From positions 245,862 through 309,861 of the forward strand of contig CAWJTV010000001.1 of NCBI GenBank assembly GCA_963845755.1: a DNA stretch of 64,000 nt, in the 5' to 3' direction. How positions within the stretch are numbered: position 1 is the stretch's first letter; each line of letters opens with the position of its first letter. Made by a program: the position numbers and the translations under genes. Below are positions 1 through 64,000 of this stretch, one piece after another. This DNA comes from an uncultured Planctomycetota bacterium (GTDB taxonomy: Bacteria > Planctomycetota > Planctomycetia > Isosphaerales > Isosphaeraceae). The notes beneath the pieces were generated by a model. The model had not been told where the DNA came from, made no database searches, and saw only the letters and a list, made by a program, of their open reading frames with translations.

Positions 1-983
1 GGGCGGACTGGGCCGCGCAGCGGATCAAGGACTTGAGCCTCGTCCGTGCCGTGACATCGGCCCTCTTCCGTCGCTGGTCATCGAGACGGGGCGAGGTGAT
101 CAAGACCCTGATCGATCGGTTCCAGTATCCCCGGCTCGGGCCGGGGCAGATGTGGGAAGTGGCCCGCGACCGGATCCGCGACCAGGGTGGTACGGTCCAG
201 CTCGATCGCCGCGTGGTGCGAGTCGAACACAACGGGTCGTCGGTGACCGCATTCCTGACCCGTGACGCCGCCGGCCGCCTCACGCGCTACCTCGGCCGCC
301 ACTTCTTGTCGAGCCTTCCCATTCGCGAGCTGATCCGGGCCATGGACCCGCCGGCGCCGACCGAGGTGATCCAGGCCGCCGAGTCGCTCAAGTACCGAGA
401 CTTCCTCACGGTCGTCCTGATCGTCGACCGCGCCGAGACCTTCCCGGACAACTGGATCTATATCCACGAGCCGGGGGTGAAGTTGGGACGGGTCCAGAAC
501 TTCAAGAACTGGTCACCCGACCTCGTTCCCGACCCCAGCAAGACCAGCCTGGGCCTGGAATACTTCTGCTTCGAAGGCGATGACGTGTGGACCATGCCCG
601 ACGCCGACCTCGTCGCCTTGGGCCGCCGGGAGATCGCAGAGATCGGCCTGGCCTCGGCTTCCGAAGTCATCGACGGCTGCGTGGTGCGCATGCCCAAGGC
701 TTACCCCGTCTACGACGACCAGTACCAGGACCACCTGGCGGTCATCCGCGGCTGGCTCCGGTCGCTCTCCAACCTCGAGCTGGCCGGCCGCAACGGCATG
801 CATAAATATAACAACCAGGATCACTCGATGATGACCGCACTCCTGGCCGCCCGGAACATCCTGGGGTTCGGGAAGTTCGACACCTGGAACGTCAACACCG
901 ACGCCGAGTATCACGAAGGAGCCGTCGAGGACGAGACCGCGAAACGGGCGGGACGAGCCGTGCCGGAACGGATCCAGGCGTAG
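1..983 (+). CDS. FAD-dependent oxidoreductase (protoporphyrinogen oxidase / UDP-galactopyranose mutase-like), 5' truncated by window edge
   Basis: FQYPRLGPGQMWE, DNWIYIH and GRNGMHKYNNQDHSMMTA motifs; frame open to the window start. Confidence 0.75.
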   Translation, partial: ADWAAQRIKDLSLVRAVTSALFRRWSSRRGEVIKTLIDRFQYPRLGPGQMWEVARDRIRDQGGTVQLDRRVVRVEHNGSSVTAFLTRDAAGRLTRYLGRHFLSSLPIRELIRAMDPPAPTEVIQAAESLKYRDFLTVVLIVDRAETFPDNWIYIHEPGVKLGRVQNFKNWSPDLVPDPSKTSLGLEYFCFEGDDVWTMPDADLVALGRREIAEIGLASASEVIDGCVVRMPKAYPVYDDQYQDHLAVIRGWLRSLSNLELAGRNGMHKYNNQDHSMMTALLAARNILGFGKFDTWNVNTDAEYHEGAVEDETAKRAGRAVPERIQA

Positions 984-1076
984 CCCGAACTCTGCGGACC
1001 TTCCCAACGGCCCCCTCTCAGGCGCGGGCGTGCGGGACTGAACATCGTCGAGAGAGGATACCCGAAGACCGGCCGA

Positions 1077-3314
1077 TCAGAAGAAGACCTGGAATCGCAG
1101 CCAGTAGAGGTCGGCGGTCGAGGAAAACTTGCCGGGGGCCATCGAGACGGGATTGCCGAATTCGGAATGCTGCCAGTCGAGGTAGACTCGCAGATAGAAG
1201 TTGAGGTACCAGTTCAGGCCGACGTCGGTCGCCCAGACGTGGTTGGTCCAGAGGTTGGGGTCCGCGAACCCGGACGTGAAGATGTTGCGGCCGATGTTCA
1301 GGTTGCTGTAACGGGCATAGACCTCGACGGCTCCGGGGCTGAACGCGCCCTTCCCCGTCAAGAAATCGAAGTTGAAATCGCGGAGCGGCTTGACCATGTT
1401 GACCCGGCGCGTGACCTGCTCGCCCGTGAGAAAATACGATGCCGTGAATTCGGTGCCGCTCATGTTGACCGGGGTCGACGTATTCCCATTCGCGATGCCG
1501 TATCCCGACCGAAGGCCTCCGTATTCGGCCATGAGGAATAAGCTCTTGTAATACCAGACGAGGTGACCACCCCACTGCACGCGCTCGCCGAGTTCGATCA
1601 CGTTGTTGTTCAGGTGGAGGAAGGTGGGAGAAAGGCTGGTGGCGTTGTTCGGGGTCTGGTCGTTGGCGGTCTCGAAGTAAACCGGCTGGGGAGGACTGTT
1701 GTTCTGGTAGCCCACATCCCACGACCCGCCGATGTTGAAATAGTTGAGGGCCTTGAACCGCTCCGAATTCAGGAAGGGCCGAATCGTGACATTGCCGATG
1801 ATGTCCTTCGCGCTGTTCAAATCCTGGAATGAGCGGCGCGGCCCATTATAAAGGCCCGTCGCATAACTGACCCGCGAGTCGAAGAGCTCTCCGAGAAACA
1901 TGAACCCCATCTGACGATTGAGGGCGAGGTTTCCCGCGAATAGCGATCGTTCGGGCGCGATCAAGTCACCCTCAGCGATTGAGAAATATTCATATAAATA
2001 CGGTGTCTTCATGCGACCGACTCGGAGCCGGAGCTTGTCGCTGAACCGGAGGGTGATGAAGGCATCGAGCAGGTCGAGGGAGCCGTAACCCCGGTTGATG
2101 ACCGTGTAGAATCCCACGTTCTTGGTCAGGTTGCCCACGAAGTACCAGCGTTGACGTGGGATGAAGAACTGATCGTTGAGGACGCCGAGGTCTCGGTTGT
2201 CGAAGCCTCGGAACTCGGCCTGGGTCAGGTTGTGGAACTGGAGCAGGAATTCCTTGTCGTCGGATTCGAACTCGAGACCCTCGCCGAAGGCAAAATGGCC
2301 CTTGTGTTTCACGGGGCCCTGATTCACCCGAGACTTCTCCTCGGCCTCGCCTTCCTTGCCCTCGGCGCCGGCGGTCGCCTCGCTGACGGCAGCCGGCTGT
2401 TGCCTCGGGGAAGTTCGCCCGCCGGTGCCCTCCGCACCAGCTCCGATCCGGTCCATGCGGGACATGGTCGAGCGGCTCTCTTCGGCGGGCTGGGTCCGCG
2501 GCATGGTCGGTGTGGGACCGGTACCGCGGCCGATTTCGCCCTCTGCGCCTGCCGGGGGGGTGGCCGGCTGTTGACGTGGGTTGGTGCGCCCGCCGGTCCC
2601 CTCCGCTCCCGCGGGGGGTTGGGCGAAACTGGGATCGGCGGGCGGCACGGCAACCGCCTCTGCGCCCCCGTTCATCTCCGCACCGAGCGGTTCAGGTAAG
2701 TCGGAGATGGGATCGGCCACGACTTGGTTGCCCCCGGGCGTGTTCGCGATGCTCCCGTTCGCCGTGGTGCGACTGACCCGTTGCGCCCGGTTTCGCGCGA
2801 CCACTCCCCGGGCTCCTTGGGTCGTCGTCATCTTCCGCGACAGATCGTCGTATTTGCGGAGGAGCGCCTTGTATTGGCCCTGGATCTCGCGATGATTCTC
2901 TTCCAATCTCAGAAAGGCCTCTTCCATCCGACGGAACCGGTCTTCGAGGTTCGCATCGGCCGGCACGACGGGTTTCGAGCCCGTTGTCGCCGGTTGCGAC
3001 ATCGCACCGCTCACCGGTGAAGGAATCCGTCGATCGCGCGGGGTGTCGCTAACTTTCGGAGCAGTCGCCGTCGCTTGAGGCTTGGTGCCCTTGGTGGTTC
3101 CAGGCGACCCTCCCGTTTTCGGACGAGCCGTTTCCTCGCGAGGTTTGGAAGCAGTTGCGGGTTCCTGGACTTTGGGGGGCGGAGAGTTAAAAGGCGAAGG
3201 ATCAGTTGGCGGCGGACTTTGGGCATATACGACTGCGGTCCAGCCCAGGACGAGACCAGTCAGAAGACCAATGCTCTTCCCGCGAATAAGGGGACAACAC
3301 CGCATCCAATTCAT
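1077..3314 (-). CDS. OprO/OprP-like phosphate-selective porin with long low-complexity N-terminal region
   Basis: Signal peptide after MNWMRCC; beta-barrel-type C-terminal half (RVGRMKTPY, ERS, DVGLNWYLN) ending in an aromatic residue (RFQVFF); start chosen at internal ATG. Confidence 0.75.
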   Translation of the reverse strand: MNWMRCCPLIRGKSIGLLTGLVLGWTAVVYAQSPPPTDPSPFNSPPPKVQEPATASKPREETARPKTGGSPGTTKGTKPQATATAPKVSDTPRDRRIPSPVSGAMSQPATTGSKPVVPADANLEDRFRRMEEAFLRLEENHREIQGQYKALLRKYDDLSRKMTTTQGARGVVARNRAQRVSRTTANGSIANTPGGNQVVADPISDLPEPLGAEMNGGAEAVAVPPADPSFAQPPAGAEGTGGRTNPRQQPATPPAGAEGEIGRGTGPTPTMPRTQPAEESRSTMSRMDRIGAGAEGTGGRTSPRQQPAAVSEATAGAEGKEGEAEEKSRVNQGPVKHKGHFAFGEGLEFESDDKEFLLQFHNLTQAEFRGFDNRDLGVLNDQFFIPRQRWYFVGNLTKNVGFYTVINRGYGSLDLLDAFITLRFSDKLRLRVGRMKTPYLYEYFSIAEGDLIAPERSLFAGNLALNRQMGFMFLGELFDSRVSYATGLYNGPRRSFQDLNSAKDIIGNVTIRPFLNSERFKALNYFNIGGSWDVGYQNNSPPQPVYFETANDQTPNNATSLSPTFLHLNNNVIELGERVQWGGHLVWYYKSLFLMAEYGGLRSGYGIANGNTSTPVNMSGTEFTASYFLTGEQVTRRVNMVKPLRDFNFDFLTGKGAFSPGAVEVYARYSNLNIGRNIFTSGFADPNLWTNHVWATDVGLNWYLNFYLRVYLDWQHSEFGNPVSMAPGKFSSTADLYWLRFQVFF

Positions 3315-3735
3315 CCGCTCAGCCTTTCGCAAGGTTGATGGGTCCCGAAGCCTAAAGGTGGGAAAAACCGTGGCTCTTCGTCCCAAATTGGTGAAGGACC
3401 TCGCGTGTGGGCTGGGTACAACCCACCATAACCCCAAGTCGGACTGTGGGTTGTACCCAGCCTACAAACCCGCTGGCGGGGGCCATTACCAACCTCGGCT
3501 CATGAGCCCAAATCGCTTGATATACATGCACGATATCACTCGACGGAGAAATGAATCTGCTTTCCTCCCCCTTCGATCGGCATCGTCATCGAACCGACTT
3601 GATAGAATTTTCCGATTCCGTGGATTCTTCGGACTGGACAATCCCTCGAGAAGCCCGGATTGCGGCCTGACCGTTCGGAGGAACCGTTGCCTTCGAGATA
3701 TACCGCACGCGGTCAGAAATGAGACATTCCATACC

Positions 3736-3789
3736 AACCCGAAGTGTAAACGAGGCAACGGTTTGACGCCCTCGCTCACGCATCGGGTT
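3736..3789. repeat. REP-like imperfect palindrome
   Basis: aacccgaagtgtaaacgagg ... cctcgctcacgcatcgggtt inverted arms. Confidence 0.6.
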
Positions 3790-4280
3790 AGTGTCCCCAG
3801 AGGCCACGTGCAGTATGATCCCCGATTCTGACAACGACACCCCTTCATCCGGGACACAGGCTTGTCACTCGTACGCGGTCCGGACGAACCGAGAACGGTG
3901 TCCATGACGTATGATCTCCGCAGCAACGTTAGTGGTGAGCCGTCTCGTAGTGGGTCGGTTGGTGTGGGTCCGGGCGATCGGGATTGGTCTTCGATGGATT
4001 CCGGATCTTCTTCGGCGACGGGACCTTGGATTGTCCCTGTCCCTATCGACGGGAATCGAGCCATGGGTCTCACGCCAAGAATCGCGACGGTCGGGGGGTT
4101 TGCGACTGGAAGACGCATCGGCCCATTCCACGCCTCCTCAACTGCGAGAAACCCCATTGCGGTCTTCCCAAAGGTAGGGGAGTGTGGTTATAATTACCGG
4201 ATTTGATGTCTCGTATTGCCTTCGGGACCAGTCTGGCTCGTTTGAGCTGAGTCAGGGATGGGGTTAGACGACGTCCCGTT

Positions 4281-5696
4281 GTGAAACAGGAGAATCAGGC
4301 GATGCATCGGGTTGAGGAAAGACCGGCGCTCTCCGCGACAGAGTCTTGCTCGATCGAGAACGCGGTCAACACAGGCAGCCAGAGTTGCCTATCGGTTCGA
4401 CTGGCGGTTTTCCTCCTGCTGGTCTGTTTAAGGCTTATGATTCCCAAAGCATTGGTGGCACAGCAAATACCGCCCAGGACTTGGGTCGGCCGACGAGTCG
4501 TCCAACGGTTCAATAACCTGACGCTCCGCATCGAAGACCGGGTTATCGACCGCAAACGGCTCATCCATTTCTACGTGGTCGAGCAGACCAACGGCCCCTG
4601 GCTGTGGATCCGGGCCGAAAACAATGGATTCGGCGGCTGGGCCAAGATCGATGACATGGTACCTGTCGAGGAAGGGATCGATTTCTTCTCCAGTCGGATC
4701 CGCGCCAATCCCAGCGACGTGTTCTCCTACATGATGCGAGGCACTCTCTGGCAGGACCGGCAAGATCATCAGAAGGCGCTCAGCGACTTTGGAGAAGCCA
4801 TCCGTTTAAGTCCCAATGATGCTTGGGTTTACAATGACCGATCCATCTTGTGGTTCGAAACCGGCGATTATGACCGGGCCATCGCGGATTGCACCGAGGC
4901 CATCCGACTCGAGCCTCAAGTAGCCAGTTCGTACAACAACCGGGGGACGATCTGGAGGAAGAAGAAAGTCTACGACTCGGCGATCGCCGACTTCAACGAG
5001 GCTGTCCGATTGAATCCCGAGTATGTTTATGCCTATTATAACCGTGGTCTCGCCCATTTTGACAAGGGAGATTACGATGCGGCGATCGCCGACTTCGGCA
5101 CGGTTGTGCGACTGGATACATCGGATGCGTTGGGCTATTACAACCGTGGCCTCGCCTGGGCTTACAAGAATGAACACGCCGAGGCAATTGCGGATTTCGA
5201 CAAGGCCATTGCGCTGAATCCGCGGTCGGCATTGGCCCATTTCCATCGGGGCGTGTCCAAGGCGGCGAAGAAGGCTTATGAGGCTGCCATAGCGGATTAC
5301 GATCAGGCGATCCGGCTCTCGCCGAAGGATGCGAAGGCGTATTACGAGCGGGGCCTTGCCCGAGTCGAGCGGAAGGACTATCCCCGGGCCGTCGCCGATT
5401 TCAATGAAGCGATCCGACTGGACCCGAATTACGACGAGGGCTATCTCGGCCGCGCATGGCTGCTGGCGACCTGTCCCGATACGAAGTATCGCGACCCGAA
5501 GAAAGCGGTCGAGTCGGCGACCCGAGCGTGCGAGTTAACCAACTGGCACGCATCGCACGATCTGAGCGGTTTGGCCGCGGTGTATGCCGAGATCGGGAAT
5601 GTTGCCGAAGCCGTGAAGTGGCAGTCTCGGGCCATCGAGCTGTTGGCCGACGAGGACTTGAAACGGATCGAGGCGCTGCGGTTGGGTCACCATTGA
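4281..5696 (+). CDS. Tetratricopeptide repeat protein
   Basis: About 8 consecutive TPRs (AYYNRG...AIADF..AIRL.P); start uncertain. Confidence 0.9.
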   Translation: MKQENQAMHRVEERPALSATESCSIENAVNTGSQSCLSVRLAVFLLLVCLRLMIPKALVAQQIPPRTWVGRRVVQRFNNLTLRIEDRVIDRKRLIHFYVVEQTNGPWLWIRAENNGFGGWAKIDDMVPVEEGIDFFSSRIRANPSDVFSYMMRGTLWQDRQDHQKALSDFGEAIRLSPNDAWVYNDRSILWFETGDYDRAIADCTEAIRLEPQVASSYNNRGTIWRKKKVYDSAIADFNEAVRLNPEYVYAYYNRGLAHFDKGDYDAAIADFGTVVRLDTSDALGYYNRGLAWAYKNEHAEAIADFDKAIALNPRSALAHFHRGVSKAAKKAYEAAIADYDQAIRLSPKDAKAYYERGLARVERKDYPRAVADFNEAIRLDPNYDEGYLGRAWLLATCPDTKYRDPKKAVESATRACELTNWHASHDLSGLAAVYAEIGNVAEAVKWQSRAIELLADEDLKRIEALRLGHH

Positions 5697-5843
5697 GATC
5701 GGCGTCCGCGGGTCGTCGGCAAAGGCCCGAAGACCGGACCGGACTCGACTCGGACTGGTCGGAAGTGGGGGTCGCCTTGCGAGCCATCGCTGGCCTTCGT
5801 CGCGAGGCGGCTCTCCGACAGAGCCGCTTCGCGAGTCCGCCCC

Positions 5844-6206
5844 TCAAAACTTCTTCAGGGCCGTGATTTCATCCGGGTGGATTTCAAAGATCTTGTCAAA
5901 ATGGCTGACTTTGAACGCATCCATGATCACGGGACGAAGGCCGCAGAGCTTGATACGCCCCTTGGCGTCCTGGATCTTGCGATGGAGTTTCACCAGGTGC
6001 GCCAGCATCGCGCTGGAGATGAAGTGCGCATTGCCGAGATTCAGGAGGACCTTCGGTTCCTTCCGCGACTCGACCAGGTCGACCAGCTCCATGCCGACGG
6101 CCTGAACCTTCTCCCCCTCGAACATCGCCATGGTTTCACGGAAGTTCACGACGGCGACGCCGTCGACGTACTTCACCGTGATATATTGGTACTCGGAAAG
6201 GGCCAT
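5844..6206 (-). CDS. STAS-domain anti-sigma factor antagonist
   Basis: VLLNLGNAHFISSAMLAHLV...GRIKLCGLRPVIMDAFKV. Confidence 0.9.
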   Translation of the reverse strand: MALSEYQYITVKYVDGVAVVNFRETMAMFEGEKVQAVGMELVDLVESRKEPKVLLNLGNAHFISSAMLAHLVKLHRKIQDAKGRIKLCGLRPVIMDAFKVSHFDKIFEIHPDEITALKKF

Positions 6207-7085
6207 GGAAGCGGCTCCTGATGCCCGCCCTCGCTCGGGGTCCTTCGGGGATCAGCGTCGTCCCCTCGACGGCCGGCGCGGGCTTGGCCGGCACGGAGTC
6301 CCCAACTCGAATCGCGATTCCCGAGGTGGGTAACTTGATCATATCGGAAGAGGGATCCCTTTCCCATCCCCATCTCCTCTTTCCCGCGGGATGCGAGATT
6401 GCGGCAACGACTGCGGGCCCGAAGCCCGCACCTCGGGTCGCGTGCGCCCCTTGCTCCGATCCGCGATTCCAGCGATTGACGAGTTGGGCGCCGCCCTCTA
6501 ACATGGGTGAAACTCGATCGTCCTTGAGACAACTGATAGCCGATCTCAGTGGTGACGCGAATTCATGCCTATCTCTGGTATTTGCCCGGGATCATCTTGA
6601 TCTCCCAGTGGGCCTTGCCGTCGGTCAGAAGCGCCCCGCGGGGCACCCTGGCTCCGATCAATGTTCGAGGTCCAGCCGGTCATCCGGGCTCACGACCGCC
6701 CCGGATGATCGCCACCCGATCCTCTCTGTCGGCTTGCGATTGCCCTGAACAGGTTACGAACGACGCCGACGTAGACCCCCGAACCGGCCCGCGCGACGAT
6801 GGGTCACGTTTGCTTTCCTCAAATGATGCACGCATGCGACCGACGGTCCGTTCCGTGGCTTCATTCCGCGGCAAGCGAGGCCCAACCCATCCCTTGCGCT
6901 GTTGACGCACGCCCCGCATGCTTCAACGCTCGCATCGAGAGTCGCGTGACGATGAGTTTCTTCCGTCTCATCTTCCGATCCCGGCCCGGGATCGGCCGTG
7001 ATTGCCGGAGAACAGGGCAAAGGGGAATGGGTCCATCGGGAACCGTCCGAATCCTCGGGTCGAATTCGAAATGAGGGGTGGTCGC

Positions 7086-8598
7086 ATGTTAGCAGATCAG
7101 GTCGCGGTCGCGGCGAAACCCGTTGGCGTGGAGCGATCGGACAAAGGTCCTCCACGACCTGCTCCGGAGCGTCCGCGATGGGGGTTGCGTTTGCTGTTCC
7201 TTTTGATCGTCGCCGGCGGAATCGGCGGTGTCTACGTGGCGACCTCCGGCAAGGCCCACCCGGGCGAATCGGGAGAGAAGGTGGACGTCGCCGGTATCGG
7301 GAAAGGCGAAGCGGGCAGTTCCGAGCCGAAGGTTCAGGCCGTCAAGCCGCGTCGGGGGGGATGGAGCGGATCACGAGCCAGCCGGGAACCATTAGCGCGT
7401 TCGAGTTCGCCAGACTGTATGCGAAGGTCTCCGGCTACCTAAAGACGTTGAAGGTAGACCGCGGCAGCCGCGTCGAGAAAGGGCAGCTCCTGGCGCAGCT
7501 CGACGTGCCCGAGCTGGAAGCCGCCGTCGAGCAAGCCGAGGCGGCGGTGATCCGGGCGAATGCGGCCGTCAAGCAGGCGATGGCACATGTGACCAGCGCC
7601 AGGAGATGATCAAGGCCAAGTTGGCATTCCAGGAAGAGTCCGTCGCCAATCAGGAGGCGGCCGTCGCCGATCGCCAATACCGGGACAAACAGTTCCACCG
7701 GATCGACGACCTGGTGAGGCGGCATGCCGTCGAGGAACGGCTCCGGGATGAGGAGTACGACCACTATCACGTTGCCTTGTCCAAGGAGCACGCGGCCGTG
7801 GCCGCAGTGGCCACCGCCAAGGCGCAGGTGGCCGAGGCAGAGGCCTTGCTCGCGCAGGCCCAGGCGGACGAGGAAGGGGCCAAGGCGGATGTGAAGGTCA
7901 GCGAGGCGAACCTGAAAAAGGAAAAGGCTCTCTACGAATACACGTATCTCCGCTCACCCTACAAGGGCGTCGTCATCGCCCGCGGCGAGGCCGTGCATCC
8001 CGGTTCGTTCGTCCAATCTCCGGACAAAGGCGGCGAAGAACCCTTGCTCATCGTGGCCCGCGATGACGTCATGCGGACAATCATCCCAATCCCCGACCGA
8101 GATGTCCCCTATTGCGAGCCCGGCGATCCCGCGATCATTCGGATCGATGCCATGGGTAACCGAGAGTTCAAGGGCAAGGTTAGCCGGGTGGCGGAATCCG
8201 AGGACATCAAGGATCGAACGATGCGCATCGAGGTCAACCTCCCCAATCCCGAGCACATCCTCCGCGACGGCATGTTCGGCCGAGGCGAGATCGTCCTCGA
8301 GAAGGACACTCCGAACTTCACAGTCCCTTCGTCCTGCGTCCTGGAGCGGAATAGCCAGGGCGAAGGCGCCATCCAGGTCGTCAAGGATGGGAAGACGTAC
8401 AAGCAGACCGTGCAGATCGGCCGCGATGACGGGGTCCGTGCCGAGATCCTCAGCGGCCTGAGTGCCGATGCCCTGGTGATCCTCCAGCCCGACGCGTCGG
8501 TCGCCGATGGTACGAAGGTTCAGGTTCTATCCGACACGACCCCATCGCCGGCCCCGGCCTCGAAACCCGCCCAGGCCCCCAAGGAATCCCACGAGTAA
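7086..8598 (+). CDS. Efflux RND transporter periplasmic adaptor (MFP), split by two frameshifts (~7360, ~7605)
   Basis: TM anchor, then AKVSGYLKTLKVDRGSRVEKGQLLA, coiled coil, LRSPYKGVVIAR and LRDGMFG across three overlapping ORFs; first shift lies in a G run. Confidence 0.8.
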
Positions 8599-8738
8599 TC
8601 GCCCCTGACTCCGCGCAGACCGCGCCAGGCACCACGGAGCGAATGCAGTTCGGGGCGGGCTCCTGCCGAATACTAGGGTATATCGGCCAGGCGTCCGCCC
8701 CGGTCCGCTCGCTCGACTGTGTTCAGGGAGGGTCACTG

Positions 8739-9728
8739 ATGTCGCGAATCCCTCGGCGCCCGAACCGGCCGGACTTCGAGAGGCTCGAATCGCGGCTTCC
8801 CCTGAGCCTCGCCCCATCCACGAACACCTTCGGCCTGACGCCACCGGCCAACGCCCTCGGCATCAGCCTGGGCGACATCTCGGGGCCACGTGCCACCGGT
8901 TCCACGACCGTCACGATCGCACCTCAGAATATCACACCCGGCAAGGCCTCGACCGAGTTCGCCGTGTTCGTCCAGCCATACTCGGGCAGCGGGGTGCACC
9001 CGCGGATCGCCGGCGTGGAGCAGAACGGGAAAATGCTGCCGGTCCAGTTCGGTCGCCCCTATACCTCGCGCAGTGCCGGGAAGCCCACGAACCGGGCCGT
9101 CGCATTCTTCCAGACCGGTCAGTCCGGTCCGGTAACCATCCTCGTCGCCGGCCAGAAGAACACCACCGGTTCCTACACTGTCGAAACGACCTTGCCCGGC
9201 GACGTCAACGGTGACGGTCAAGTCAATGTGGCCGACCTCGCGCCGTTCGCGAAATCCTTCGGGACGAAGCCGGGCTGGACGGGTTACTTGCCCTCCGCCG
9301 ACTTCAACCAGAATGGTATCATCAACTTGTACGACGCCAAGGCGGTGGAGCGCAACATGCCGCCCCTGACTCCGGATAGTCCCCTCAACGCCGACATCAA
9401 CCTGGTGCCATCGGACCAGGCGCAGTACGCCGCCCCCAAGAACTCGGGCGGTTCCACCATGAAGCGAGACGTCCAGATCGATGGCTACACCATGCCCGCC
9501 AGCATCGTCCTCGAGATCCAGCTATCCAACCTCACGCCGCCCGACAAGGCCATCGCGACCAATGCCCGGGGGTTCTTCACCCTCAGCACGAAGAATTCCC
9601 AGGGGGTGAACACGACGAATTTCCTGATCCTCGATCCCTATGGCCGCCAGCTCGTCCGCGCGTACCCGATCTTCTGGATTCCATTCGCCGCTCCCCACTC
9701 GAAGTATCAACCGAAGAGCACGAGTTGA
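8739..9728 (+). CDS. Secreted dockerin-like domain protein with planctomycete extracellular motif
   Basis: N-terminal RRPNRPDFERLESRLPLS; GDVNGDGQVNVADL and ADFNQNGIINLYDA repeats. Confidence 0.75.
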   Translation: MSRIPRRPNRPDFERLESRLPLSLAPSTNTFGLTPPANALGISLGDISGPRATGSTTVTIAPQNITPGKASTEFAVFVQPYSGSGVHPRIAGVEQNGKMLPVQFGRPYTSRSAGKPTNRAVAFFQTGQSGPVTILVAGQKNTTGSYTVETTLPGDVNGDGQVNVADLAPFAKSFGTKPGWTGYLPSADFNQNGIINLYDAKAVERNMPPLTPDSPLNADINLVPSDQAQYAAPKNSGGSTMKRDVQIDGYTMPASIVLEIQLSNLTPPDKAIATNARGFFTLSTKNSQGVNTTNFLILDPYGRQLVRAYPIFWIPFAAPHSKYQPKSTS

Positions 9729-9784
9729 TGATGTAGCCCGGACGGCGGTGGCCGGGACGAGAAATCGATCGGCGCGTGCGGCGG

Positions 9785-10687
9785 TCAATGCGACCCGTCG
9801 ACGAGCGGCCGGCACCCCACCAGGTTGATCCCGTGCCCCTGACCTTCGTGGTACAGGACCTGGTCCCGACTCAGGTCCACCACGTGGATCAGTCCGGCGT
9901 CGGCGAACCAGCCCGCCACTTCGTCGGCGGTATGGCGGGTCAAATACTTCGGCGCGTACCAGTCGAGCGTGTCGCATACCCGAACCTCCGAGTCCGGATG
10001 CATCGAGACGCCGATCGTCGCCAGGTGGACGGCCACGCCCAGCCGTTGGATCAGCCACCGGCGGCTCGACATCAAGTAACGCTTCAGCGCACCGATCGGG
10101 GCGGAGATCCGGCACAGCGGCTCCAGCACGCCCAGCGGCAGCCGCGTCGAGACAGATCGCTGAGCATTCATGATCCATTCCACGATAGCACGCTCGCGTG
10201 GATAGACCCAGATGGCGATCTGGCCTCCAGGCTTCAAGAGACGAGCCAAGGCCAGAAAAGACGCCCGTGGATCGGGAGTGTGATCGATCACACCGAGAGA
10301 GTAGATCCGATCGAAGCTACCGGGCGCGAACGGGAGCTGAAGGAGATCGCCACGGATGATCTGGACCTGGGGAAGATCCCGAGTCATGTCTCGCGCGGCC
10401 AGCACCGCGGGACTCAGGTCGATCCCCACGATCCCTGCCGCCGCCGATTCGCCCGCGATCCGCAGGTAGCGGCCCATCCCGCAGCCGGCATCCAGTACGA
10501 TCTTGCCGGCGAGGTCCTCGGGGTTGAACCCCGTCCGGCTGCCAAAAGTTGCGCGATCTTCCTCCTGCCGAACGATCCGGAACCGATTCCATTGCAGCCC
10601 ATAGGCCGCCTGGGTTCGCGTCTGATCAGCGATTCGTCCTCGAGCCTTTGAGTTCTCAAGTCCTGGGTTGTGTCGAGCCAAGCCCAT
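9785..10687 (-). CDS. Class I SAM-dependent methyltransferase
   Basis: VLDAGCGMGRY, GIDLS, SFDRIYSLGVIDH, LKPGG. Confidence 0.9.
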   Translation of the reverse strand: MGLARHNPGLENSKARGRIADQTRTQAAYGLQWNRFRIVRQEEDRATFGSRTGFNPEDLAGKIVLDAGCGMGRYLRIAGESAAAGIVGIDLSPAVLAARDMTRDLPQVQIIRGDLLQLPFAPGSFDRIYSLGVIDHTPDPRASFLALARLLKPGGQIAIWVYPRERAIVEWIMNAQRSVSTRLPLGVLEPLCRISAPIGALKRYLMSSRRWLIQRLGVAVHLATIGVSMHPDSEVRVCDTLDWYAPKYLTRHTADEVAGWFADAGLIHVVDLSRDQVLYHEGQGHGINLVGCRPLVDGSH

Positions 10688-10753
10688 GCTTCCTCTCTTC
10701 GCCGAGTATGAGTGTTCGCTTCCCCGGTCCGCCCGACCAAGACGACGAAAGCC

Positions 10754-11449
10754 CTAAGAGCTTAAGGACTTTAAAAACTGATCCTCGGCGGCGCTACGGC
10801 GGAGGTACCCCGGTTCGAGCATCCACGGATCCTCGTGGCGGCCACTGGCCCAGAGTTCACGCGCGAGTTCAGCCAGGCGATCTCCCTGGGGATTGTTCTG
10901 CGCCGGATCTGACGTGACGAGCCGATCCGGGATGGCGGCTCGGATGCGAGGCACGGCGAGGGCCGGCCCGAGGACCAGGACTCCGGGGTCCTGGCGGCCG
11001 AGCCAGGCGGGGAGCGATTCCACATGAGTTTCGCCCGAAGGCACCAGTGGAGAGCCTGGGGCCGGTCGGAACAGGTCGGCCACATAGACCTCGCCGCGCT
11101 GGGCGTCGGCGAGGACGGAAACGCGCGGGACTTCCGCCGATGCGTTGCGTCCGACTGCATGGAGGCTATTGAAGGCGATCAATCGGGCACCCGATACGTA
11201 GGCCAGGGTCTTGGCGGCCGTCACGCCGACCCGAAGTCCCGTGTAGGATCCGGGCCCGAGTCCGACCGCGACCCCCTGGAGATCCCTCGCCGCAAGTCCG
11301 GCTTCCTTCAGTAAAGACGCGATCCTGGGGATCAGATCGCGTCCGTGCCGGCGCACCGTCTCCGTCGCCGAGACGTAGAGATCCCCCGAATCGGTGGTCA
11401 GGGCGATGACCGTACGCTCCGTCGAGGTATCCATCACCAGGATGGTCAT
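10754..11449 (-). CDS. tsaB: tRNA threonylcarbamoyladenosine biosynthesis protein TsaB
   Basis: ILVMDTS, VAVGLGPGSYTGLRVG, DAQRGEVY, LEPGYLR. Confidence 0.92.
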   Translation of the reverse strand: MTILVMDTSTERTVIALTTDSGDLYVSATETVRRHGRDLIPRIASLLKEAGLAARDLQGVAVGLGPGSYTGLRVGVTAAKTLAYVSGARLIAFNSLHAVGRNASAEVPRVSVLADAQRGEVYVADLFRPAPGSPLVPSGETHVESLPAWLGRQDPGVLVLGPALAVPRIRAAIPDRLVTSDPAQNNPQGDRLAELARELWASGRHEDPWMLEPGYLRRSAAEDQFLKSLSS

Positions 11450-11593
11450 TGGTCATTGGTCATTGGTGAGATGGCGTCGTGTCTCGACATCGTAACCGCG
11501 AGAGGTTTCGAGGGCTCTAGACCTTCGGAGGTGGCTTCTCAGTCCGCTTGCGAACCAAGGACCAAGGATCAAGGACCGATGTCCAATGACCAA
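11444..11593. repeat. Short heptameric tandem repeats (ggtcatt; accaagg)
   Basis: ggtcattggtcattggtcattggt and accaaggaccaaggatcaaggacc. Confidence 0.55.
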
Positions 11594-11773
11594 GTTGCAA
11601 TTCTGACCGGAACCATGACCGCGTGGACTTGACCCTCCCCGTCCATTCGCTCTATCCTTTATTGGACGTTGATACTAGACTAATCGTAGGAGCCTGGGAC
11701 GGTCGAGATCCCAGCCCATTTCCCGGTCCGGTCCCCCCACGTGGTCCGGCCCACGGTCGGAGGTTCCCCTTCG

Positions 11774-12580
11774 GTGCGTCGCGCTCTGATCAGTGATATT
11801 CACGGGAACCTGGAAGCCTTAGAGGTGGTACTGGACGACATCCGGTCGCACGGAATCACCGAAGTCTTCTGCCTGGGCGACATTATCGGTTATGGCCCGA
11901 ATCCCCGCGAGTGTATCGATCGGGTGATGGAGACCTGTAAGATGACCCTCCTGGGCAACCACGACCAGGGGGCCATGTTCGATCCGGACGGGTTCAATAT
12001 CGGCGCGGAACGCGCCATCTTCTGGACGCGGGAACAGCTCGAGTGCCCCAACGACCGCGATAATAACGAGCGCCGCTGGGAATTCCTCGGCGAGCTGCCT
12101 CGGTCTCACCGGATCGGTCCCTACCTGTTCGTCCACGGATCGCCCCGGAATCCGTTGAGTGAATACATCTTCCCCGAGGATATCTACAACCATCGGAAGA
12201 TGGAGCGGCTCTTCCAGCTCGTGGGTCAGTACTGTTTCCAGGGTCACACCCACGTGCCGGGAATCTTCACAGAGAACTTCCAGTTCTTCTCCCCCGAGGA
12301 GATCGACCAGGAATACACGCTCGGGGACGGGAAGGTCATGATCAATGTCGGCTCGGTGGGCCAGCCGCGCGACGGCGACAACCGTGCCTGCTACGTCCTC
12401 TTCGAAGACGGCCTCGGGGACGATCAAGCGGAAGGCGAGGCCGGGACGGCTAACCTGGTCCAGACCCCCAAGATCGCGTTCCGTCGCCTCCCCTATGACT
12501 TCGAGACCACGATTCGCAAGATTTACTCCATCCCCGAGCTCGAGCCGTTCCTGGGCGACCGACTCCGACAAGGACGATAG
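11774..12580 (+). CDS. Metallophosphoesterase (calcineurin-like)
   Basis: [37 protein letters not shown]. Confidence 0.92.
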
Positions 12581-12848
12581 GCTCGTGAGTGCTTTCGGGA
12601 CGACTTCGCGGCCGATCGATCGTGGTGCCCTCCTCCCGTTGCGGGTCACGGCGCCGACGTTACCTGCCTCCGTCGGCTTCGCAAGCGGGTCAGATCCAGC
12701 GATTCGATGTCGTCCTAATCACGTCTCCACGCTTCGGATCGACGGACGGACAGGACGAGATTCCGGTAACCCGCTGTCCGGTTGCCAGCGGCCAGGCCGT
12801 GAGACCGGCTCTCTTCGCTTCGGTGCCAGGATTGCCTCAAAATGAGTA

Positions 12849-15094
12849 ATGAGTAACGAGAAACGCTTCGTCCTCTGCATGGTGATGATGGTCCTGTGGA
12901 TGCTGGCATGGCCCTATCTGGCGCGACGGATGGGGTTGATGTCGGAGCCCAAGAATCCCCCGGCCGATGCGGTCGTCGCCAAGGATGCGGAGAAGGCGGA
13001 AGAGCCGCCGACCAAGCCGGAGGCCGAGGCCAAGCCGGAGACCCCCAAGGCCCAGGAACCCGCCAAGGCACTGGCCCAGCCGACCGAGACGCCCCCGAAG
13101 AAGCCGGATGTCGAGATCGTCAACGAGCCCGACCTCGTGCTGGGCTCAGTGACCGATCATGACCCCGACGGGTATCGCCTCGAGGCCTGGCTTACCCAGA
13201 AAGGGGCCGGCATCGACGTCCTCTTATCCTCGCGGTTCGATGCCGAGTACGAGAACGGGGTGGCCCTCAAGCGGCCACTGAAACTGATCCAGCGCGACAC
13301 CACGTGGCCCGCGTCATTCTCCCTGATGCTCAATGCCGAAGGGGCAGCGGCCGTTCCGGTTCCGCCCGAAGGCGACACCACCGTCATCTCCGCCGCGCGC
13401 GAGGCCGAGGACTGGCTGGACCGGGTGACCTGGGAAGTCGTGAAGGATGAGCAAGGCCGGATCCGACGACCCGTTTCGATGGTGGACCCGGCGACGCAGG
13501 CGTCGGTCGAGGGCCAGGCCATCGTCTTTCGCACCAAGGCGCCGTCGGGATTGATCGTCACCAAGACCTTCCGGCTCGGCAAGAACATCGACGGCCTGGA
13601 AGTCGAGCTAAAGTTCGAGAGTCTGGATCGCGAGCGCAAGGTCGCGTATAACCTGATCGGGCCGCATGGCATCCCCATCGAGGGCGAATGGTATACTAGC
13701 ACGTTCCGCGACCTGGTCTTCGGCCAGCTCAACGGCAAGACGACGGAGATCCTCACCGTCTCGGCTTACGACATCGCCAAGGCGGGCGACAAGGAGACCG
13801 ATAACACCGCGCTGCCGCTGCATTTTACCGGCGTGGAGAATCAGTATTTCGCGACCCTGATCGAGCCCGATCCGCCCCCGACCGGACAGGACGACCGCTG
13901 GGATAGCCGGGCCGTTGCCATGGTTCACCGGAATGAGAAGGACCTGCAAAAGTCCGATATTTGCGTCCAGATCAAGTCGCGGCCCATCACGGTCGGCCCG
14001 GACCAGGCGGTCGTCCACACCTACCGGCTCTTCGCCGGTCCCAAAATCGCCTCGGCCCTTCGGCCCTACGAGGCGGATGGAATGGCGTCTTATCGGAAAT
14101 ACGGGGGGGGACTGTTCACACCCTTCACGGCGACCGCGACCTATCTCGCCACGAACGTGATCACGCCAACGCTGGCCTTCACGTACGCGGTGACGGCCAG
14201 GGTCGCCCGGTTCTTCGGCGGAACTCGGGGGAACTACGGCATCGCGATCATCCTGCTCACGATCGCGGTCCGTGCCATGATGTTCCCGATCGGTCGCAAG
14301 CAGGCCCTCGCCGCCCAGAGGATGCAGGAGCTTCAGCCTCTGCTCAAGCAGATCCAGGAGAAGTACAAGGAAGACAAGGAGAAACAGACGAAGGAGACGT
14401 TCGCGCTCTACAAGAAGCACGGCGTCAACCCGGTCGCCGGCTGCCTCCCGGCCCTGATCCAGATCCCGATCTTCATGGGGCTCTGGCAGGCCCTCAACAC
14501 CAGCGTGCCGCTCCGGCACGCGACGTTCCTCTGGATCCACGACCTGGCGGCGCCCGACATGTTGTTCCGCTTTCCGTTCGAAGTCCCGTTCCTGGGCCCG
14601 TGGTTGAACCTGCTGCCGTTCGTGGTCGTGGCGCTGATGCTGATCCAGACGAAGCTCTTCTCGCCGCCGGCCACGACTCCCGAGGCCGAGGCGCAGCAGA
14701 AGATGATGAAATACATGATGGTCTTCATGGGGGTGATGTTCTACAAGGTCCCCTCGGGCCTGGGCCTCTACTTCATCACGAGCAGTCTCTGGGCGATCGG
14801 CGAGCGGCTGCTCCTGCCCAAGGTGACCCACGCTCGTGCGGTCGCGCCGGAGCTGGGCGACGGCGACGCGGGCGAGGAGAAGCCGACGGGACTTCGCGGC
14901 GGCAAGCCCGTGGCCCGACCGGGAATGGCGCACCGGCGAAGGCCAAGCCACCCGGACGGTTCGCCCTGTTCTTGGAACGTGTTCTCGAGGAGGCGCGTAA
15001 GGATCCGACCTACCGAAAGGTGGCCGAGGAACGTGAGGACAAGGGACGGGAGCGCGACAAGGGCGATCCCAGGGCCAGACCGCGGAGGCGTTGA
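12849..15094 (+). CDS. yidC: Membrane protein insertase YidC (probable frameshift near 14900 in the C-terminal tail)
   Basis: NYGIAIILLTIAVR, GVNPVAGCLPALIQIPIF, FLWIHDLAAPD, PSGLGLY; adjacent to mnmE; plausible tail ends at 15094 in a shifted frame. Confidence 0.92.
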
Positions 15095-15198
15095 CGGCGT
15101 CGAGACTTCCGATGGATGAAATCGCGAAATAGACATGAAAGTCCGCGATGTCATCCCCTGGTTGCAAGACGACGAATGGATTTAGAGTCTGTCCCATA

Positions 15199-15390
15199 AG
15201 CCCCGGAGGGGCGTCAGGTCGTAGCCAGGGGCGTGAGCCCCTGGACTCTCGGCCAGAGCCGCCGGGGTCCTTCTCCGAGCCCCGGAGGGGCGACAGAAGT
15301 CCCCGGTGCCCCAGGGTTTCTGTCGCCCCTCCGGGGCTCCCGGGACGGACGACGTCGTCCAGGGGCTCACGCCCCTGGCTACGACCTGAC
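15199..15390. repeat. Nested REP/REPIN-like palindromic element
   Basis: 33-bp perfect inverted repeat (15213-15245 / 15358-15390) enclosing a 22-bp perfect inverted repeat (15277-15298 / 15318-15339). Confidence 0.85.
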
Positions 15391-15469
15391 ATCATGGACA
15401 TCTCCCGCGAGGAGGCTGCGTTCGTTCTCGCCACCGAACGACCCTTGATGTGGGGACGATGCTCGAGCG

Positions 15470-16828
15470 ATGTCGATCTCCCTCGACCCCAACGACACGA
15501 TCGCGGCGGTGGCCAGCCCGCCCGGGCCGGCGGCGCGGGGGATCGTCCGGCTCTCGGGTCCCGCGGCCTGGTCGATCGTGCTGGCCACGTTCATCCCCGA
15601 TCGCGAAGAACCACCGCCGCGACGTCCCGAGCTGCGCCCGGGCTCGCTTCGCGTTGACGGCTTGAGGCCGCTCCTGCCCGTGATGCTGGCCCTCTGGCCG
15701 GCTCCCAGGACCTACACGGGTCAGGACGTCGTCGAGATCCACCTCGTCGGCTCGCCGCCCTTGGTGAACCAGGTGCTGGCCCATTGCCTGGCCCGGGGTG
15801 CGCGTCATGCCGAGCCAGGCGAGTTCACACTGCGGGCGTTCCTCTCGGGCCGGATCGACCTGACCCGTGCGGAGGCGGTGCTGGGCGTTATCGACGCCGC
15901 GAATCCGGCTCAGCTCGACGCCGCGCTCCAGCAACTGGCCGGCGGCCTGTCGGGTCCGATCCTGGCCCTGCGCGACCATCTCCTGGATCTGGTCGCTCAT
16001 CTCGAAGCGAACCTGGACTTCACCGAAGAGCCCGACGTCGATCCCCTGGGCCGTACGACGCTGGCCGAGGAACTCGACCGCTCGGCCGGCGAGCTCCAGG
16101 CGCTCGGCCGTCGGCTCAGCGAACGCGACCGGCCCGAGGGCTATCCGCGCGTGGTCCTGGTCGGTCCGCCCAACGCCGGCAAGAGTCGGCTCTTCAACGC
16201 CCTGCTGGGACGGGATCAGGCGATCGTCTCGTCGCAAGCCGGGACGACCCGCGACTACCTGACGGCCCTCTGCGACTGCGACGGTCTCATCGTCGAATTG
16301 GTGGACACGGCCGGAGTCGAAGCGCCGGACGATGCCGTCACCGAGCAGGCCCAGGCCCATCGCGCCGATCAGGCCGACCGCGCCGATCTCTTGCTCGACT
16401 GTCGATCCTCCGAGGAAGATCGTCCGGCGCCGACGGCGTTCTCGACCGCTCGTCCTCTGATGGAGGTATGGACCAAGTGTGATCTCACGCCTTCCGTTTG
16501 CGAGACCGACAACCCCGAGCGCCTACGGACTAGCGCGAGAACCGGTGAGGGAGTCGCGGAGCTGCGGGCCGCAATCGCGCGGCGGATCCGGGGCCAGGAC
16601 GGCGAGGGCAACCTGCCGGCGGGAACCGCCGCGCGGTGCCGGGGGAGCATCCTCCGCGCCGAAGAGGCCTTGCGCTCGGCCGCCGAGTCGCTCCTGGCCG
16701 GTGGCGGCGACGAGCTGATCGCGTTCGATCTCCGGCTGGCCGTCGAAGAACTCGGCAAGGTGGTCGGTACCGTGGTCACCGACGACATCCTCGACCGGAT
16801 CTTCCGCCGGTTCTGCATCGGCAAGTGA
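15470..16828 (+). CDS. mnmE: tRNA modification GTPase MnmE
   Basis: [41 protein letters not shown]-terminal FCIGK. Confidence 0.96.
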
Positions 16829-16940
16829 TTCGCCGTGTGGGCCGCCGGAAGGCCGGGGATCAGGTGCGTCGGCTGGCTCATGGCGGTATTCTAAAGGAAT
16901 CGGCAAGACACTCTTCCCGGAAAACGGCGATCACGAAACC

Positions 16941-18344
16941 ATGACACCCCACATTCGAATCGAAACGGATACCATGGGCGGGATAGAAGTCCCCGCCGAC
17001 CGGCTCTGGGGCGCGCAGACCCAGCGCTCGCTCGAGAACTTCAAGATCGGCGAAGACCGGATGCCGATCGCGCTGATCCACGCCTTGGCGCAGGTCAAGC
17101 GGGCGGCGGCCCAGGTCAATCTCAACCTCGGCAAGTTCAAGGACCCCGCGATCGGCCGCGCGATCATCGACGCCGCCGACGAGATCGTCGCCGGCCGGCA
17201 CAATGCCGAGTTCCCCCTGGTCGTCTGGCAGACCGGTAGCGGCACTCAGACGAACATGAACCTCAACGAGGTCATCGCCAACCGGGCCAGCGAACTCGTG
17301 GGAGGCGAACGGGGCATGGGCCGCAAGGTCCATCCCAACGACCAGGTCAACATGGGCCAGTCGTCCAACGACGTCTTCCCCACGGCCATGCACGTGGCCG
17401 CCGTCGAGGCGCTCCGCAACCGCTTGATCCCTTCCGTGCGGAAGCTGCGCGACACCCTGGCCCGGAAGGCCGAGGTGTTCCAGGAGCTCGTCAAGATCGG
17501 CCGGACTCACCTGATGGACGCGACCCCTCTCACGCTCGGCCAGGAGATCTCCGGCTGGGTGCAGCTCCTCGATAACGGCACCAAACACGTCGAAGAAGCG
17601 ATTCCCCACCTTTGCGAGCTGGCCCTCGGCGGGACAGCCGTCGGCACCGGGTTGAACGCGCATCCCGAGTTCGCCGTCCGAGTGGCGGACGAGCTGGCGA
17701 AGCTCACCGGACACCCGTTCGTCACGGCCCCCAACAAGTTCGAGGCCCTCTCGGGACACGATGCGCTCCTCTTCGCGCACGGCGCACTCAAGACGCTCGC
17801 CGCCTCACTGATGAAGATCGCCAACGACGTCCGCTGGATGGCGTCCGGCCCGCGCAGTGGGCTGGGCGAAATCCTCATCCCCGAGAATGAGCCGGGTAGC
17901 TCGATCATGCCCGGAAAGGTCAACCCGACCCAGAGCGAGGCCATGACGATGGTCGCCTCCCAGGTCATGGGCAACGACGTCGCGATCAACATGGGCGGCG
18001 CGCTCGGCAACTTCGAGCTCAACGTCATGAAGCCGCTGATCATCCACAACTTCCTGGGGAGCGTCCGGCTGCTGGCCGATGCCTGCGTCAGCTTCAACGA
18101 CCATTGCGCCGCCGGCATCGAACCCAACCGAGAACGAATCGACGACCTTCTCAACCGCTCGCTCATGCTCGTGACGGCGCTCAATCCGCACATCGGCTAC
18201 GACAACGCCGCCAAGATCGCCAAGAACGCCCATGCCAAGGGGATCACCCTTCGCGAGTCGGCCGTCGAGTCGGGCCTGCTCACCGCCGAGCAGTTCGATC
18301 AGTGGGTGAAGGCAGAGGATATGGTGGGGCGGGCCGGGGGTTGA
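16941..18344 (+). CDS. fumC: Class II fumarate hydratase
   Basis: [15 protein letters not shown] signature, [22 protein letters not shown]. Confidence 0.97.
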
Positions 18345-18442
18345 CAATGGACTGACACGCGACCCATCGCCAGGTAGAGCGGTTCGATGCCGCCGAGATG
18401 CCATCACCTCGATCGTAGCCAGAAAACTCCTGCGATGCCCGT

Positions 18443-18952
18443 TCAGACCAGGAGCTTCATCTTGTAAACGATCATTCCCATACACCAGGAGAAAGCGTCG
18501 GTGACCGCATCCCGGGGGATGCGTTTCTTACTCAAGAACGAGGCAAACTCCTTGTGGAACGTCAGATGATCGGCCAGAGCCTCCAGACAGGATCGATATG
18601 CCCATGGCATCGGCTTGTCGATGCAATGGCAGAAATCGAGCAAGAGGTTGATGCAATCGAGCAGCTGAGCGTTCTCGGCTTCGTCCTTGAGATTCAAGGT
18701 GTGGATCGCATCGGCGAAGTCGAACACCGCGTACAGTTGCGAAGGGGCCGGTCCGAAGGCCGCGGCCCCACAATCGCATTTCTGTAGCGCCGCTCTCGCC
18801 AGGTCCGGCCGCACGAACAGGATCGGCTTGCCGCCGCACAGGATGGGACGATCGTCGTCGACGTAGATCGTGTAGAGTTGAGGCTCGGTGAGATCCGGCT
18901 CGATTCGGAATCCCAGGAGGTATAGCGTCGGTGGTTCCGCGTCGTTTGGCAT
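18443..18952 (-). CDS. Hypothetical protein
   Basis: 169-aa ORF with protein-like composition starting 22 bp downstream of mgsC on the same strand. Confidence 0.6.
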   Translation of the reverse strand: MPNDAEPPTLYLLGFRIEPDLTEPQLYTIYVDDDRPILCGGKPILFVRPDLARAALQKCDCGAAAFGPAPSQLYAVFDFADAIHTLNLKDEAENAQLLDCINLLLDFCHCIDKPMPWAYRSCLEALADHLTFHKEFASFLSKKRIPRDAVTDAFSWCMGMIVYKMKLLV

Positions 18953-18974
18953 CGCGCGATCCGGGCCGTTCCGG

Positions 18975-20432
18975 TCAATGGCCCGTTCCGGTCTCTTTCC
19001 AGCCCGGGCCGCCGCCGAAGACGCGGTTGGTCCCGGCCAGGGGAAGCCCGGTGATCATCGAGGCTTCGAGTGTCAAGGCGCGGAGGTCCTCGGGCTCGAG
19101 GTGGTGGACATCGCTCTTACCGCATGCGCGCGCCAGGATCTGGATCTCGGAGGTCAGCGCGTGGAAGAAGTTGGCCACCCGCTCGGCGGCAGGGTCGATC
19201 TCCAGCCGGGCGTTCAGCTCGGGGTCCTGGGTCGTGATTCCGACCGGGCATCGGCCGGTGTGACAATGGTGACACGAATAGGGAGCCGAACCGATCTTGT
19301 GATAATCCTCGACATAGATCGGCTTGTTGCAATTCAGGGCGATCAGGAGCGCCGTGCCGAGGTAGCAGGCGTCGGCCCCGAGGGCCAGGGCCTTGGCACA
19401 GTCCGAACCATGCCTCAGGCCGCCGGCAATAATGAGCTGGACCTGCCCGTACAGGCCGATGTCTTCGAGGGCCGCGCGGGCCTCGCATACGGCGGCCAGT
19501 GTGGGGATGCCGGTATGCTCCTGGAGCAGCTCGGGTGAGGCGGCCGTCCCGCCTTCCATGCCGTCGACGACGATCACGTCGGCTCCCGCCTTGGCGGCCA
19601 GCCGGACGTCGTCGAAGACGCGTGACGCGCCCATCTTGACGAAGATCGGCACCCGGTAATCGGTCGCCTCCCGAAGCTCCTCGATCTTGATGACGAGGTC
19701 GTCGGGGCCGAGGAAATCGGGATGCCGGCAGGGTGAGCGCTGGTCGACGCCGGGGGGCAGATCGCGGAGCCGGGCGATCTCATCGGAGACCTTGGAACCC
19801 AGCAACAAGCCGCCGGTACCCGGCTTGGCGCCCTGGCCGATGGTCAGCTCGATGGCGTCGGCCTGCCGGAGGTGCCGCACGTCGATCCCGTACCGGCTCG
19901 GCAGCACTTCGTAGACCATGACGCGCGACTCGGTGCGCTCGACGTCGAGCATACCCCCGTCGCCGGTCGTGGTCGACGTGCCCGCCATGCGCGCCCCGCG
20001 CGACAGGGCCGTCTTGGCGTTGCGGGAGAGCGCTCCATAGCTCATCCCGGTCACCATCAGGGGAATCTCCAGCTCGATCGGCCGGGACGCGAATCGGGTC
20101 CCGAGCACGGTCCGGGTCGAGCATGCTTCGCGGTAACCCTCGAGCGGGATGCGGGTGAGCGTCGCCGGGATGAACGTAAGGTCGTCGAACGTGGCCCAGG
20201 TCCGCGGCCGCAACGACCCGAACCCTCGGATCCGATACCGAGCCAGCTCGGCCTTGATCTGGATGTCTTCGATGACCGCCGGTGTGAACGTCCCCGAGGC
20301 CTCCGCGGGCGAGGGGTCGCCGCCAATCCGCTGGGCTTGCTCGGCTGCCGTTGAACATTGGTCCGTAATCCTTAATCCTTCATCCTTCCCTGGACCTGGG
20401 GTTGGGCAGGGCAGGGGACTCCAGCTCACCAT
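18975..20432 (-). CDS. mgsC: FMN-binding glutamate synthase family protein, N-methylglutamate synthase subunit C
   Basis: GMSYGALS, TTGDGG, IGQGAKPGTGG, DQRSPCRHPD, CHHCHTGRCPVGITTQ; context with mgsAB/gmaS; true start probably near 20360. Confidence 0.8.
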   Translation of the reverse strand: MVSWSPLPCPTPGPGKDEGLRITDQCSTAAEQAQRIGGDPSPAEASGTFTPAVIEDIQIKAELARYRIRGFGSLRPRTWATFDDLTFIPATLTRIPLEGYREACSTRTVLGTRFASRPIELEIPLMVTGMSYGALSRNAKTALSRGARMAGTSTTTGDGGMLDVERTESRVMVYEVLPSRYGIDVRHLRQADAIELTIGQGAKPGTGGLLLGSKVSDEIARLRDLPPGVDQRSPCRHPDFLGPDDLVIKIEELREATDYRVPIFVKMGASRVFDDVRLAAKAGADVIVVDGMEGGTAASPELLQEHTGIPTLAAVCEARAALEDIGLYGQVQLIIAGGLRHGSDCAKALALGADACYLGTALLIALNCNKPIYVEDYHKIGSAPYSCHHCHTGRCPVGITTQDPELNARLEIDPAAERVANFFHALTSEIQILARACGKSDVHHLEPEDLRALTLEASMITGLPLAGTNRVFGGGPGWKETGTGH

Positions 20433-21288
20433 TGGCGCCAGGCGCCGCGAGGGAAGGGCCCGATTCCGACTGAGGATCGAGCTGACGAAGATACTCTTTG
20501 GCAGGTTCGGAGAAGTCGGAATGATTCGTCAACTTGAGAACCCGATGGAAGTCGACGGCGGCCTCCTGGACTTGCCCTTTCTTGAACAGGCAGATCCCGC
20601 GATTGAGGTACACCTCGGGATCGGTGGCGCGGAGGTTCAACGCCTGACCGAAATCCTCGAGTGCTCCGTCGAGGTCGCCGGTCTCGATGCGGATCTTGGC
20701 GCGCTGGATGTAGGCCGCGACCAGCCGGGGATCGTGCTGGATCGCCCGGTCGAAATCGGCCACGGCGTTCCCGTGATCGCCGATCGCCTGATAGACGCTG
20801 CCACGCCCGAGGTAGGCTTCCGCCCGGTAGGGGGTGATCTGGATCGCCCGATTGAACTCCGCCAGGGCCGGCTCGTACTCCTTCTGAAAGAGGTGAGTGC
20901 GGCCAGCCTTGAGCAACTTCGGAATCCGCAGCCGGAGCCGGCGGCGCGACACGCCCCACACCGTCGCGGACACGAGTCCGATCGCCACGGGGATTCCGAT
21001 CATGGAATTGCGGGCGATGGTCCGCAGGCGCTCGGGATACTTCGAGCGGGTCACCACCACGCTCTCGCTTTCCCGAGTGGTGACTGTCTGGAGCTGGACG
21101 AAGGAGAGCACGCCGAGGATCGTCACGACCGCGATGGTGCCGAGGACCAGGGAGATCCACTTCCCTCTCCCGGCGGCGAGCAAGCCGCAGGCGATCAGGA
21201 GCAGCACGATCGCCACGGCGCCGGCGCCGGCCAGACCCATCGGTCTGGGGCCGTTGATGATGCGCTGGAGTGTTTGGTCGGCTATCAT
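20380..21288 (-). CDS. Membrane-anchored TPR protein
   Basis: Three hydrophobic helices followed by about 4 TPRs. Confidence 0.8.
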   Translation of the reverse strand: MIADQTLQRIINGPRPMGLAGAGAVAIVLLLIACGLLAAGRGKWISLVLGTIAVVTILGVLSFVQLQTVTTRESESVVVTRSKYPERLRTIARNSMIGIPVAIGLVSATVWGVSRRRLRLRIPKLLKAGRTHLFQKEYEPALAEFNRAIQITPYRAEAYLGRGSVYQAIGDHGNAVADFDRAIQHDPRLVAAYIQRAKIRIETGDLDGALEDFGQALNLRATDPEVYLNRGICLFKKGQVQEAAVDFHRVLKLTNHSDFSEPAKEYLRQLDPQSESGPSLAAPGANGELESPALPNPRSREG

Positions 21289-21569
21289 GTCAGCGATCCC
21301 TCTCTCATCGGAGAACGTCGGTCGCCGGGGTGACTGTACCGCGTTGTACTGTCGTCCTCACGTCTCCGATGCCCACAACTGCTCGATCGTCCGTTGCCCA
21401 GACCCGGTGCTCAGGAATTCAGATTGTAGGTCGTTATGAGCTCGGAGAGGGATCGGTCGACGAGGCGGGGAGGGCTCTTAGAGTCCGTCCAATCTACGCA
21501 GGGCCGGGGCCGCTGTCAATCAACCATCCTTCCCATTCTGCGATTTCCGCCTCATTTTCGGTCATATCC

Positions 21570-22313
21570 TCATAACGCCGATTTCCAGAGGTGTCGGTCG
21601 CTACCCTGGAAGTTCCAGAGCCGGCGCCCCGCGACCAGTTTTCGGAACCCCGGCGCCGGGGCGGCGACCTTCCAACGCTCCAGGGCCGAGCCGAGAAGCT
21701 CGCGATCCTCGTCGGTGACGTCCTGAAAAATCGCATCGGCTCCCAGCTCGCCGTGCCGGCCGCCCAGGAATACCGTGCCGGCGTACAAACTATCCGCGAC
21801 GCCATCGCCCGCGTTGCCGCAGACGATCATCGACCCCTTCTGCATCATGAACCCTGCCATCGGACCCACATCCCCGGCCACCAGGAGCAGACCGCCTTTC
21901 ATCGCAATCCCCGCTCGTGTCAACGCATTCCCCCGCACCACCACCGTCCCTGACCGGATCGAAGCCGCCACTGCATTGCCCACATCGCCATCGACTATCA
22001 CCACGCCATCACGCATGCTCTCGGCCGCTCCCCAGCCGGCTCCGCCGTGAACCCGCACCGTGGCGCCGTCGTTGAGGCCGGCGACATAGTAGCCCGCGCT
22101 CCCTTCGATGCTCAGCTCGATCCCTTCCGGCAGGGCCACGCCGAGGTTGTGGCGAGCGGCCGGTCGGAGCAGGCGGATCCGGGTTGCTCCCGAGTCGATC
22201 GCCGCGCGGACCGACCGGTTGATCTGACGTGTCGGCAGGTCGCCGCAGTCCAGGACGACGGGGTCCTGCTCTGTCGAGGTCATCGTTGCAACGTTGGAAT
22301 CGACGTTTGACAC
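21570..22313 (-). CDS. mgsB: GXGXG-domain protein, N-methylglutamate synthase subunit B
   Basis: RQINR, ARHNLGV, GSAGYYVAG, GIAMKGG, FMMQKG, DSLYAG, AGRRLWNF. Confidence 0.85.
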   Translation of the reverse strand: MSNVDSNVATMTSTEQDPVVLDCGDLPTRQINRSVRAAIDSGATRIRLLRPAARHNLGVALPEGIELSIEGSAGYYVAGLNDGATVRVHGGAGWGAAESMRDGVVIVDGDVGNAVAASIRSGTVVVRGNALTRAGIAMKGGLLLVAGDVGPMAGFMMQKGSMIVCGNAGDGVADSLYAGTVFLGGRHGELGADAIFQDVTDEDRELLGSALERWKVAAPAPGFRKLVAGRRLWNFQGSDRHLWKSAL

Positions 22314-22332
22314 GATCTTGTCCTCGAGCCTA

Positions 22333-23750
22333 GACCGACAATCCTCAATTGAGTGAGCATGAGCAAGGTGGCTTCTCCATCCTTGGTCGTTTGCCTCTTT
22401 TCACGCCACCTTCACCCGCAGCGGGCGACCGGTGTAGGTCCAGTGGAACGGCTTGGCAAACACCCGATTGAAATACGCGATGAAGTTCCACAGCTTGCTC
22501 TGCAGGTCGTCCACCGAACTGAACGAGCCGCGCCGAATCACCTTCCTCATGATTACTCCGAAGACCGTCTCGATCTGGTTCAGCCACGAACTGTGCTTCG
22601 GCGTGTACACGAACCGGATCCGGTGGCCCTTCTCCGACAGGAACGCTTGCCGGCTGGCCACCGACTTGAGGATCCCGCGCCACGTTCTTCCTCCCCAACG
22701 GCTCCGCGATCCCGCACGCCTTGGCCACCAACCGCACCAGCATCTCCGAGCCATGGATGTTCAAATTATCCACCACGAAGATCCACCCCGCCTCCGGGTC
22801 GGTCGCCACCGTGTGCGCGATGTGTTCGACGAAATCCAACTCCGTCCGCGTCGGGCCGATCGTGGGGGTGATCAACTCGCCGGTCGTCACGTCGAAGTTG
22901 CCGATCAGAGTCAGCGTCCCATGCCGCGTATATTCGGCCTCGATCCGCTCGGGCCTCCCGTAGGTCATCGGCTGATCGGGGGCACTCCGCTCCAGCGCTT
23001 GCAACCCGGTCATCTCATCGGTGCTGACGGTGTGCGTCCCCTGGTCCCTCGCCAGGGCCGGCGCCTCCTGGTAGGTGTCACAGACCGCCTGGACCCGCCC
23101 CGCAAAGACCACCGGATCTTTCTCGCGGGTGTTGAGCCAATACCGCTTCTTGTGCGGCTGCAAGGCGGCCTCGCGGAGATAGCGACCCACTTGAGTGACC
23201 GAGATCGAGGGCACGATGCCGCGCTTGATGGCCTCGTCGGCCAACTCCTTGGCCGTCCAGTGAGTGATCGGCCGGCCGGACTTCTCCGGGGGCTCGCAGG
23301 CCAGTGCCAGGATCGCCACGACCTGCTCGGGAGTGAACTTGCCGGAGGAGCCGGCGCGGGGCTCATCGCGGAGGACCTGCTCGACGGCCCGGCGCAACGC
23401 GGCGTGGGTCTGGGTGCACTCGATGCGGATGAGCCGCTCCCAGGCATCGGCCCAACGTCGTCGCCAGGTGCTGACCTGCCGCCGCGACAGCCCGACTGCG
23501 GCGGCGATCTCCGCGTTGTCCCGCTTCTGGAAGGCCCAGAGGATGATGGCCGCACGCTGGCGGAGTTGAGACGAGGCGGTGGGGGCCTTGTGGATCGTCT
23601 CCAGGAGATCGTGTTGACGTTCGGTGATGGTGACCTTGGCCGTCTTGCCCGGCATGGCGAGAGCCTCCCTGGTGGTTGCGAAGCTAGCGAATCCGGGTAA
23701 TTCTAGCCGGGTCATCAAGCTGTTGGTGTCTCAATTGAGGATTGTCGGTC
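22333..23750 (-). mobile_element. IS630-family insertion sequence
   Basis: Perfect 21-bp terminal inverted repeats gaccgacaatcctcaattgag (22333-22353 / 23730-23750) flanked by TA on both sides (22331-32, 23751-52). Confidence 0.93.
22401..23655 (-). CDS. IS630 transposase (frameshift near 22690)
   Basis: HTH N-terminus, LQPHKKRYW, STDEMTG, EYTRHGT, VVDNLNIH, then YTPKHSSWLNQIE and PFHWTY in the shifted frame. Confidence 0.9.
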
Positions 23751-24651
23751 TAGTGAGGATAGAACAACACGGCTCCCGGGGGGGCTCGGCGACGCGGTAC
23801 TCGAGCGGGAACGCGCGGCGTATCGCGATCTCCTCGGTCGCCACGGCGACGAAATCCGGGGTCTCGGTCAACATCAGCGGTTTGAAGCCGAAACGATCGC
23901 GGACGATGCCCAATCCTTCCGGTGCGGCGACCAGGTAGCTATAGGCCCCATCGAGATCCGCGACCGAATCGGCCATCGCCTCGACGAGGCTGCGGCCGTG
24001 CTCCAGTCGCGAGCGGAGATAGACTCCGATCACTTCGGAGTCATTGTCCGTGTAGAAGGTCACGCCCTTCTCCTCGAAGCGGCGGCGGAGCTGATGATAG
24101 TTGGTCACGTGTCCGTTGTGAACCGTCGCCATGTCGGGCACTCCGTGCACCCAGAAGGGTTGGGAGTGGCTCAGGTCGATCCGGCTCTCCGTCGACATCC
24201 GAGTATGGCCGATGGCCAGCGGGCCGCTCCACGTGGATAGCCCATACGCCGCTTCAAGTCCGGACGGCGCACCCACGCGCTTGATCAGGTCGAGCCTGCG
24301 TCCCAGGCTCAGCACCTCCAGACCACCCCGACGCGCGCCCATGGCTCGTTCCAGGTCGTCGACAGTCACTCCGGATGCCGGCCGGAAACCAAAGCGCATC
24401 GTACCCCCGCGTCGTTCCGACGACCCGACCACGTCGCCCAACCCGGTGAGCTGCGACAGCGGCCCCTCGGAATCGGCGGCGATCCGCACCGACCAGGAGC
24501 CGTCATCGGACGAACCGTTGGAGCGGATCACGGCCGCCCCGGCGCTGTCCGGCCCACGGCACGCCAGGGCCTCGAGCATCGTCATGACGGTCCGGCCCAT
24601 CCCGTCCCCGCGAGAATCGCGCCTGGCCACAACTCCGAAAATGCCGCACAT
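23751..24651 (-). CDS. mgsA: Class II glutamine amidotransferase, N-methylglutamate synthase subunit A
   Basis: MCGIFG Ntn start, RGPDSAG, IGHTRMSTES, HNGHVTNY, NDSEV, RDRFGFKP. Confidence 0.85.
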
Positions 24652-24917
24652 AACAGGTCCCTTGTCGATGGATCGCGAGCGGACTGAGAAGCCATCGTCC
24701 AGGGTCGAGGGCTCTCGAAATCTCGCGCGGATCAGAACTCGGGGCACCGCGCGATTCGACAAGGGACCAGGGACCCAGGACAAGAGAAGATTTTACTGGC
24801 TCAGACGGCACTTGTCCTCCACAATTATCCTTCAGGTCGAGGACAGAGTCACCATGAACGAAGAACCGACGACCAATGCGAAATGACGAATGACAAGACG
24901 GAGGAACCAGACGGCGC

Positions 24918-26288
24918 ATGAACACCGAGAATACGCGGCTCGTGGAGCTGGAGTCCCGATTTCGCGAGGATGGGATCTCCTACTTGCTGATCCAGTTCGT
25001 GGATATCCACGGTGCGCCCAAGGTCAAGCTCGTACCGGCGACGACGATTCGCTCGGTCTCGGAAGCCGGCGCGGGCTTCGCGGGAGGTGCCGTCTGGGGG
25101 ATGGGGCAGGGGCCCCACTCGCACGACATGTTCGCCCGGCCGGACCCGGACAGCTACACCCCACTCCCTTACGAGCCCGGCGTTGCGCGATTCGCCGCGG
25201 ACCTCTACGTCAACGGCCGGCCTCACCCCTGCTGCCCCCGCGTGAACCTCAAGGGCGTCCTGGCCCAGCTCGCGCAGCGCGGGTATCGCTTCAACGTCGG
25301 CATCGAGCCGGAATTCTTCCTGGTGGTGAAGGGGAATGACGGCACCCTGCGCGGCTGGGACCCCCACGCCGTCGACGATCTGGTCAAGCCGTGCTACGAC
25401 TTCAAGGGGATTTCGGGTGTCTTGGGGTTCCTGCGCGCCCTCAACGACGGCCTCAACCGGCTCGGCTGGGGCGTCTACCAGTCCGACCACGAGGACGCCA
25501 ACTTCCAGTACGAGGTCAATTTCCAGTACGCCGAAGCGCTCGAGACGGCCGATCGCCTGATCGCCTTCCGGATGATCGCGACCCAGTTGGCCCAGCGGGC
25601 CGGCGCGATCGCCACGTTCATGGCCAAGCCGTTCTCGACCCGCACGGGCTCCGGCGCCCACATGCATTATCACTTGGCCGATGCCGCCAGCGGTGCCAAC
25701 GTGTTTCGCGACGACTCCGATCCTCGCGGCCTGGGCCTCTCCGCCCTGGCGTATCGCTTCCTGGGCGGCATCGTCGAGCATGCGCCGGCCCTCTGCGCGG
25801 TGACGTCGCCGACGGTCAACTGCTACAAGCGACTCCAGATGGGGCCCGCCTTGACGGGCTCGCGCTCCGGCTACACCTGGACCCCGGCCTTCATCTCCTA
25901 CGGCGACAACAACCGGACGCAGATGATTCGCATCCCCGAAGGCGGACACGTCGAGGATCGCTCGATCTCGAGCGCCTTCAATCCCTATCTCGGCATCGCC
26001 GCCTATCTCGCCGCGGGCCTCGACGGCATCGAGCGCCAGCTCGACCCCGGCGAGCCCAATCTCGGCAACCTCTACACCGCCGACCTCGAGACCATGGCCC
26101 GTCGCGGCATCCGCACGCTCCCCCAGAGCCTCCCTGAGGCCCTCGCTCACTTCGAGAAGGACACCGTCATCCGGGAGAGCCTCGGACCGATCGCCGACGA
26201 GTTCCTCCGGCTCAAGAGCGACGAGTGGCGCGAATACCACGCGCAAGTGGAGTCGTGGGAGTTGAAACGCTACTTGACGGCGCTCTAA
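24918..26288 (+). CDS. gmaS: Glutamine synthetase-like gamma-glutamylmethylamide synthetase
   Basis: QFVDIHG, GAGFAG, KPCYD, YQSDHEDANFQYEVNF, TVNCYKRL, SGYTWTP, YGDNNRT; divergent from mgsABC. Confidence 0.85.
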   Translation: MNTENTRLVELESRFREDGISYLLIQFVDIHGAPKVKLVPATTIRSVSEAGAGFAGGAVWGMGQGPHSHDMFARPDPDSYTPLPYEPGVARFAADLYVNGRPHPCCPRVNLKGVLAQLAQRGYRFNVGIEPEFFLVVKGNDGTLRGWDPHAVDDLVKPCYDFKGISGVLGFLRALNDGLNRLGWGVYQSDHEDANFQYEVNFQYAEALETADRLIAFRMIATQLAQRAGAIATFMAKPFSTRTGSGAHMHYHLADAASGANVFRDDSDPRGLGLSALAYRFLGGIVEHAPALCAVTSPTVNCYKRLQMGPALTGSRSGYTWTPAFISYGDNNRTQMIRIPEGGHVEDRSISSAFNPYLGIAAYLAAGLDGIERQLDPGEPNLGNLYTADLETMARRGIRTLPQSLPEALAHFEKDTVIRESLGPIADEFLRLKSDEWREYHAQVESWELKRYLTAL

Positions 26289-26603
26289 GTAGACAGAAGA
26301 GGCTCACTCCCCTCCGCACAATGCGATTCTCCCAAGGATGGAACCGACCTGCCTACCATCCCGGAAATCACCCTCTCGTGTACGCCGCGCGGACGTGCCG
26401 ATCCCGCGACGTCTCCTAGTTCATTCGTAGACATGCAGAATAATTTTGCCAAAAAGAGATCACCTTATTGCAATCTGTGGCAAGCAGTGGTACTAGGTGA
26501 TGATTAATCTTTCGCTTCCAAATCCGCTGAAGGGATCCTCGAGCGGTTCGTGGAGGGACTCGTCGTCGCGATCCTATTCCCTTGAGACACGAGGAATAGA
26601 GAC

Positions 26604-26870
26604 ATGCCGCCACTCGATAGCATCGTCATGCATTCTCGGTATCACCAGGGCCGAGGCGGCCTTATCGGGATGTTTTCTCTGACCGGTCAAAGAAGGATCG
26701 TCTGGTGCGGATTGCTTAGCTTGGCGCTGGCGATCGTCAGCACCATGACGGGCTGCGGCGGGGGCGGGGGATCCAGCGTCACCCCCGAGCAAACGCAGAA
26801 GCAAGAGGTCGTGCAGGACAAGATGAAGGACTTCATGAAGCAGTCCAAGTTGCCCAACAGGCCTCGGTAA
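26604..26870 (+). CDS. Small predicted lipoprotein
   Basis: Hydrophobic stretch ending MTGC (lipobox-like); lies upstream of the DUF1559 gene; start uncertain. Confidence 0.55.
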   Translation: MPPLDSIVMHSRYHQGRGGLIGMFSLTGQRRIVWCGLLSLALAIVSTMTGCGGGGGSSVTPEQTQKQEVVQDKMKDFMKQSKLPNRPR

Positions 26871-27090
26871 GGTTGTGGGCGATCACCGGCGGCCCAATGT
26901 CAAGGACTCCGGCAAGAAGGCAAAGCGACCGCAGAGGACCAGGGTTGAGGAGAATTGGGGCTAAGGCTGGCCCCGCGGATCTGGCCGGATGCCCTCATTG
27001 CCGAGAGATCGCGACAGCACGTACCAGTCGTCATCGATCAATCGTCTCAATGTTCGGATGGGGTTCTCAATCTCATTTCAGGAGTCGACG

Positions 27091-28176
27091 ATGAAGACCA
27101 AGACGCGAGGTGGATTCACCCTGATCGAGTTATTGGTGGTCATCGCAATCATCGCGGTGCTCATCGCGCTGTTGCTCCCTGCCGTCCAGGCAGCCCGCGA
27201 GGCCGCCCGGCGTGCTCAATGTTCGAACAACCTGAAGCAGATTGGCCTGGCGCTGCACAATTACCACACCGCGACCAACGTGTTCCCGTTGTCCAACACG
27301 ATTGCCTATTACCAAACTCCCGCCTCTCCGGCCAATCAGACCTCCTGGGGCACCTGGAGCGCTCAGGCCTTGTTGCTGGGGTACATCGAGGGCCAACCGC
27401 TCTACAATGCAATCAATTTCGATTGGACGAACTGGTACGGGACCGGCGCAAACATCAACGCGACCGTATTCAATACGGACCTCGCCGTCTTCATGTGCCC
27501 GTCCGATGGCATCGCGGGCGTGAGCCACAGCATCTCCACGAACGCCAATGGCAACAATAACTACGTCGGCTGCTACGGCACGACGACCGACGAGTGGTGC
27601 GGTGGCACTCCCAATTGCGACGGCTCGAGCACTGGAGTCTTTGCCCACTTCCAATCCTACGGCGTCCAGAACGTCACCGATGGGACCTCGAACACTCTTG
27701 CATTCTCGGAGACCCTCGTCTCTGATAACACGCATTTCACGGCTTATCGAGACGGCCTGGCGGCCTCGGCCGCCGGAGGCCCGGCCTCGAACATCAACAA
27801 CGCCTTCTCGAACCCCCAGGCGATCATCGCCGATCTCCAGACCTGCTCAGCGTGGTTCCAGCAGCAGCAAAACCCGCCCTGGTCCGACGACAAGGGCTTT
27901 CGCTGGGGCACCGGTTCACCCGGGGTCACGCTGTTCAATTCGATCGTGCCACCCAACTCTCAGTTGTATAAGTGGGCCGGCTGCCGCTTTAGCTGCGGAG
28001 GCTGCGGTTTCGAGTTCGGCAGCTACGAGAACGTTTCCAGCAATCACCCCGGCGGTTGCAACTGCATGATGACAGACGGTAGCGTGCGCTTCGTCAAGAG
28101 CTCGATTGACATGATGACCTGGTGGAGACTGGGGACCAAGGCCGGCGGCGAGATCGTCTCCTCCGATTCCTACTGA
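27091..28176 (+). CDS. DUF1559 prepilin-type N-terminal cleavage/methylation protein
   Basis: GFTLIELLVVIAIIAVLIALLLPAVQAAREAARRAQCSNNLKQIGLALHNY; C-terminal HPGGCNCMMTDGSVRF (H-X9-DG). Confidence 0.95.
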   Translation: MKTKTRGGFTLIELLVVIAIIAVLIALLLPAVQAAREAARRAQCSNNLKQIGLALHNYHTATNVFPLSNTIAYYQTPASPANQTSWGTWSAQALLLGYIEGQPLYNAINFDWTNWYGTGANINATVFNTDLAVFMCPSDGIAGVSHSISTNANGNNNYVGCYGTTTDEWCGGTPNCDGSSTGVFAHFQSYGVQNVTDGTSNTLAFSETLVSDNTHFTAYRDGLAASAAGGPASNINNAFSNPQAIIADLQTCSAWFQQQQNPPWSDDKGFRWGTGSPGVTLFNSIVPPNSQLYKWAGCRFSCGGCGFEFGSYENVSSNHPGGCNCMMTDGSVRFVKSSIDMMTWWRLGTKAGGEIVSSDSY

Positions 28177-28343
28177 GTAGGCTTCGCGGGCGGTCTGGCA
28201 GGGGGGGAGACCAACGCTCCAGCCCGGACCGCCCGACGGCTCCATGACCACGACGACTCCCGCGGAACGGATGGCTTTCTTGCCGGGACCAGCCCGAGGT
28301 CCGGCGTGCGCCGCGCCGTCTCGGTCCGCTCGGAGTCTGGGCT

Positions 28344-30217
28344 TTGTCGGCCTGGTGCGGCCTGGCCGCGGGCTGGCTCGAAGTGGGAACACGGCTGCTA
28401 TGCCGGAGCTTTGACTCCACGAACCGGCTCTACCTGATGAGCCGGCATTTTGTCTGGCTGGCCCCGCTGGCGAACCTGCTCCTCTTTGCGTTCGTGGGAG
28501 TCCTGCTGGCGGCGGCCACGAAGCTCTGCCCTAGGACAGGAGGCTGGATCAGCCTCCGACTCCTCTTGGCCGCCACCATTATGCCGGCGCTTCTCGTGGC
28601 GAGCCGTCAGATCTACACGGTCGCTTGGGTGCTCCTGGCGCTGGGGATCGCCGTACTAGTGGCTCCGCGATTCGAGCGACCGACGACCCGGTGGAAGCGC
28701 GGGCTGATCGGCAGTTTTCCGGCTTTGCTGGGATTGGTCGGGATCGTGGCGGGTGTCATCCTCGCGGGAGACCGCTTCGCCCATTGGCGCGAAGCCGGCC
28801 GGCCCCTGCCTCCGGCCGATGCGCCGAACGTGCTCGTGATCGTGCTGGATACGGTGCGCGCGGATCACTTGAGTCTCTACGGCTATCCCCGCCCCACCAG
28901 CCCGACCCTGATGCGGCTCGCCGAACGCGGTATTCGCTTTGACGAGGCGCGCGCCACGGCACCCTGGACACTCCCGTCGCACGCCAGTATGTTCACCGGC
29001 CGGTGGCCCTATGAGCTGGGTGTCCAGTGGATGACACCGCTGCGCAATCACTTCCCGACTCTCGCCGAATACCTCGGGGCTCGGGGTTATGCCACTGCGG
29101 GCTTCGTCGCCAATACCATGTACTGTTCTTCCGAAACCGGGTTGGACCACGGCTTTACTCATTACGAAGACTATGTGCTGAATTGGGAGCGACTCCAGCC
29201 TCTGCGGACGGCGTTACTCGTGGACTGCGCTGGGCCGCGGCTGCCAGTTTCGGGCTGTCGGTGAGCCGGAATGTCAATGCAGGGCCCTTCCGCCCCTGGC
29301 TCGAATCAACGATGCGGTGGCTTCTGGATACGGGTCGCAAGAATGCCGACTCGATCAATCGCGCATTCCTGAACTGGCTATCCCACCGGCGAGAGCCGCG
29401 TCGTCCCTTCTTCGCCTTCCTCAATTACTTCGATGCCCATTCCCCCTATCTCCCACCGGCGGGGACGGCGTTCCGATTCGGACTCGAGCCCCGGACCGAC
29501 GCGGATTTCATCCTGCTCAACGAACTTTGGACCACCGTCGACAAGATCCGTTTGGCCCCACACTACCGGCTCCTCGCTCGAGACTCCTATGACAACTGTC
29601 TCGCCTATCTGGACGAGCGGTTGGGCGAGTTGTTCGATGCCTTGCAGCGCAGCGGGGTGCTCGATCGAACCCTGGTCGTCGTCGTCGCCGACCATGGCGA
29701 GGAACTGGGGGAGCACGCTCTATTCGATCATGGTGAGAGTCTTTATCGCCCGGAAATCCGCGTGCCGCTCCTGGTTGTCCTGCCGGCAGGGACCCAAGTG
29801 TCGGGGGTCGTGAAAGAATGCGTTAGTCTACGCGATCTGCCCGCGACCATCGTCGACCTACTCAGCCTGGCCGACAGCTCGCCGTTTCCAGGCCGGTCGC
29901 TGGCCAAACTCTGGCGTCCCCATGTCAGGGAAGATACTCCGGCAGACGGGGCGATCTCCGAGCTTTCAGGGCCAAACCCCTCCTTACCCAGCCAAGGGCG
30001 GTCGCCCGCTGCTCGCGGTCCGCTGACCTCGGTGGCCGAAGGGGAATTCGTTTACATCCGCAACGAAGGGGATGGCACCGAAGAGTTGTTTCACGAGCGC
30101 GACGACCCGCTCGAGCTGCGCAACCGGGCCCGGGACGAGACGATGGAGCCCGTCCTGAAGCAACTGCGGCAACATCTCAACCGCGCGCGAGCCGGTTCTT
30201 CTCCAGCCGGCCGCTGA
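28344..30217 (+). CDS. Membrane-anchored sulfatase-like hydrolase (frameshift near 29225)
   Basis: PNVLVIVLDTVRADHL, WTLPSHASMFTG, NYFDAHSPY, ADHGE, HGESLY across two ORFs; start uncertain. Confidence 0.8.
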
Positions 30218-30394
30218 ACCCGATTTCCGATTCTGGGCACCTGATGGACAGCCAAGAGGCACGAGCCGCGCCAGGTCGCGTCTTCAGAGTCGAAATGCGG
30301 CAGGACGGCTCTTTGAGCGGATGAGAGGACGTTCGAACGAACCAGACTTTGGTATGCTGGATCGAACAACCCAAAAGCCCGAGGAGCACATGCC

Positions 30395-30997
30395 ATGGCT
30401 TATGCCGATTTCGACTTGAGGACGGTCATGGAGAAATTCGAGCTGACGAGAAACGAGGACGTCGCCCTCTTTGAAAAGATCGAGCCGCTCGAACCCAGCG
30501 ATGTCCTGCGAGGTTGGCTCGACGAGTTCGCTCCCGTCGCGCTCGGGATCAACACGGAGCGGGCTCGTCGTGAGTACATCATCGCACCGATCATGGGCGA
30601 AGCAAAGCGACGCTCGCACAGGAAGATCAATGTCTTTCCCGGTGTGACCTTCAACGTTGATCAGGCGCGGGGACTGACCGGCGTTTGCGATTACTTGATC
30701 GCTCAGTCGCCGGAAGTCTTCTTCGTGGAGGCGCCCATCCTCGCGGTCGTCGAGGCCAAGAAGGAGGACATCCCGTCGGGACTCGGTCAATGTATCGCCG
30801 AGATGGTGGCGATCCAGATCTTCAACGAAAAGTACGGGAGGACCATACCAGTCGCTTACGGTTGCGTGACGAGCGGGAGCCACTGGCGATTCCTCAATTT
30901 GAAGGAAAAGGAACTTTTCATAGACCGCTGGGAGTATTATCTAGATGACGTGGCCAAGATCTTAGGGATCCTGGTCACCATCGCGCGCGGTGATTGA
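30395..30997 (+). CDS. Conserved hypothetical protein, possible PD-(D/E)XK nuclease-like fold
   Basis: GVCDYL...VVEAKK...GLGQCIAEM...YGCVTSG..WRF; RBS gaggag upstream. Confidence 0.6.
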   Translation: MAYADFDLRTVMEKFELTRNEDVALFEKIEPLEPSDVLRGWLDEFAPVALGINTERARREYIIAPIMGEAKRRSHRKINVFPGVTFNVDQARGLTGVCDYLIAQSPEVFFVEAPILAVVEAKKEDIPSGLGQCIAEMVAIQIFNEKYGRTIPVAYGCVTSGSHWRFLNLKEKELFIDRWEYYLDDVAKILGILVTIARGD

Positions 30998-31054
30998 GAA
31001 CAAGAACGAACCGGGTGATTCGGAACAGGACTCGAACCATGGATCGAATTCGTC

Positions 31055-32266
31055 ATGGAAACGATTGAAGCCAAGAACGTGATCGTCGGCGCCGGCGCGA
31101 TGGGTTCGGCGGCGGCGTACCATTTGGCGAAGCAGGGCGAGCCGGTCGTACTGATCGAGCAATTCGCCCTGGGTCACGACCGGGGCAGCTCGCACGGTGC
31201 GGCGCGAATCACTCGCCACTCGTACGCCGACGCGCGATACGCCCGGCTCATGCCGGCGGCGTTCCGCGCCTGGAGGGAGCTCGAAGCCGACGCGGGCGAG
31301 GCCCTTTATATTCGCACCGGCGGCGTCTCGTTCTCCCCGTCCGGCGTGGACTACGCGGCCCGGGTCGCGATGAGTCTCCGGGAGCTCGACGTGCCCCACT
31401 GGCGGACCTCCGGCCGGGAATGGAACCGGCGACGGCCGGCGTTCGGCCTGCCCGACGATTACGATGTGGTCTTCGAGCCCGACGCGGGGATGGTCGCAGC
31501 ATCGCGCGCCCTCGCGGTCCAGGTCGAGCTCGCCCGATCACTCGGTGGCGAACGGACCCGGGTCATCGAGCGGACTCCCGTGCGGCGGATCGACCTCGAT
31601 GGGCCCCAGCCGGTCGTGGTGACCGACCTGTCGCGGATCGTCGCCGAACGGCTGATCGTCTCGGCCGGCGCGTGGGTCAAGCGGCTACTGCCTGGCCTCC
31701 CGGTCCCGCTCACGTCCACTCGCCAGCAGGTCCTTTACTTCCGCCCCGGTGACCGAACACCCTTCCAGATCGGCCGCTTCCCGGTCTTCATCTTCATGCC
31801 GGCCGCTGATCAGGACGTGTACTACGGCATGCCCGAGTTTCTGGGCCTGGGCGTGAAGGTCGCGCGGCACGCCGGCCCCGAGATCGACCCCGATCTCGAC
31901 GATCGGACCGTCGGCGAGGAGTACCGATCGATCGTCCGGCACTTCCTCCACGGCCACATCCCCCTCCTGGCTGACGCGCCGATCGACCTCACCGAGGTCT
32001 GCCTGTATACCGTGGCCCCCGAGGAGCAATTTCAGCTCGACTTCCTGCCGGGCCGGTCGGATGTCATCGTGGCCAGCCCGTGCAGCGGGCATGGCTTCAA
32101 GTTCTCATGCCTGATCGGCCGCGTCCTGGCCGACCTGGCCATCACAGGGACGAGCGGGCTGGCGATGGAAACCTGGCGGATCCGCGAGGCGCCACCCCTC
32201 TCCCCCGCGCCCTGCCTTGAACGGCGAGGGCTCGGTACCGTAGAACGATGGACCCATGACCGATGA
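31055..32266 (+). CDS. solA: Monomeric sarcosine oxidase / N-methyl-L-tryptophan oxidase family flavoprotein
   Basis: VGAGAMGSAAAY, HDRGSSHGAARITR, VCLYT, CSGHGFKF. Confidence 0.8.
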   Translation: METIEAKNVIVGAGAMGSAAAYHLAKQGEPVVLIEQFALGHDRGSSHGAARITRHSYADARYARLMPAAFRAWRELEADAGEALYIRTGGVSFSPSGVDYAARVAMSLRELDVPHWRTSGREWNRRRPAFGLPDDYDVVFEPDAGMVAASRALAVQVELARSLGGERTRVIERTPVRRIDLDGPQPVVVTDLSRIVAERLIVSAGAWVKRLLPGLPVPLTSTRQQVLYFRPGDRTPFQIGRFPVFIFMPAADQDVYYGMPEFLGLGVKVARHAGPEIDPDLDDRTVGEEYRSIVRHFLHGHIPLLADAPIDLTEVCLYTVAPEEQFQLDFLPGRSDVIVASPCSGHGFKFSCLIGRVLADLAITGTSGLAMETWRIREAPPLSPAPCLERRGLGTVERWTHDR

Positions 32267-32278
32267 CGAGGAGGCCGG

Positions 32279-33520
32279 ATGCCCTTACGCCTGTTGCGAT
32301 TCGCGTTGAGCAAGACCTATCCCGAGCCGCGAATGTTCCGCCGGCCCGAGCGGCTCAAGGACCGTTACGACGCGGTGATCATCGGCGCTGGTGGGCACGG
32401 GCTGGCCGCGGCGTACCACCTGGCGGGCGACTACGGCATGACCGACGTCGCGGTGCTCGATCGGGGTTACATCGGCGGGGGCAACACCGGCCGGAACACG
32501 GCGATCGTCCGTTCCAACTACCTCACCGTCGAGGGCGTGAAATTCTACGACGAGAGCGTGCGGCTCTTCTCCAGGCTCTCGCAGGAGCTCGACTACAACC
32601 TGTTCTACTCGGAGCGTGGCCATTTCACGCTGGCCCACACGACGGCCACCCTGCGCACCATGCGGTGGCGGGCTGAAGTCAACAAGCACCTGGGCGTCAA
32701 CAGCTCCGTGATCACGCCCGAGGAGATCCACCGGCTCTGTCCGACGATCGACCTGTCCTGCGGCGGCCACGCCCCGATCGTGGGCGCGTTGTACCACCCG
32801 CCGGGCGCGGTCGTGCGGCACGATGCCGTCGCCTGGTCCTATGCGCGGGCCGCCGATCGGCTCGGTGTCGAGATCCACCAGAAGACCGCCGTCACCGGCA
32901 TCGACGTCCGGGATGGACAGGTCGTCGGCGTCCAGACCGACCGGGGTCCCATCAAGACCAGCCGGGTGCTCTCGGCCGTGGCCGGATACACCCCGCGAAT
33001 CACCCGCATGGTCGGCCTGCGCACGCCGCTGGTCATCCATCCCCTCCAGGCCTGCGTCACCGAGCCGCTCAAGCCCTGGCTCGACCAGATCGTCGTCTCC
33101 GCGAACCTGCACATTTACGTGAGCCAATCCGCTCGGGGTGAGCTGGTCATGGGGGCCGCGCTGGACCCCTACGAGCTCCACTCCGAGCGCTCGACGCTCG
33201 ACTTCGTCGAGGGCCTGGCCGATCACCTGCTCGACCTCTTCCCGTTCCTCTCGGATCTGAAGGTCAATCGCCAGTGGTCGGGCATGTCGGACATGACGCC
33301 CGACTTCTCGCCGATCCTGGGGACCACGCCGATCCGGGGCTTCTACCTCGACACCGGCTGGGGGACCTGGGGCTTCAAGGCCACCCCGGTCTGCGGCACC
33401 ACCATGGCCTACACCCTGGCCAAGGACCAGGACCATGAGTTGATCCGCCCGTTCAACCTCGCGCGGTTCGGGAATTACGAGCTCGTCGGCGAGAAGGGCG
33501 CCGCCTCGGTGGGACACTGA
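32279..33520 (+). CDS. mgdA: N-methylglutamate dehydrogenase subunit A (sarcosine oxidase beta-like)
   Basis: IIGAGGHGLA, GGGNTGRNTAIVRSNY, RHDAVAW, DMTPDFSPI, GWGTWGFKATP, EKGAASVGH; GTG start. Confidence 0.85.
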   Translation: MPLRLLRFALSKTYPEPRMFRRPERLKDRYDAVIIGAGGHGLAAAYHLAGDYGMTDVAVLDRGYIGGGNTGRNTAIVRSNYLTVEGVKFYDESVRLFSRLSQELDYNLFYSERGHFTLAHTTATLRTMRWRAEVNKHLGVNSSVITPEEIHRLCPTIDLSCGGHAPIVGALYHPPGAVVRHDAVAWSYARAADRLGVEIHQKTAVTGIDVRDGQVVGVQTDRGPIKTSRVLSAVAGYTPRITRMVGLRTPLVIHPLQACVTEPLKPWLDQIVVSANLHIYVSQSARGELVMGAALDPYELHSERSTLDFVEGLADHLLDLFPFLSDLKVNRQWSGMSDMTPDFSPILGTTPIRGFYLDTGWGTWGFKATPVCGTTMAYTLAKDQDHELIRPFNLARFGNYELVGEKGAASVGH

Positions 33521-33597
33521 ATCCGATAATCCTCACTCTTTCACCTCCAGAACCCCGGTGGTAAGATGCAACGGTATTCTTGAGAATGAGGTCTGGA

Positions 33598-33818
33598 ATG
33601 GTTACTAGGGGACAGGTCAAGAACGGCGTCGTCGTACTTGCCAACGGCGTGCGGCTGCCGGAAGGCCAAGAAGTGACCGTGTTGCGCCCGGTGTATGGCC
33701 AACCATCGCGCGGCCACATAGCATCCTGGACATCGCTCCGGTGAGCGTGGGCGCTGTTCTGCGCCCGTTGACAGCCGAGGACGACGTGCTCGGCGAAATG
33801 CTGGAAGGCCGGTCATGA
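33598..33818 (+). CDS. Putative antitoxin (frameshifted)
   Basis: MVTRGQVKNGVVVLANGVRLPEGQEVTV..., then ...HSILDIAPVSVG...EMLEGRS* in a shifted frame; ATGA overlap with the PIN gene. Confidence 0.6.
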
Positions 33819-34266
33819 TTCATGGACTGGACACCGGCTTCCTGGTCGCGGCCGAGGTGAGAGAGCACGCCGAACACGCCGACGCCCGGGACACGCTGGC
33901 CCGGTTGCTATCGGCGGGCGACCTCATCGCAATGGCCCCACAAGTCCTGGCCGAGTTCATCCATATCGTCACCGACCCCCGTCGTTTCGCACAGCCGCTC
34001 GACATGACGGCCGCCCGGCAGCTCGCCGAGCAATGGTGGACGGCACGTGAGGTCGTGCGCGTGTTCCCCGACAACGCCGCGACCCGGCAGTTTCTCGCCT
34101 GGTTGCAACAATTCTCCCTGGGCGCAAGCGGCTGCTGGACACGCTGCTGGCCGCGACCTACCGACAGGCTAGCATCCAATCCCTCCTCACCACCAATCCC
34201 TCCGACTTCACCGTGCTCGGTGCCTTTACCTGCATCACGCCGAAGACATCCGCCACGAATCCTTGA
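33815..34266 (+). CDS. PIN-domain (VapC-like) toxin (frameshift near 34123)
   Basis: GLDTGFLV, PQVLAEF, then LLDTLLAATY..LLTTNPSDF in the shifted frame, stop at 34264-66. Confidence 0.8.
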
Positions 34267-34386
34267 TCCTATGCGCGGGCCGCCGATCGGCTCGGTGTCG
34301 AGATCCACCAGAAGACCGCCGTTACCGGCATCGACGTCCGGGATGGACAGGTCGTCGGCATCCAGACCGACCGGCGTCCCATCAAG
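34267..34386 (+). repeat. Duplicated internal fragment of mgdA (copy of 32837-32956)
   Basis: 120 bp with 3 mismatches counted by eye. Confidence 0.95.
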
Positions 34387-34498
34387 GAGAGTGACAGTCG
34401 TTCAGCAGCGAACCGGGTGCGGCAGCAGGAACGCCGATCCAGCCGCCATAGGGCCGGAGGTAACCCCCGAGGGGGCGTCCATGTCGTCGGACCGAAGT
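34387..34498. repeat. Unnamed repeat, inverted partner of 43103-43214
   Basis: Shared gtgacagtcgttcagcagcgaac and tgtcgtcggaccgaag, colinear. Confidence 0.8.
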
Positions 34499-36974
34499 GC
34501 GCAATTGGATTGTACCCACGAGGCGGGAAGACTCGCGGGCCCCATGGCCCAGGTCGCAGGGCTCGGCTATGCTGGAGACTCCCGAAACCACCGCGAGATT
34601 CAGCGAGAGGAATGCCGTGCCATCCGCCAACCTGGACAAACTCAATCGGGAGCTGGATCGAATCGATCGACCCGGTACGTTCTGCGCCGCCGACAGCGTG
34701 CCCGCCGTCCTGCCCGGCCTGGAAGTCGAGGGCCTGGGGCCGGTCGGGCTGCCGCTCACCCCGAGGACAGCGAAAGAGCTGATCAAGCACTGTCATCAGG
34801 CCCCCTACGGCAAGGGCGAGGAGACCCTCGTCAACACGAAGGTCCGCCGCGTCTGGCGGATGGAGCCGGACCGCTTCAGCCTCAAGAACCCCGACTGGGA
34901 CCGGGTCGTCAAGGAGATCGTCGGCAAGGTCCAGGAAGAGCTCGGGCTGGAGAGCCAGAAGCTCGAGAGCCACCTGTACGACCTGTTGCTCTACGAGAAA
35001 GGGAGCTTCTTCCTGCCCCATCGCGACGGCGAGAAGCTCGACCGGATGGTCGCGACGCTCGTCGTGGTGTTGCCCTCGACGTTTGAGGGGGGCGAGTTGG
35101 TCGTCCGCCACGAGGGGCAGGAGCGGACGATCGACTTCGGCGGGCCAGCCGGCGACCCGTTCCACATCCACTACGCCGCCTTCTACGCCGACTGCGAACA
35201 CGAGGTCCGGCCGCTCGAGAAGGGGTATCGCCTCTGCCTGGTCTACAACCTCACGCTGGCGAAGTCGAAGAAGTCCCTGAGGGCGCCGCGCGACTCGGAG
35301 CACATCGCGGCGATCGTCCCGCTCATCCGGAAATGGGCGTCCGACGAGGAGTCAACCGAGAAGCTGGGCATCGCCCTGGACCATCAATACACCAAGGACG
35401 GCCTGACCTGGGACGCGCTCAAGGGCACGGACCGGGTCAAGGCGCGCGTCCTCGCCGAGGCGGCCCGACAGGCGGAGTGCCGGGCCTACCTGGCGCTCTT
35501 GACCCTCCATGACTCGGGCTCGGCGGAGTACGCCCGCGGGTCCGGCCGAGGATACGGCTATGGCCGGCGACGGAGCTGGTACGGCGACTACGATGACGAG
35601 GGCGACGCCAGCGACTACGAGATGGGGGAGATCTACGAGACCAGCCTCACCGCGGACCACTGGAGCGACGCCGAGGGCCACCGGCTGCCGATCGGCGAAC
35701 TGGACATCGAGGAGGACGAGCTCCTCGATCCGGAGGCGCTCCGGGAGGGGGAGCCTTCCGAGGAGGATTTCGAAGGCTTCACCGGCAACGCCGGGATGAC
35801 GCTGGACCGCTGGTATCGCCATGCCGCGGTCTTCCTCTGGCCCGCGAGCCGGCATTTCGAGGTCATCTGCGATCGCGACAGCCGCGCCGTCGTGCCGGAG
35901 CTGGTCCGGATGGTGGCGCGGTGGAAGAAGGGCCGCGGCGAGGAGGCGGCGGCCCTCGAGGCGCAGTGTCGCGAGCTCGCCGCCGCGATCGTCGCGAAAT
36001 GGCCCGCCGGCGCCCAGGGCCGCATCAGGCCCGACGGCAAGGATGACTGGGCGGGCGAGCTGCTCGCCGCGCTCGCCGCGCTCGACGACCCCGGCCGCAT
36101 CGGCGACTTCCTGGGAGGCGCCATGGCCAGGGACGCAACGGCCCAGCCCGGCAAGTCGATCGCCGCGATCGGCCAGAAGTACGGCTGGACGACCTTCCGG
36201 CCGCAGCTCGCCTCGGTGATGAAGGCGACTACGCCCGGGACGATGGAGCGGAACGTCCGGCTGCTGGAGTCGATCTGCACGGCCCGGCCGCGGAAGAAGG
36301 AGGGATGGAGCGAGCTGTGCGAGGCCCTCGCCTCGGAGCTCGTGTCGGCCATCGGGTCGATCGACCGGGCGCCCCCGTCCTCCGACGACTGGCGCTATCG
36401 GTCCGTCGATCGCGTGGAAGTCCTCGCGGGCCTGGCTCGCTCGCTGATCGCGACCGAGCAGGACAGGCTGCTGTCCCGATTCATCGACCATGCCCTCGCC
36501 TTGCCGCAGAAGTATCCGCTCACAGACGCCCACATCAAGGCGCTCGTGGGCCTCCGGACGTGGCTCTCGAAGAACGTCAAGAAGCCGTCGGCCGGCCTGG
36601 TGAAGTGGCTCGACGAGGTCCGGGACCAGCTCAGGTCGATCACCGCCGAGGTGCCGCAAGAACCGACCGACTTCCGCCGCGCGGCCCCGATCAAGTGCAC
36701 CTGCTCCGATTGCGCCGAGCTGAAGCGGTTCCTCGCAGACCCGGGCGAACGGGTGCTTCGCCTCAAGATGGGCAAGGAGCGCCGCCGGCACCTCCATTCC
36801 CAGATCGACGTCAACAAGATCGACCTGACCCACGTCACCGAGCGGATCGGCTCGCCCCAGACCCTCGTCTGCACCAAGACGGCGGCGTCCTACCAGGCCA
36901 GCCTGAAGAAGTACCGCGAGGATCGGGAACACCTGGCGACGATCGAGGCCATCCGGGCGAGCCTGCCCGGGTGA
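34497..36974 (+). CDS. Large 2OG-Fe(II) oxygenase-domain protein
   Basis: FFLPHRDGEK (HxD), FEGGELVV, DCEHEVRP, GYRLCLVYNL; long C-terminal region with CTCSDC; true start probably 34570-34620. Confidence 0.85.
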   Translation: MRNWIVPTRREDSRAPWPRSQGSAMLETPETTARFSERNAVPSANLDKLNRELDRIDRPGTFCAADSVPAVLPGLEVEGLGPVGLPLTPRTAKELIKHCHQAPYGKGEETLVNTKVRRVWRMEPDRFSLKNPDWDRVVKEIVGKVQEELGLESQKLESHLYDLLLYEKGSFFLPHRDGEKLDRMVATLVVVLPSTFEGGELVVRHEGQERTIDFGGPAGDPFHIHYAAFYADCEHEVRPLEKGYRLCLVYNLTLAKSKKSLRAPRDSEHIAAIVPLIRKWASDEESTEKLGIALDHQYTKDGLTWDALKGTDRVKARVLAEAARQAECRAYLALLTLHDSGSAEYARGSGRGYGYGRRRSWYGDYDDEGDASDYEMGEIYETSLTADHWSDAEGHRLPIGELDIEEDELLDPEALREGEPSEEDFEGFTGNAGMTLDRWYRHAAVFLWPASRHFEVICDRDSRAVVPELVRMVARWKKGRGEEAAALEAQCRELAAAIVAKWPAGAQGRIRPDGKDDWAGELLAALAALDDPGRIGDFLGGAMARDATAQPGKSIAAIGQKYGWTTFRPQLASVMKATTPGTMERNVRLLESICTARPRKKEGWSELCEALASELVSAIGSIDRAPPSSDDWRYRSVDRVEVLAGLARSLIATEQDRLLSRFIDHALALPQKYPLTDAHIKALVGLRTWLSKNVKKPSAGLVKWLDEVRDQLRSITAEVPQEPTDFRRAAPIKCTCSDCAELKRFLADPGERVLRLKMGKERRRHLHSQIDVNKIDLTHVTERIGSPQTLVCTKTAASYQASLKKYREDREHLATIEAIRASLPG

Positions 36975-37354
36975 GCTCGACCCCTACGAGCTCCACTCCG
37001 AGCGCCTCGACGCTCGACTTCGTCGAGGGCCTGGCCGATCACCTGCTCGACCTCTTCCCGTTCCTCTCGGATCTGAAGGTCAATCGCCAGTGGTCGGGAA
37101 TGTCGGACATGACGCCCGACTTCTCGCCGATCCTGGGGACCACGCCGATCCGGGGCTTCTACCTCGACACCGGCTGGGGGACCTGGGGCTTCAAGGCCAC
37201 CCCGGTCTGCGGCACCACCATGGCCTACACCCTGGCCAGGGACCAGGACCATGAGTTAATCCGCCCGTTCAACCTCCAGCGGTTCGCGAATTACGAGCTC
37301 GTCGGCGAGAAAGGCGCCGCCTCGGTGGGACACTGAATCCGCAAATCCTCACTC
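36975..37354 (+). pseudogene. Duplicated 3' end of mgdA plus downstream flank (copy of ~33160-33539)
   Basis: Near-identical DNA ending EKGAASVGH* and the following ...aatcctcactct; no start codon. Confidence 0.93.
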
Positions 37355-37534
37355 TGGAGAGGAGCGAGCCTGTGGCCGGTTTCTCAATCGGTATATAATT
37401 ATAGATGAATAATTACAATTGTATAGATTTACGTGTACAGGAGGCATCCTCTCGATCGCCGCGGCATCCCTTCCCGACCAACGACCTCCCAGGTAATATG
37501 GAGGAGTGGGACGGTGAGAAAGGAGAGAGGGGCC

Positions 37535-37840
37535 GTGGAAGTTTCTGTCATCATCGAGCCGATTACCGGCAGCGGGTATCGCGCGACCGGGGCCGGCGGG
37601 CTCTCGGTCGGCCTGACCGCTGACGGAGCGACGGCCGCAGAAGCCATCGACCGACTGGCCGACCAGGTCCGGCTCCGCGTGAACGCCGGGGCCAGATTGG
37701 CCGAGTTGAACGTCGCTGGCGGCATCGCACCCTGGAAGCAGGATGCCGGATACTTGCACGACGATCCCCTCTATGAACCCTGGCGCGCCGCGATGGAGGA
37801 ATACCGTCATCAACTCGACGAAGACCCCGAGGCGCTATGA
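37535..37840 (+). CDS. Putative antitoxin (HicB-like N-terminus)
   Basis: VSVIIEP..GSGYRA....LTADGATAAEAI pattern; GTG start with RBS; ATGA overlap with VapC. Confidence 0.65.
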   Translation: MEVSVIIEPITGSGYRATGAGGLSVGLTADGATAAEAIDRLADQVRLRVNAGARLAELNVAGGIAPWKQDAGYLHDDPLYEPWRAAMEEYRHQLDEDPEAL

Positions 37841-38256
37841 GCCTCTTCGTCCTCGATACCGACCACCTGACTCTCTATTACCACGGCGACCCGATCGTCG
37901 TTCAGAGGGTCAACTCGAGGCTACACACGGAGTTGGCGATCTCGGTCTTGACGGTCGATGAGCAACTCACGGGTTGGTACACGCTGATGCGGCAAGCCCG
38001 CCGTCCGGAAGAAGTCGCACGGGCCTACGTGCATCTCGGCGAAGCCGTCGTGCGTCTGGGCCGCTGGCGCATCCTGCCCTACACGGAAGCGGCCATCGCG
38101 CGGGTCGCTCAGCTCAAGGCCCTCCGGTTGAACGTTCGGCTCATGGACCTGCGGATCGCCGCCGTTGCGATGGAGAATCAAGCTGTGGTCGTCACCCGCA
38201 ACCGACGCGACTTCGGCCGTGTTCCCGGCCTGAGCGTCGAGGATTGGTCGGTTTGA
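37837..38256 (+). CDS. vapC: VapC-family PIN toxin
   Basis: FVLDTDHLT, TVDEQ, MDLRIAAVA, VVTRNRRDFGRVPGLSVEDW. Confidence 0.9.
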   Translation: MSLFVLDTDHLTLYYHGDPIVVQRVNSRLHTELAISVLTVDEQLTGWYTLMRQARRPEEVARAYVHLGEAVVRLGRWRILPYTEAAIARVAQLKALRLNVRLMDLRIAAVAMENQAVVVTRNRRDFGRVPGLSVEDWSV

Positions 38257-38498
38257 GCCCCCCGTCCGGGGATTCCGGCGGGGCCCGCCACGGGCCGCCG
38301 TCGCTTCAGGCGGAGTCCCAGCCCGCCGACGCAAACCATCGCGGGCCAGGTCGGGTGTCGCTGCCGAATCTCTCGGAGAGGCCACGCCGAGGAACGGCCA
38401 GCCGGTCCGACGCCACCGAAGGCCATTGAGTCGCGGTGAATTCGGTCGATCCGACCGAAGCTCGCAAGGCGACCGTCCGACGGTTCGGTCGATCCGAA

Positions 38499-38572
38499 TA
38501 TGTGAGCCAATCCGCTCGGGGTGAGCTGGTCATGGGGGCCGCGCTGGACCCCTACGTGCTCCACTCCGAGCG
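38499..38572 (+). repeat. Duplicated internal fragment of mgdA (copy of 33116-33189)
   Basis: 74 bp with 2 mismatches counted by eye. Confidence 0.93.
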
Positions 38573-38603
38573 GGGCGTGAAAAGGGGACGGGGGCGTGAA
38601 AAG

Positions 38604-38885
38604 ACAGCCATGTGGGAATTGGCGTGATGCCGATTTGGGACCTATGTACGGACGATCCCTGTCCCCGCCGAACCGGCGGGTTTTACAGATGTCGTTTGAT
38701 GGCCAATCCCGACCAGGGGCCACCTCGGTCTCGTCAGGGATCACGTCTCGCCATACTGGTTTATCAGGGGAGTGACCCCACACAGCCTTATCCGACGTTG
38801 GTGATCCGAGACAGAGCGCCACGCTTTTCCACGGCTTTGCGCCTTGGGGACAGATTCGACGTTGTTCGGCCCCTGGTCCGGATGG
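38604..38885 (-). ncRNA. Predicted bridge/seek RNA region of the IS110 element
   Basis: About 280-nt non-coding segment downstream of the recombinase with short matches to target and donor junctions on either side of small hairpins; RNA boundaries unknown. Confidence 0.65.
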
Positions 38886-40460
38886 TCACTCTGTGGGATC
38901 AGCCTCCCCTGACTCCGGTGATCTTACCAGGTTCCCCTCCAGTTTGGCCAAGATGGCGGGGAGAATCGTGTCTAGCTGGCGCGGTCCCGTTCCCCGCGAT
39001 TTCGGGACCCGAGCCAGCTCCTCCGCCACAGCGGCCGCTTCCTCACGATGCGCCGTGTGCGGGAGTTGGGCCACTGCGGCGTCGAGGTTTCGCGAGAGCT
39101 GATCAGGTGGAATGATATGCTCAAGAGAAAACCTGATCAGTTTATCGAGGATGGGATCCCGCTGCTGAGCGCAGGGGTGTTGGAAGGTCATCCGACCGGC
39201 TACCATCTGGTAGGCGATCCGGCAGAACCGACCGGCGACCTGGACACGGACGCTACGGGCGTCCTTGCCCCTGAGCCGCCATCCCGCGGCCAGGACCGCG
39301 AAGTGATCATTGCATTTGATCAAGTTATCTGCAATCGTGAGGATGGCGGATCGCAGGTCGCGATTGGCGTGTCGGACCAGCGCGCCGTCGCGACGATCGA
39401 CCTGGTCGCTCTGGTACCGCGAGGGGAACAACCCGGCGCGGCCCGTAATCGCTCGGGCCTTGGTGTAGCGCTCGATCGGCCCCATCTCGCCGGCGAACTC
39501 GGCGGCCGAGACCACGTTGATCCCGACGATGCCCAGCAGGAGCAGGTAGGGCGTCCCGGCCAAGAGCCCGGCCAGGTCACCCTCGACCGCCTGGATGGCT
39601 TGAGCCTTGGCGACCTGGTCGGCGTCGAGCTCCAGGAAGATGCGGTGATGGAGCGACGCCGGTTCCTCGGCCGACGGTGCCGACCGGGCCCAAGCGACGA
39701 TCTTTTCCAGGGTGGACCGATACACTCGGAGGCCGGCCTGTCGAACCTGTTGGCTCAAGCCGGCCAGGCCGATCTGGGCGATCGCCGCGGCCGAGCCGAG
39801 GTCCCTGGCCACCCAGAGGATGGCCGGAGAACCGAAGAGATCGCCGACGCACTTCGAGTATCCTGGCATGAACGATTGAAGATGCTCGAGCATCTGCTGT
39901 TGGAGGACGACTCGCTTTTGCACCGAGGTGCGGCGGTGCCTGGCCAGCAGTTGGAGTCGGGCATAGACCGGGTCGGGTTCGGGCTCCAGCAGGCCGAAGC
40001 CGTTGACGGCGGCGCGGTGGATGGCGGAGAGGTCGGTGTCGTCGGTCTTGTTGCCGGGGTCGGCGGGGAGTCGATACTGCTTGGTGGTGTAAGGATGAAC
40101 GATGCGGACCTCGAACCCCGCCTTGCGGAAGCTGCGCTGGACCGGGCCGTGATAGCGACCGGTGCGCTCGACGACCACGATCACCTCCCGGATGCCGTGC
40201 CGGGCCATGGCCGCGCGAACCGACGTCACGGCGGTCTCGAAGTCGGATCGGTTGTGTTCGACGGTGGTCGGCTCGAGCAGGACTCGGCCGTAGAAGTCGG
40301 CGAACATCATCCGGGAGCGTGCCTTGGCGCAATCGACGCACACCAAGCCGAAGTGCTCCGGTCCGACCGCTTGGACGCGCGGGTGAATGACCCCCCGAGG
40401 CTTATGAAGGGCATGCGGCTGCGACGGGCGACGGTTCTTCGACGGGGACTTGGTAGCCAT
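38886..40460 (-). CDS. IS110 DEDD recombinase/transposase
   Basis: CVDCAK, VERTGRYH, KTDDTD, GINVVSAAEFAGEMG, AGLFPSRYQSD. Confidence 0.92.
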   Translation of the reverse strand: MATKSPSKNRRPSQPHALHKPRGVIHPRVQAVGPEHFGLVCVDCAKARSRMMFADFYGRVLLEPTTVEHNRSDFETAVTSVRAAMARHGIREVIVVVERTGRYHGPVQRSFRKAGFEVRIVHPYTTKQYRLPADPGNKTDDTDLSAIHRAAVNGFGLLEPEPDPVYARLQLLARHRRTSVQKRVVLQQQMLEHLQSFMPGYSKCVGDLFGSPAILWVARDLGSAAAIAQIGLAGLSQQVRQAGLRVYRSTLEKIVAWARSAPSAEEPASLHHRIFLELDADQVAKAQAIQAVEGDLAGLLAGTPYLLLLGIVGINVVSAAEFAGEMGPIERYTKARAITGRAGLFPSRYQSDQVDRRDGALVRHANRDLRSAILTIADNLIKCNDHFAVLAAGWRLRGKDARSVRVQVAGRFCRIAYQMVAGRMTFQHPCAQQRDPILDKLIRFSLEHIIPPDQLSRNLDAAVAQLPHTAHREEAAAVAEELARVPKSRGTGPRQLDTILPAILAKLEGNLVRSPESGEADPTE

Positions 40461-40845
40461 GGAACAGGACCTCCGAATCGAGTTGAGAAGAGACCCAACT
40501 CCCATTCTGGAAGTCTGATCGGGCGTTCAGTAGAAAAGATCCTTGACCCCCCCAGGCCCCCCTGTTGTTGCTGGTCAAGAATCTTTAGTACCTCACTTCG
40601 CCACATACCAGGGGACGGAACGAATTATTGACGTCCATTCCGTCCCCTTTTCATCTGCTCCGTTCTGTCAACTTTTCCTCTGCATCCCCTTATCCTTTGC
40701 CTTGGCTGAGAAGACCGACCAGAACCAGCACCAGGACGGCGCGGTCGATGGCCGCATCCGCAAGGACTGACTACTCACGGGACAGCCGCAAGAGTAGAAT
40801 CATGTCGGGGTTGTACCTGCTCATCGAGGAGCGTCCGCCTGCAGC

Positions 40846-41319
40846 ATGGATATCGTCGGCAAGAGGGGAGAGGCGCTCTTCGGCGCGATCATCACCCGGT
40901 GGTGCGGGGGACAGCAGTGGTTCGATCGGCGCTTCCTGGGCGAGAAGGCCGAAGCGCTCGATTTCGAGGTGACGCTCCTCGGATCGTCCGTCTTTCAGTC
41001 GAATTTCTTCGTACAGGTGAAGGCGACGGCGAAGGCTAAGCGGTATGCGGGCACAGGAATGGGTCGTAAACTGCTCGTCCGGCTGACGGCCGCCGATGCC
41101 AAAAAGCTCGGCAGCATGAAAGTGCCGGCGTATGTCGTCGGAATCGACGTGCTCTCCGGGGTCGCATATATCCAGCACGTCCCGGCGGGAGCCAGGAAGG
41201 GGTTCGTGGGAATCTCTACCCGCCGCTCACTGAACTGCCGGGCCATCAGGAGGATTTGGAATGACGTCGAAGACTTCTGGAAGTCGCGGCCAGTAGGCAT
41301 GACGAAGTCCAGCCTTTGA
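40846..41319 (+). CDS. DUF4365-like PD-(D/E)XK nuclease-fold protein
   Basis: GKRGE..F, LDFEV, FFVQVKAT, PAYVVGID; RBS gaggag upstream. Confidence 0.7.
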   Translation: MDIVGKRGEALFGAIITRWCGGQQWFDRRFLGEKAEALDFEVTLLGSSVFQSNFFVQVKATAKAKRYAGTGMGRKLLVRLTAADAKKLGSMKVPAYVVGIDVLSGVAYIQHVPAGARKGFVGISTRRSLNCRAIRRIWNDVEDFWKSRPVGMTKSSL

Positions 41320-41328
41320 GGAGGGCAC

Positions 41329-41853
41329 ATGTCTCCAGCAAACCAGATGGTGGGTCACCGCTCAGAACTCCTCGCCAGGGTTGCCCTGACGCGGCGATTG
41401 AACGTCAACGTGTTCAACATGGATATGGGCGGCGAGATGGGAATCGACTTGCTCTGCTCGATCCGCGACCCGACCCTCCCCGGATTCCTCCCGTTCGGCG
41501 TGCTCGTATGGGGCACGTCTAACCCCCTGGACACGTCGGAGGATTTGGCGAAGCACGTCCGCGGCCGCAGGAAGAAGCTCGACAAGCGGACACGATACTT
41601 CATCCCGGTCATCGTCTTGCTGTTTTCCATGCACAACGACAGGGAGTTCTACGCCTGGCTCGTCGAGCCATCTGAAGACTCGACCCATCTTGTGGATGTG
41701 GCCGATCTGGATTTCAAGCCGTTTGATACCAGGCAACTAGACAGGGTCATTCGGCGCATCACGAATTGGTATAAGTTCCTTGCCGCAGACATCCGGCCTG
41801 AGACCACGGAAATCAATTCGTCTCGGTTTCCGAATGACGAGCGGGATGACTGA
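41329..41853 (+). CDS. Divergent DUF4365-like protein
   Basis: GHRSELLA, GIDLL, FGVLVWGT, IPVIVLLF...FYAWL; 9 bp after the previous gene with RBS gaggagg. Confidence 0.55.
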   Translation: MSPANQMVGHRSELLARVALTRRLNVNVFNMDMGGEMGIDLLCSIRDPTLPGFLPFGVLVWGTSNPLDTSEDLAKHVRGRRKKLDKRTRYFIPVIVLLFSMHNDREFYAWLVEPSEDSTHLVDVADLDFKPFDTRQLDRVIRRITNWYKFLAADIRPETTEINSSRFPNDERDD

Positions 41854-41911
41854 TACAGTCCCCATGTGATCGAGGTTCCCTGCCCCTTCACGCGCAAGGT
41901 CAGGTATTGCT

Positions 41912-42160
41912 TGCTTCGGTCCGACGACACCGAAGTCGATCGACCTGAGGTGGCTTCGATCGATCCGGTCGAAGCCGGTTAAACCCGGCGACGGCATCAC
42001 CTCCGAGGAATGCGGGTTTGGGGTCCGCGACGCGGCTCAGTTCGGCCCCGCCTTGGTCCCGGTCCTGGGTGAGGATTCTGGGCGAGGCAGAACCTCGGCT
42101 TGGCCGGACCACTCCTGCCTTCGGGCGGGACGTGACAGGCGGTTGAATCTAGCTCCGCTC
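41912..42160. repeat. Unnamed repeat; distal part is an inverted degenerate copy of ~42910-43110
   Basis: cttcggtccgacgacaccga core shared with 43104; colinear blocks shared with 42910-43110 in reverse. Confidence 0.65.
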
Positions 42161-42231
42161 CCCCGCTTCCGCTCCATCCCCCGCTTCCGCTCCATCCCCG
42201 TTTCCGGTCCTCGTCCCCGTTTCCGCTCCTC
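42153..42231. repeat. ~18-bp pyrimidine-rich tandem repeat (about 4 copies)
   Basis: cccccgcttccgctccat x2 followed by ccccgtttccggtcctcgt variants. Confidence 0.75.
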
Positions 42232-42247
42232 GTGTGCCAATAAAACC

Positions 42248-42395
42248 GGGATCGTCCCAAACGCCCATTTCCCAGCTTGACACTTCGGCGCCGAAGTGTC
42301 GCCAAACGAGCGAAACTGGCGGGTTTCAGCCCGGCCGTGTCTGCCCCAAGTGTCAAGTTGCCGAGGGACGAATTCAGCCGGTTTGGGACGATCCC
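42248..42395. repeat. Nested palindromic (MITE/REP-like) element
   Basis: gggatcgtcccaaac / gtttgggacgatccc outer arms; cttgacactt / aagtgtcaag inner arms; gacacttcggcgccgaagtgtc palindrome. Confidence 0.75.
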
Positions 42396-42457
42396 ATAAA
42401 ACCCCCGTGATGTTCACGAGGTTTTTGCCCTTATCGTTCCGTCCGTGAGTCACCGTG

Positions 42458-42718
42458 TTACTTGCGCTTCCCGAGGAATAGCGCATCGACCAAGGTCAAC
42501 TCGACAAAGTCCTCAAGAGTGTACGACACTCCCTGCGTGTCCATGATCGTGGTGCCATGGCCTCGTGTAGATCGGCTAGTCGCCAGCCTATCGACGATGC
42601 TCACGATCTCGTTGCGGAGCGTATCTTTTGATACATCAGGGTTCTCCTTGTAGAAGTCCTTGAGCGCCAGTACAACGGCGTCCCGGCTCACACCTTCGAG
42701 TTGCACATCTTTACTCAT
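42458..42718 (-). CDS. Small hypothetical protein
   Basis: 86-aa ORF, RBS gaggag, AT-rich upstream region. Confidence 0.6.
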   Translation of the reverse strand: MSKDVQLEGVSRDAVVLALKDFYKENPDVSKDTLRNEIVSIVDRLATSRSTRGHGTTIMDTQGVSYTLEDFVELTLVDALFLGKRK

Positions 42719-42909
42719 TGGTCTGCTATCTCCTCATGATAGAGTCTCTAATCACTTGGCATCGAAGTCGTCGATGCCACTAATAGTGTATTTTTGTATA
42801 GATTGCGGAGTCAATACCGGATTCGAGTTTTCGTCCAATTGCAACGTAAAACTTGATAACACGCATCATATTAATGTGGCGACCGGAATCTCTTGAGGGG
42901 GGACGGCAA

Positions 42910-43214
42910 CGGAGACGCGGCTGGATTTGACCGCCTGCCACAGCCCGCTCGACGACAGCGGTGGTCGGGCCGGGCCAGGGTCCTGCTTGGCACGGAATCC
43001 AGATCCAGAGCCCGGACCAAGGCCGGTAGGACCGACCTGAGTCGCGCTACGCACCGTTGTCCCGCGTTCGGCAGGGCTGATTTCGTCGTGTGGTATTAAC
43101 CTGCTTCGGTCCGACGACACCGACGCGCACACCGAGGTTGCCTCTGGGCCCATGTCGGGTGGATCGGCTTTCATCCCGCCGCACCTTGTTCGCTGCTGAA
43201 CGACTGTCACCCTC
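42910..43214. repeat. Composite copy of the unnamed repeat family
   Basis: Left part matches 41975-42160 inverted; right part matches 34387-34498 inverted. Confidence 0.7.
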
Positions 43215-43429
43215 GGTCCGCAGACGCGTACCTTGAACCGTCCACTGCTCGATCTCTGGTTGCCTGGGCGCGGTTCTTGCCCCATCTGAGACCACGGGTG
43301 ATAATGCCCTCTGTCGATGATCGTTCCGGTGCCGCTCGCGGAGGGGAATCGCGATCTACCGACGGACCGGTCCTCACCGCGTACTGCCGCCCGCGTACTC
43401 TCAAGCGTGTTCCCACCGCGGGGGTTCTG

Positions 43430-43699
43430 ATGAAGCTCTTGCGCTGCCCTCTCAACGGACCGCGGCCGCTCCAGGAATTCGTCTTCGGGGGCGAGGTCCG
43501 CACCATGCCCGACGCCGCGACGGCAACCGACGCCGAATGGGCCGATTATGTGTTCAACCGACAGGGCGAGCCAGGTGTGCGCCGGGAGTGGTGGTATCAC
43601 CTGCCCAGTGGAACGTGGTTCATCGCCGAGCGCGACAACCTCAAGGATGAAATCCTCCGGACCTACCTCTACGAAGATCCGACTTCGGCAAACCCGTAG
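43430..43699 (+). CDS. mgdB: N-methylglutamate dehydrogenase subunit B (sarcosine oxidase delta-like)
   Basis: MKLLRCPLNGPRPLQEFVFGGE..MPD, WADYVFNR, EWWYH.PSGTWFIAERD. Confidence 0.88.
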   Translation: MKLLRCPLNGPRPLQEFVFGGEVRTMPDAATATDAEWADYVFNRQGEPGVRREWWYHLPSGTWFIAERDNLKDEILRTYLYEDPTSANP

Positions 43700-44064
43700 G
43701 TCGGGCTCTCAGCCTGTCGTCTCGTAGGTCGGGCTTCCCAGCCCAACCGGATTCTGAGCGTCTGTTCCGAAGGCGAACGGTGAATGAGGCGACCTGACCT
43801 GGAGAGTACGACCGTGGTTTTCCCGTTACGCCAACGGCGTTGCACAGCACAGCCCAGGGTCGCCGCAGGCGCACCCTGGGACACGACCGCCCGCACTCCC
43901 GCGCACCCCAACGGGGTTTCTCACGCCGCATTCCCAGGGTGCGCTGCGCGACCCTGGGCTGCGCTGTGTAACGCCGTTGGCGTACGAACCATCGGTGGTG
44001 GCGCGGTTGGTTCCCAGGGTGCGCTGCGCGACCCTGGGCTGGGTTGTGTAACGCCGTTGGCGTA
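43696..44064. repeat. REP cluster between mgdB and mgdC
   Basis: Two gtaggtcgggct units; tacgccaacggcgtt...cccagggt.g..gc.gcgcaccctggg unit with two inverted copies (43932-43984, 44011-44064). Confidence 0.85.
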
Positions 44065-44156
44065 GGGGGTTGCTCCTCTGACGCGGCGCTCTTCGAACAG
44101 ACTGTGAGTGCTGTCTGGCAGGCGGGAAAGCCCCATCTCTATCAGGACGATGCACC

Positions 44157-47096
44157 ATGACCGATCGTCTTCCCCCGCAGCCCGGCGAATGGATCGACCG
44201 GAGCCGTCAGCTCGGCTTTACCTTTGAAGGCCGGGCCTACACGGGTCTCGCCGGGGATACGGTCACCAGCGCACTCCTGGCCAACGGGGTACGCCTCCTG
44301 GGCCGAAGCTTCAAGTATCACCGCGCCAGGGGCGTCTACAGCCTGGCGAACCACGATGTCAACGCCTTGATGGAAGACCGCAAGCGAGGTCGGACCAACC
44401 TCCGCGCCGATGTCACGCCGCTGGTCGAGGGTATGGTCCTCTCGGCTGTGAACACCTTCGGCGGCCTGCGCCGGGACCGGGCACGGCTGCTCGACTGGTT
44501 CGGCCGGTTTCTGCCGGTGGGTTTCTACTACAAGACGTTTTACACACCTCGGCGCTGGTTCCCGTTCTACGAGCGTCGGATGCGCGCGCTGGCCGGCCTG
44601 GGCGCGGTCGACCCCAGACGGCCGCGGAAGTATACGCCCAAGGCGTATGACTTCTGCGACGTATTGGTCGTCGGCGCGGGGCCGTCGGGGCTCGCGGCCT
44701 CGATCGCGGCGGCCGAGGCGGGCGCCAGGGTCGTCGTCGTGGACGAGCACCCTCGACCCGGCGGCAGCTTGTTATACCAACGGGCGAATCCGCCGGACCT
44801 GCGCGCGCAGGCGACGGCACTCCTCGAGCGAGCGGCCGCGCTGCCGAACCTGGAGGTCCGCACCTCCACCGTCGCGGCCGGTGCCTACGCCGACTTCTGG
44901 ATGGCCCTCGTGGACGAGTCCCGTCTGGTGAAGTTGCGCGCCCGGAGCGTGATCATCGCCACGGGCTGTATCGAACAGCCGGCCGTCTTCGGCAATAACG
45001 ACCTGCCGGGTGTGATGCTCGCGACCGCGGCGCAGCGGCTGATCCATCTCTATGCGGTCATACCGTTCGACTGCGGCGTCGTGTTGGCCGCGAACGCCGA
45101 GGGCTACCAGGCCGCGCTCGACCTGCACCGGGCCGGTGTCTCCGTCGAGGCGGTGGTCGACCTACGTCCCGCGGGTGAACCGACCGCACTGGCCGAGGAT
45201 GTCGGCGCCGCGGGGATCTCCATCTTCGCTGGCCATGCGGTCTCCCGCGCCCTTCCCGGCGCGGGCCGAGTCGGAATCCGCGGCGTCGCGGTCGCTCCCC
45301 TGGATGAGGTGGGCCGCGCTCGGCTGGACCGGGCGTTCGAAATCGCCTGCGATGGCCTCATCATGAGTGTGGGCTGGGCGCCGGCCGACGGGCTGTTCTA
45401 CCAGGCTGGAGGGCGGATGGCCTGGTCCGAGTCGCTCCACCAATTCATCCCGCGCCCGAATCCGCGCCGCCGGGCCTATTCGCCGCGGGCCGACTCAACG
45501 GCGTGTACTCGCTCCTGGATCGGCTGGCCGACGGCCGCCGAGCCGGGCAGGCCGCCGCGGCGTACCTGGGGCTGGCCCACGGCGAGACCTCCCCGGGCCC
45601 TGCGCCGACGAACCTCGCCCCGAGCCATCCCTATCCGATCTTTCCCCACCCCACGGCCAAGAGCTTCGTCGACCTCGACGAGGACGTCCAGTATAAGGAC
45701 ATCGTCCACGCCGTTCAGGAGGGTTTCGACCACGTTGAGCTCTTGAAGCGCTACGCGACCCTGGGCATGGGCCCGACCCAGGGCAAGCTCGCCAACATCA
45801 ATACCATCCGGGTCCTGAGCCGGGTCAAGGGTCAGACCGTCCCCGAGACCGGCGTCACCACGGCCCGGCCGTTTATTCATCCGGTCCCGCTGGGGCACCT
45901 GGCCGGCCTTGGGTTTCACCCACACCGGCTGACGGCCCTGCACGCCCGCCACCTGGCCGCCGGCGCCGTGCTGATGCCCGCCGGCGATTGGCAGCGACCG
46001 GCGTATTACGCGGCGCCAGGCCGGTCGCGGGAGGCGTCGATCGCCGAGGAAGTCCTGGCCGTCCGCCGAAGCGCCGGGCTCATCGACGTGAGCACCCTCG
46101 GCAAGCTGGAGATCAGCGGCCCGGACGCCGGGGCGTTCCTCGAGCGCGCGTACACGGGCCGGTTCGCCTCGATGCCGATCGGCACGATGCGCTACGGCTT
46201 GATGTGCGACGAGTCCGGCACGATCGTCGATGACGGCGTCGTGGCCCGCCTGGCCGAGGACCGCTACTACGTCACGACCACCACGACCGGCTCCGGCCCC
46301 GTCTACCGCGAGCTCCAGCGCTGGGCGATCCTCTGGGGCCTGCGGGTCGTCTTGACCAACGCAACCGGCCACCTCGCGGCGATCAACCTCGCCGGCCCGA
46401 AGGCCCGCGAGCTGCTGCGACCCCTTTGCGAGCCGGACCTGGACCTGGACGAGCCCGCGTTCCCGTATCTGGGCGTGCGCCGCCGGGCGCGTGCTGGGAT
46501 TCCACGCCCGGCTCCTGCGAGTGGGCTTCGTCGGCGAGCTCGGCTATGAGATCCACCTCCCGTCGTACTCGGCTGGCCTGATCTGGGACAAACTCCTCGA
46601 GGCCGGCCGGGCGCATCACGTCCGTCCCTTCGGCGTTGAGGCCCAGCGCGTGCTGCGGCTCGAGAAAGGCCATGTGATCATCGGCCAGGACACCGACGGT
46701 CTGACTCATCCGCGCGAGGCCGGCCTGGAGTGGGCCGTGAAGATGAACAAGACGTTCTTTGTCGGTCAGCGCAGCCTGGCGATCCTCGCGCGCAAACCGC
46801 TCCAGCGACGGCTGGTCGGTTTCATCGGCCCCTCCACACGGGACCAGGGGAGGATCGAGGAATGCCACCTGATCATCGACCAGGGACAGATGATCGGCCG
46901 GGTCACTTCGGTCTCTTACAGTCCGGTCCTGGAGCGGGTGATCGGCCTGGCCTTCATCGCCACCGAGCGTGCCACGCCGGGGGCTAAGTTTCAGATCCGC
47001 CTGGACGACGGCCATTTGATCGCCGCAACCATTGCCGAGGTCCCGTTCTACGACCCCAAGAACCAACGTCAGACCCAGCCAGAGACCACGACCTGA
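44157..47096 (+). CDS. mgdC: N-methylglutamate dehydrogenase subunit C (sarcosine oxidase alpha-like), frameshifts near 45460 and 46480
   Basis: GDTVTSALLANG, GRSFKYHR.RG, VVGAGPSGL, KRYATLGMGPTQGK, IDVSTLGK, FVGELGYEIH, LRLEKGH, FYDP across three ORFs. Confidence 0.85.
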
Positions 47097-47827
47097 TGAC
47101 CCCAATGCCAGAACCTCCCGCCCGCTCGAGCCCGGTCCACGACCTCCTCGACCATCTTCACCCCCGATGGGGCGCTGTCAACGGCATGCCCGTGGCGCTG
47201 GGCTTCGGAGGCCGGACCATCGCGCAGGAGCAGGGCGTGGCACGGACCCTGGGTCTCTGCGACGTCAGCGCCCTGCCCCGCCTGGTGATCAAGGGCCCGG
47301 GTGCCGAGTCCTTTCTCAGGGCGCACGAGGTCGCGCACGCCCTTCCCGCGGACGTCTGCCGAGTCCTGCCTTGGAGGTCCGGGGGGGTGATTGCCCGCAC
47401 CGGCCGTGCCGAGTTCTTTCTCGAAGACGTGCCTCGTGACGGCGGGCCGCCGGACGTCGTCGAGCGGCTCACCGAGTCCTTGCTGAGGTCTCCACCGCCT
47501 GGTGTCTATCCGGCGCTGCGGCAGGACGCATCGTTCCTACTCAGCGGCGATCGTGCCCCAGCCCTGTTCGCCCAGACGTGCGGCTACGACTTTCGCCAGG
47601 TCGATGCCAGGCCGAATCCCGGTCCCGACCCGACGATGCTGCTGGTCATGACTCGTGTCGCGGGAGTGTCAACCTGGGTCCTGCATCGTGCCATCAACGA
47701 GCGCAGTGCTTACCAACTCTGGGTGGATGGGACCTATGGCCCGTACCTCTGGGAGATCCTGCTGAAGCTCGCGCGTGAGCTCGGCGGCGACGCCGTGGGC
47801 CTGTCGGTGTTCTTCCCCGAAGTGTAG
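47096..47827 (+). CDS. mgdD: N-methylglutamate dehydrogenase subunit D (sarcosine oxidase gamma-like)
   Basis: LCDVSALPRLVIKGPGA, RQDASFLLSG, QTCGYDF, YGPYLWEIL...ELGG; TGATG coupling to mgdC. Confidence 0.82.
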   Translation: MTPMPEPPARSSPVHDLLDHLHPRWGAVNGMPVALGFGGRTIAQEQGVARTLGLCDVSALPRLVIKGPGAESFLRAHEVAHALPADVCRVLPWRSGGVIARTGRAEFFLEDVPRDGGPPDVVERLTESLLRSPPPGVYPALRQDASFLLSGDRAPALFAQTCGYDFRQVDARPNPGPDPTMLLVMTRVAGVSTWVLHRAINERSAYQLWVDGTYGPYLWEILLKLARELGGDAVGLSVFFPEV

Positions 47828-48168
47828 GTGGGCCTGGTCGAAACGCGCGCGAAGTTGTCGATGGGATCGGCAACGCGTGCCATCGTGCTACGTCGAGCTT
47901 TTCGGAGGATCGGAGGTGGAACCGGGGGACTTCATTGCCCCGGCACCAACGTTCCGCATCCCTCACAATACTAGGTGGGCACTGATCGTCGGTGACCCGG
48001 CGATCCTCGTTTCGGCCTTGACCGCTTCCGCGTTTGCACGACAATCCCGGCTGAAGGACCGTGAAGACCGCGGCCGGTCTCGAACGAAGCGGTCCTTCCG
48101 CACAGGAGCGTGCGCCAGCGGCCGGTTGCTCGGGAAGAATCGGCGGCCCCGATCGGGACCAATCAAGG

Positions 48169-50118
48169 ATGATGGAAGCGAAGTATACCGCAACGGCGGC
48201 AACTCGGACGACGCCCGCGCGTCGAACGGGGCCCTGGCGGGCTCCGTCGCGGTTGTTGTTGCGTGCGGGCCTTGTCGGATTGGGGATCCTCGGTTGCGCG
48301 CTATGGGCGATCGCCTGGTATCGCGAGGCTCCCAAGGTCGAGCCGCCGTTCGAGCGGATCGTGGGGCCGGTAGCGGGACCAGTCACGGTATTCGCGCTGA
48401 GGGACCTTGATGGCGGGATGCACACGTCGGCGGAGTGGGCCGGCCATCGGGCGATTGTCCTCTTCACGATCTCCCCGGAGTGCCCAATCTCGCAGGCGTA
48501 TCTGCCCGAGTTGGCGCGACTCGCGCGCGAATACGGTCCCCGAGGAATCGCGTTCTTCGGAATCGATTCGGGAGCCGCAGCGAGCTCGGGCTCATCTCCA
48601 TGGCGGACGTCGGGGTGGGACCTTCCCTTCCCGATCCTGCTCGACCCGACGCAGACGGTGGCCCGCCAGGCGGACCTCCGGGTCACGCCCGAGGCGGTCG
48701 TCCTGCTTCCTGACGGACAGGTGCTCTACCGCGGCCGGATCGACGATCGTTCTGCGGAGACACAAGGATCTCAGGAGCCGCGGGCACACGAACTGAAGGA
48801 TGCACTCGACGCAATCCTGGCCGACGAGCTGCCGGTCGTCACCACTACGATCGCCCTGGGGACGCGACTCATCCCGAGTTCTCCGAGTGCCGACTCCGTC
48901 GAGACAATCACCTTCAACAAGCACGTCGCGCCGATCCTCTGGAAGAACTGTGCGAAGTGCCACCGCCCCGGCGAGGTTGGGCCATTCTCCTTGCTCACCT
49001 ACCGGGACGCGGCCAAACGCGCCAGCTTCATCCGCGAGGTGACCGAGGCCGGCCAGATGCCGCCGTGGAAGGCGCGACCCGGGCGCCGGGGTGTTCATCG
49101 ACGCCCCACGTCTGTCCGCGATCGAGAAGGAGACCCTCGCCCGATGGGCCGAGACCGGCTGCGAGCAAGGCGACCCGGCCGACCTGCCTCCGCCGCCGAG
49201 GTTCTCCGACAATTGGTCGCTCGGCCAGCCCGACCTGGTGCTGACGATGCCCGAGCCCCTGGAGCTTGCGCCGAAGGAGACGACCTCTATCGGGCCTTCG
49301 CCATCCCCTTCCCGCTGGATCGCGACGTGACGATCCGCGGCATCGAGTTTCGCCCCGGCGATCGCCGGATCGTCCACCACAGCCGCATCCATCTCGACAC
49401 GACCGGCGACGCGCGCCGACGCGATCGGACCGATCCCGGTCCCGGCTTCTCGGCATGGGTCCGGAAGGTCAGCTTCGAGCTCCCCTATCCCGGCCTAGGC
49501 GGCTGGACACCCGGCCTGACGCCTCGCTTCGCTCCCGAAGGGGCCGGCCGGGTCATCCCGCGCGACTCCGACATCGTCTTTCAGATCCACTATCATCGCA
49601 GCGGGAAGGTCGAGAGAGACCAATCGAGCGTGGGACTCTACTTCGCCGAAGGGCCCGTGACCCGGAAGTTGACCGGCCTCACGCTCTCCACCGATCGGAT
49701 CGATATCCCCGCCGGCGCGAAGCGTCATACGATTATCCAGTCCGCGCGGCTCAGGACCGACGTCCATCTCTACACCGTCGTGCCCCATGCCCATTACCTC
49801 TGTCGCGAGTTCCGCCTGGCCGCTACCCTGCCCGATGGCCGCTGTCAGCCCTTGCTCTGGATCGAAGACTGGAATATCGACTGGCAGGACCAGTACCGCT
49901 TCGCCATGCCTGTCCGGCTGCCCAAGGGAACCATCGTGACCCTGGCGGCCTACTTCGACAACTCCGAAGACAACCCGCGCAATCCCAACAAGCCTCCGCA
50001 GCGCGTCCGTTATGGCGTGGGCACCAAGGACGAGATGTGTGCCTGCCACCTCGAGATCCTCCCCGACGATCCGAGCGGCTATGATGCCTATCCGAACAAG
50101 TCCCCGTTCGGCCTCTGA
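48169..50118 (+). CDS. Redoxin domain + CxxCH + copper monooxygenase-like domain protein (compensating frameshifts ~49085-49270)
   Basis: ECPIS, TPEAVV, YRGRIDD, CAKCH, MPPW, IVHH, QIHYH, PHAH, DEMC. Confidence 0.75.
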   Translation: MMEAKYTATAATRTTPARRTGPWRAPSRLLLRAGLVGLGILGCALWAIAWYREAPKVEPPFERIVGPVAGPVTVFALRDLDGGMHTSAEWAGHRAIVLFTISPECPISQAYLPELARLAREYGPRGIAFFGIDSGAAASSGSSPWRTSGWDLPFPILLDPTQTVARQADLRVTPEAVVLLPDGQVLYRGRIDDRSAETQGSQEPRAHELKDALDAILADELPVVTTTIALGTRLIPSSPSADSVETITFNKHVAPILWKNCAKCHRPGEVGPFSLLTYRDAAKRASFIREVTEAGQMPPWKARPGRRGVHRRPTSVRDREGDPRPMGRDRLRARRPGRPASAAEVLRQLVARPARPGADDARAPGACAEGDDLYRAFAIPFPLDRDVTIRGIEFRPGDRRIVHHSRIHLDTTGDARRRDRTDPGPGFSAWVRKVSFELPYPGLGGWTPGLTPRFAPEGAGRVIPRDSDIVFQIHYHRSGKVERDQSSVGLYFAEGPVTRKLTGLTLSTDRIDIPAGAKRHTIIQSARLRTDVHLYTVVPHAHYLCREFRLAATLPDGRCQPLLWIEDWNIDWQDQYRFAMPVRLPKGTIVTLAAYFDNSEDNPRNPNKPPQRVRYGVGTKDEMCACHLEILPDDPSGYDAYPNKSPFGL

Positions 50119-50297
50119 GCGGCGAACGTGAGCGGGAATCCGCTCGTGATCGCAGTGAGCTCGCTCGGTCCGGTCGCGGGAGGAAACCGCCGTGAGAGGC
50201 GGCTCGGTTCCTGACCTCCGTCGTCGTCCCTGGTACAATCGCTACGGGTTCCCTGCGAACCGGTCGCGTGGGCAGGACGGTCGGGAGATCCGGATCG

Positions 50298-53200
50298 ATG
50301 AACCGCATCCTACGTCATGGAGCACGATCGCAAGGTCGGTTCGCCATCGTCTTGCTGGCGATCGTCTGGGCATTCCCCGGGATTGCCGCCAGTCCGGACG
50401 ACCCCGCCGCAGCCGAGTTCTTCGAGACGGAGATCCGTCCGCTCCTGGTCGAGAAATGCCAGAAGTGTCACGGGGGGAGCAAGCCGCGCGGCGGGCTGAG
50501 TCTGGTCGGGCGCACCCAGGTGCTCCAGGGCGGTGACAGTGGGCCGGCCGCCGTGCCCGGCAAGGCCCGGGAGAGTCTGATCGTCGAGGCGGTCGAGCAG
50601 CGCGGCGAGCGGAAGATGCCGCCGAAAGGGAAGCTGTCCGACAGCGAGATCGACCGCCTGAAACGGTGGATCGACCGCGGCCTGCCCTGGCCCGAGTCGC
50701 ACGGTGAATCCTCCCTCAATCGCCGAGGCGCCCCGCCCGTCCGCGAGGCTACGCAAACCTGGTGGGCGTTTCAGCCCGTGAAAGCGGCGGCTCCTCCCGA
50801 TGTCAGGAACACGGTGTGGCCGCGATCGGAGATCGACCGGTTCATCCTGGCCGGGCTCGAGGCCCGAGGCATCGCGCCAGCCCGGCCGGCCGATCGTTAC
50901 ACGCTGCTGCGTCGGGCGACGTTCGACCTCATCGGACTGCCGCCGACACCCAAGGAGCTCGACGACTTCCTCGCCGACCGGTCGCCGGATGCCTTCGCCC
51001 GGGTCGTGGATCGGCTGCTCGCCTCGCCGAGTTATGGCCAGCGCTGGGGCCGGCACTGGCTCGATGTGGTCCGCTACGCCGACGCCCGCGACCTGATCCA
51101 GTTGCCCGCGGAGAGCGACTTCCGCGAAGCCTGGCGCTATCGGGATTGGGTCGTCTCGGCATTCAATCGCGACCTGCCCTATGCGGAGTTCGTCCGCTAT
51201 CAACTCGCCGGCGACCTGTTACCACCGACCCGGCCCGGCGGCATCAACGCAGAGGGGCTCGTCGCCACCGGCCTGCTGGCCATCGCGGACTTCGTGCCCG
51301 GCGACGTGGACAAGGACCAGATGATCGCCGACTACGTCAACGACGAGATCGACGTCGTCGGCCAGACGTTCCTCGGGCTGAGCCTCGCCTGCGCCCGCTG
51401 CCACGACCACAAGTTCGACCCGATCTCCACCGAGGACTATTACGCGCTGGCCGGAATCTTCTTCAGCACCAGCCTGATCCCCGGCACCGTGCCGGGCAAC
51501 ACCCCACTGGTCCGCGTACCGCTCCTGCCGCCGGACGAGCTGGCGAGGCTCCAGGCGCGCGATGCCGCCGACGCTCGCCGTCGCGCCGAGCTGGAGCAGC
51601 AAGTGCCCGACTCGGTCAACCGTGCGTACATCGCCCATCTGAAGCGACTCATCAGCGGACAGACCGCGCGGTACCTCGTGGCGGCCTGCGAATACCGGAA
51701 CCGCCAAACGGACTCGGCAAAAGCTCCCCTGGGCGAACCGGCGCGCCGGCACGGGCTGCACGAGGGTCTGCTGGCCGCCTGGGTCGATTATCTCAGCAGG
51801 GTCGCGGAGCAAACGACGGCTGGCCGTCATCCGACCCTGCGCGACGCGGCGACGGGGAAACGGGTCGGGCCGGCTCTCAACCAGTCCGCGGCGGAGCTTC
51901 AGCAGGCGCTGGCCGCCCTCGCCACGCGGCGGGAGACCGAGTCGGCCGCGCCGTCGGAAGACGGGAGCCTGGCTCGTGACTGCGTGCTCCGCTTTCGGGC
52001 CGACGATCCGTATCTGCTCACCGATTCCGAGTCGCGGGCCCGGCTCTGGCCGAATCGTTCCGGCCTGCCGGCAGATGCCAGGCCGGTGGGTTCTGGTAAA
52101 GGCCCCCTCAAGACAACGGCCGCGATCGGCGGTCAGACCAAGGACGTGCTGCGATTTGACGGCCAGGCCCTGCTCGAAGCGCCGCGCCTCGTTCCCTCGA
52201 TCGGGAGCCTGTTCGTCGTCTTCCAGTCCGCGAAGACAGCAACGGGCGGGCAACGCCTGCTGGGCTGGGAAGACTCCGACGTCGGGAAGCACGGCCTGAG
52301 CCTGATGCCGGAACCGGGAGGCGCCTTGCGAGCGATCCTGCGAAACCACGGTCAGGCGGGAGACCTGGTCGATTCACGAGCAGAGTCGGGCTTCGAGATT
52401 GTCTGTGTCACCTGGGGTCCGAACGGCACGACGTTGCACCGCAATGGGGTCGCGGCCGGTTCGAGCAAGGGCATCGTCGCCGTGTCCTCCGACCCGGGCA
52501 TCACGGCGCTGCATCTGGGTGGACCGGGCTCCGGGAGCAGTCCTCGGTTTCGCGGAGATGTCGCGGAGATCCGCGTGTATCAACGCCAACTGGACGATGC
52601 CGCGCGCCAGCGGGTGGAGACCGACCTGCACCGGACCTGGTTCGAGGCGATCAACGCGACCGCGTTACCACGGGACCCAATCGCCGAGCTGTACGACGAG
52701 CTGCTGTCGGCCCGGGGACCGTTCTGGTTGCCGGCGGATGCACGCAAGGCACTGCTACCCCTCGAGGACCGATCGCGTCTGGCCAACCTGGGGCATGAGC
52801 TGGACGTGCTCAAGAGCAAGGCTCCGCTCGAGGTCCCGCAAGCGGTTGTCGTGCGAGAGGGCGGCCCCAAGGGCACGCGCCACGAGGGCTTCAAGGATGC
52901 CCCGGTCTTCCTGCGCGGGAATCACAAGAGACTCGGCAAGTCGGTGCCGAGAGGCTTTCCCAGGGTCCTGACGGGCGGACGCCCCACGCGCATCACCGAA
53001 GGCAGCGGCCGCCGGCAACTGGCCGACTGGCTGACACGCCCCGATCATCCCCTGACGGCGCGCGTCATGGTCAATCGGATCTGGCAGCATCACTTCGGCG
53101 AGGGCCTGGTCCGCACTGCCAACGATTTTGGCCGGCGCGGCGATCCGCCGTCGCACCCGGAATTGCTCGATTATCTGGCCCGCGGTTCGTCGAGTCGGGC

Positions 53201-53803
53201 TGGTCCGCGAAGGCGACGCACCGGCTGATCATGCTGTCGACGACCTACCAGCAGAGCAGTCAAGGCGATGCCGAGGGAGTTGCCGGTGACCCGGAAAACC
53301 GCCTGTTCGGTCGGACGAACCGCCGTCGGCTCGATGCGGAAGCCATCCGCGACGGCCTACTCGCCGTGGCCGGCCGGCTCGACGCCCGCGCGGAGGGCCC
53401 GCCTTCGCCGAGCTCACCGTGCCCCGTCGGACCTTGTACCTGATGTCGGTTCGCACCGGACCGAGCGCGTCCGACTTCGGCCGCCTGTTCGATCGCGCCG
53501 ACCCCGGCTCGATCGTCGCCCGGCGCGGCCAGTCGATCGTGGCCCCGCAGGCCCTCTTCTTCCTCAACGACCCTTTCGTGAGCGATCTGGCCCGGTCCCT
53601 GGCCGCGCGGGTGGGTCGCGAGGAACCGGGTGACGTCGACGCGCCGCGTCCGGCGCCTCTACCTCCTCGCCCTGGGCCGGCCGCCGTCCGGTCCCGAGAT
53701 CGAACTCGGTCGAAACCTACTGACGCCCGACCCGGACGTTAACCCGTGGGAACGCTATTGCCAGATTATCCTGAGCAGCAACGAGTTTATTTATATTGAT
53801 TAA
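50298..53803 (+). CDS. Planctomycete cytochrome c / DUF1549 / DUF1553 (PSD1) protein with inserted LamG-like domain; several 3' frameshifts
   Basis: CQKCH, WWAFQP, YGQRWGRHWLDVVRYAD, CARCHDHKFDPI, TARVMVNRIWQHHFG, terminal NEFIYID*. Confidence 0.88.
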
Positions 53804-53811
53804 TTGTATTT

Positions 53812-53877
53812 GTAGGGTGCTCTGTGAGCACCGATCCCGGGTATTCCGCCAAACCCGGTGCTTGCAGAGCACCGTAC
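53812..53877. repeat. GTAG-type REP doublet
   Basis: gtagggtgctctgtgagcacc ... ggtgcttgcagagcaccgtac. Confidence 0.75.
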
Positions 53878-53890
53878 GAGAGAGGGCAGC

Positions 53891-55294
<1,404 letters not shown>

Positions 55295-55404
55295 GCCCTC
55301 GTGCGCGGGTGCCCCTCGCCTCGTGAGATCTGATCGGATAATCTCTGTGAGTGGCAGACGAACAGGCCCCGTACTGAGGGTGAGACGTTGACAAGGAGGA
55401 TTCG

Positions 55405-56160
55405 ATGACGATCACCGTATCACCCGTACCGTTGGAGCAGGTTGTGCCTCTGCGGGAACTGTACCGGCAGGAGATGAACTGCCAGATCATCCACGACTCC
55501 CTGCCCAGGAGGGGCTTCGGCAATCTGTTCCTGCTCCTACTGAATGGGCGGGTCGCGGGATATGGATTCGTGATGGGCTATCACCTCGAACCGAAGGACA
55601 TGATTCAGGAATTCTACGTCTTGCCCGCCCTGCGCGGCTCGGCGCTCTCGATATTCCGGCAACTGATCGAGGTGAGCGGGGCGCGGCGCATCGAAGCCCA
55701 GAGCAACGACGTCCTCCTCACGCTCATGCTCTACGACTGCGCCACCGAGATTACGAGCGACAGGATCCTATTTCACGACGCCCTGACCACGAGCCTCACC
55801 GTGCCCGGCGCCACGGTTCGCGACGTCACGGCCGCCGACAAGGAAAGGATCTTCGAGCACAAGGTCGAAGGCGTGGGCGATTGGTTGATCGAACACGACG
55901 GCGCCCTGGTCGCGACCGGCGGCATCGCCCTCCATTACAACCCGCCGTACGGCGACATTTTCATGGAAGTCGGCGAACCTTTCCGCCGGCGGGGGTACGG
56001 CAGTTACCTGGTCCAGGAGTTGAAGCGGATCTGCTACGAGATGGGTCGCAGACCGGCAGCACGCTGCAACGCCACGAACGCGGCCTCCCGGGCAACCGTG
56101 CAGAAGGCGGGGCTCTTGCCATGCGCCCGGATGTTGAGCGGTGTCCTGACGCCTCGTTGA
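55405..56160 (+). CDS. GNAT family N-acetyltransferase
   Basis: EPFRRRGYGSYLV and NAASRATVQKAG. Confidence 0.85.
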   Translation: MTITVSPVPLEQVVPLRELYRQEMNCQIIHDSLPRRGFGNLFLLLLNGRVAGYGFVMGYHLEPKDMIQEFYVLPALRGSALSIFRQLIEVSGARRIEAQSNDVLLTLMLYDCATEITSDRILFHDALTTSLTVPGATVRDVTAADKERIFEHKVEGVGDWLIEHDGALVATGGIALHYNPPYGDIFMEVGEPFRRRGYGSYLVQELKRICYEMGRRPAARCNATNAASRATVQKAGLLPCARMLSGVLTPR

Positions 56161-56276
56161 GGAAGCCGTGTTCTCGTTCCGTTGAGTCGCTCTTTGGGAC
56201 CGCATGGAGATCGGCCGGGGTGTGCACTTCAGCGTCGGAGCACAGACCGACCGGCCGAATTCGTACCGTTGAGACA

Positions 56277-59200
56277 TCAAATCGTCAGAGAGGAATTCTT
56301 CGTCCCAGCGAGGGCGGCCAGCCGCCGTTTCCGGACCACGATCAGCTCGCGAGCCAGATCCTCCAGGACCGAATCGCTGACGACGCCTGCCTTGATCGCG
56401 GCGGACGCCTTCGCGGCGACCGACGGCCCGTCGATCGGGGCGATGGAACGAGGCGATGCAACAGGGCCCATCACCGTTGCCGCCGATACAGCCGCCGAGG
56501 TGTTGCTCGTGACCGTCACGTCCTGGGCGAACTCGGAGGTGTCACCGTTAGGATCCGTCGCCGTCGCGCTGATGAACTGGCCCGCGGAACCCGACGCCGA
56601 GAATTTGGCGGTGAACGACGCGTTGCCATTGGCATCCGTCGTCACCGTAATCTGGCCGAGGTAGGTCTGGCCCTGGCCGTAGCCGCTGGGATCGGGCGTG
56701 ACGTTCGCGAAGAACTGGATCAGGTAACTCGTGCTGGCGGCGCTATTCAGCGTCCCCACAATGGCGATCTTCCCGCCGGAGCTGACCGCCGAGCTGAGCA
56801 CCGGGAAGTTCTGGTAGTTATTGGGCCCGGGGATGGGTCCGCCGGGATGATTGGGCACGACCCCTTGGTTGTTGAAGTTGATCCCCAGGTTCTGGTTCGC
56901 GTAAATCGAGTTCGAGAGGATCGCCACGCCGGTCGTCGGACCGTTGAACCCGTCAATCACCGCCACACCGGCACCCCCGTTGTACGCAATGACGTTACCC
57001 GCACCCCGGACCGTCCCGCCGACCGTGTTGCCCGACACCTGCACGTCCACACCATCGCCGCCGTTGCCGAAGTCCTTCGTGCCGGTGATGTCCGTGCCGA
57101 TGAAGTTCCCCTCCACCAGGTTGCCACTGGCGAATACGTCGCCGAACGCGATCGCGTCCCCCGCGTTGGCCGAGATCACGTTGGCCGCCGCCGCCGTCGT
57201 CCCGCCGATCGTGTTCGACGCTTCGTCGATCATGTCGATCCCGGCGCCCTCGTTGCCCATGGCCACGGTGCCCGTGATGTCGGTCCCGATCCGGTTCCCC
57301 TGGATCAGGTTCGCGCCGAAGATCTCCGACGTCCCGAAGATCCCGCTGCCCCCATTAGCGGCGATGACATTGCCGGCCCCGGACGCCGTCCCGCCGATCG
57401 TGTTGTCGCCCGAGTCCACCATCCCGATCCCATTGCCGCCATTGCCCAGCGGCCGGGTACCCGTGATATCCGTCCCGATCAGGTTCCCCTGGATCAGGTT
57501 ATTCGTTCAACGTGATGAAGCCGATCCCGCCCCCGTTGGCCGAGACGACGTTCTTGAGGATCGAGTCATCGGTCGCGGTGAATTCGGGGTTGGGGGCGAC
57601 GTCGATGCCGGCGCCACCGTTGCCCAGGGCCGCCGTGCCCGTGACGTCCGTGCCAATCAAGTTGTGCTCGATCAGGGCATCGACCGAATCGTTGAGTTGG
57701 ATGCCGTCGTTGGGGCTGGCGGCGATGACGTTGCCGGCCGCAGCGGTGGCGCCACCGATGGTGGTCGAGGGAGAGTTTGTCAGGCTCACTCCCGTCCCGT
57801 TGCCGATCCCGATCGTGCCGCTGGGGTTGGTGCCAATGAAGTTCCCCTGGATCACCGCGCCGGTGGCGTTGCTGGCCGCGATGCCGGCGGCGCCGGTCTG
57901 GGCGCCGTTGCCGGAGATGATGTCGCGAGCCGCGGGCGTCGCCCCGCCCACGGTGACCGAGTTGACGCCGTCGATGAACACGCCATTGTCAGAGTTGGGC
58001 GCCGGTCCGACTTGGGGCGTCAGGCCGATCCAATCCCCCTTGATGAGGTCGCTACCGGTGCCCGTGAGATGAACGCCGTTGCCAAAATCGGTGATCGACA
58101 GCCCCTCGACCGTGCTGCCGCCTCCGGAGATTGCCAACCCGTCGGCGAGCGGGACGTTGCTGCCGTCGAGCTGGATCTCCAGCACCGCGTTGTCACCGTA
58201 GATGGCATTGTTGGTCAGGGCCCCCGGCTGGCTGTACCCGTTGATGATCGTGGCGTGGGTCAAGGTTGGCAAGGGAGTCAGGGGGGCGATGGTGAACGGT
58301 CCGGTGCCGCGGATCTTGAAGAGGATGGTGTCCGGCGGTGCGCTGGTGGCGAGGTTGGCGTCGAGCATGGCCTGGCGGAGCGAGCCGGGGCCGCTGTCGT
58401 TCGTGTTCGTCACCGTGAAGGACTTCGGGTTGACCATGATGGTCACCGTCGCCACGTTGGAGGTTGTCGATCCCTGGACATCCTCATAGGTGAAGCTATC
58501 GGTCCCCACGAAGTTCTTGTTGGGGGTATAGGTGAATGAGCCATCGGCGTTGAGAGTCAGCGTACCATCCGACGGGCCGGTAACGACGACCGACAAGAAC
58601 GACTTATCGTTTGTGGCGAGGTCGTTCGTCTGGACGCCCGGCGCGGGTACGCTCAGCGTGGTGTTGAGATCGAGGTGGTACTGGTCGTTGCCGGCATAGA
58701 TGGACTGTGCACTGGCGACGACCGGGATGTCCTGGGCAAACTCGGAGGTGTCACCGCTGGTATCGGTCGCCGTGGCGCTGATCACCTGGCCAGCCGGGAC
58801 GACCGTCGGGAAGCTGACCTGGAAGCTGGCGTTCCCGTTGGCGTCGGTGGTCACCGTCGTCTGCCCGAGGTAGGTTTGGCCCTGCCCGTAACCGCTCGGA
58901 TCGGGCGTGACATTCGAGAAGAGTTGGACGATGAAGGTGGCATCGGCGGCGCTATTGAGCGTTCCCTTGACGTAGGTTCGCCCGCCAAAGGTGACGCTGG
59001 CGAGCAGCACCGGGAAGTTCTGGTAATTATTGGGCCCGGGGGTCGGGCTGCTGGGATGATTGGGCACCACACCTTGGTTGTTGAAGTTGATCCCCAGGTT
59101 CTGGTTCGCGTAAATCGAGTTCGAGAGGATCGCCACGCCGGTCGTCGGACCGTTGAACCCGTCAATCACCGCCACACCGGCACCCCCGTTGTACGCAATG

Positions 59201-62200
59201 ACGTTACCCGCACCCCGGACCGTCCCGCCGACCGTGTTGCCCGACACCTGCACGTCCACACCATCGCCGCCGTTGCCGAAGTCCTTCGTGCCGGTGATGT
59301 CCGTGCCGATGAAGTTCCCCTCCACCAGGTTGCCGCTGGCAAATACGTCGCCGAACGCGATCGCGTCCCCCGCGTTGGCCGAGATCACGTTGGCCGCCGC
59401 CGCCGTCGTCCCGCCGATCGTGTTCGACGCTTCGTCGATCATGTCGATCCCGGCGCCCCCGTTGCCCATGGCCACGGTGCCCGTGATGTCGGTCCCGATC
59501 CGGTTCCCCTGGATCAGGTTCGCGCCGAAGATCTCCGACGTCCCGAAGATCCCGCTGCCCCCATTAGCAGCGATGACATTGCCGGCCCCGGACGCCGTCC
59601 CGCCGATCGTGTTGTCGCCCGAGTCCACCATCCCGATCCCATCGCCGCCGTTGCCCAGCGGCCGGGTACCCGTGATATCCGTCCCGATCAGGTTCCCCTG
59701 GATCAGGTTATTCGTCAACGTGATGAAGCCGATCCCGCCCCCGTTGGCCGAGACGACGTTCTTGAGGATCGAGTCATCGGTCGCGGTGAATTCGGGGTTG
59801 GGGGCGACGTCGATGCCGGCGCCACCGTTGCCCAGCGCCACAGTGCCGGTGACGTCGGTGCCGATCAGGTTGCGCTCGATCAGCGCATCGACCGAGTCGT
59901 TGAGCTGGATACCGTCGTTGCCGTTGCCCGAGATCAGGTTGCCGGCGCCGGTGGCCGCGCCACCGATCGTGGCCGACGGCGAGGTCCCCAGACTGATGCC
60001 CGTCCCGTTGACAAGGGCGTGGGTGCCGGTTGGGTCGGTGCCGATGAAGTCCCCCTGGATCACGGCGGCGGTCGCGTTGCTGCCATTGACCCCGGCGCCG
60101 TTGGCCGAGAGGATGTCGCGCGCCGCCGTCGCCGCGCCGCCGATGGAAGCCGCCGTCACGCCATCGAGGAACACTCCGCTGCTGGAATTGCCGGCCGGGG
60201 CACCGCCGGGCGTCAGTCCGATCCAGTCTCCTTCGATCAGGTCGCCGCCGCCGCTGCCGGTGAGATGGATGCCGTTGGTGAAGCCGGTGATGGCCAGGCC
60301 CTCCACCGTGCTGCCGCCGGCGGCGATCGCCACACCATCCGCGCCGGGGATGTTGGCGCCGTTGAGCTGGATCTCGATGACGGCGTTGTCGCCGTAGACG
60401 AGGTTGTTCTTCAGGGCGCCCGACTGGCTATATCCGTTGATGACCGTGGCGTGGGTCAAGGTTGGCAAGGGAGTCAGGGGGGCGATGGTGAACGGTCCGG
60501 TGCCGGGGATCTTGAAGAGGATGGTATCCGGCGGCGCGCTGGTGGCGAGGTTGGCGTCGAGCATGGCCTGGCGGAGCGAGCCGGGGCCGCTGTCGTTCGT
60601 GTTCGTCACCGTGAGCGTCTTGGAATTCACGTCGATCGTGACCGTCGCCACGTTGGATTTGTTCGTCCCATCCGTGGCGTAGTAGGTGAAGGTATCGGCG
60701 CCCACGAAGTTCGTCTTGGGTGTGTAAGTGAATGCCCCATCTGATTGGAAGGCCAGGGTCCCGTGCGAGGTGCTGGTCACCAGGACCGCCGACAAGGATT
60801 TGCCGCTCAGGTCGTAGTCGTTGCCGAGAACGCCCGGCGCCGGCACCGGGAGCGTGTTGTTCTCGTCAATGTTGTAGGTGTCGTTGACGGCCACCACGGG
60901 CGAGCTGGCCGCGACCACCGCAACGTCCTGGGCGAATTCCGAGGTGTCGCCGCTCGGGTCAGTCGCCGTGGCGCTGACCGCCTGGCCGGTGAGGATGACG
61001 ATGGGGAATGATGCCGAGAACGAGGCGTTGCCGCTCGAGTCGGTGGTCACCGTGGTCGTGCCGATGAGGTTCTGGCCCTGACCGTAGCCGCTGGGATCGG
61101 CCGTGGCATTGGCGAAGAACTGCAAGGTGAAGGTTGTGCTGGGCGCGCTGTTGAGCGTCCCGATGATGTACGTGCTGCCCTGGAACGTTGCGGCCTGAGA
61201 CAACACGGGGAAGTTCTGGAGGTCATTGGGGCCGCTGTGGGGTCCGCCCGGGTATTCAGGGTGACGCCGTCATTGCCCAGGTCGATCCCCAGGGCGCCAT
61301 TACCGGAGATCGCGTTCGAGAGGATGGCGTTCCCGATGGCCGGATCGCCGGAGTAACTGCCAACGACGACCCCGGCCCGGGAGTTGAAGGCGATCGTGTT
61401 GCCCGCGCCCGTGCCCGTGCCCCCGACCGAGTTGTTCGATGATCCGTTGACGATCTCGACGCCCGGACCGGTGTTTCCCAGGGGGCCGGTCCCGGAGAGG
61501 TTGGTGCCGATGAGGTTGCCGTCGATCAGATTATTATTGTCACCGTCGGGGAGAAGGATTCCCGTGCCGTTACCCGAGATGAGATTGCCAGCCGCCGGCG
61601 TCGTGCCGCCGATCGTATTGTCCGTCGAGCCGTAGCGGACGCCGATCCCCTCGCCGTTCGCAAGGGCGATGGTCCCGGTGGGGTCGGTCCCGACGAGATT
61701 GCCTTCGGCCAGGTTGTCGCCGGCCCCTCCGAACTGGATGCCGTCGATGACCAGACCACCGATCACGTTGCCGGCGCCGGCTGCGGTCCCGCCGACCGTA
61801 TTGCCGGGGGCATAATTCGTGATCACCCCATTGCCGTCGGTGAACAGCGTCGAGGTCCCCGCGGCCGTCAGCCCGACGAAGTTGCCCTCGACCAGGTTGT
61901 CCGACGCACCGTTGGTCAGGAAGATGTCCTGGTTCCCGTTGCCCGAGACGACGTTGCGGGCCGCCGGAGCCGTCCCGCCGATCGTGTTGCCGGTGGCTCC
62001 GGCGATCAAAATGCCTTGAAAGTTCCCCTCGTTCGTGCTGCCGGTGACGTCCGTGCCGATGAAGTTTCCCTGGACCAGGTCGCCGCTGCTCCCGGCCTCC
62101 AACTGGATCCCATTGGAGAATTCGTTGATCGCCAGCCCCTGCACCGTGCTGTCGCTGGCGCTGAGATCCAGCCCATCCCCATTCGCGCGGCGCCGAACAG

Positions 62201-62599
62201 GTCGATCATGAGCACCGCGTTGTCGCTGGTCAGTTCGGTATTGGCGACCGCACCCGGCTGGCTATAGCCGTCGATCACGACCGAGTGCGTGATCGTCGGC
62301 AAGGGAGAAGCGGGTGCGATCGTGAATGGACCGGTCCCGGAGATATCGAAGTCGATCGTGTCCACGCCGGGACTCGTGTCGGAGTTGACCTGGCCGATGG
62401 CCCATCGGAGGGATCCCGGGTTCGTGTCGTCGAGGGTATCGGTCACCGTGAAGCTCGAAAGCATCATCCGCGCCTCGAGCTCCTGCACGGTCCAGAGCCT
62501 GCGAGTCCGCTTCCGCCGATCTCGATCCAGCCACGCGCGGCCGCGCCGCGAATCCGATCGATCAATGCCCAAGATACGAAGTCGATTTGCCAGTCCCAT
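56277..62599 (-). CDS. Giant repetitive surface protein (beta-helix and Ig/cadherin-like repeats), split into four ORFs by frameshifts (~62170, ~61255, ~57505)
   Basis: LEARMMLS motif, VTNTNDSGPGSLRQA, GN.IGTD.TG repeats, QNFPVL...GDTSEF modules, GVL.ND..DG.FTYTP..FVG.D.F.Y. Confidence 0.85.
56800..57627. repeat. Near-identical internal duplication with ~59008-59836
   Basis: About 830 bp almost identical by eye; a second duplicated block at ~58250-58415 / ~60447-60613. Confidence 0.9.
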
Positions 62600-63257
62600 C
62601 GTCGTCCCTCCTCCGATTGGTGACCAATCCGAAATGTTGGAGAACCGTCCGATCTCGAAACCGCGCGCACGATACCGGATCCGACCCACATCGGGCCGCT
62701 GATCCGAGCCTGCGCACGACCCAGAATCCAATCTCCAAGGTCTGTTGCGGACCTGCCCGTCGGCGATTGATGTGTACTAAAGTACAGTATTACGCCGGGC
62801 ATCACCGAAATCAATAGGGCGTTCACGAAAACGAGCCGGCAAGCTCGTCGGACGACCACACCCGTGATCGGATGATACGGACGAAGAACCGGCCGATACG
62901 CCATCTGACGAGTTCGCCGGATCGGCTTGGTGCACGGCGGGCCGAAGGATTTCTATCAGATGAGTTCACGTGCCAGTGTGACTGGCCATGGATCTCCAAA
63001 ACGCCTCGCGAGCAGGAGATCCCGGAGATTTCTCGAAGTCCCTGACCCTCCGTAGGAGAAACCCCTTGATTCCGGGCACTATGGTAAACAATTCGGAAGT
63101 CATCTGCCAATAAATTTTTGATGTCATTCTACTCAAAGTCGGCTGGCGGGCTTACCTGCTCCGGCCTTGAGCCGATGCGGTCTGGGCGGGAATTGGCATC
63201 GGTTCGCCTCTCGCCGGCAGAATAGAACTCAGACTATTTATAATCGTATAACTATCA

Positions 63258-63307
63258 CTCGTTCCCACGCTCCGCGTGGGAATGCCGTCTGCGACGCTCC
63301 GCGTCGT
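63258..63307. repeat. REP-like element (tcgttcccacgctccgcgtgggaa)
   Basis: ttcccacgc-tcc-gcgtgggaa hairpin followed by cgacgc-tcc-gcgtcg hairpin. Confidence 0.75.
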
Positions 63308-63324
63308 CTTCGTCCTTTGCATCC

Positions 63325-63700
63325 TCAATCCTGCATCCGCCGATGCGGTCCGAATCCGCTACTCGACGGTCGGCGCCGTTCCATCGTTGACGTCAGGCGA
63401 TCTGTAGTCGGGCAAGCTCTCATATAGGTCCCGACCAGGGCTTCGTCGGAAGATGGCAAGCTCCCGCGCTTGCGGCGATAGAGCTCCGCGGCCAGCATGA
63501 TGACGAGTTCACGGTATGCCCTGCGGTCCCCAACGCCCCTGGGTACGCAACACGATCCGGCGGCCAAGGCCATTCATCGCTCGCCCTTCGCAGCCTGGCG
63601 TCGAGGGGTGCGACCAGCCAGCGGGCCAGCTCCTGCGGTGGAGGCGGCGGGCTCCGGCCGGTGCCTGCGGACTGACAGGGTAAAGCGGCACGAGGAATCC
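63325..63700 (-). pseudogene. Possible degraded gene remnant
   Basis: Protein-like stretch AYRELVIMLAAELYRRKRGSLPSSDEALVGTY among short broken ORFs. Confidence 0.3.
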
Positions 63701-64000
63701 GCCCTTCCTGGCCCAACGGCCGGTTTTCGCGGCGGCATCTCTTGGGCTTCCTGGAGTGCCAGGTATTGGGCACAGAGCAGCCGAGCACGCCGCCGGCTGC
63801 GTTCGGGCTCGCGCAAGAGGAAGCGGTGGCGCCGCCACGAGATAATCGATCATGGTCGGCGAAGTGGCATGTCGCCGAGCCCAAAAGTCCATTTCCCCTT
63901 CTATCTCCTGCGGGATGGAGGACAGCACTGGCCGCTCGATCTCGCGCATTAGATCAATATATCCATATTTAATTGCATATGTATCCCAATCGGGATTTGG

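Follow-up and report, generated by a model that had tools for sequence, protein, structure and literature searches.

The locus and its genes

The window, meaning the whole 64,000-nucleotide stretch of DNA that was analysed, belongs to a source genome (G000) of 14,266,732 bases in 49 contigs with 3.3% contamination. Coordinates are window positions unless a contig is named. The locus contains the following features.

31055–32266, + strand: N-methyl-L-tryptophan oxidase-like FAD oxidase (NCBIfam NF008425, 303 bits)
32279–33520, + strand: intact mgdA, soxB-family beta subunit of 413 residues, the source of the three fragments (Pfam DAO, 223.8 bits; TIGR01373, 466 bits, below cut-off)
33442–33540, + strand: end of the resident mgdA, bearing five private alleles, at 33442, 33471, 33496, 33526 and 33527 (alignment of all copies)
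33541–34263, + strand: cargo block 1, the VapBC-like pair TA1, with antitoxin (33598–33818) and PIN toxin (33815–34266), one frameshift in each gene
34264–34386, + strand: mgdA fragment 1, equal to mgdA 32834–32956 (123 nt, 97%, E 3.6e-52)
34387–34497, + strand: copy of a dispersed repeat of ~130 nt, its 5′ end ~18 nt short at the fragment 1 junction (repeat searches)
34497–36974, + strand: cargo block 2, a 2OG-Fe(II) oxygenase-domain protein, ORF of 825 residues (Pfam PF13640)
36975–37388, + strand: mgdA fragment 2, equal to mgdA 33160–33540 plus 34 nt of the native mgdA–mgdB spacer (repeat and spacer alignment)
37389–38498, + strand: cargo block 3, the TA2 pair of antitoxin (37433–37840) and VapC (37837–38256), preceded by AT-rich DNA, common to the relative G001
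38499–38572, + strand: mgdA fragment 3, equal to mgdA 33116–33189 (74 nt, 97%, E 4.3e-28)
38573–43103, no single strand: cargo block 4, starting in a hairpin with IS110, with ORFs at 40846–41319 (weak DUF4365), 41329–41853 and 42458–42718 (− strand) (domain and repeat searches)
38598–40616, within the hairpin: IS110 copy, transposase at 38886–40505 on the − strand, with copies of 99–100% identity elsewhere
43104–43232, − strand: the dispersed ~130-nt repeat a second time, inverted and directly next to the region upstream of mgdB (repeat searches)
43233–43699, + strand: distal part of the native spacer, then mgdB (soxD family, 43430–43699; Pfam SoxD, 91.3 bits)
44157–47096, + strand: mgdC (soxA-family alpha subunit) pseudogene with two frameshifts relative to the G015 frame

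The stop codon of mgdA (33518–33520) and the start of mgdB (43430) are separated by the 9.9 kb first reported. The two genes are normally adjacent, as the original prediction assumed: they lie 2 nt apart in the relative G015, and at metagenomic soxB loci the distance from soxB to the start of a soxD homologue is at most 60 nt in 57 of 73 cases and at most 372 nt in 70. The name mgdA is not settled between N-methylglutamate dehydrogenase (mgdABCD) and sarcosine oxidase (soxBDAG) on these matches; the best NCBIfam name is ‘sarcosine oxidase subunit beta family’, and the soxB, soxD and soxA family models match the subunits below their curated cut-offs (466 versus 529.45 bits for mgdA; 58.7 versus 116.5). 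To call the site a metabolic operon needs qualification, since the operon is already broken. mgdC, a single 994-residue frame in G015, carries a 1-nt deletion at 45455, present in both G000 and G001, and one inserted nucleotide at 46480 that only G000 has.

The cargo had been described as defence-like cassettes. This holds only in part: there are two VapBC pairs, one of them dead, next to the oxygenase (with paralogues elsewhere), the IS110 copy and unknown ORFs. Both TA1 genes are frameshifted in the G000 assembly; environmental contigs carry an extra G after 33683 (X2 and X3) and after 34119 (X3). The oxygenase has a paralogue on contig C38 of the same genome (71–76%) and homologues in other genera at 69–75% DNA identity. 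The right end of block 3 (38497/8) coincides with a breakpoint seen in an X2 contig and in contig C33 of G001.

Repeated pieces of mgdA and their junctions

Three near-identical pieces of mgdA were predicted between mgdA and mgdB, and a repeat search and a whole-genome DNA search both recover them, all on the + strand and at 97% identity. Fragment 2 matches at 36975–37355 with mgdA 33160–33539 (97%, E 1.3e-181, one 1-nt indel). In all 14,266,732 bases mgdA has only four matches, the gene itself and the three fragments, which excludes chance. Two of the pieces were thought to begin directly after a stop codon. One does, with the oxygenase TGA at 36972–36974 and the repeat from 36975; in fragment 1 the PIN TGA (34264–34266) lies inside the alignment, opposite TGG of mgdA (32834–32836). 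Fragment 3 is separated from the PIN2 stop by 242 nt. The 3′ end of mgdA and its copy are each followed by a different antitoxin–PIN pair, TA1 (33598–34266) and TA2 (37433–38256), in agreement with the earlier description.

The right joins fall at three positions of mgdA (32834, 33116/7 and 33160), and the left joins at 33540 for TA1 and after the spacer motif TCAATGG for TA2. Shared bases at the TA2–fragment 3 and oxygenase–fragment 2 joins number 0–2 nt, judged against environmental contigs that continue differently. After every fragment stands what should have come after the intact gene one step earlier. In a screen of read runs no more than 0.22 of the sampled words occurred in any one run, so the junctions found in G000 only (TA1–fragment 1, fragment 1–130-nt repeat, oxygenase–fragment 2 and fragment 3–block 4) rest on one assembly.

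The same site in relatives and environmental contigs

Cargo between mgdA and mgdB varies between genomes, as had been proposed: the site is empty in G015 and holds a different array at the same junction in G001. The order in G001 is mgdA, spacer, TA2, a 456-bp repeat of the mgdA end and spacer (97.1%), then unrelated cargo split by three further mgdB copies that are 93.6–94.8% alike. Within the arrays the two genomes overlap in the TA2 block and its mgdA scar only. The claim of iterative insertion is supported. The junction from TA2 to mgdA 33116/7 is identical in both. The G001 counterpart of fragment 3 (copy 2) extends to the mgdA 3′ end and then into native spacer, and the succession of fragment 2, spacer and TA2 in G000 is the same as that after the intact mgdA in G001. 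In a wetland contig (X1, record 3) the mgdA end and 29 nt of spacer are followed by 87 nt and then by the 130-nt repeat and the oxygenase start, a layout that would be the predicted intermediate of a displacement series. An intact gene is followed by same-strand orphan 3′ pieces with their former modules, as fragment 2–spacer–TA2, copy 2 of G001 and the X1 contig show.

An assembly artefact, in which versions of the locus from different strains were strung together, is highly improbable. The contig number and contamination level of G000 would allow it, as would the end of the G001 contig inside its array and the co-occurrence of related strains (92–99% identity) in wetland, peat and rhizosphere metagenomes. 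However, the TA2–mgdA junction and the 456-bp repeat recur in an independent genome that is ~84% identical elsewhere, the window contig is continuous through both syntenic flanks, and the same layout occurs at further loci (see below). Since the junctions do not lie at shared sequence, an assembly graph would have had no reason to jump there.

Searches for integron, recombinase and transposon

The original prediction saw no integrase. It missed an IS110-family DEDD transposase (38886–40505, − strand). Pfam searches of the 12 ORFs that the window has from 33598 to 43699, and of 13 cargo ORFs of G001, find no tyrosine or serine recombinase. Among 96 ORFs at 16 other loci, DDE, DEDD and Y1 transposases are found and no tyrosine or serine recombinase. 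The IS110 element is a plain IS that adjoins no mgdA junction; it is an ordinary later insertion, irrelevant to the scars. A composite or unit transposon was also considered and rejected, as the 111-nt inverted pair belongs to a dispersed family (10 matches) and the interval has a single IS110. The family consensus runs ~18 nt beyond the copy at 34387, so this copy is cut short there and is not a transposon end.

An integron of the genome itself, on contig C3, served as positive control. A true IntI is encoded at C3:161245–162186 (TIGR02249, 484.9 bits versus a 265-bit cut-off) with at least eight attC sites, and G000 has no further TIGR02249 match above cut-off. An attC covariance model built from eight of these sites scores 60–86 bits on them; with filters off, its best match in 31000–45000 reaches 8.2 bits (E 0.32). 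Nowhere in the window does the pattern CTAAC-N35-65-GTTAG occur, and no attC-like site was found in the mgdA–mgdB interval, the G001 array or the hemL and metF loci.

These results bear on site-specific integration, by which the blocks would be remnants of integrative elements or cassettes, each with a replacement mgdA 3′ end, inserted by a recombinase encoded elsewhere (for example the contig C3 IntI). Displaced ends of this kind are indeed left by elements that target a gene's 3′ end and bring a substitute for it, and the genome does encode a true IntI with attC sites. Against this stand the lack of attC-like sites in the regions searched, the lack of tyrosine or serine recombinases in every scanned cargo ORF, and the differing repeat boundaries: the same short core at every boundary, as in an integrative island, was not found, and both right and left joins vary. 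We consider site-specific integration very unlikely, and its integron version is largely refuted. The view that the outcome resembles an integron while the mechanism is another one holds, in that homology to the host gene explains the scars better than an integron or a transposon.

Alleles of the mgdA copies

The resident mgdA tip differs from fragment 2 and both G001 copies at five of five sites in 33442–33540 and at 0 such sites in 33160–33441. All five alleles lie within 86 nt adjoining TA1, with none in the preceding 282 nt. Three are coding and leave the amino acid unchanged on codon reading; the other two lie past the stop codon. The tip on the TA1 side has a separate ancestry, and we read it as having probably come in together with TA1, a signal of five sites. 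Imported sequence would then run continuously from the anchor into the foreign block, as in homology-facilitated illegitimate recombination (HFIR), in this small sample at the mgdA tip and TA1.

On a larger scale, the tract 31750–47868 is 96–99% identical to G001, whereas identity is ~84% in the flanks that keep synteny and likewise at hemL and metF. By sliding identity its left edge, at ~31750, is inside the FAD oxidase gene. The locus appears to be under ongoing exchange, and what moves between lineages would be the whole, already broken operon.

Local duplication would mean that replication slippage or unequal crossing-over copied the 3′ part of mgdA in place several times and that insertions of unrelated genes between the copies came later. 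Other alleles of the copies speak for it. Fragment 2 and the resident mgdA have three alleles in common that are confined to G000 copies (33257, 33317 and 33403), which in situ duplication would equally yield; the copies are all in one orientation, inside a 6-kb stretch, and fragment 1 needs a deletion under any model. However, the cargo blocks sit exactly at the repeat boundaries, unlike independent later insertions, and the private tip alleles beside TA1 are unexpected for a copy made in place. The mgdB copies of G001 differ by 5–6%, whereas the operons of G000 and G001 are only 3% apart, and an environmental contig has the oxygenase directly after the mgdA end. Local duplication is unlikely.

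Template switching of the FoSTeS/MMBIR type would produce the same layout with the insert exactly at the junction and little or no microhomology: a fork collapsed at the mgdA end would have copied sequence elsewhere and returned upstream of its departure point, giving a duplication and a templated insert each time. The oxygenase does have a paralogue in the same genome, on C38. However, G000 has no near-identical donor of TA1, TA2 or the oxygenase, its matches being the locus itself and distant paralogues, and the imported tip and the G001 exchange tract point to DNA of other cells. We hold this explanation to be quite unlikely.

The same layout at other genes

The order of intact gene, cargo and 3′ fragment is found at 13 other loci of G000, including hemL and metF. 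Among 109 low-copy local direct-repeat pairs, 14 have the repeat at the 3′ end of an intact gene, with cargo and then the fragment downstream, and four have the reverse order, a count in which ORF calls come from a crude GC3 heuristic and two of the four reverse cases form one tandem paralogue cluster. The hemL repeat is 519 bp long (96.9%) and encloses 14 kb of cargo, which includes a PIN gene and an Hma defence system. metF has a 660-bp repeat, and its displaced fragment adjoins queG, which in G015 stands directly beside metF. Agreement with outgroups lies with the full gene rather than the fragment, at 14 versus 4 sites for hemL and 25 versus 10 for metF, so an imported tip is seen for mgdA alone. 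mgdA had been proposed as the recombination anchor. Homology to a host gene does explain the scars best, but mgdA is not special, since the repeated scars in G001 are mgdB copies and the layout recurs at the other loci.

A model of repeated 3′-end displacement

We think it probable, though by no means assured, that the array was built by repeated 3′-end displacement, a recombinase-independent and homology-anchored form of insertion-duplication. The recombination mechanism, the order of events and the uptake of foreign DNA that we infer would be as follows. Incoming DNA of a related strain would consist of an mgdA end and the donor's own downstream cargo. Its homologous side would pair and cross over inside the resident mgdA, and its far, non-homologous end would join illegitimately to the resident mgdA further upstream, either directly by HFIR or after the fragment closed into a circle and integrated by a single crossover. 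The product would be an intact, partly imported mgdA, new cargo, and then the old 3′ end with all that came after it. A first round would have brought TA2 (right join at mgdA 33116/7), a second the oxygenase block (join at 33160) and a third TA1 (join at 32834). Afterwards a deletion would have run from 32957 into the 130-nt repeat; then the rest of fragment 3 would have been replaced by block 4, and IS110 would later have hopped into the hairpin. As to natural transformation as a putative route of uptake, G000 has a ComEC homologue, but such homologues are common. The excess of TA pairs may arise because a cell that loses the insert, through recombination of the repeats on either side, is penalised by them.

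More tentatively, and with less confidence than doubt, we suggest that homology-anchored 3′-end displacement is a general, recombinase-free way of acquiring accessory and defence genes and stacking them behind ordinary conserved genes in this giant-genome planctomycete lineage, with the old ends as an ordered record of acquisition and TA pairs kept through the penalty on loss. The usual explanation of a gene-capture site is an integrase, an integron or a transposon. In this array each old gene end would mark one acquisition and its order, and no dedicated enzyme is seen. If one process lies behind the layout at hemL, metF and about a dozen other genes, the intact gene, cargo and same-strand 3′ fragment would form a searchable signature of recombinase-free island growth, a means of dating and ordering acquisitions, and a testable reason for the build-up of TA pairs in inserts. 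If true generally, a process of polymorphic-toxin loci would be a genome-wide route of island growth that may contribute to genome expansion.

Comparison with known systems

Sedentary chromosomal integrons often hold TA cassettes, and their arrays, like that of mgdA, stack small blocks including TA pairs in one orientation at one site. The mgdA array differs in having no attC, attI or adjacent IntI, its punctuation being host-gene fragments of 74–380 nt. Tyrosine integrases put genomic islands into the 3′ end of tRNA and protein genes, including by tandem accretion. There too an element-borne end restores the target gene and the old end becomes the far-side direct repeat; the mgdA array, in contrast, shows no integrase, has variable boundaries and repeats far longer than att cores usually are, and some of its blocks measure only 0.7–1.1 kb.

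HFIR, summarised in PMC5361080 and PMC3240628, and insertion-duplication by single crossover, with merodiploids formed by transformation reported in PMC3784515, have one homologous anchor, one illegitimate join and no need of a dedicated recombinase, and they can leave the insert between two direct copies of the anchor, as at mgdA. Those cases are laboratory events in competent species, usually with deletion of recipient DNA, whereas the mgdA case is read from natural scars, with at least three rounds at one site in a planctomycete-like genome.

The closest likeness is to the rhs, CDI and T6SS loci. Jackson et al. 2009 reportedly dealt with rhs and is among the works that Kirchberger et al. 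2017 cite. The sections of Kirchberger et al. 2017 (PMC5361080) on 3′-end displacement arrays describe, as at mgdA, an intact gene followed by same-strand orphan 3′ ends, each with its former downstream module; new modules enter beside the conserved part and push older ones downstream, the arrays vary by strain, and there is no integrase, HFIR being the mechanism proposed there. In those loci each tip has its own toxin domain and a matching immunity gene, so that displacement alters function and is considered to be under selection. Divergent toxin-domain tips paired with immunity genes were not found at mgdA: its tips are pieces of a soxB-family enzyme gene with 97% identity, its cargo has no relation to mgdA, and the layout also occurs at the housekeeping genes hemL and metF. 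The mgdA array resembles the 3′-end displacement already known from rhs, CDI and T6SS loci, with an ordinary gene as its site.

Structure of the mgdA-mgdB interval

The mgdA gene (32279-33520) codes for a soxB-family FAD oxidase (Pfam DAO, 223.8 bits; TIGR01373, 466 bits, under the cut-off). The soxD-family gene mgdB (43430-43699) lies 9.9 kb 3' of it and is followed by mgdC, a soxA-family gene split over three frames, and then by a gamma-like ORF. Three pieces of mgdA divide the interval into cargo blocks. Repeat and whole-genome DNA searches find all three on the same strand as mgdA, as originally predicted, with E-values from 4e-28 to 1e-181, and the whole-genome search finds no further mgdA DNA in the genome under study (G000; 14.27 Mb in 49 contigs), of which the window covers C1:245862-309861.

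Features of the interval between mgdA and mgdB
33541-34263: cargo block TA1, a VapBC-like pair with one frameshift in each gene
34264-34386, same strand as mgdA: fragment 1, copy of mgdA 32834-32956, ~97% identity
34387-36974: oxygenase cargo block, a truncated dispersed ~130-nt repeat and an 825-aa ORF with a 2OG-Fe(II) oxygenase domain
34387-34497 (+): copy of the dispersed ~130-nt repeat
36975-37355, same strand as mgdA: fragment 2, copy of mgdA 33160-33539, ~97% identity
37389-38498: cargo block TA2, VapBC-like, VapC intact
38499-38572, same strand as mgdA: fragment 3, copy of mgdA 33116-33189, ~97% identity
38573-43103: cargo block 4, 4.5 kb, beginning in an IS110-bearing hairpin, with three small ORFs that lack a clear family assignment
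41915-41945: partial copy of the dispersed repeat
43104-43232 (-): copy of the dispersed repeat

The junctions show microhomology of 0-2 nt, an uninformative amount. The four junctions particular to G000, at 34263/4, 34386/7, 36974/5 and 38572/3, are known from one assembly only; a search for reads of the source sample found none, with at most 0.22 of the words present in any of 20 listed runs. Contigs from four runs are short pieces of relatives that cannot confirm these junctions, and gaps in their coverage carry no meaning.

Several features lie beside the array. The gap between mgdB and mgdC holds three to four REP-like palindromic units (43822-44069), and many similar units are present in a more distant genome (G023). 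A low-GC stretch directly 5' of the oxidase genes carries a 200-aa ORF (30395-30997) that matches the PADLOC model of a CRISPR-associated PD-(D/E)xK nuclease at 2e-48 and has no match in Pfam or NCBIfam. Further upstream, ORFs 28344-29264 and 29027-30217 overlap in different frames, the second covering the C-terminal half of a sulfatase model only; together, 28344-30217 may be one more frameshifted gene.

The interval in relatives and metagenomes

Among the matches listed when 30 other genomes were searched at the DNA level, mgdA-like sequence comes from G001, G015 and G019 (the last at 64%); 13 weaker matches lie beyond these. The mgdA-mgdB gap in G015 is 2 nt, and its alpha subunit is intact (994 aa). 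A metagenome scan with MgdA kept 80 loci at 59-82% amino-acid identity and gave 73 soxB loci that extend 400 nt or more downstream. In 57 of these 73, a soxD homologue begins no more than 60 nt from soxB, and in 70 the distance is at most 372 nt; in two others it is 1158 and 6265 nt away, and in one it was not found. Adjacency of soxB and soxD is therefore the rule, in line with the expectation that mgdA and mgdB are normally neighbors. None of the 73 loci, the 1.2-kb and 6.3-kb interruptions included, contains an extra mgdA-like piece. The scan yielded no further variants of the array because none of the 80 loci is close.

G001, which carries the same genus label as G000, has mgdA, a spacer of ~54 nt, TA2, a 456-bp second copy of the mgdA end and spacer (97.1%) and then the native spacer. 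Its array continues with cargo unlike that of G000, divided by three more complete mgdB copies that are mutually only 93.6-94.8% alike; these scars are mgdB copies, not mgdA pieces. The true mgdBCD operon of G001 is on a separate contig, which starts with a group II intron-type reverse transcriptase (L011 137-1453, on G001:C10), close to an assembly break. The site is thus empty in one relative, G015, and otherwise filled in another, G001, and the variable cargo that the original prediction looked for in relatives is present.

Probable order of acquisitions

The 3' neighbor of each fragment is what earlier followed the intact gene, one step back. For fragment 3 this is seen in its G001 counterpart, copy 2, which leads into the native spacer. 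Fragment 3 is this same copy shortened at 33189, and the TA2-to-mgdA junction (33116/7) is identical in both genomes. After fragment 2 come 34 nt of spacer, then TA2, the same succession as at the intact mgdA of G001. One wetland contig of 504 nt (X1 record 3) contains, in this order, the mgdA end with 29 nt of spacer, 87 other letters, the 130-nt repeat (34387 onward) and the beginning of the oxygenase; this layout is the state predicted just before the arrival of TA1. Measured against its family consensus, the repeat copy at 34387 is missing ~18 nt at the start. A single deletion, with one end at mgdA 32957 and the other inside the 130-nt repeat, would explain both this shortened 5' end and the internal position of fragment 1.

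Origin of the mgdA 3' tip

Alignment of the 3' region shows five sites in 33442-33527 at which the resident mgdA differs from fragment 2 and both G001 copies, and no such private site in the preceding 282 nt. The three coding-region differences leave the amino acid unchanged by reading of the codons, and the remaining two are 3' of the stop codon. G015 is unlike the resident mgdA at all three coding-region sites; at two it has the base found in the other copies. This clustering means that the TA1-side tip and the rest of mgdA differ in origin, and the alignment places the putative crossover between 33403 and 33442. Position 33118 is T in fragment 3, G001 copy 2 and G015, and C in both full genes. 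The shared T agrees with both displaced copies representing one and the same old end.

Between G000 and G001, identity is 96-99% over the tract 31750-47868, against 84-86% in the syntenic flanks and at hemL and metF. These identities indicate that the whole sox/mgd operon tract was replaced recently by exchange between lineages. In mgdC, a 1-nt deletion at 45455 is common to both genomes, so the exchanged operon was already damaged; G000 has in addition a 1-nt insertion at 46480.

Integron and mobile-element candidates

G000 does encode a complete integron elsewhere. Its integrase (G000:C3:161245-162186) scores 484.9 bits with TIGR02249 (cut-off 265), and at least eight attC sites of ~65 nt (CTAAC...GTTAG) divide small opposite-strand ORFs (locus L116, 7713-15811). 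A covariance model built from these attC sites gives 60-86 bits on the sites themselves. With filters off, its best attC-like hit in 31000-45000 is 8.2 bits (E 0.32), and nothing exceeds 8.8 bits in the G001 array or the hemL and metF loci. No cargo ORF scanned has a tyrosine or serine recombinase domain. The joins occur at differing mgdA positions. An integron is thereby rejected for the mgdA array, there being no attC-like site and no recombinase domain in the scanned cargo ORFs.

The IS110 copy in block 4 (38598-40616) had escaped the original prediction, which saw no integrase and missed its DEDD transposase. The element sits at none of the mgdA junctions. Its flanks are its hairpin target, GAAAAGGGGACGG / CCGTCCCCTTTTC (38573-38597 and 40617-40660), and copies of 99-100% identity on contigs C34 and C12 are flanked differently. 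These features rule it out as the agent of the mgdA scars; its insertion is an ordinary later hop. At G000:C12:184453-188500, two tandem IS110 copies 13 nt apart lie next to a GGGGAC motif like that of the hairpin, the pair being flanked by a 153-nt gene-end repeat.

The 111-nt inverted pair is likewise rejected as transposon ends: it belongs to the dispersed repeat, of which the 34387 copy is a truncated example. This ~130-nt repeat has 10 matches in G000, recurs in eight more genomes of the family (G001, G002, G006, G008, G011, G014, G015 and G017; 72-88% identity) and stands 5' of three of the four mgdB copies in G001. Folding gives no signal of a structured RNA (z-scores -0.2 to +1.3, weak alifold consensus), and Rfam has no match in 30000-46000 at E<=0.1, the repeat included.

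The same layout at other loci

Self-comparison of G000 yields 109 low-copy direct-repeat pairs (70-1500 nt, 0.5-25 kb apart). By a crude GC3-based ORF rule, 14 of these show an intact gene repeated at its 3' end, then cargo, then the fragment downstream; four show the opposite order, two of them in one tandem paralogue cluster. Both copies are intact in three pairs, and 88 are outside all three classes. The forward layout thus recurs at 13 loci besides mgdA, 14 cases in all against 4 reverse.

At hemL, a 519-bp copy (96.9%) is 14 kb downstream. The cargo (L016, G000:C29:192001-210000) includes an Hma helicase-methylase-ATPase defence system (HmaA 492 bits, HmaC 246 bits, HmaB called as a 294-aa N-terminal piece only), a PIN gene and a REP-associated tyrosine transposase. 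The metF locus has a 660-bp copy 8.8 kb downstream, adjoining queG, which in G015 is the direct neighbor of metF. Among the cargo of other loci are Uma2 nucleases, kinase and ECF-sigma pairs, a SocA/Panacea antitoxin and several IS types. The recurrence of the layout at hemL, metF and other loci means that mgdA is no special anchor. Outgroup polarization at hemL and metF puts the derived alleles in the fragments, not in the full genes, as would be expected of decaying leftovers. It detects no imported tip at these two loci; so far one is seen at mgdA only.

Mechanism and comparison with known systems

The best account of the array is repeated displacement of the 3' end through homology-anchored insertion. 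A homologous crossover would occur inside the conserved gene, and the far end would be joined illegitimately upstream of the crossover, either directly or via a circularized fragment. The incoming DNA may have been taken up from outside, and the toxin-antitoxin pairs may have a stabilizing role. G000 encodes a ComEC homologue. Ku (PF02735) has no match in G000, which at a rated completeness of 87.9% is no proof of absence. Of the earlier reading, the iterative, homology-anchored and non-integron character stands; an anchor specific to mgdA does not, given the repeated layout at hemL and metF, and a known analogue exists. The same mechanism has been put forward for the orphan arrays of T6SS, rhs and CDI loci (PMC5361080). 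Unlike in those arrays, the displaced ends at mgdA add nothing new in function, and the cargo has no relation to the gene.

Follow-up and report, generated by a model that had tools for sequence, protein, structure and literature searches.

A planctomycete IS110-family element with a predicted bridge RNA encoded downstream of its recombinase gene

INTRODUCTION

The closest described relatives of the element analyzed here are the bridge recombinase systems IS621 and ISCro4 (Durrant et al. 2024, PMC11208160; structures 8WT6-8WT9 and 9T56), whose proteins of 326 to 341 aa combine a DEDD RuvC-like domain, a coiled coil, and a Tnp domain with a catalytic serine. In IS621, the RNA comes from the left end, on the upstream side of the recombinase gene, and it folds into two stem-loops, each with an internal loop; the target loop precedes the donor loop. 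The 5' side of an internal loop pairs with the bottom strand and the 3' side with the top strand; the target loop is variable and the donor loop conserved. The core is CT, and the site used in nature is within a palindromic repeat.

A different arrangement is found in the IS1111 group, whose guide is known as seekRNA (ISEc11, ISPa11, and ISKpn4; 10.1101/2024.04.26.591405). Here, a long noncoding region and the guide RNA lie downstream of the gene, and insertion is specific for site and orientation. The recombinases have 330 to 350 aa (10.1101/2024.04.26.591405), the subterminal inverted repeats measure 7 to 17 bp (PMC11208160), and the top-strand match of the seeker RNA is located 5' of the bottom-strand match (Siddiquee et al., 10.1101/2024.04.26.591405). 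The same report also mentions some IS110-type elements that carry a 3' noncoding region (Siddiquee et al., 10.1101/2024.04.26.591405). Another IS110-family element, ISPpu9 of Pseudomonas putida, is found in REP sequences (PMC12288879). There, a small-RNA gene lies downstream of the transposase gene, additional solo copies of the RNA gene occur elsewhere in the genome, and the downstream RNA, Ssr9, is reported to be dispensable for transposition (PMC12288879).

The present element was found in a 64,000-nucleotide stretch of DNA (the window) from an uncultured planctomycete of the Isosphaeraceae (GCA_963845755.1, contig CAWJTV010000001.1, positions 245,862 to 309,861). A sequence-only reading had described an IS110 bridge recombinase with readable target, donor, and candidate guide loops, inserted in a REP-like palindrome. 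We followed up this reading using other copies in the same genome and about 50 related elements from Isosphaeraceae-like genomes.

RESULTS

Positions 38604..40611 are an intact IS110-family element on the minus strand. Its length is 2,008 bp with one copy of the CT core counted (that of the left end, 40610-40611), and its limits are those of the identity among four full copies in the genome. Excising this interval by script restored a continuous site, a hairpin whose 16-nt arms pair perfectly around a 17-nt loop (DNA fold, -19.6 kcal/mol), as the sequence-only reading had described. The coordinates and strings given in that reading are all present in the DNA, and its target and circle-junction (donor) strings around CT agree with the junctions, which on the element strand read ..TCCGTCCC / CT GGTATG.. 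and ..ATGGCTGT / CT TTTCAC.. (slashes mark the element limits). On the same strand, the left flank (40612..40660) contains the left target half (..TTCCGTCCC), the 17-nt loop, and the other palindrome arm, while the right flank (38572..38603) contains the right target half (CT TTTCAC..) and, 19 nt further on, a second, empty copy of the target.

The left end or 5' untranslated region (40461..40609, minus strand; ~150 nt) folds into two hairpins, the second of which covers a GGAGG ribosome-binding site at 40470-40474; its RNA fold of -62.2 kcal/mol (z -3.67) was equaled in 0 of 200 shuffles. It also carries one half of a subterminal inverted repeat (ATGTGG, 40601-40606, minus strand), and the other half (CCACAT, 38610-38615) lies in the right-end terminus (..CCACATGGCTGT, 38604..38615, minus strand). 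Only 6 bp of the repeat are perfect; the repeat of IS621 measures 2 to 3 bp. In the Singulisphaera lineage, the 6 bp are altered at both ends (ATGTAG / CTACAT), and some relatives have subterminal repeats that are longer but imperfect. One strain, Singulisphaera sp. GP187, carries 8 or more copies of a relative with 60% identity.

The recombinase gene (38886..40460, minus strand) encodes 524 aa plus a stop (open reading frame 38889-40460 without the stop). The protein contains PF01548 (6.5e-20, 71.9 bits against a cut-off of 29) and PF02371 (9.6e-11, 42.4 bits against a cut-off of 21.3). The DEDD residues D43, E98, D140, and D143 and the Tnp-domain serine S351 are invariant among 15 relatives. 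The stretches with E98, D140, D143, and S351 align to IS621, in which RYES stands opposite RYQS351, but the residue after the serine is D352 and not the G of IS621. An AlphaFold model (pLDDT 76) found its best PDB matches in IS621 (8wt9/8wt6, E 7.5e-10, TM 0.60 on target) and ISCro4; chains of these two made up the Foldseek PDB top 10 (E 7.5e-10 to 2.4e-08, TM 0.59-0.63 on target), with Nop5-type proteins as the next matches, and identity over the IS621 fold alignment was 16%. The larger size of the planctomycete protein (524 aa versus 326 to 341 aa) goes with features that set it apart from IS621 and ISCro4, namely a large helical insert at about residues 200 to 300 and conserved N- and C-terminal extensions. 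The NCBIfam IS110 equivalog NF033542 matched residues 40-421 with 118.9 bits, under its 140-bit cut-off, which is a naming threshold rather than a mechanistic feature; the recombinase is a divergent member of the IS110 family. The plasmid matches of a tblastn search were limited to 6 distant IS110 genes from actinobacteria and Alicyclobacillus (23 to 31% identity), which were no help for classification.

Downstream of the gene lie 282 noncoding nucleotides, compared with ~150 nt upstream. RNAalifold of this whole 282-nt tail produced a poor fold in which long-range pairs reached the right-end terminus, and for this reason a trimmed core was used instead. The putative bridge RNA core (38707..38880, minus strand) was defined by an MFE fold, a consensus fold of 24 sequences, and a covariance model (R1). 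An outer stem, P1 (38868-38876 with 38713-38721), encloses a target-binding and a donor-binding arm. As a single sequence, the core folds with just a modest advantage over shuffles (z -1.88). Comparison of homologues, for which the sequence-only reading had proposed a covariance model, gave 36 scaffold pairs that are paired in 94.8% of cells (41 to 51% when the partner is slid by 1 to 3 columns), and 11 of the 36 have changed compensatorily on both sides, a level reached in 0 of 500 shuffles.

Both apical hairpins picked out in that reading were found in place, with stems kept in 23 to 24 of the 24 sequences: GGC-GCAAA-GCC in the target loop (38833..38843, minus strand) and GGGG-TCACT-CCCC in the donor loop (38767..38779, minus strand). 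In one right-end remnant (L007), GAC/GTC replaces GGC/GCC in the target-loop stem; the donor-loop hairpin is invariant and thus gives no covariation information. A third conserved hairpin, CCCGCCG-GTT-CGGCGGG (38664..38680, minus strand), lies in the 3' tail without a U tract after it. It is the local fold in most of the 24 sequences (21 by eye; L008, L032, and L057 fold otherwise), and it covaries, with at least 7 different stem sequences as read by eye.

A soil metatranscriptome contained one identical 165-nt contig that covers 38734-38898, and thus both loops, the assembled contigs showing neither RNA strand nor ends. This was the sole contig on a 2,401-nt stretch from two metatranscriptome runs, which are of equal size and may be one data set, and the share of the stretch was at most 0.20 in every sequencing run containing it. 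An Rfam scan of 38300-40900 at E ≤ 1 returned no family. A sigma-70 promoter scan returned 0 promoter-like sites, a consensus that planctomycete promoters may not fit, and one terminator-like site was found on the plus strand at 40232-40250, within the coordinates of the open reading frame and opposite the gene.

The candidate guide strings of the sequence-only reading, here termed left and right target guides (LTG and RTG) and left and right donor guides (LDG and RDG), were all located on the minus strand of this RNA region. In the target loop, LTG (TCTGTCCCC, 38846..38854) reads in the sense of the left flank together with the core C, so that it would pair with the bottom strand, and RTG (GGAAAAG, 38824..38830; GAAAAG, as noted earlier, is 38824-38829) is the reverse complement of CTTTTCC, the core plus right flank. 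In the donor loop, LDG (AAGGCTGTGT, 38780..38789) reads in the sense of the right end GGCTGT. RDG (AAACCAG, 38756..38762) agrees at 6 of 7 positions with ATACCAG, to which the left end CTGGTAT is the reverse complement.

These features allow the element to be placed among the known systems. The clade shows a DEDD domain, a Tnp domain, the corresponding fold, site-specific and oriented insertion at CT without target duplication, and a covarying two-loop RNA, all characteristic of the IS110 family in the broad sense. With IS621 it shares the DEDD RuvC-like domain, the coiled coil, the Tnp domain with its aligned serine, and the CT core. It also shares the arrangement of two stem-loops that contain internal loops, with the target loop leading, the pairing of their 5' sides with the bottom strand and their 3' sides with the top strand, and a variable target loop beside a conserved donor loop. 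It differs from IS621 in that the RNA is encoded downstream rather than upstream of the gene, that an enclosing outer stem joins the two arms at a three-way junction, and that one more hairpin comes after this structure.

The downstream RNA had led the sequence-only reading to liken the element to IS1111 types, and the position of the RNA bears this out, but loop polarity and the simple internal loops are those of IS621 and ISEc21, which belong to the IS110 group. True membership of the IS1111 group, with a seeker RNA of the IS1111 type, is rather unlikely. Such membership would suit the long noncoding region and guide RNA downstream (282 nt versus about 150 nt upstream), the site- and orientation-specific insertion, and the subterminal inverted repeat ATGTGG/CCACAT, which changes at both ends in relatives. 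On the other hand, the top- and bottom-strand matches are ordered as in ISEc21 and IS621 and opposite to the IS1111 members that Siddiquee et al. tested, a simple internal loop rather than a multiloop holds the donor guides, and the 6-bp repeat is shorter than the quoted 7 to 17 bp. The recombinase, at 524 aa, is about 180 aa longer than the 330 to 350 aa quoted for the IS1111 group. A 3' noncoding region is, moreover, also found in some IS110-type elements according to Siddiquee et al., and the planctomycete element resembles these exceptions, as far as their text description goes, in joining IS110-type features to a downstream noncoding region. ISPpu9 likewise combines IS110-family membership with a downstream small RNA and solo copies of the RNA gene, but its Ssr9 is reported as not needed for transposition, whereas the planctomycete RNA carries covarying guides.

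The element also shows signs of recent mobility. The four full copies in the genome are 99 to 100% identical; three carry an open frame of 546 aa, matched at the protein level with 100% identity, and are 99.8 to 100% identical in DNA at different loci, and the fourth (99% identical) has a 504-aa frame. Such identity at different loci points to transposition in the recent past of the lineage, and, judged from these sequences, the element is probably active. It is improbable that the copies are intact-looking relics that have lost mobility, for example, through a silent RNA or missing host factors. The genome does contain at least five decayed right-end remnants, and assembled contigs show no circle junction or empty-site polymorphism, where the lack of joined right and left ends says nothing either way; against this stand the three open frames and the near identity of their copies at different loci. 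Three of the right-end remnants (L006, L007, and L101) keep the full RNA module. The orphan-RNA LTG CTGACCCC explains no insertion in this genome, in which TGACCCCTTTTC occurs 0 times, and the flank is absent from the four full copies.

Every full copy occupies a (G/C)TCCC-CT-TTTC site and has CT at each junction. In this genome, all 5 left junctions read ..(G/C)TCCC / CTGGTATG and all 6 right junctions ATGGCTGT / CTTTTC(C/A), each with CT between the conserved half-site and the element end. The feature common to all copies is this 11- to 13-nt site itself. The proposed REP-like palindrome is therefore borne out only in part: looking for other copies in the same palindrome turned up the same site in all four full copies, but the window copy alone among them lies in a long perfect palindrome (a left-end-only fragment, L005, also adjoins such a motif). 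The pattern GGGGA[CT][GA][GT]AAC has 68 matches in the genome, roughly half of which, by eye, have the fuller form GAAAAGGGGAC..AACGAAT, and this dispersed motif often forms inverted pairs, which were seen at at least 4 loci. Exact GTCCCCTTTTC sites number 12, versus 5.6 expected. Our best explanation would place the preferred natural site at the outer end of an arm of a dispersed palindromic repeat (GAAAAGGGGAC-R-K-AACGAAT), and a natural site in a palindromic repeat would be a further point in common with IS621.

A short direct repeat of the target was also seen beside the element at 6 of 46 insertions and at 2 of 32 empty sites, numbers too small to decide whether it is made by the element.

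The sequence-only reading had cautioned that its short guide matches could be chance, a point that is undecidable from the window copy alone, whose flanks fit its own guides imperfectly (LTG 8/9, RDG 6/7); the excess over chance comes from the other copies and the relatives. The related elements are not independent of one another, and their right and left ends were located by patterns requiring CT, so that the CT core in relatives is partly by construction; multi-copy groups confirm it independently, by eye only. Of 42 elements, 31 have an LTG that agrees with their own left flank at 7 or more of 8 positions, and T to A, G to A, and larger changes follow the flanks (class permutation, 7 of 20,000). 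RTG matches the right flank at 7/7 positions for L002, L003, L004, L006, and L007 and at 6/7 for the window copy, and the RTGs of relatives match their own right flanks over 7 to 8 nt (class permutation, 0 of 20,000). At the variable base of GGCNGT, the guide LDG equals the right end in 51 of 52 elements (T/T 22, A/A 15, and G/G 14; permutation, 15 of 20,000). For RDG and the left end, the permutation result was 893 of 20,000, in a test that rests mainly on one lineage, D (L016, L017, L018, and L041). There, the guide reads ATTTCAG, its ACCAG having become TTCAG, and the left end has changed from CTGGTAT to CTGAAAT in L016, L017, and L041 (none was found for L018).

Individual relatives illustrate the retargeting. 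In lineage D, RTG AGAGAAG matches CTTCTCT and LTG TTCCTCT matches ttcct-CT. The RTG of L059, AGCGAAAG, matches CTTTCGCT; GACAAAG matches CTTTGTC in L026 and L051; GGAAAAAG matches CTTTTTCC in L053; GGAAAG matches CTTTCC in L008; TCCTGACCCC matches tcctgaccc-C in L061; and CGTGTCT matches cgtgt-CT in L027. The sisters L035 and L055, 98% identical, have RTGs CAAAAG and CTAAAG beside flanks CTTTTC and CTTTAT, showing the same difference. The fit between guide and site is poor in L009 and L011 (AGATCAGA(C)-CT-TAC), in L014, on the left side of L026, and in L057.

The notion that the protein or DNA sites in the right end choose the target, the guides being conserved DNA that merely resembles it, can draw on the family-wide similarity of target and ends (TCCC-CT-TTT; GGCNGT / CTGGTAT), from which some match is expected by descent, and on permuted classes that still score 3.2 to 5.1 of 7, but it is highly improbable, given that the observed matches exceed the permutations, that the changes are complementary as for pairing in sisters (L035/L055, window copy/L008/L012, L046/L044, L026/L057, and L059/L014), that stems around the guides change compensatorily in the manner typical of a folded single strand, and that a DNA-site model makes no prediction of a 5'-side sense copy plus a 3'-side complement in both loops.

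DISCUSSION

The anatomy of the element, the domains and IS621-like fold of its recombinase, the common target of all copies, and the covariation both of guides with DNA and within the RNA scaffold sustain the central proposal of the sequence-only reading, a recombinase paired with an RNA that has target and donor loops. Sequence comparisons of this kind make it very likely that this is an intact IS110-family insertion sequence that relies on a bridge (seeker) RNA encoded 3' of its recombinase gene.

The RNA would fold as a three-way junction. In the internal loop of its first arm, the 5' side, TCTGTCCCC, would repeat the left half of the target and the core C, and the 3' side, GGAAAAG, would complement the core and the right half of the target. 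The second arm would have the same geometry for the element's own ends, with AAGGCTGT for the right end GGCTGT and AACCAG for the left end CTGGT. By analogy with IS621, ISEc21, and similar elements, the DEDD/serine recombinase would bind this RNA as a tetramer, pair the joined ends of a circle, whether excised or copied out, with a TGTCCC-CT-TTTC(C) site, and exchange strands at the shared CT. The outcome would be insertion in one orientation without target duplication.

In the titles and abstract openings of the literature on IS110 in Planctomycetes, we found no description of such elements or of such a clade. The mechanism itself is known, and what is added is a planctomycete branch of the IS110 family for which we found no published description; since the mechanism is already established, the finding extends known biology and does not change it. 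More tentatively, the clade may constitute a distinct third layout of bridge recombinases, in which an IS621-type two-loop RNA at the 3' end, with an outer stem and an extra conserved hairpin, is coupled to a recombinase ~180 aa larger with conserved terminal extensions. In this tentative scheme, the relatives would form a natural reprogramming series with at least 20 different RTGs and pairing of up to 8 nt, and the remnants L006, L007, and L101 could supply guide RNAs in trans or move as RNA-only modules.

Work is under way to turn bridge recombinases into programmable tools for DNA insertion, excision, and inversion, and new orthologues with other RNA layouts and guide lengths are wanted for it. 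For its host, the element accounts for a 2-kb repeat and several right-end scraps of the genome. For the family, the clade offers an intact multi-copy element with clearly readable loops, together with dozens of relatives, retargeted in nature, from which the changeable loop positions can be read.

The element and its target site

The IS110-family element occupies 2008 bp (40611 to 38604, minus strand), and all the strings and coordinates on which the sequence-only reading relied are present in the window sequence. Read on the minus strand, the left junction of the window copy runs ..TTCCGTCCC, then CT and GGTATGTGG.., and the right junction ..CACATGGCTGT, then CT and TTTCACG... Scripted excision of the element brought back the predicted hairpin, with its two perfect 16-nt arms and 17-nt loop. 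The recombinase ORF (38889-40460, minus strand) encodes a 524-aa product that matches Pfam DEDD_Tnp_IS110 (6.5e-20) and Transposase_20 (9.6e-11).

A BLAST search with the element as query found matches at seven places in the host assembly (14.27 Mb, 49 contigs), comprising four full copies that are 99-100% identical (the window copy, one on contig C34, and two on C12 separated by 24 bp), a 290-bp piece of the left end, and two pieces of the right end (92% and 87% identity). All five left junctions read (G/C)TCCC, then CTGGTATG, and all six right junctions read ATGGCTGT, then CTTTTC(C/A). The target is therefore about TGTCCC-CT-TTTC(C), used in a single orientation, with CT common to site and element. 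Of the four full copies, only the window copy has the long perfect palindrome around it; the left-end fragment (L005) likewise adjoins a palindrome-type motif.

Exact GTCCCCTTTTC occurs 12 times in the genome versus 5.6 expected from composition, and AATTCGTT(A/C)(T/C)G stands just before several of these sites. When the arm of the palindrome is sought with a wider pattern, there are 68 matches, roughly half of which, judged by eye, carry the fuller form GAAAAGGGGAC..AACGAAT, and inverted pairs of the arm around 40-60-nt loops were found at no fewer than four loci. Site context, dispersed arm motif, and inverted pairs together suggest, at the level of sequence, that the element is directed to the outer edge of a palindromic repeat dispersed in the genome. 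The proposed REP-like target is borne out in part: the repeat is REP-like only in a loose sense, and its family is modest in size.

The two copies on C12 (L003/L004, G000 C12:184458-188494) lie in tandem with one 24-bp target unit between them and a third, empty unit beyond the second copy. Short target-bearing segments (15-36 nt) are also tandemly repeated beside the insertion, leaving an empty second site, at window 38572-38603, L004, and the relatives' loci L008, L021, L033, and L045; such repeats accompany 6 of 46 insertions versus 2 of 32 empty TCCCCTTTTC sites. A PIN-domain ORF (37837-38253, plus strand; PF01850, 4.2e-06) lies immediately upstream of the insertion and is preceded and overlapped by a small ORF lacking a Pfam match; the two (37433-38253, plus strand) are probably a VapBC-type toxin-antitoxin pair.

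Relatives in other genomes

With each species represented by one genome, a scan yielded 58 loci with 44-83% identical proteins. Their hosts are nearly all planctomycetes of Isosphaeraceae type, including Singulisphaera sp. GP187 and Ch08, and a few loci lie on short contigs in bins with other labels. Close relatives on short contigs of Acidobacteriota, Caenibius, Gemmatimonadales, and Opitutales bins (L018, L025, L026, L040, L050, and L057) could reflect either mis-binning or transfer to hosts outside the planctomycetes. In the order to which the window belongs, a match at E<=1e-30 is present in 26 of 121 genomes. Several copies per genome are present in ten groups, in which intercopy identity has its left limit at CTG(G)TATGTRG and its right limit at CATGGCNGT. 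The ends of all loci were placed with these patterns, which demand CT, so the core there is partly given by construction. At L033, both junctions of the occupied copy carry CT and the adjoining empty repeat copies read ..GGCCC-TT-GTC..; the site entered may have had a TT core.

Bridge RNA scaffold and guides

The same architecture emerges whether a single sequence is folded (z only -1.88) or a consensus is drawn from 24 trimmed sequences: an outer stem (38868-38876 with 38713-38721, minus strand) encloses two arms. Arm 1 has a closing stem (CGUC/GGCG), an internal loop with the left and right target guides (LTG, 38846-38854; RTG, 38824-38830), and a GGC-N-GCC cap. In arm 2, a long stem (38801-38817 with 38723-38744) is followed by CGUC/GGCG, by an internal loop with the left and right donor guides (LDG, 38780-38789; RDG, 38756-38762), and by a GGGG/CCCC cap. 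In the alignment made by the folding tool itself, pairing amounts to 94.8% over the 36 scaffold pairs, compared with 41-51% when slid; both partners change in 11 of these pairs, and none of 500 shuffles came up to that level. Most of the 24 sequences (21 as read) form another local hairpin (38664-38680) in the corresponding part of the alignment, with at least seven different stem sequences as read from the folds.

The proposal that these loops are guides held up when guide segments were read at the window-guide columns in an alignment of 53 elements over their final 300 nt: all four change with the flanks or element ends. For LDG, guide and right end agree in the variable base of GGCNGT in 51 of 52 elements (T/T 22, A/A 15, G/G 14), the sole exception being one copy with a single change. 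RDG is ATACCAG-like except in lineage D (L016, L017, L018, and L041), which has ATTTCAG and, where the left end is seen (L016, L017, and L041), CTGAAAT in place of CTGGTAT. RTG matches to the element's own flank span 6-8 nt, as in lineage D (AGAGAAG with CTTCTCT), L059 (AGCGAAAG with CTTTCGCT), L026 and L051 (GACAAAG with CTTTGTC), L053 (GGAAAAAG with CTTTTTCC), and L008 (GGAAAG with CTTTCC); L035 and L055, 98% identical, differ by A/T in RTG and T/A in the flank. The LTG variants TGTCCCC, TGACCCC, TTATCCCC, TTCCTCT, and CGTGTCT each adjoin a matching flank. LTG fits its own flank at 7 or more of 8 positions in 31 of 42 elements, with 10/10 in L061; the window copy's own fit is 8/9 for LTG and 6/7 for RDG.

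In 20000 shuffles of the flank sets among guide classes, a score as high as the real one came up 7 times for the left target and never for the right target; the counts for the right and left ends were 15 and 893. Because related elements are nonindependent, these figures are not probabilities. We take the weight of this sequence argument to rest on the sister-pair changes listed here. Guide and flank fit poorly in L014, L026 (left side), and L057. L009 and L011, two copies of an 83%-identical relative, are also misfits, lying in AGATCAGA(C)-CT-TAC(A/C)C; the cognate site of their target loop is CTGACCC-CT-TTCC, and the actual site fits in a shifted register only. These two may be off-target insertions.

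Right-end remnants and expression

A covariance model built from the RNA structure has eight matches in the genome, namely the four full copies, the two right-end fragments (L006/L100, C29:192258-192564, 168.8 bits; L007/L102, C18:17030-17298, 103.4 bits), an additional right-end remnant belonging to a second subfamily (L101, C34:350349-350520, 152.6 bits), and one weak match, also right-end only (L103, C17:28223-28369, 28.5 bits). In all four remnants the bridge-RNA module is complete or nearly so, without an adjoining recombinase gene; left-end-only fragments number just one, L005. L006 and L007 have LTG CTGACCCC in place of CTGTCCCC and a donor loop identical to that of the probably active copies. 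Three 17-mers, GACCCCGGGTCCCCGCC, abut the break point of L006 on its 5' side, two in direct tandem and the first 6 nt upstream. Second-subfamily right-end scraps (..cccaaaaccatcatggcagg, then CTTTT) adjoin TCCCCTTTTC sites at C17:9699 and C42:27039. The right-end-only remnants are reminiscent of ISPpu9 and its solo ssr9 copies.

A scan for a promoter-like site found none. Public sequencing runs contain only small shares of the stretch. In each of two metatranscriptome runs, equal in size and perhaps a single data set, one 165-nt contig matches 38734-38898 without a difference; it spans both loops, and the rest of the 2401-nt stretch is without a contig in those runs. RNA libraries can be contaminated with DNA, and since the contigs also lack strand and ends, they are a weak hint of RNA. 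In two soil DNA runs, summed depth is highest over 38724-38885, which fits the presence of many related elements with a common conserved scaffold. The left-end 5' UTR (40461-40609, minus strand) has a strong fold (z -3.67). Its first hairpin (40573-40586 with 40535-40548) is present in relatives too, and its second covers the GGAGG ribosome-binding site, which in the modeled fold suggests translational control.

The recombinase and known systems

A phmmer search against PDB sequences found IS621 (1.7e-05) and ISCro4, with NKTDxxD and AGLxPxRYxS within the alignment. IS621 and ISCro4 chains are also the best matches (E 7.5e-10, TM 0.60 on target) of an AlphaFold model built from 15 relatives (pLDDT 76.4), followed by Nop5/Nop56/58 proteins; this modeled similarity accords with a reported link to such proteins (10.1101/2024.06.21.599552). 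D43, E98, D140, D143, and S351 are invariant among the 15 relatives. The protein is unusually long: it contains a helical insert around residues 200-300, together with conserved extensions at the N terminus (HKPxGxxHPRV) and the C terminus (GPxxLGxILPxVLAKLG..SGExDPT, a low-confidence part of the model). It scores 118.9 against the NCBIfam IS110 model, below the cut-off of 140. In the ESM Atlas, IS110-domain proteins of 521-536 aa form several clusters, with Planctomycetota as the most frequent source.

As published, the IS621 RNA consists of two stem-loops that contain internal loops, target loop first and donor loop second, and the core is CT; the RNA is a left-end feature of the IS110 group and a right-end feature of the IS1111 group, the latter being defined by 7-17 bp subterminal repeats and often having donor nucleotides in a multiloop (Durrant et al. 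2024, PMC11208160). A second account places the top-strand match 5' of the bottom-strand match in IS1111 members and gives the opposite order for ISEc21, of IS110 type; recombinases are 330-350 aa in IS1111 and 315-455 aa in IS110, and some IS110-type elements have a 3' noncoding region (Siddiquee et al., 10.1101/2024.04.26.591405). Against these descriptions, the present element shares its downstream RNA position with IS1111, as the sequence-only reading had it, but its strand-match polarity and simple loops are those of IS621/ISEc21, its subterminal repeat is 6 bp, and its recombinase has 524 aa. On these described features, we would file it as IS110 family in the broad sense only. By analogy, it would work like IS621.

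Bridge RNAs were predicted earlier for 86-93% of catalogued IS110/IS1111 elements, and no account of this planctomycete clade was found in the literature searched. The mechanism is already known, and what is new is a family member with some variant features.
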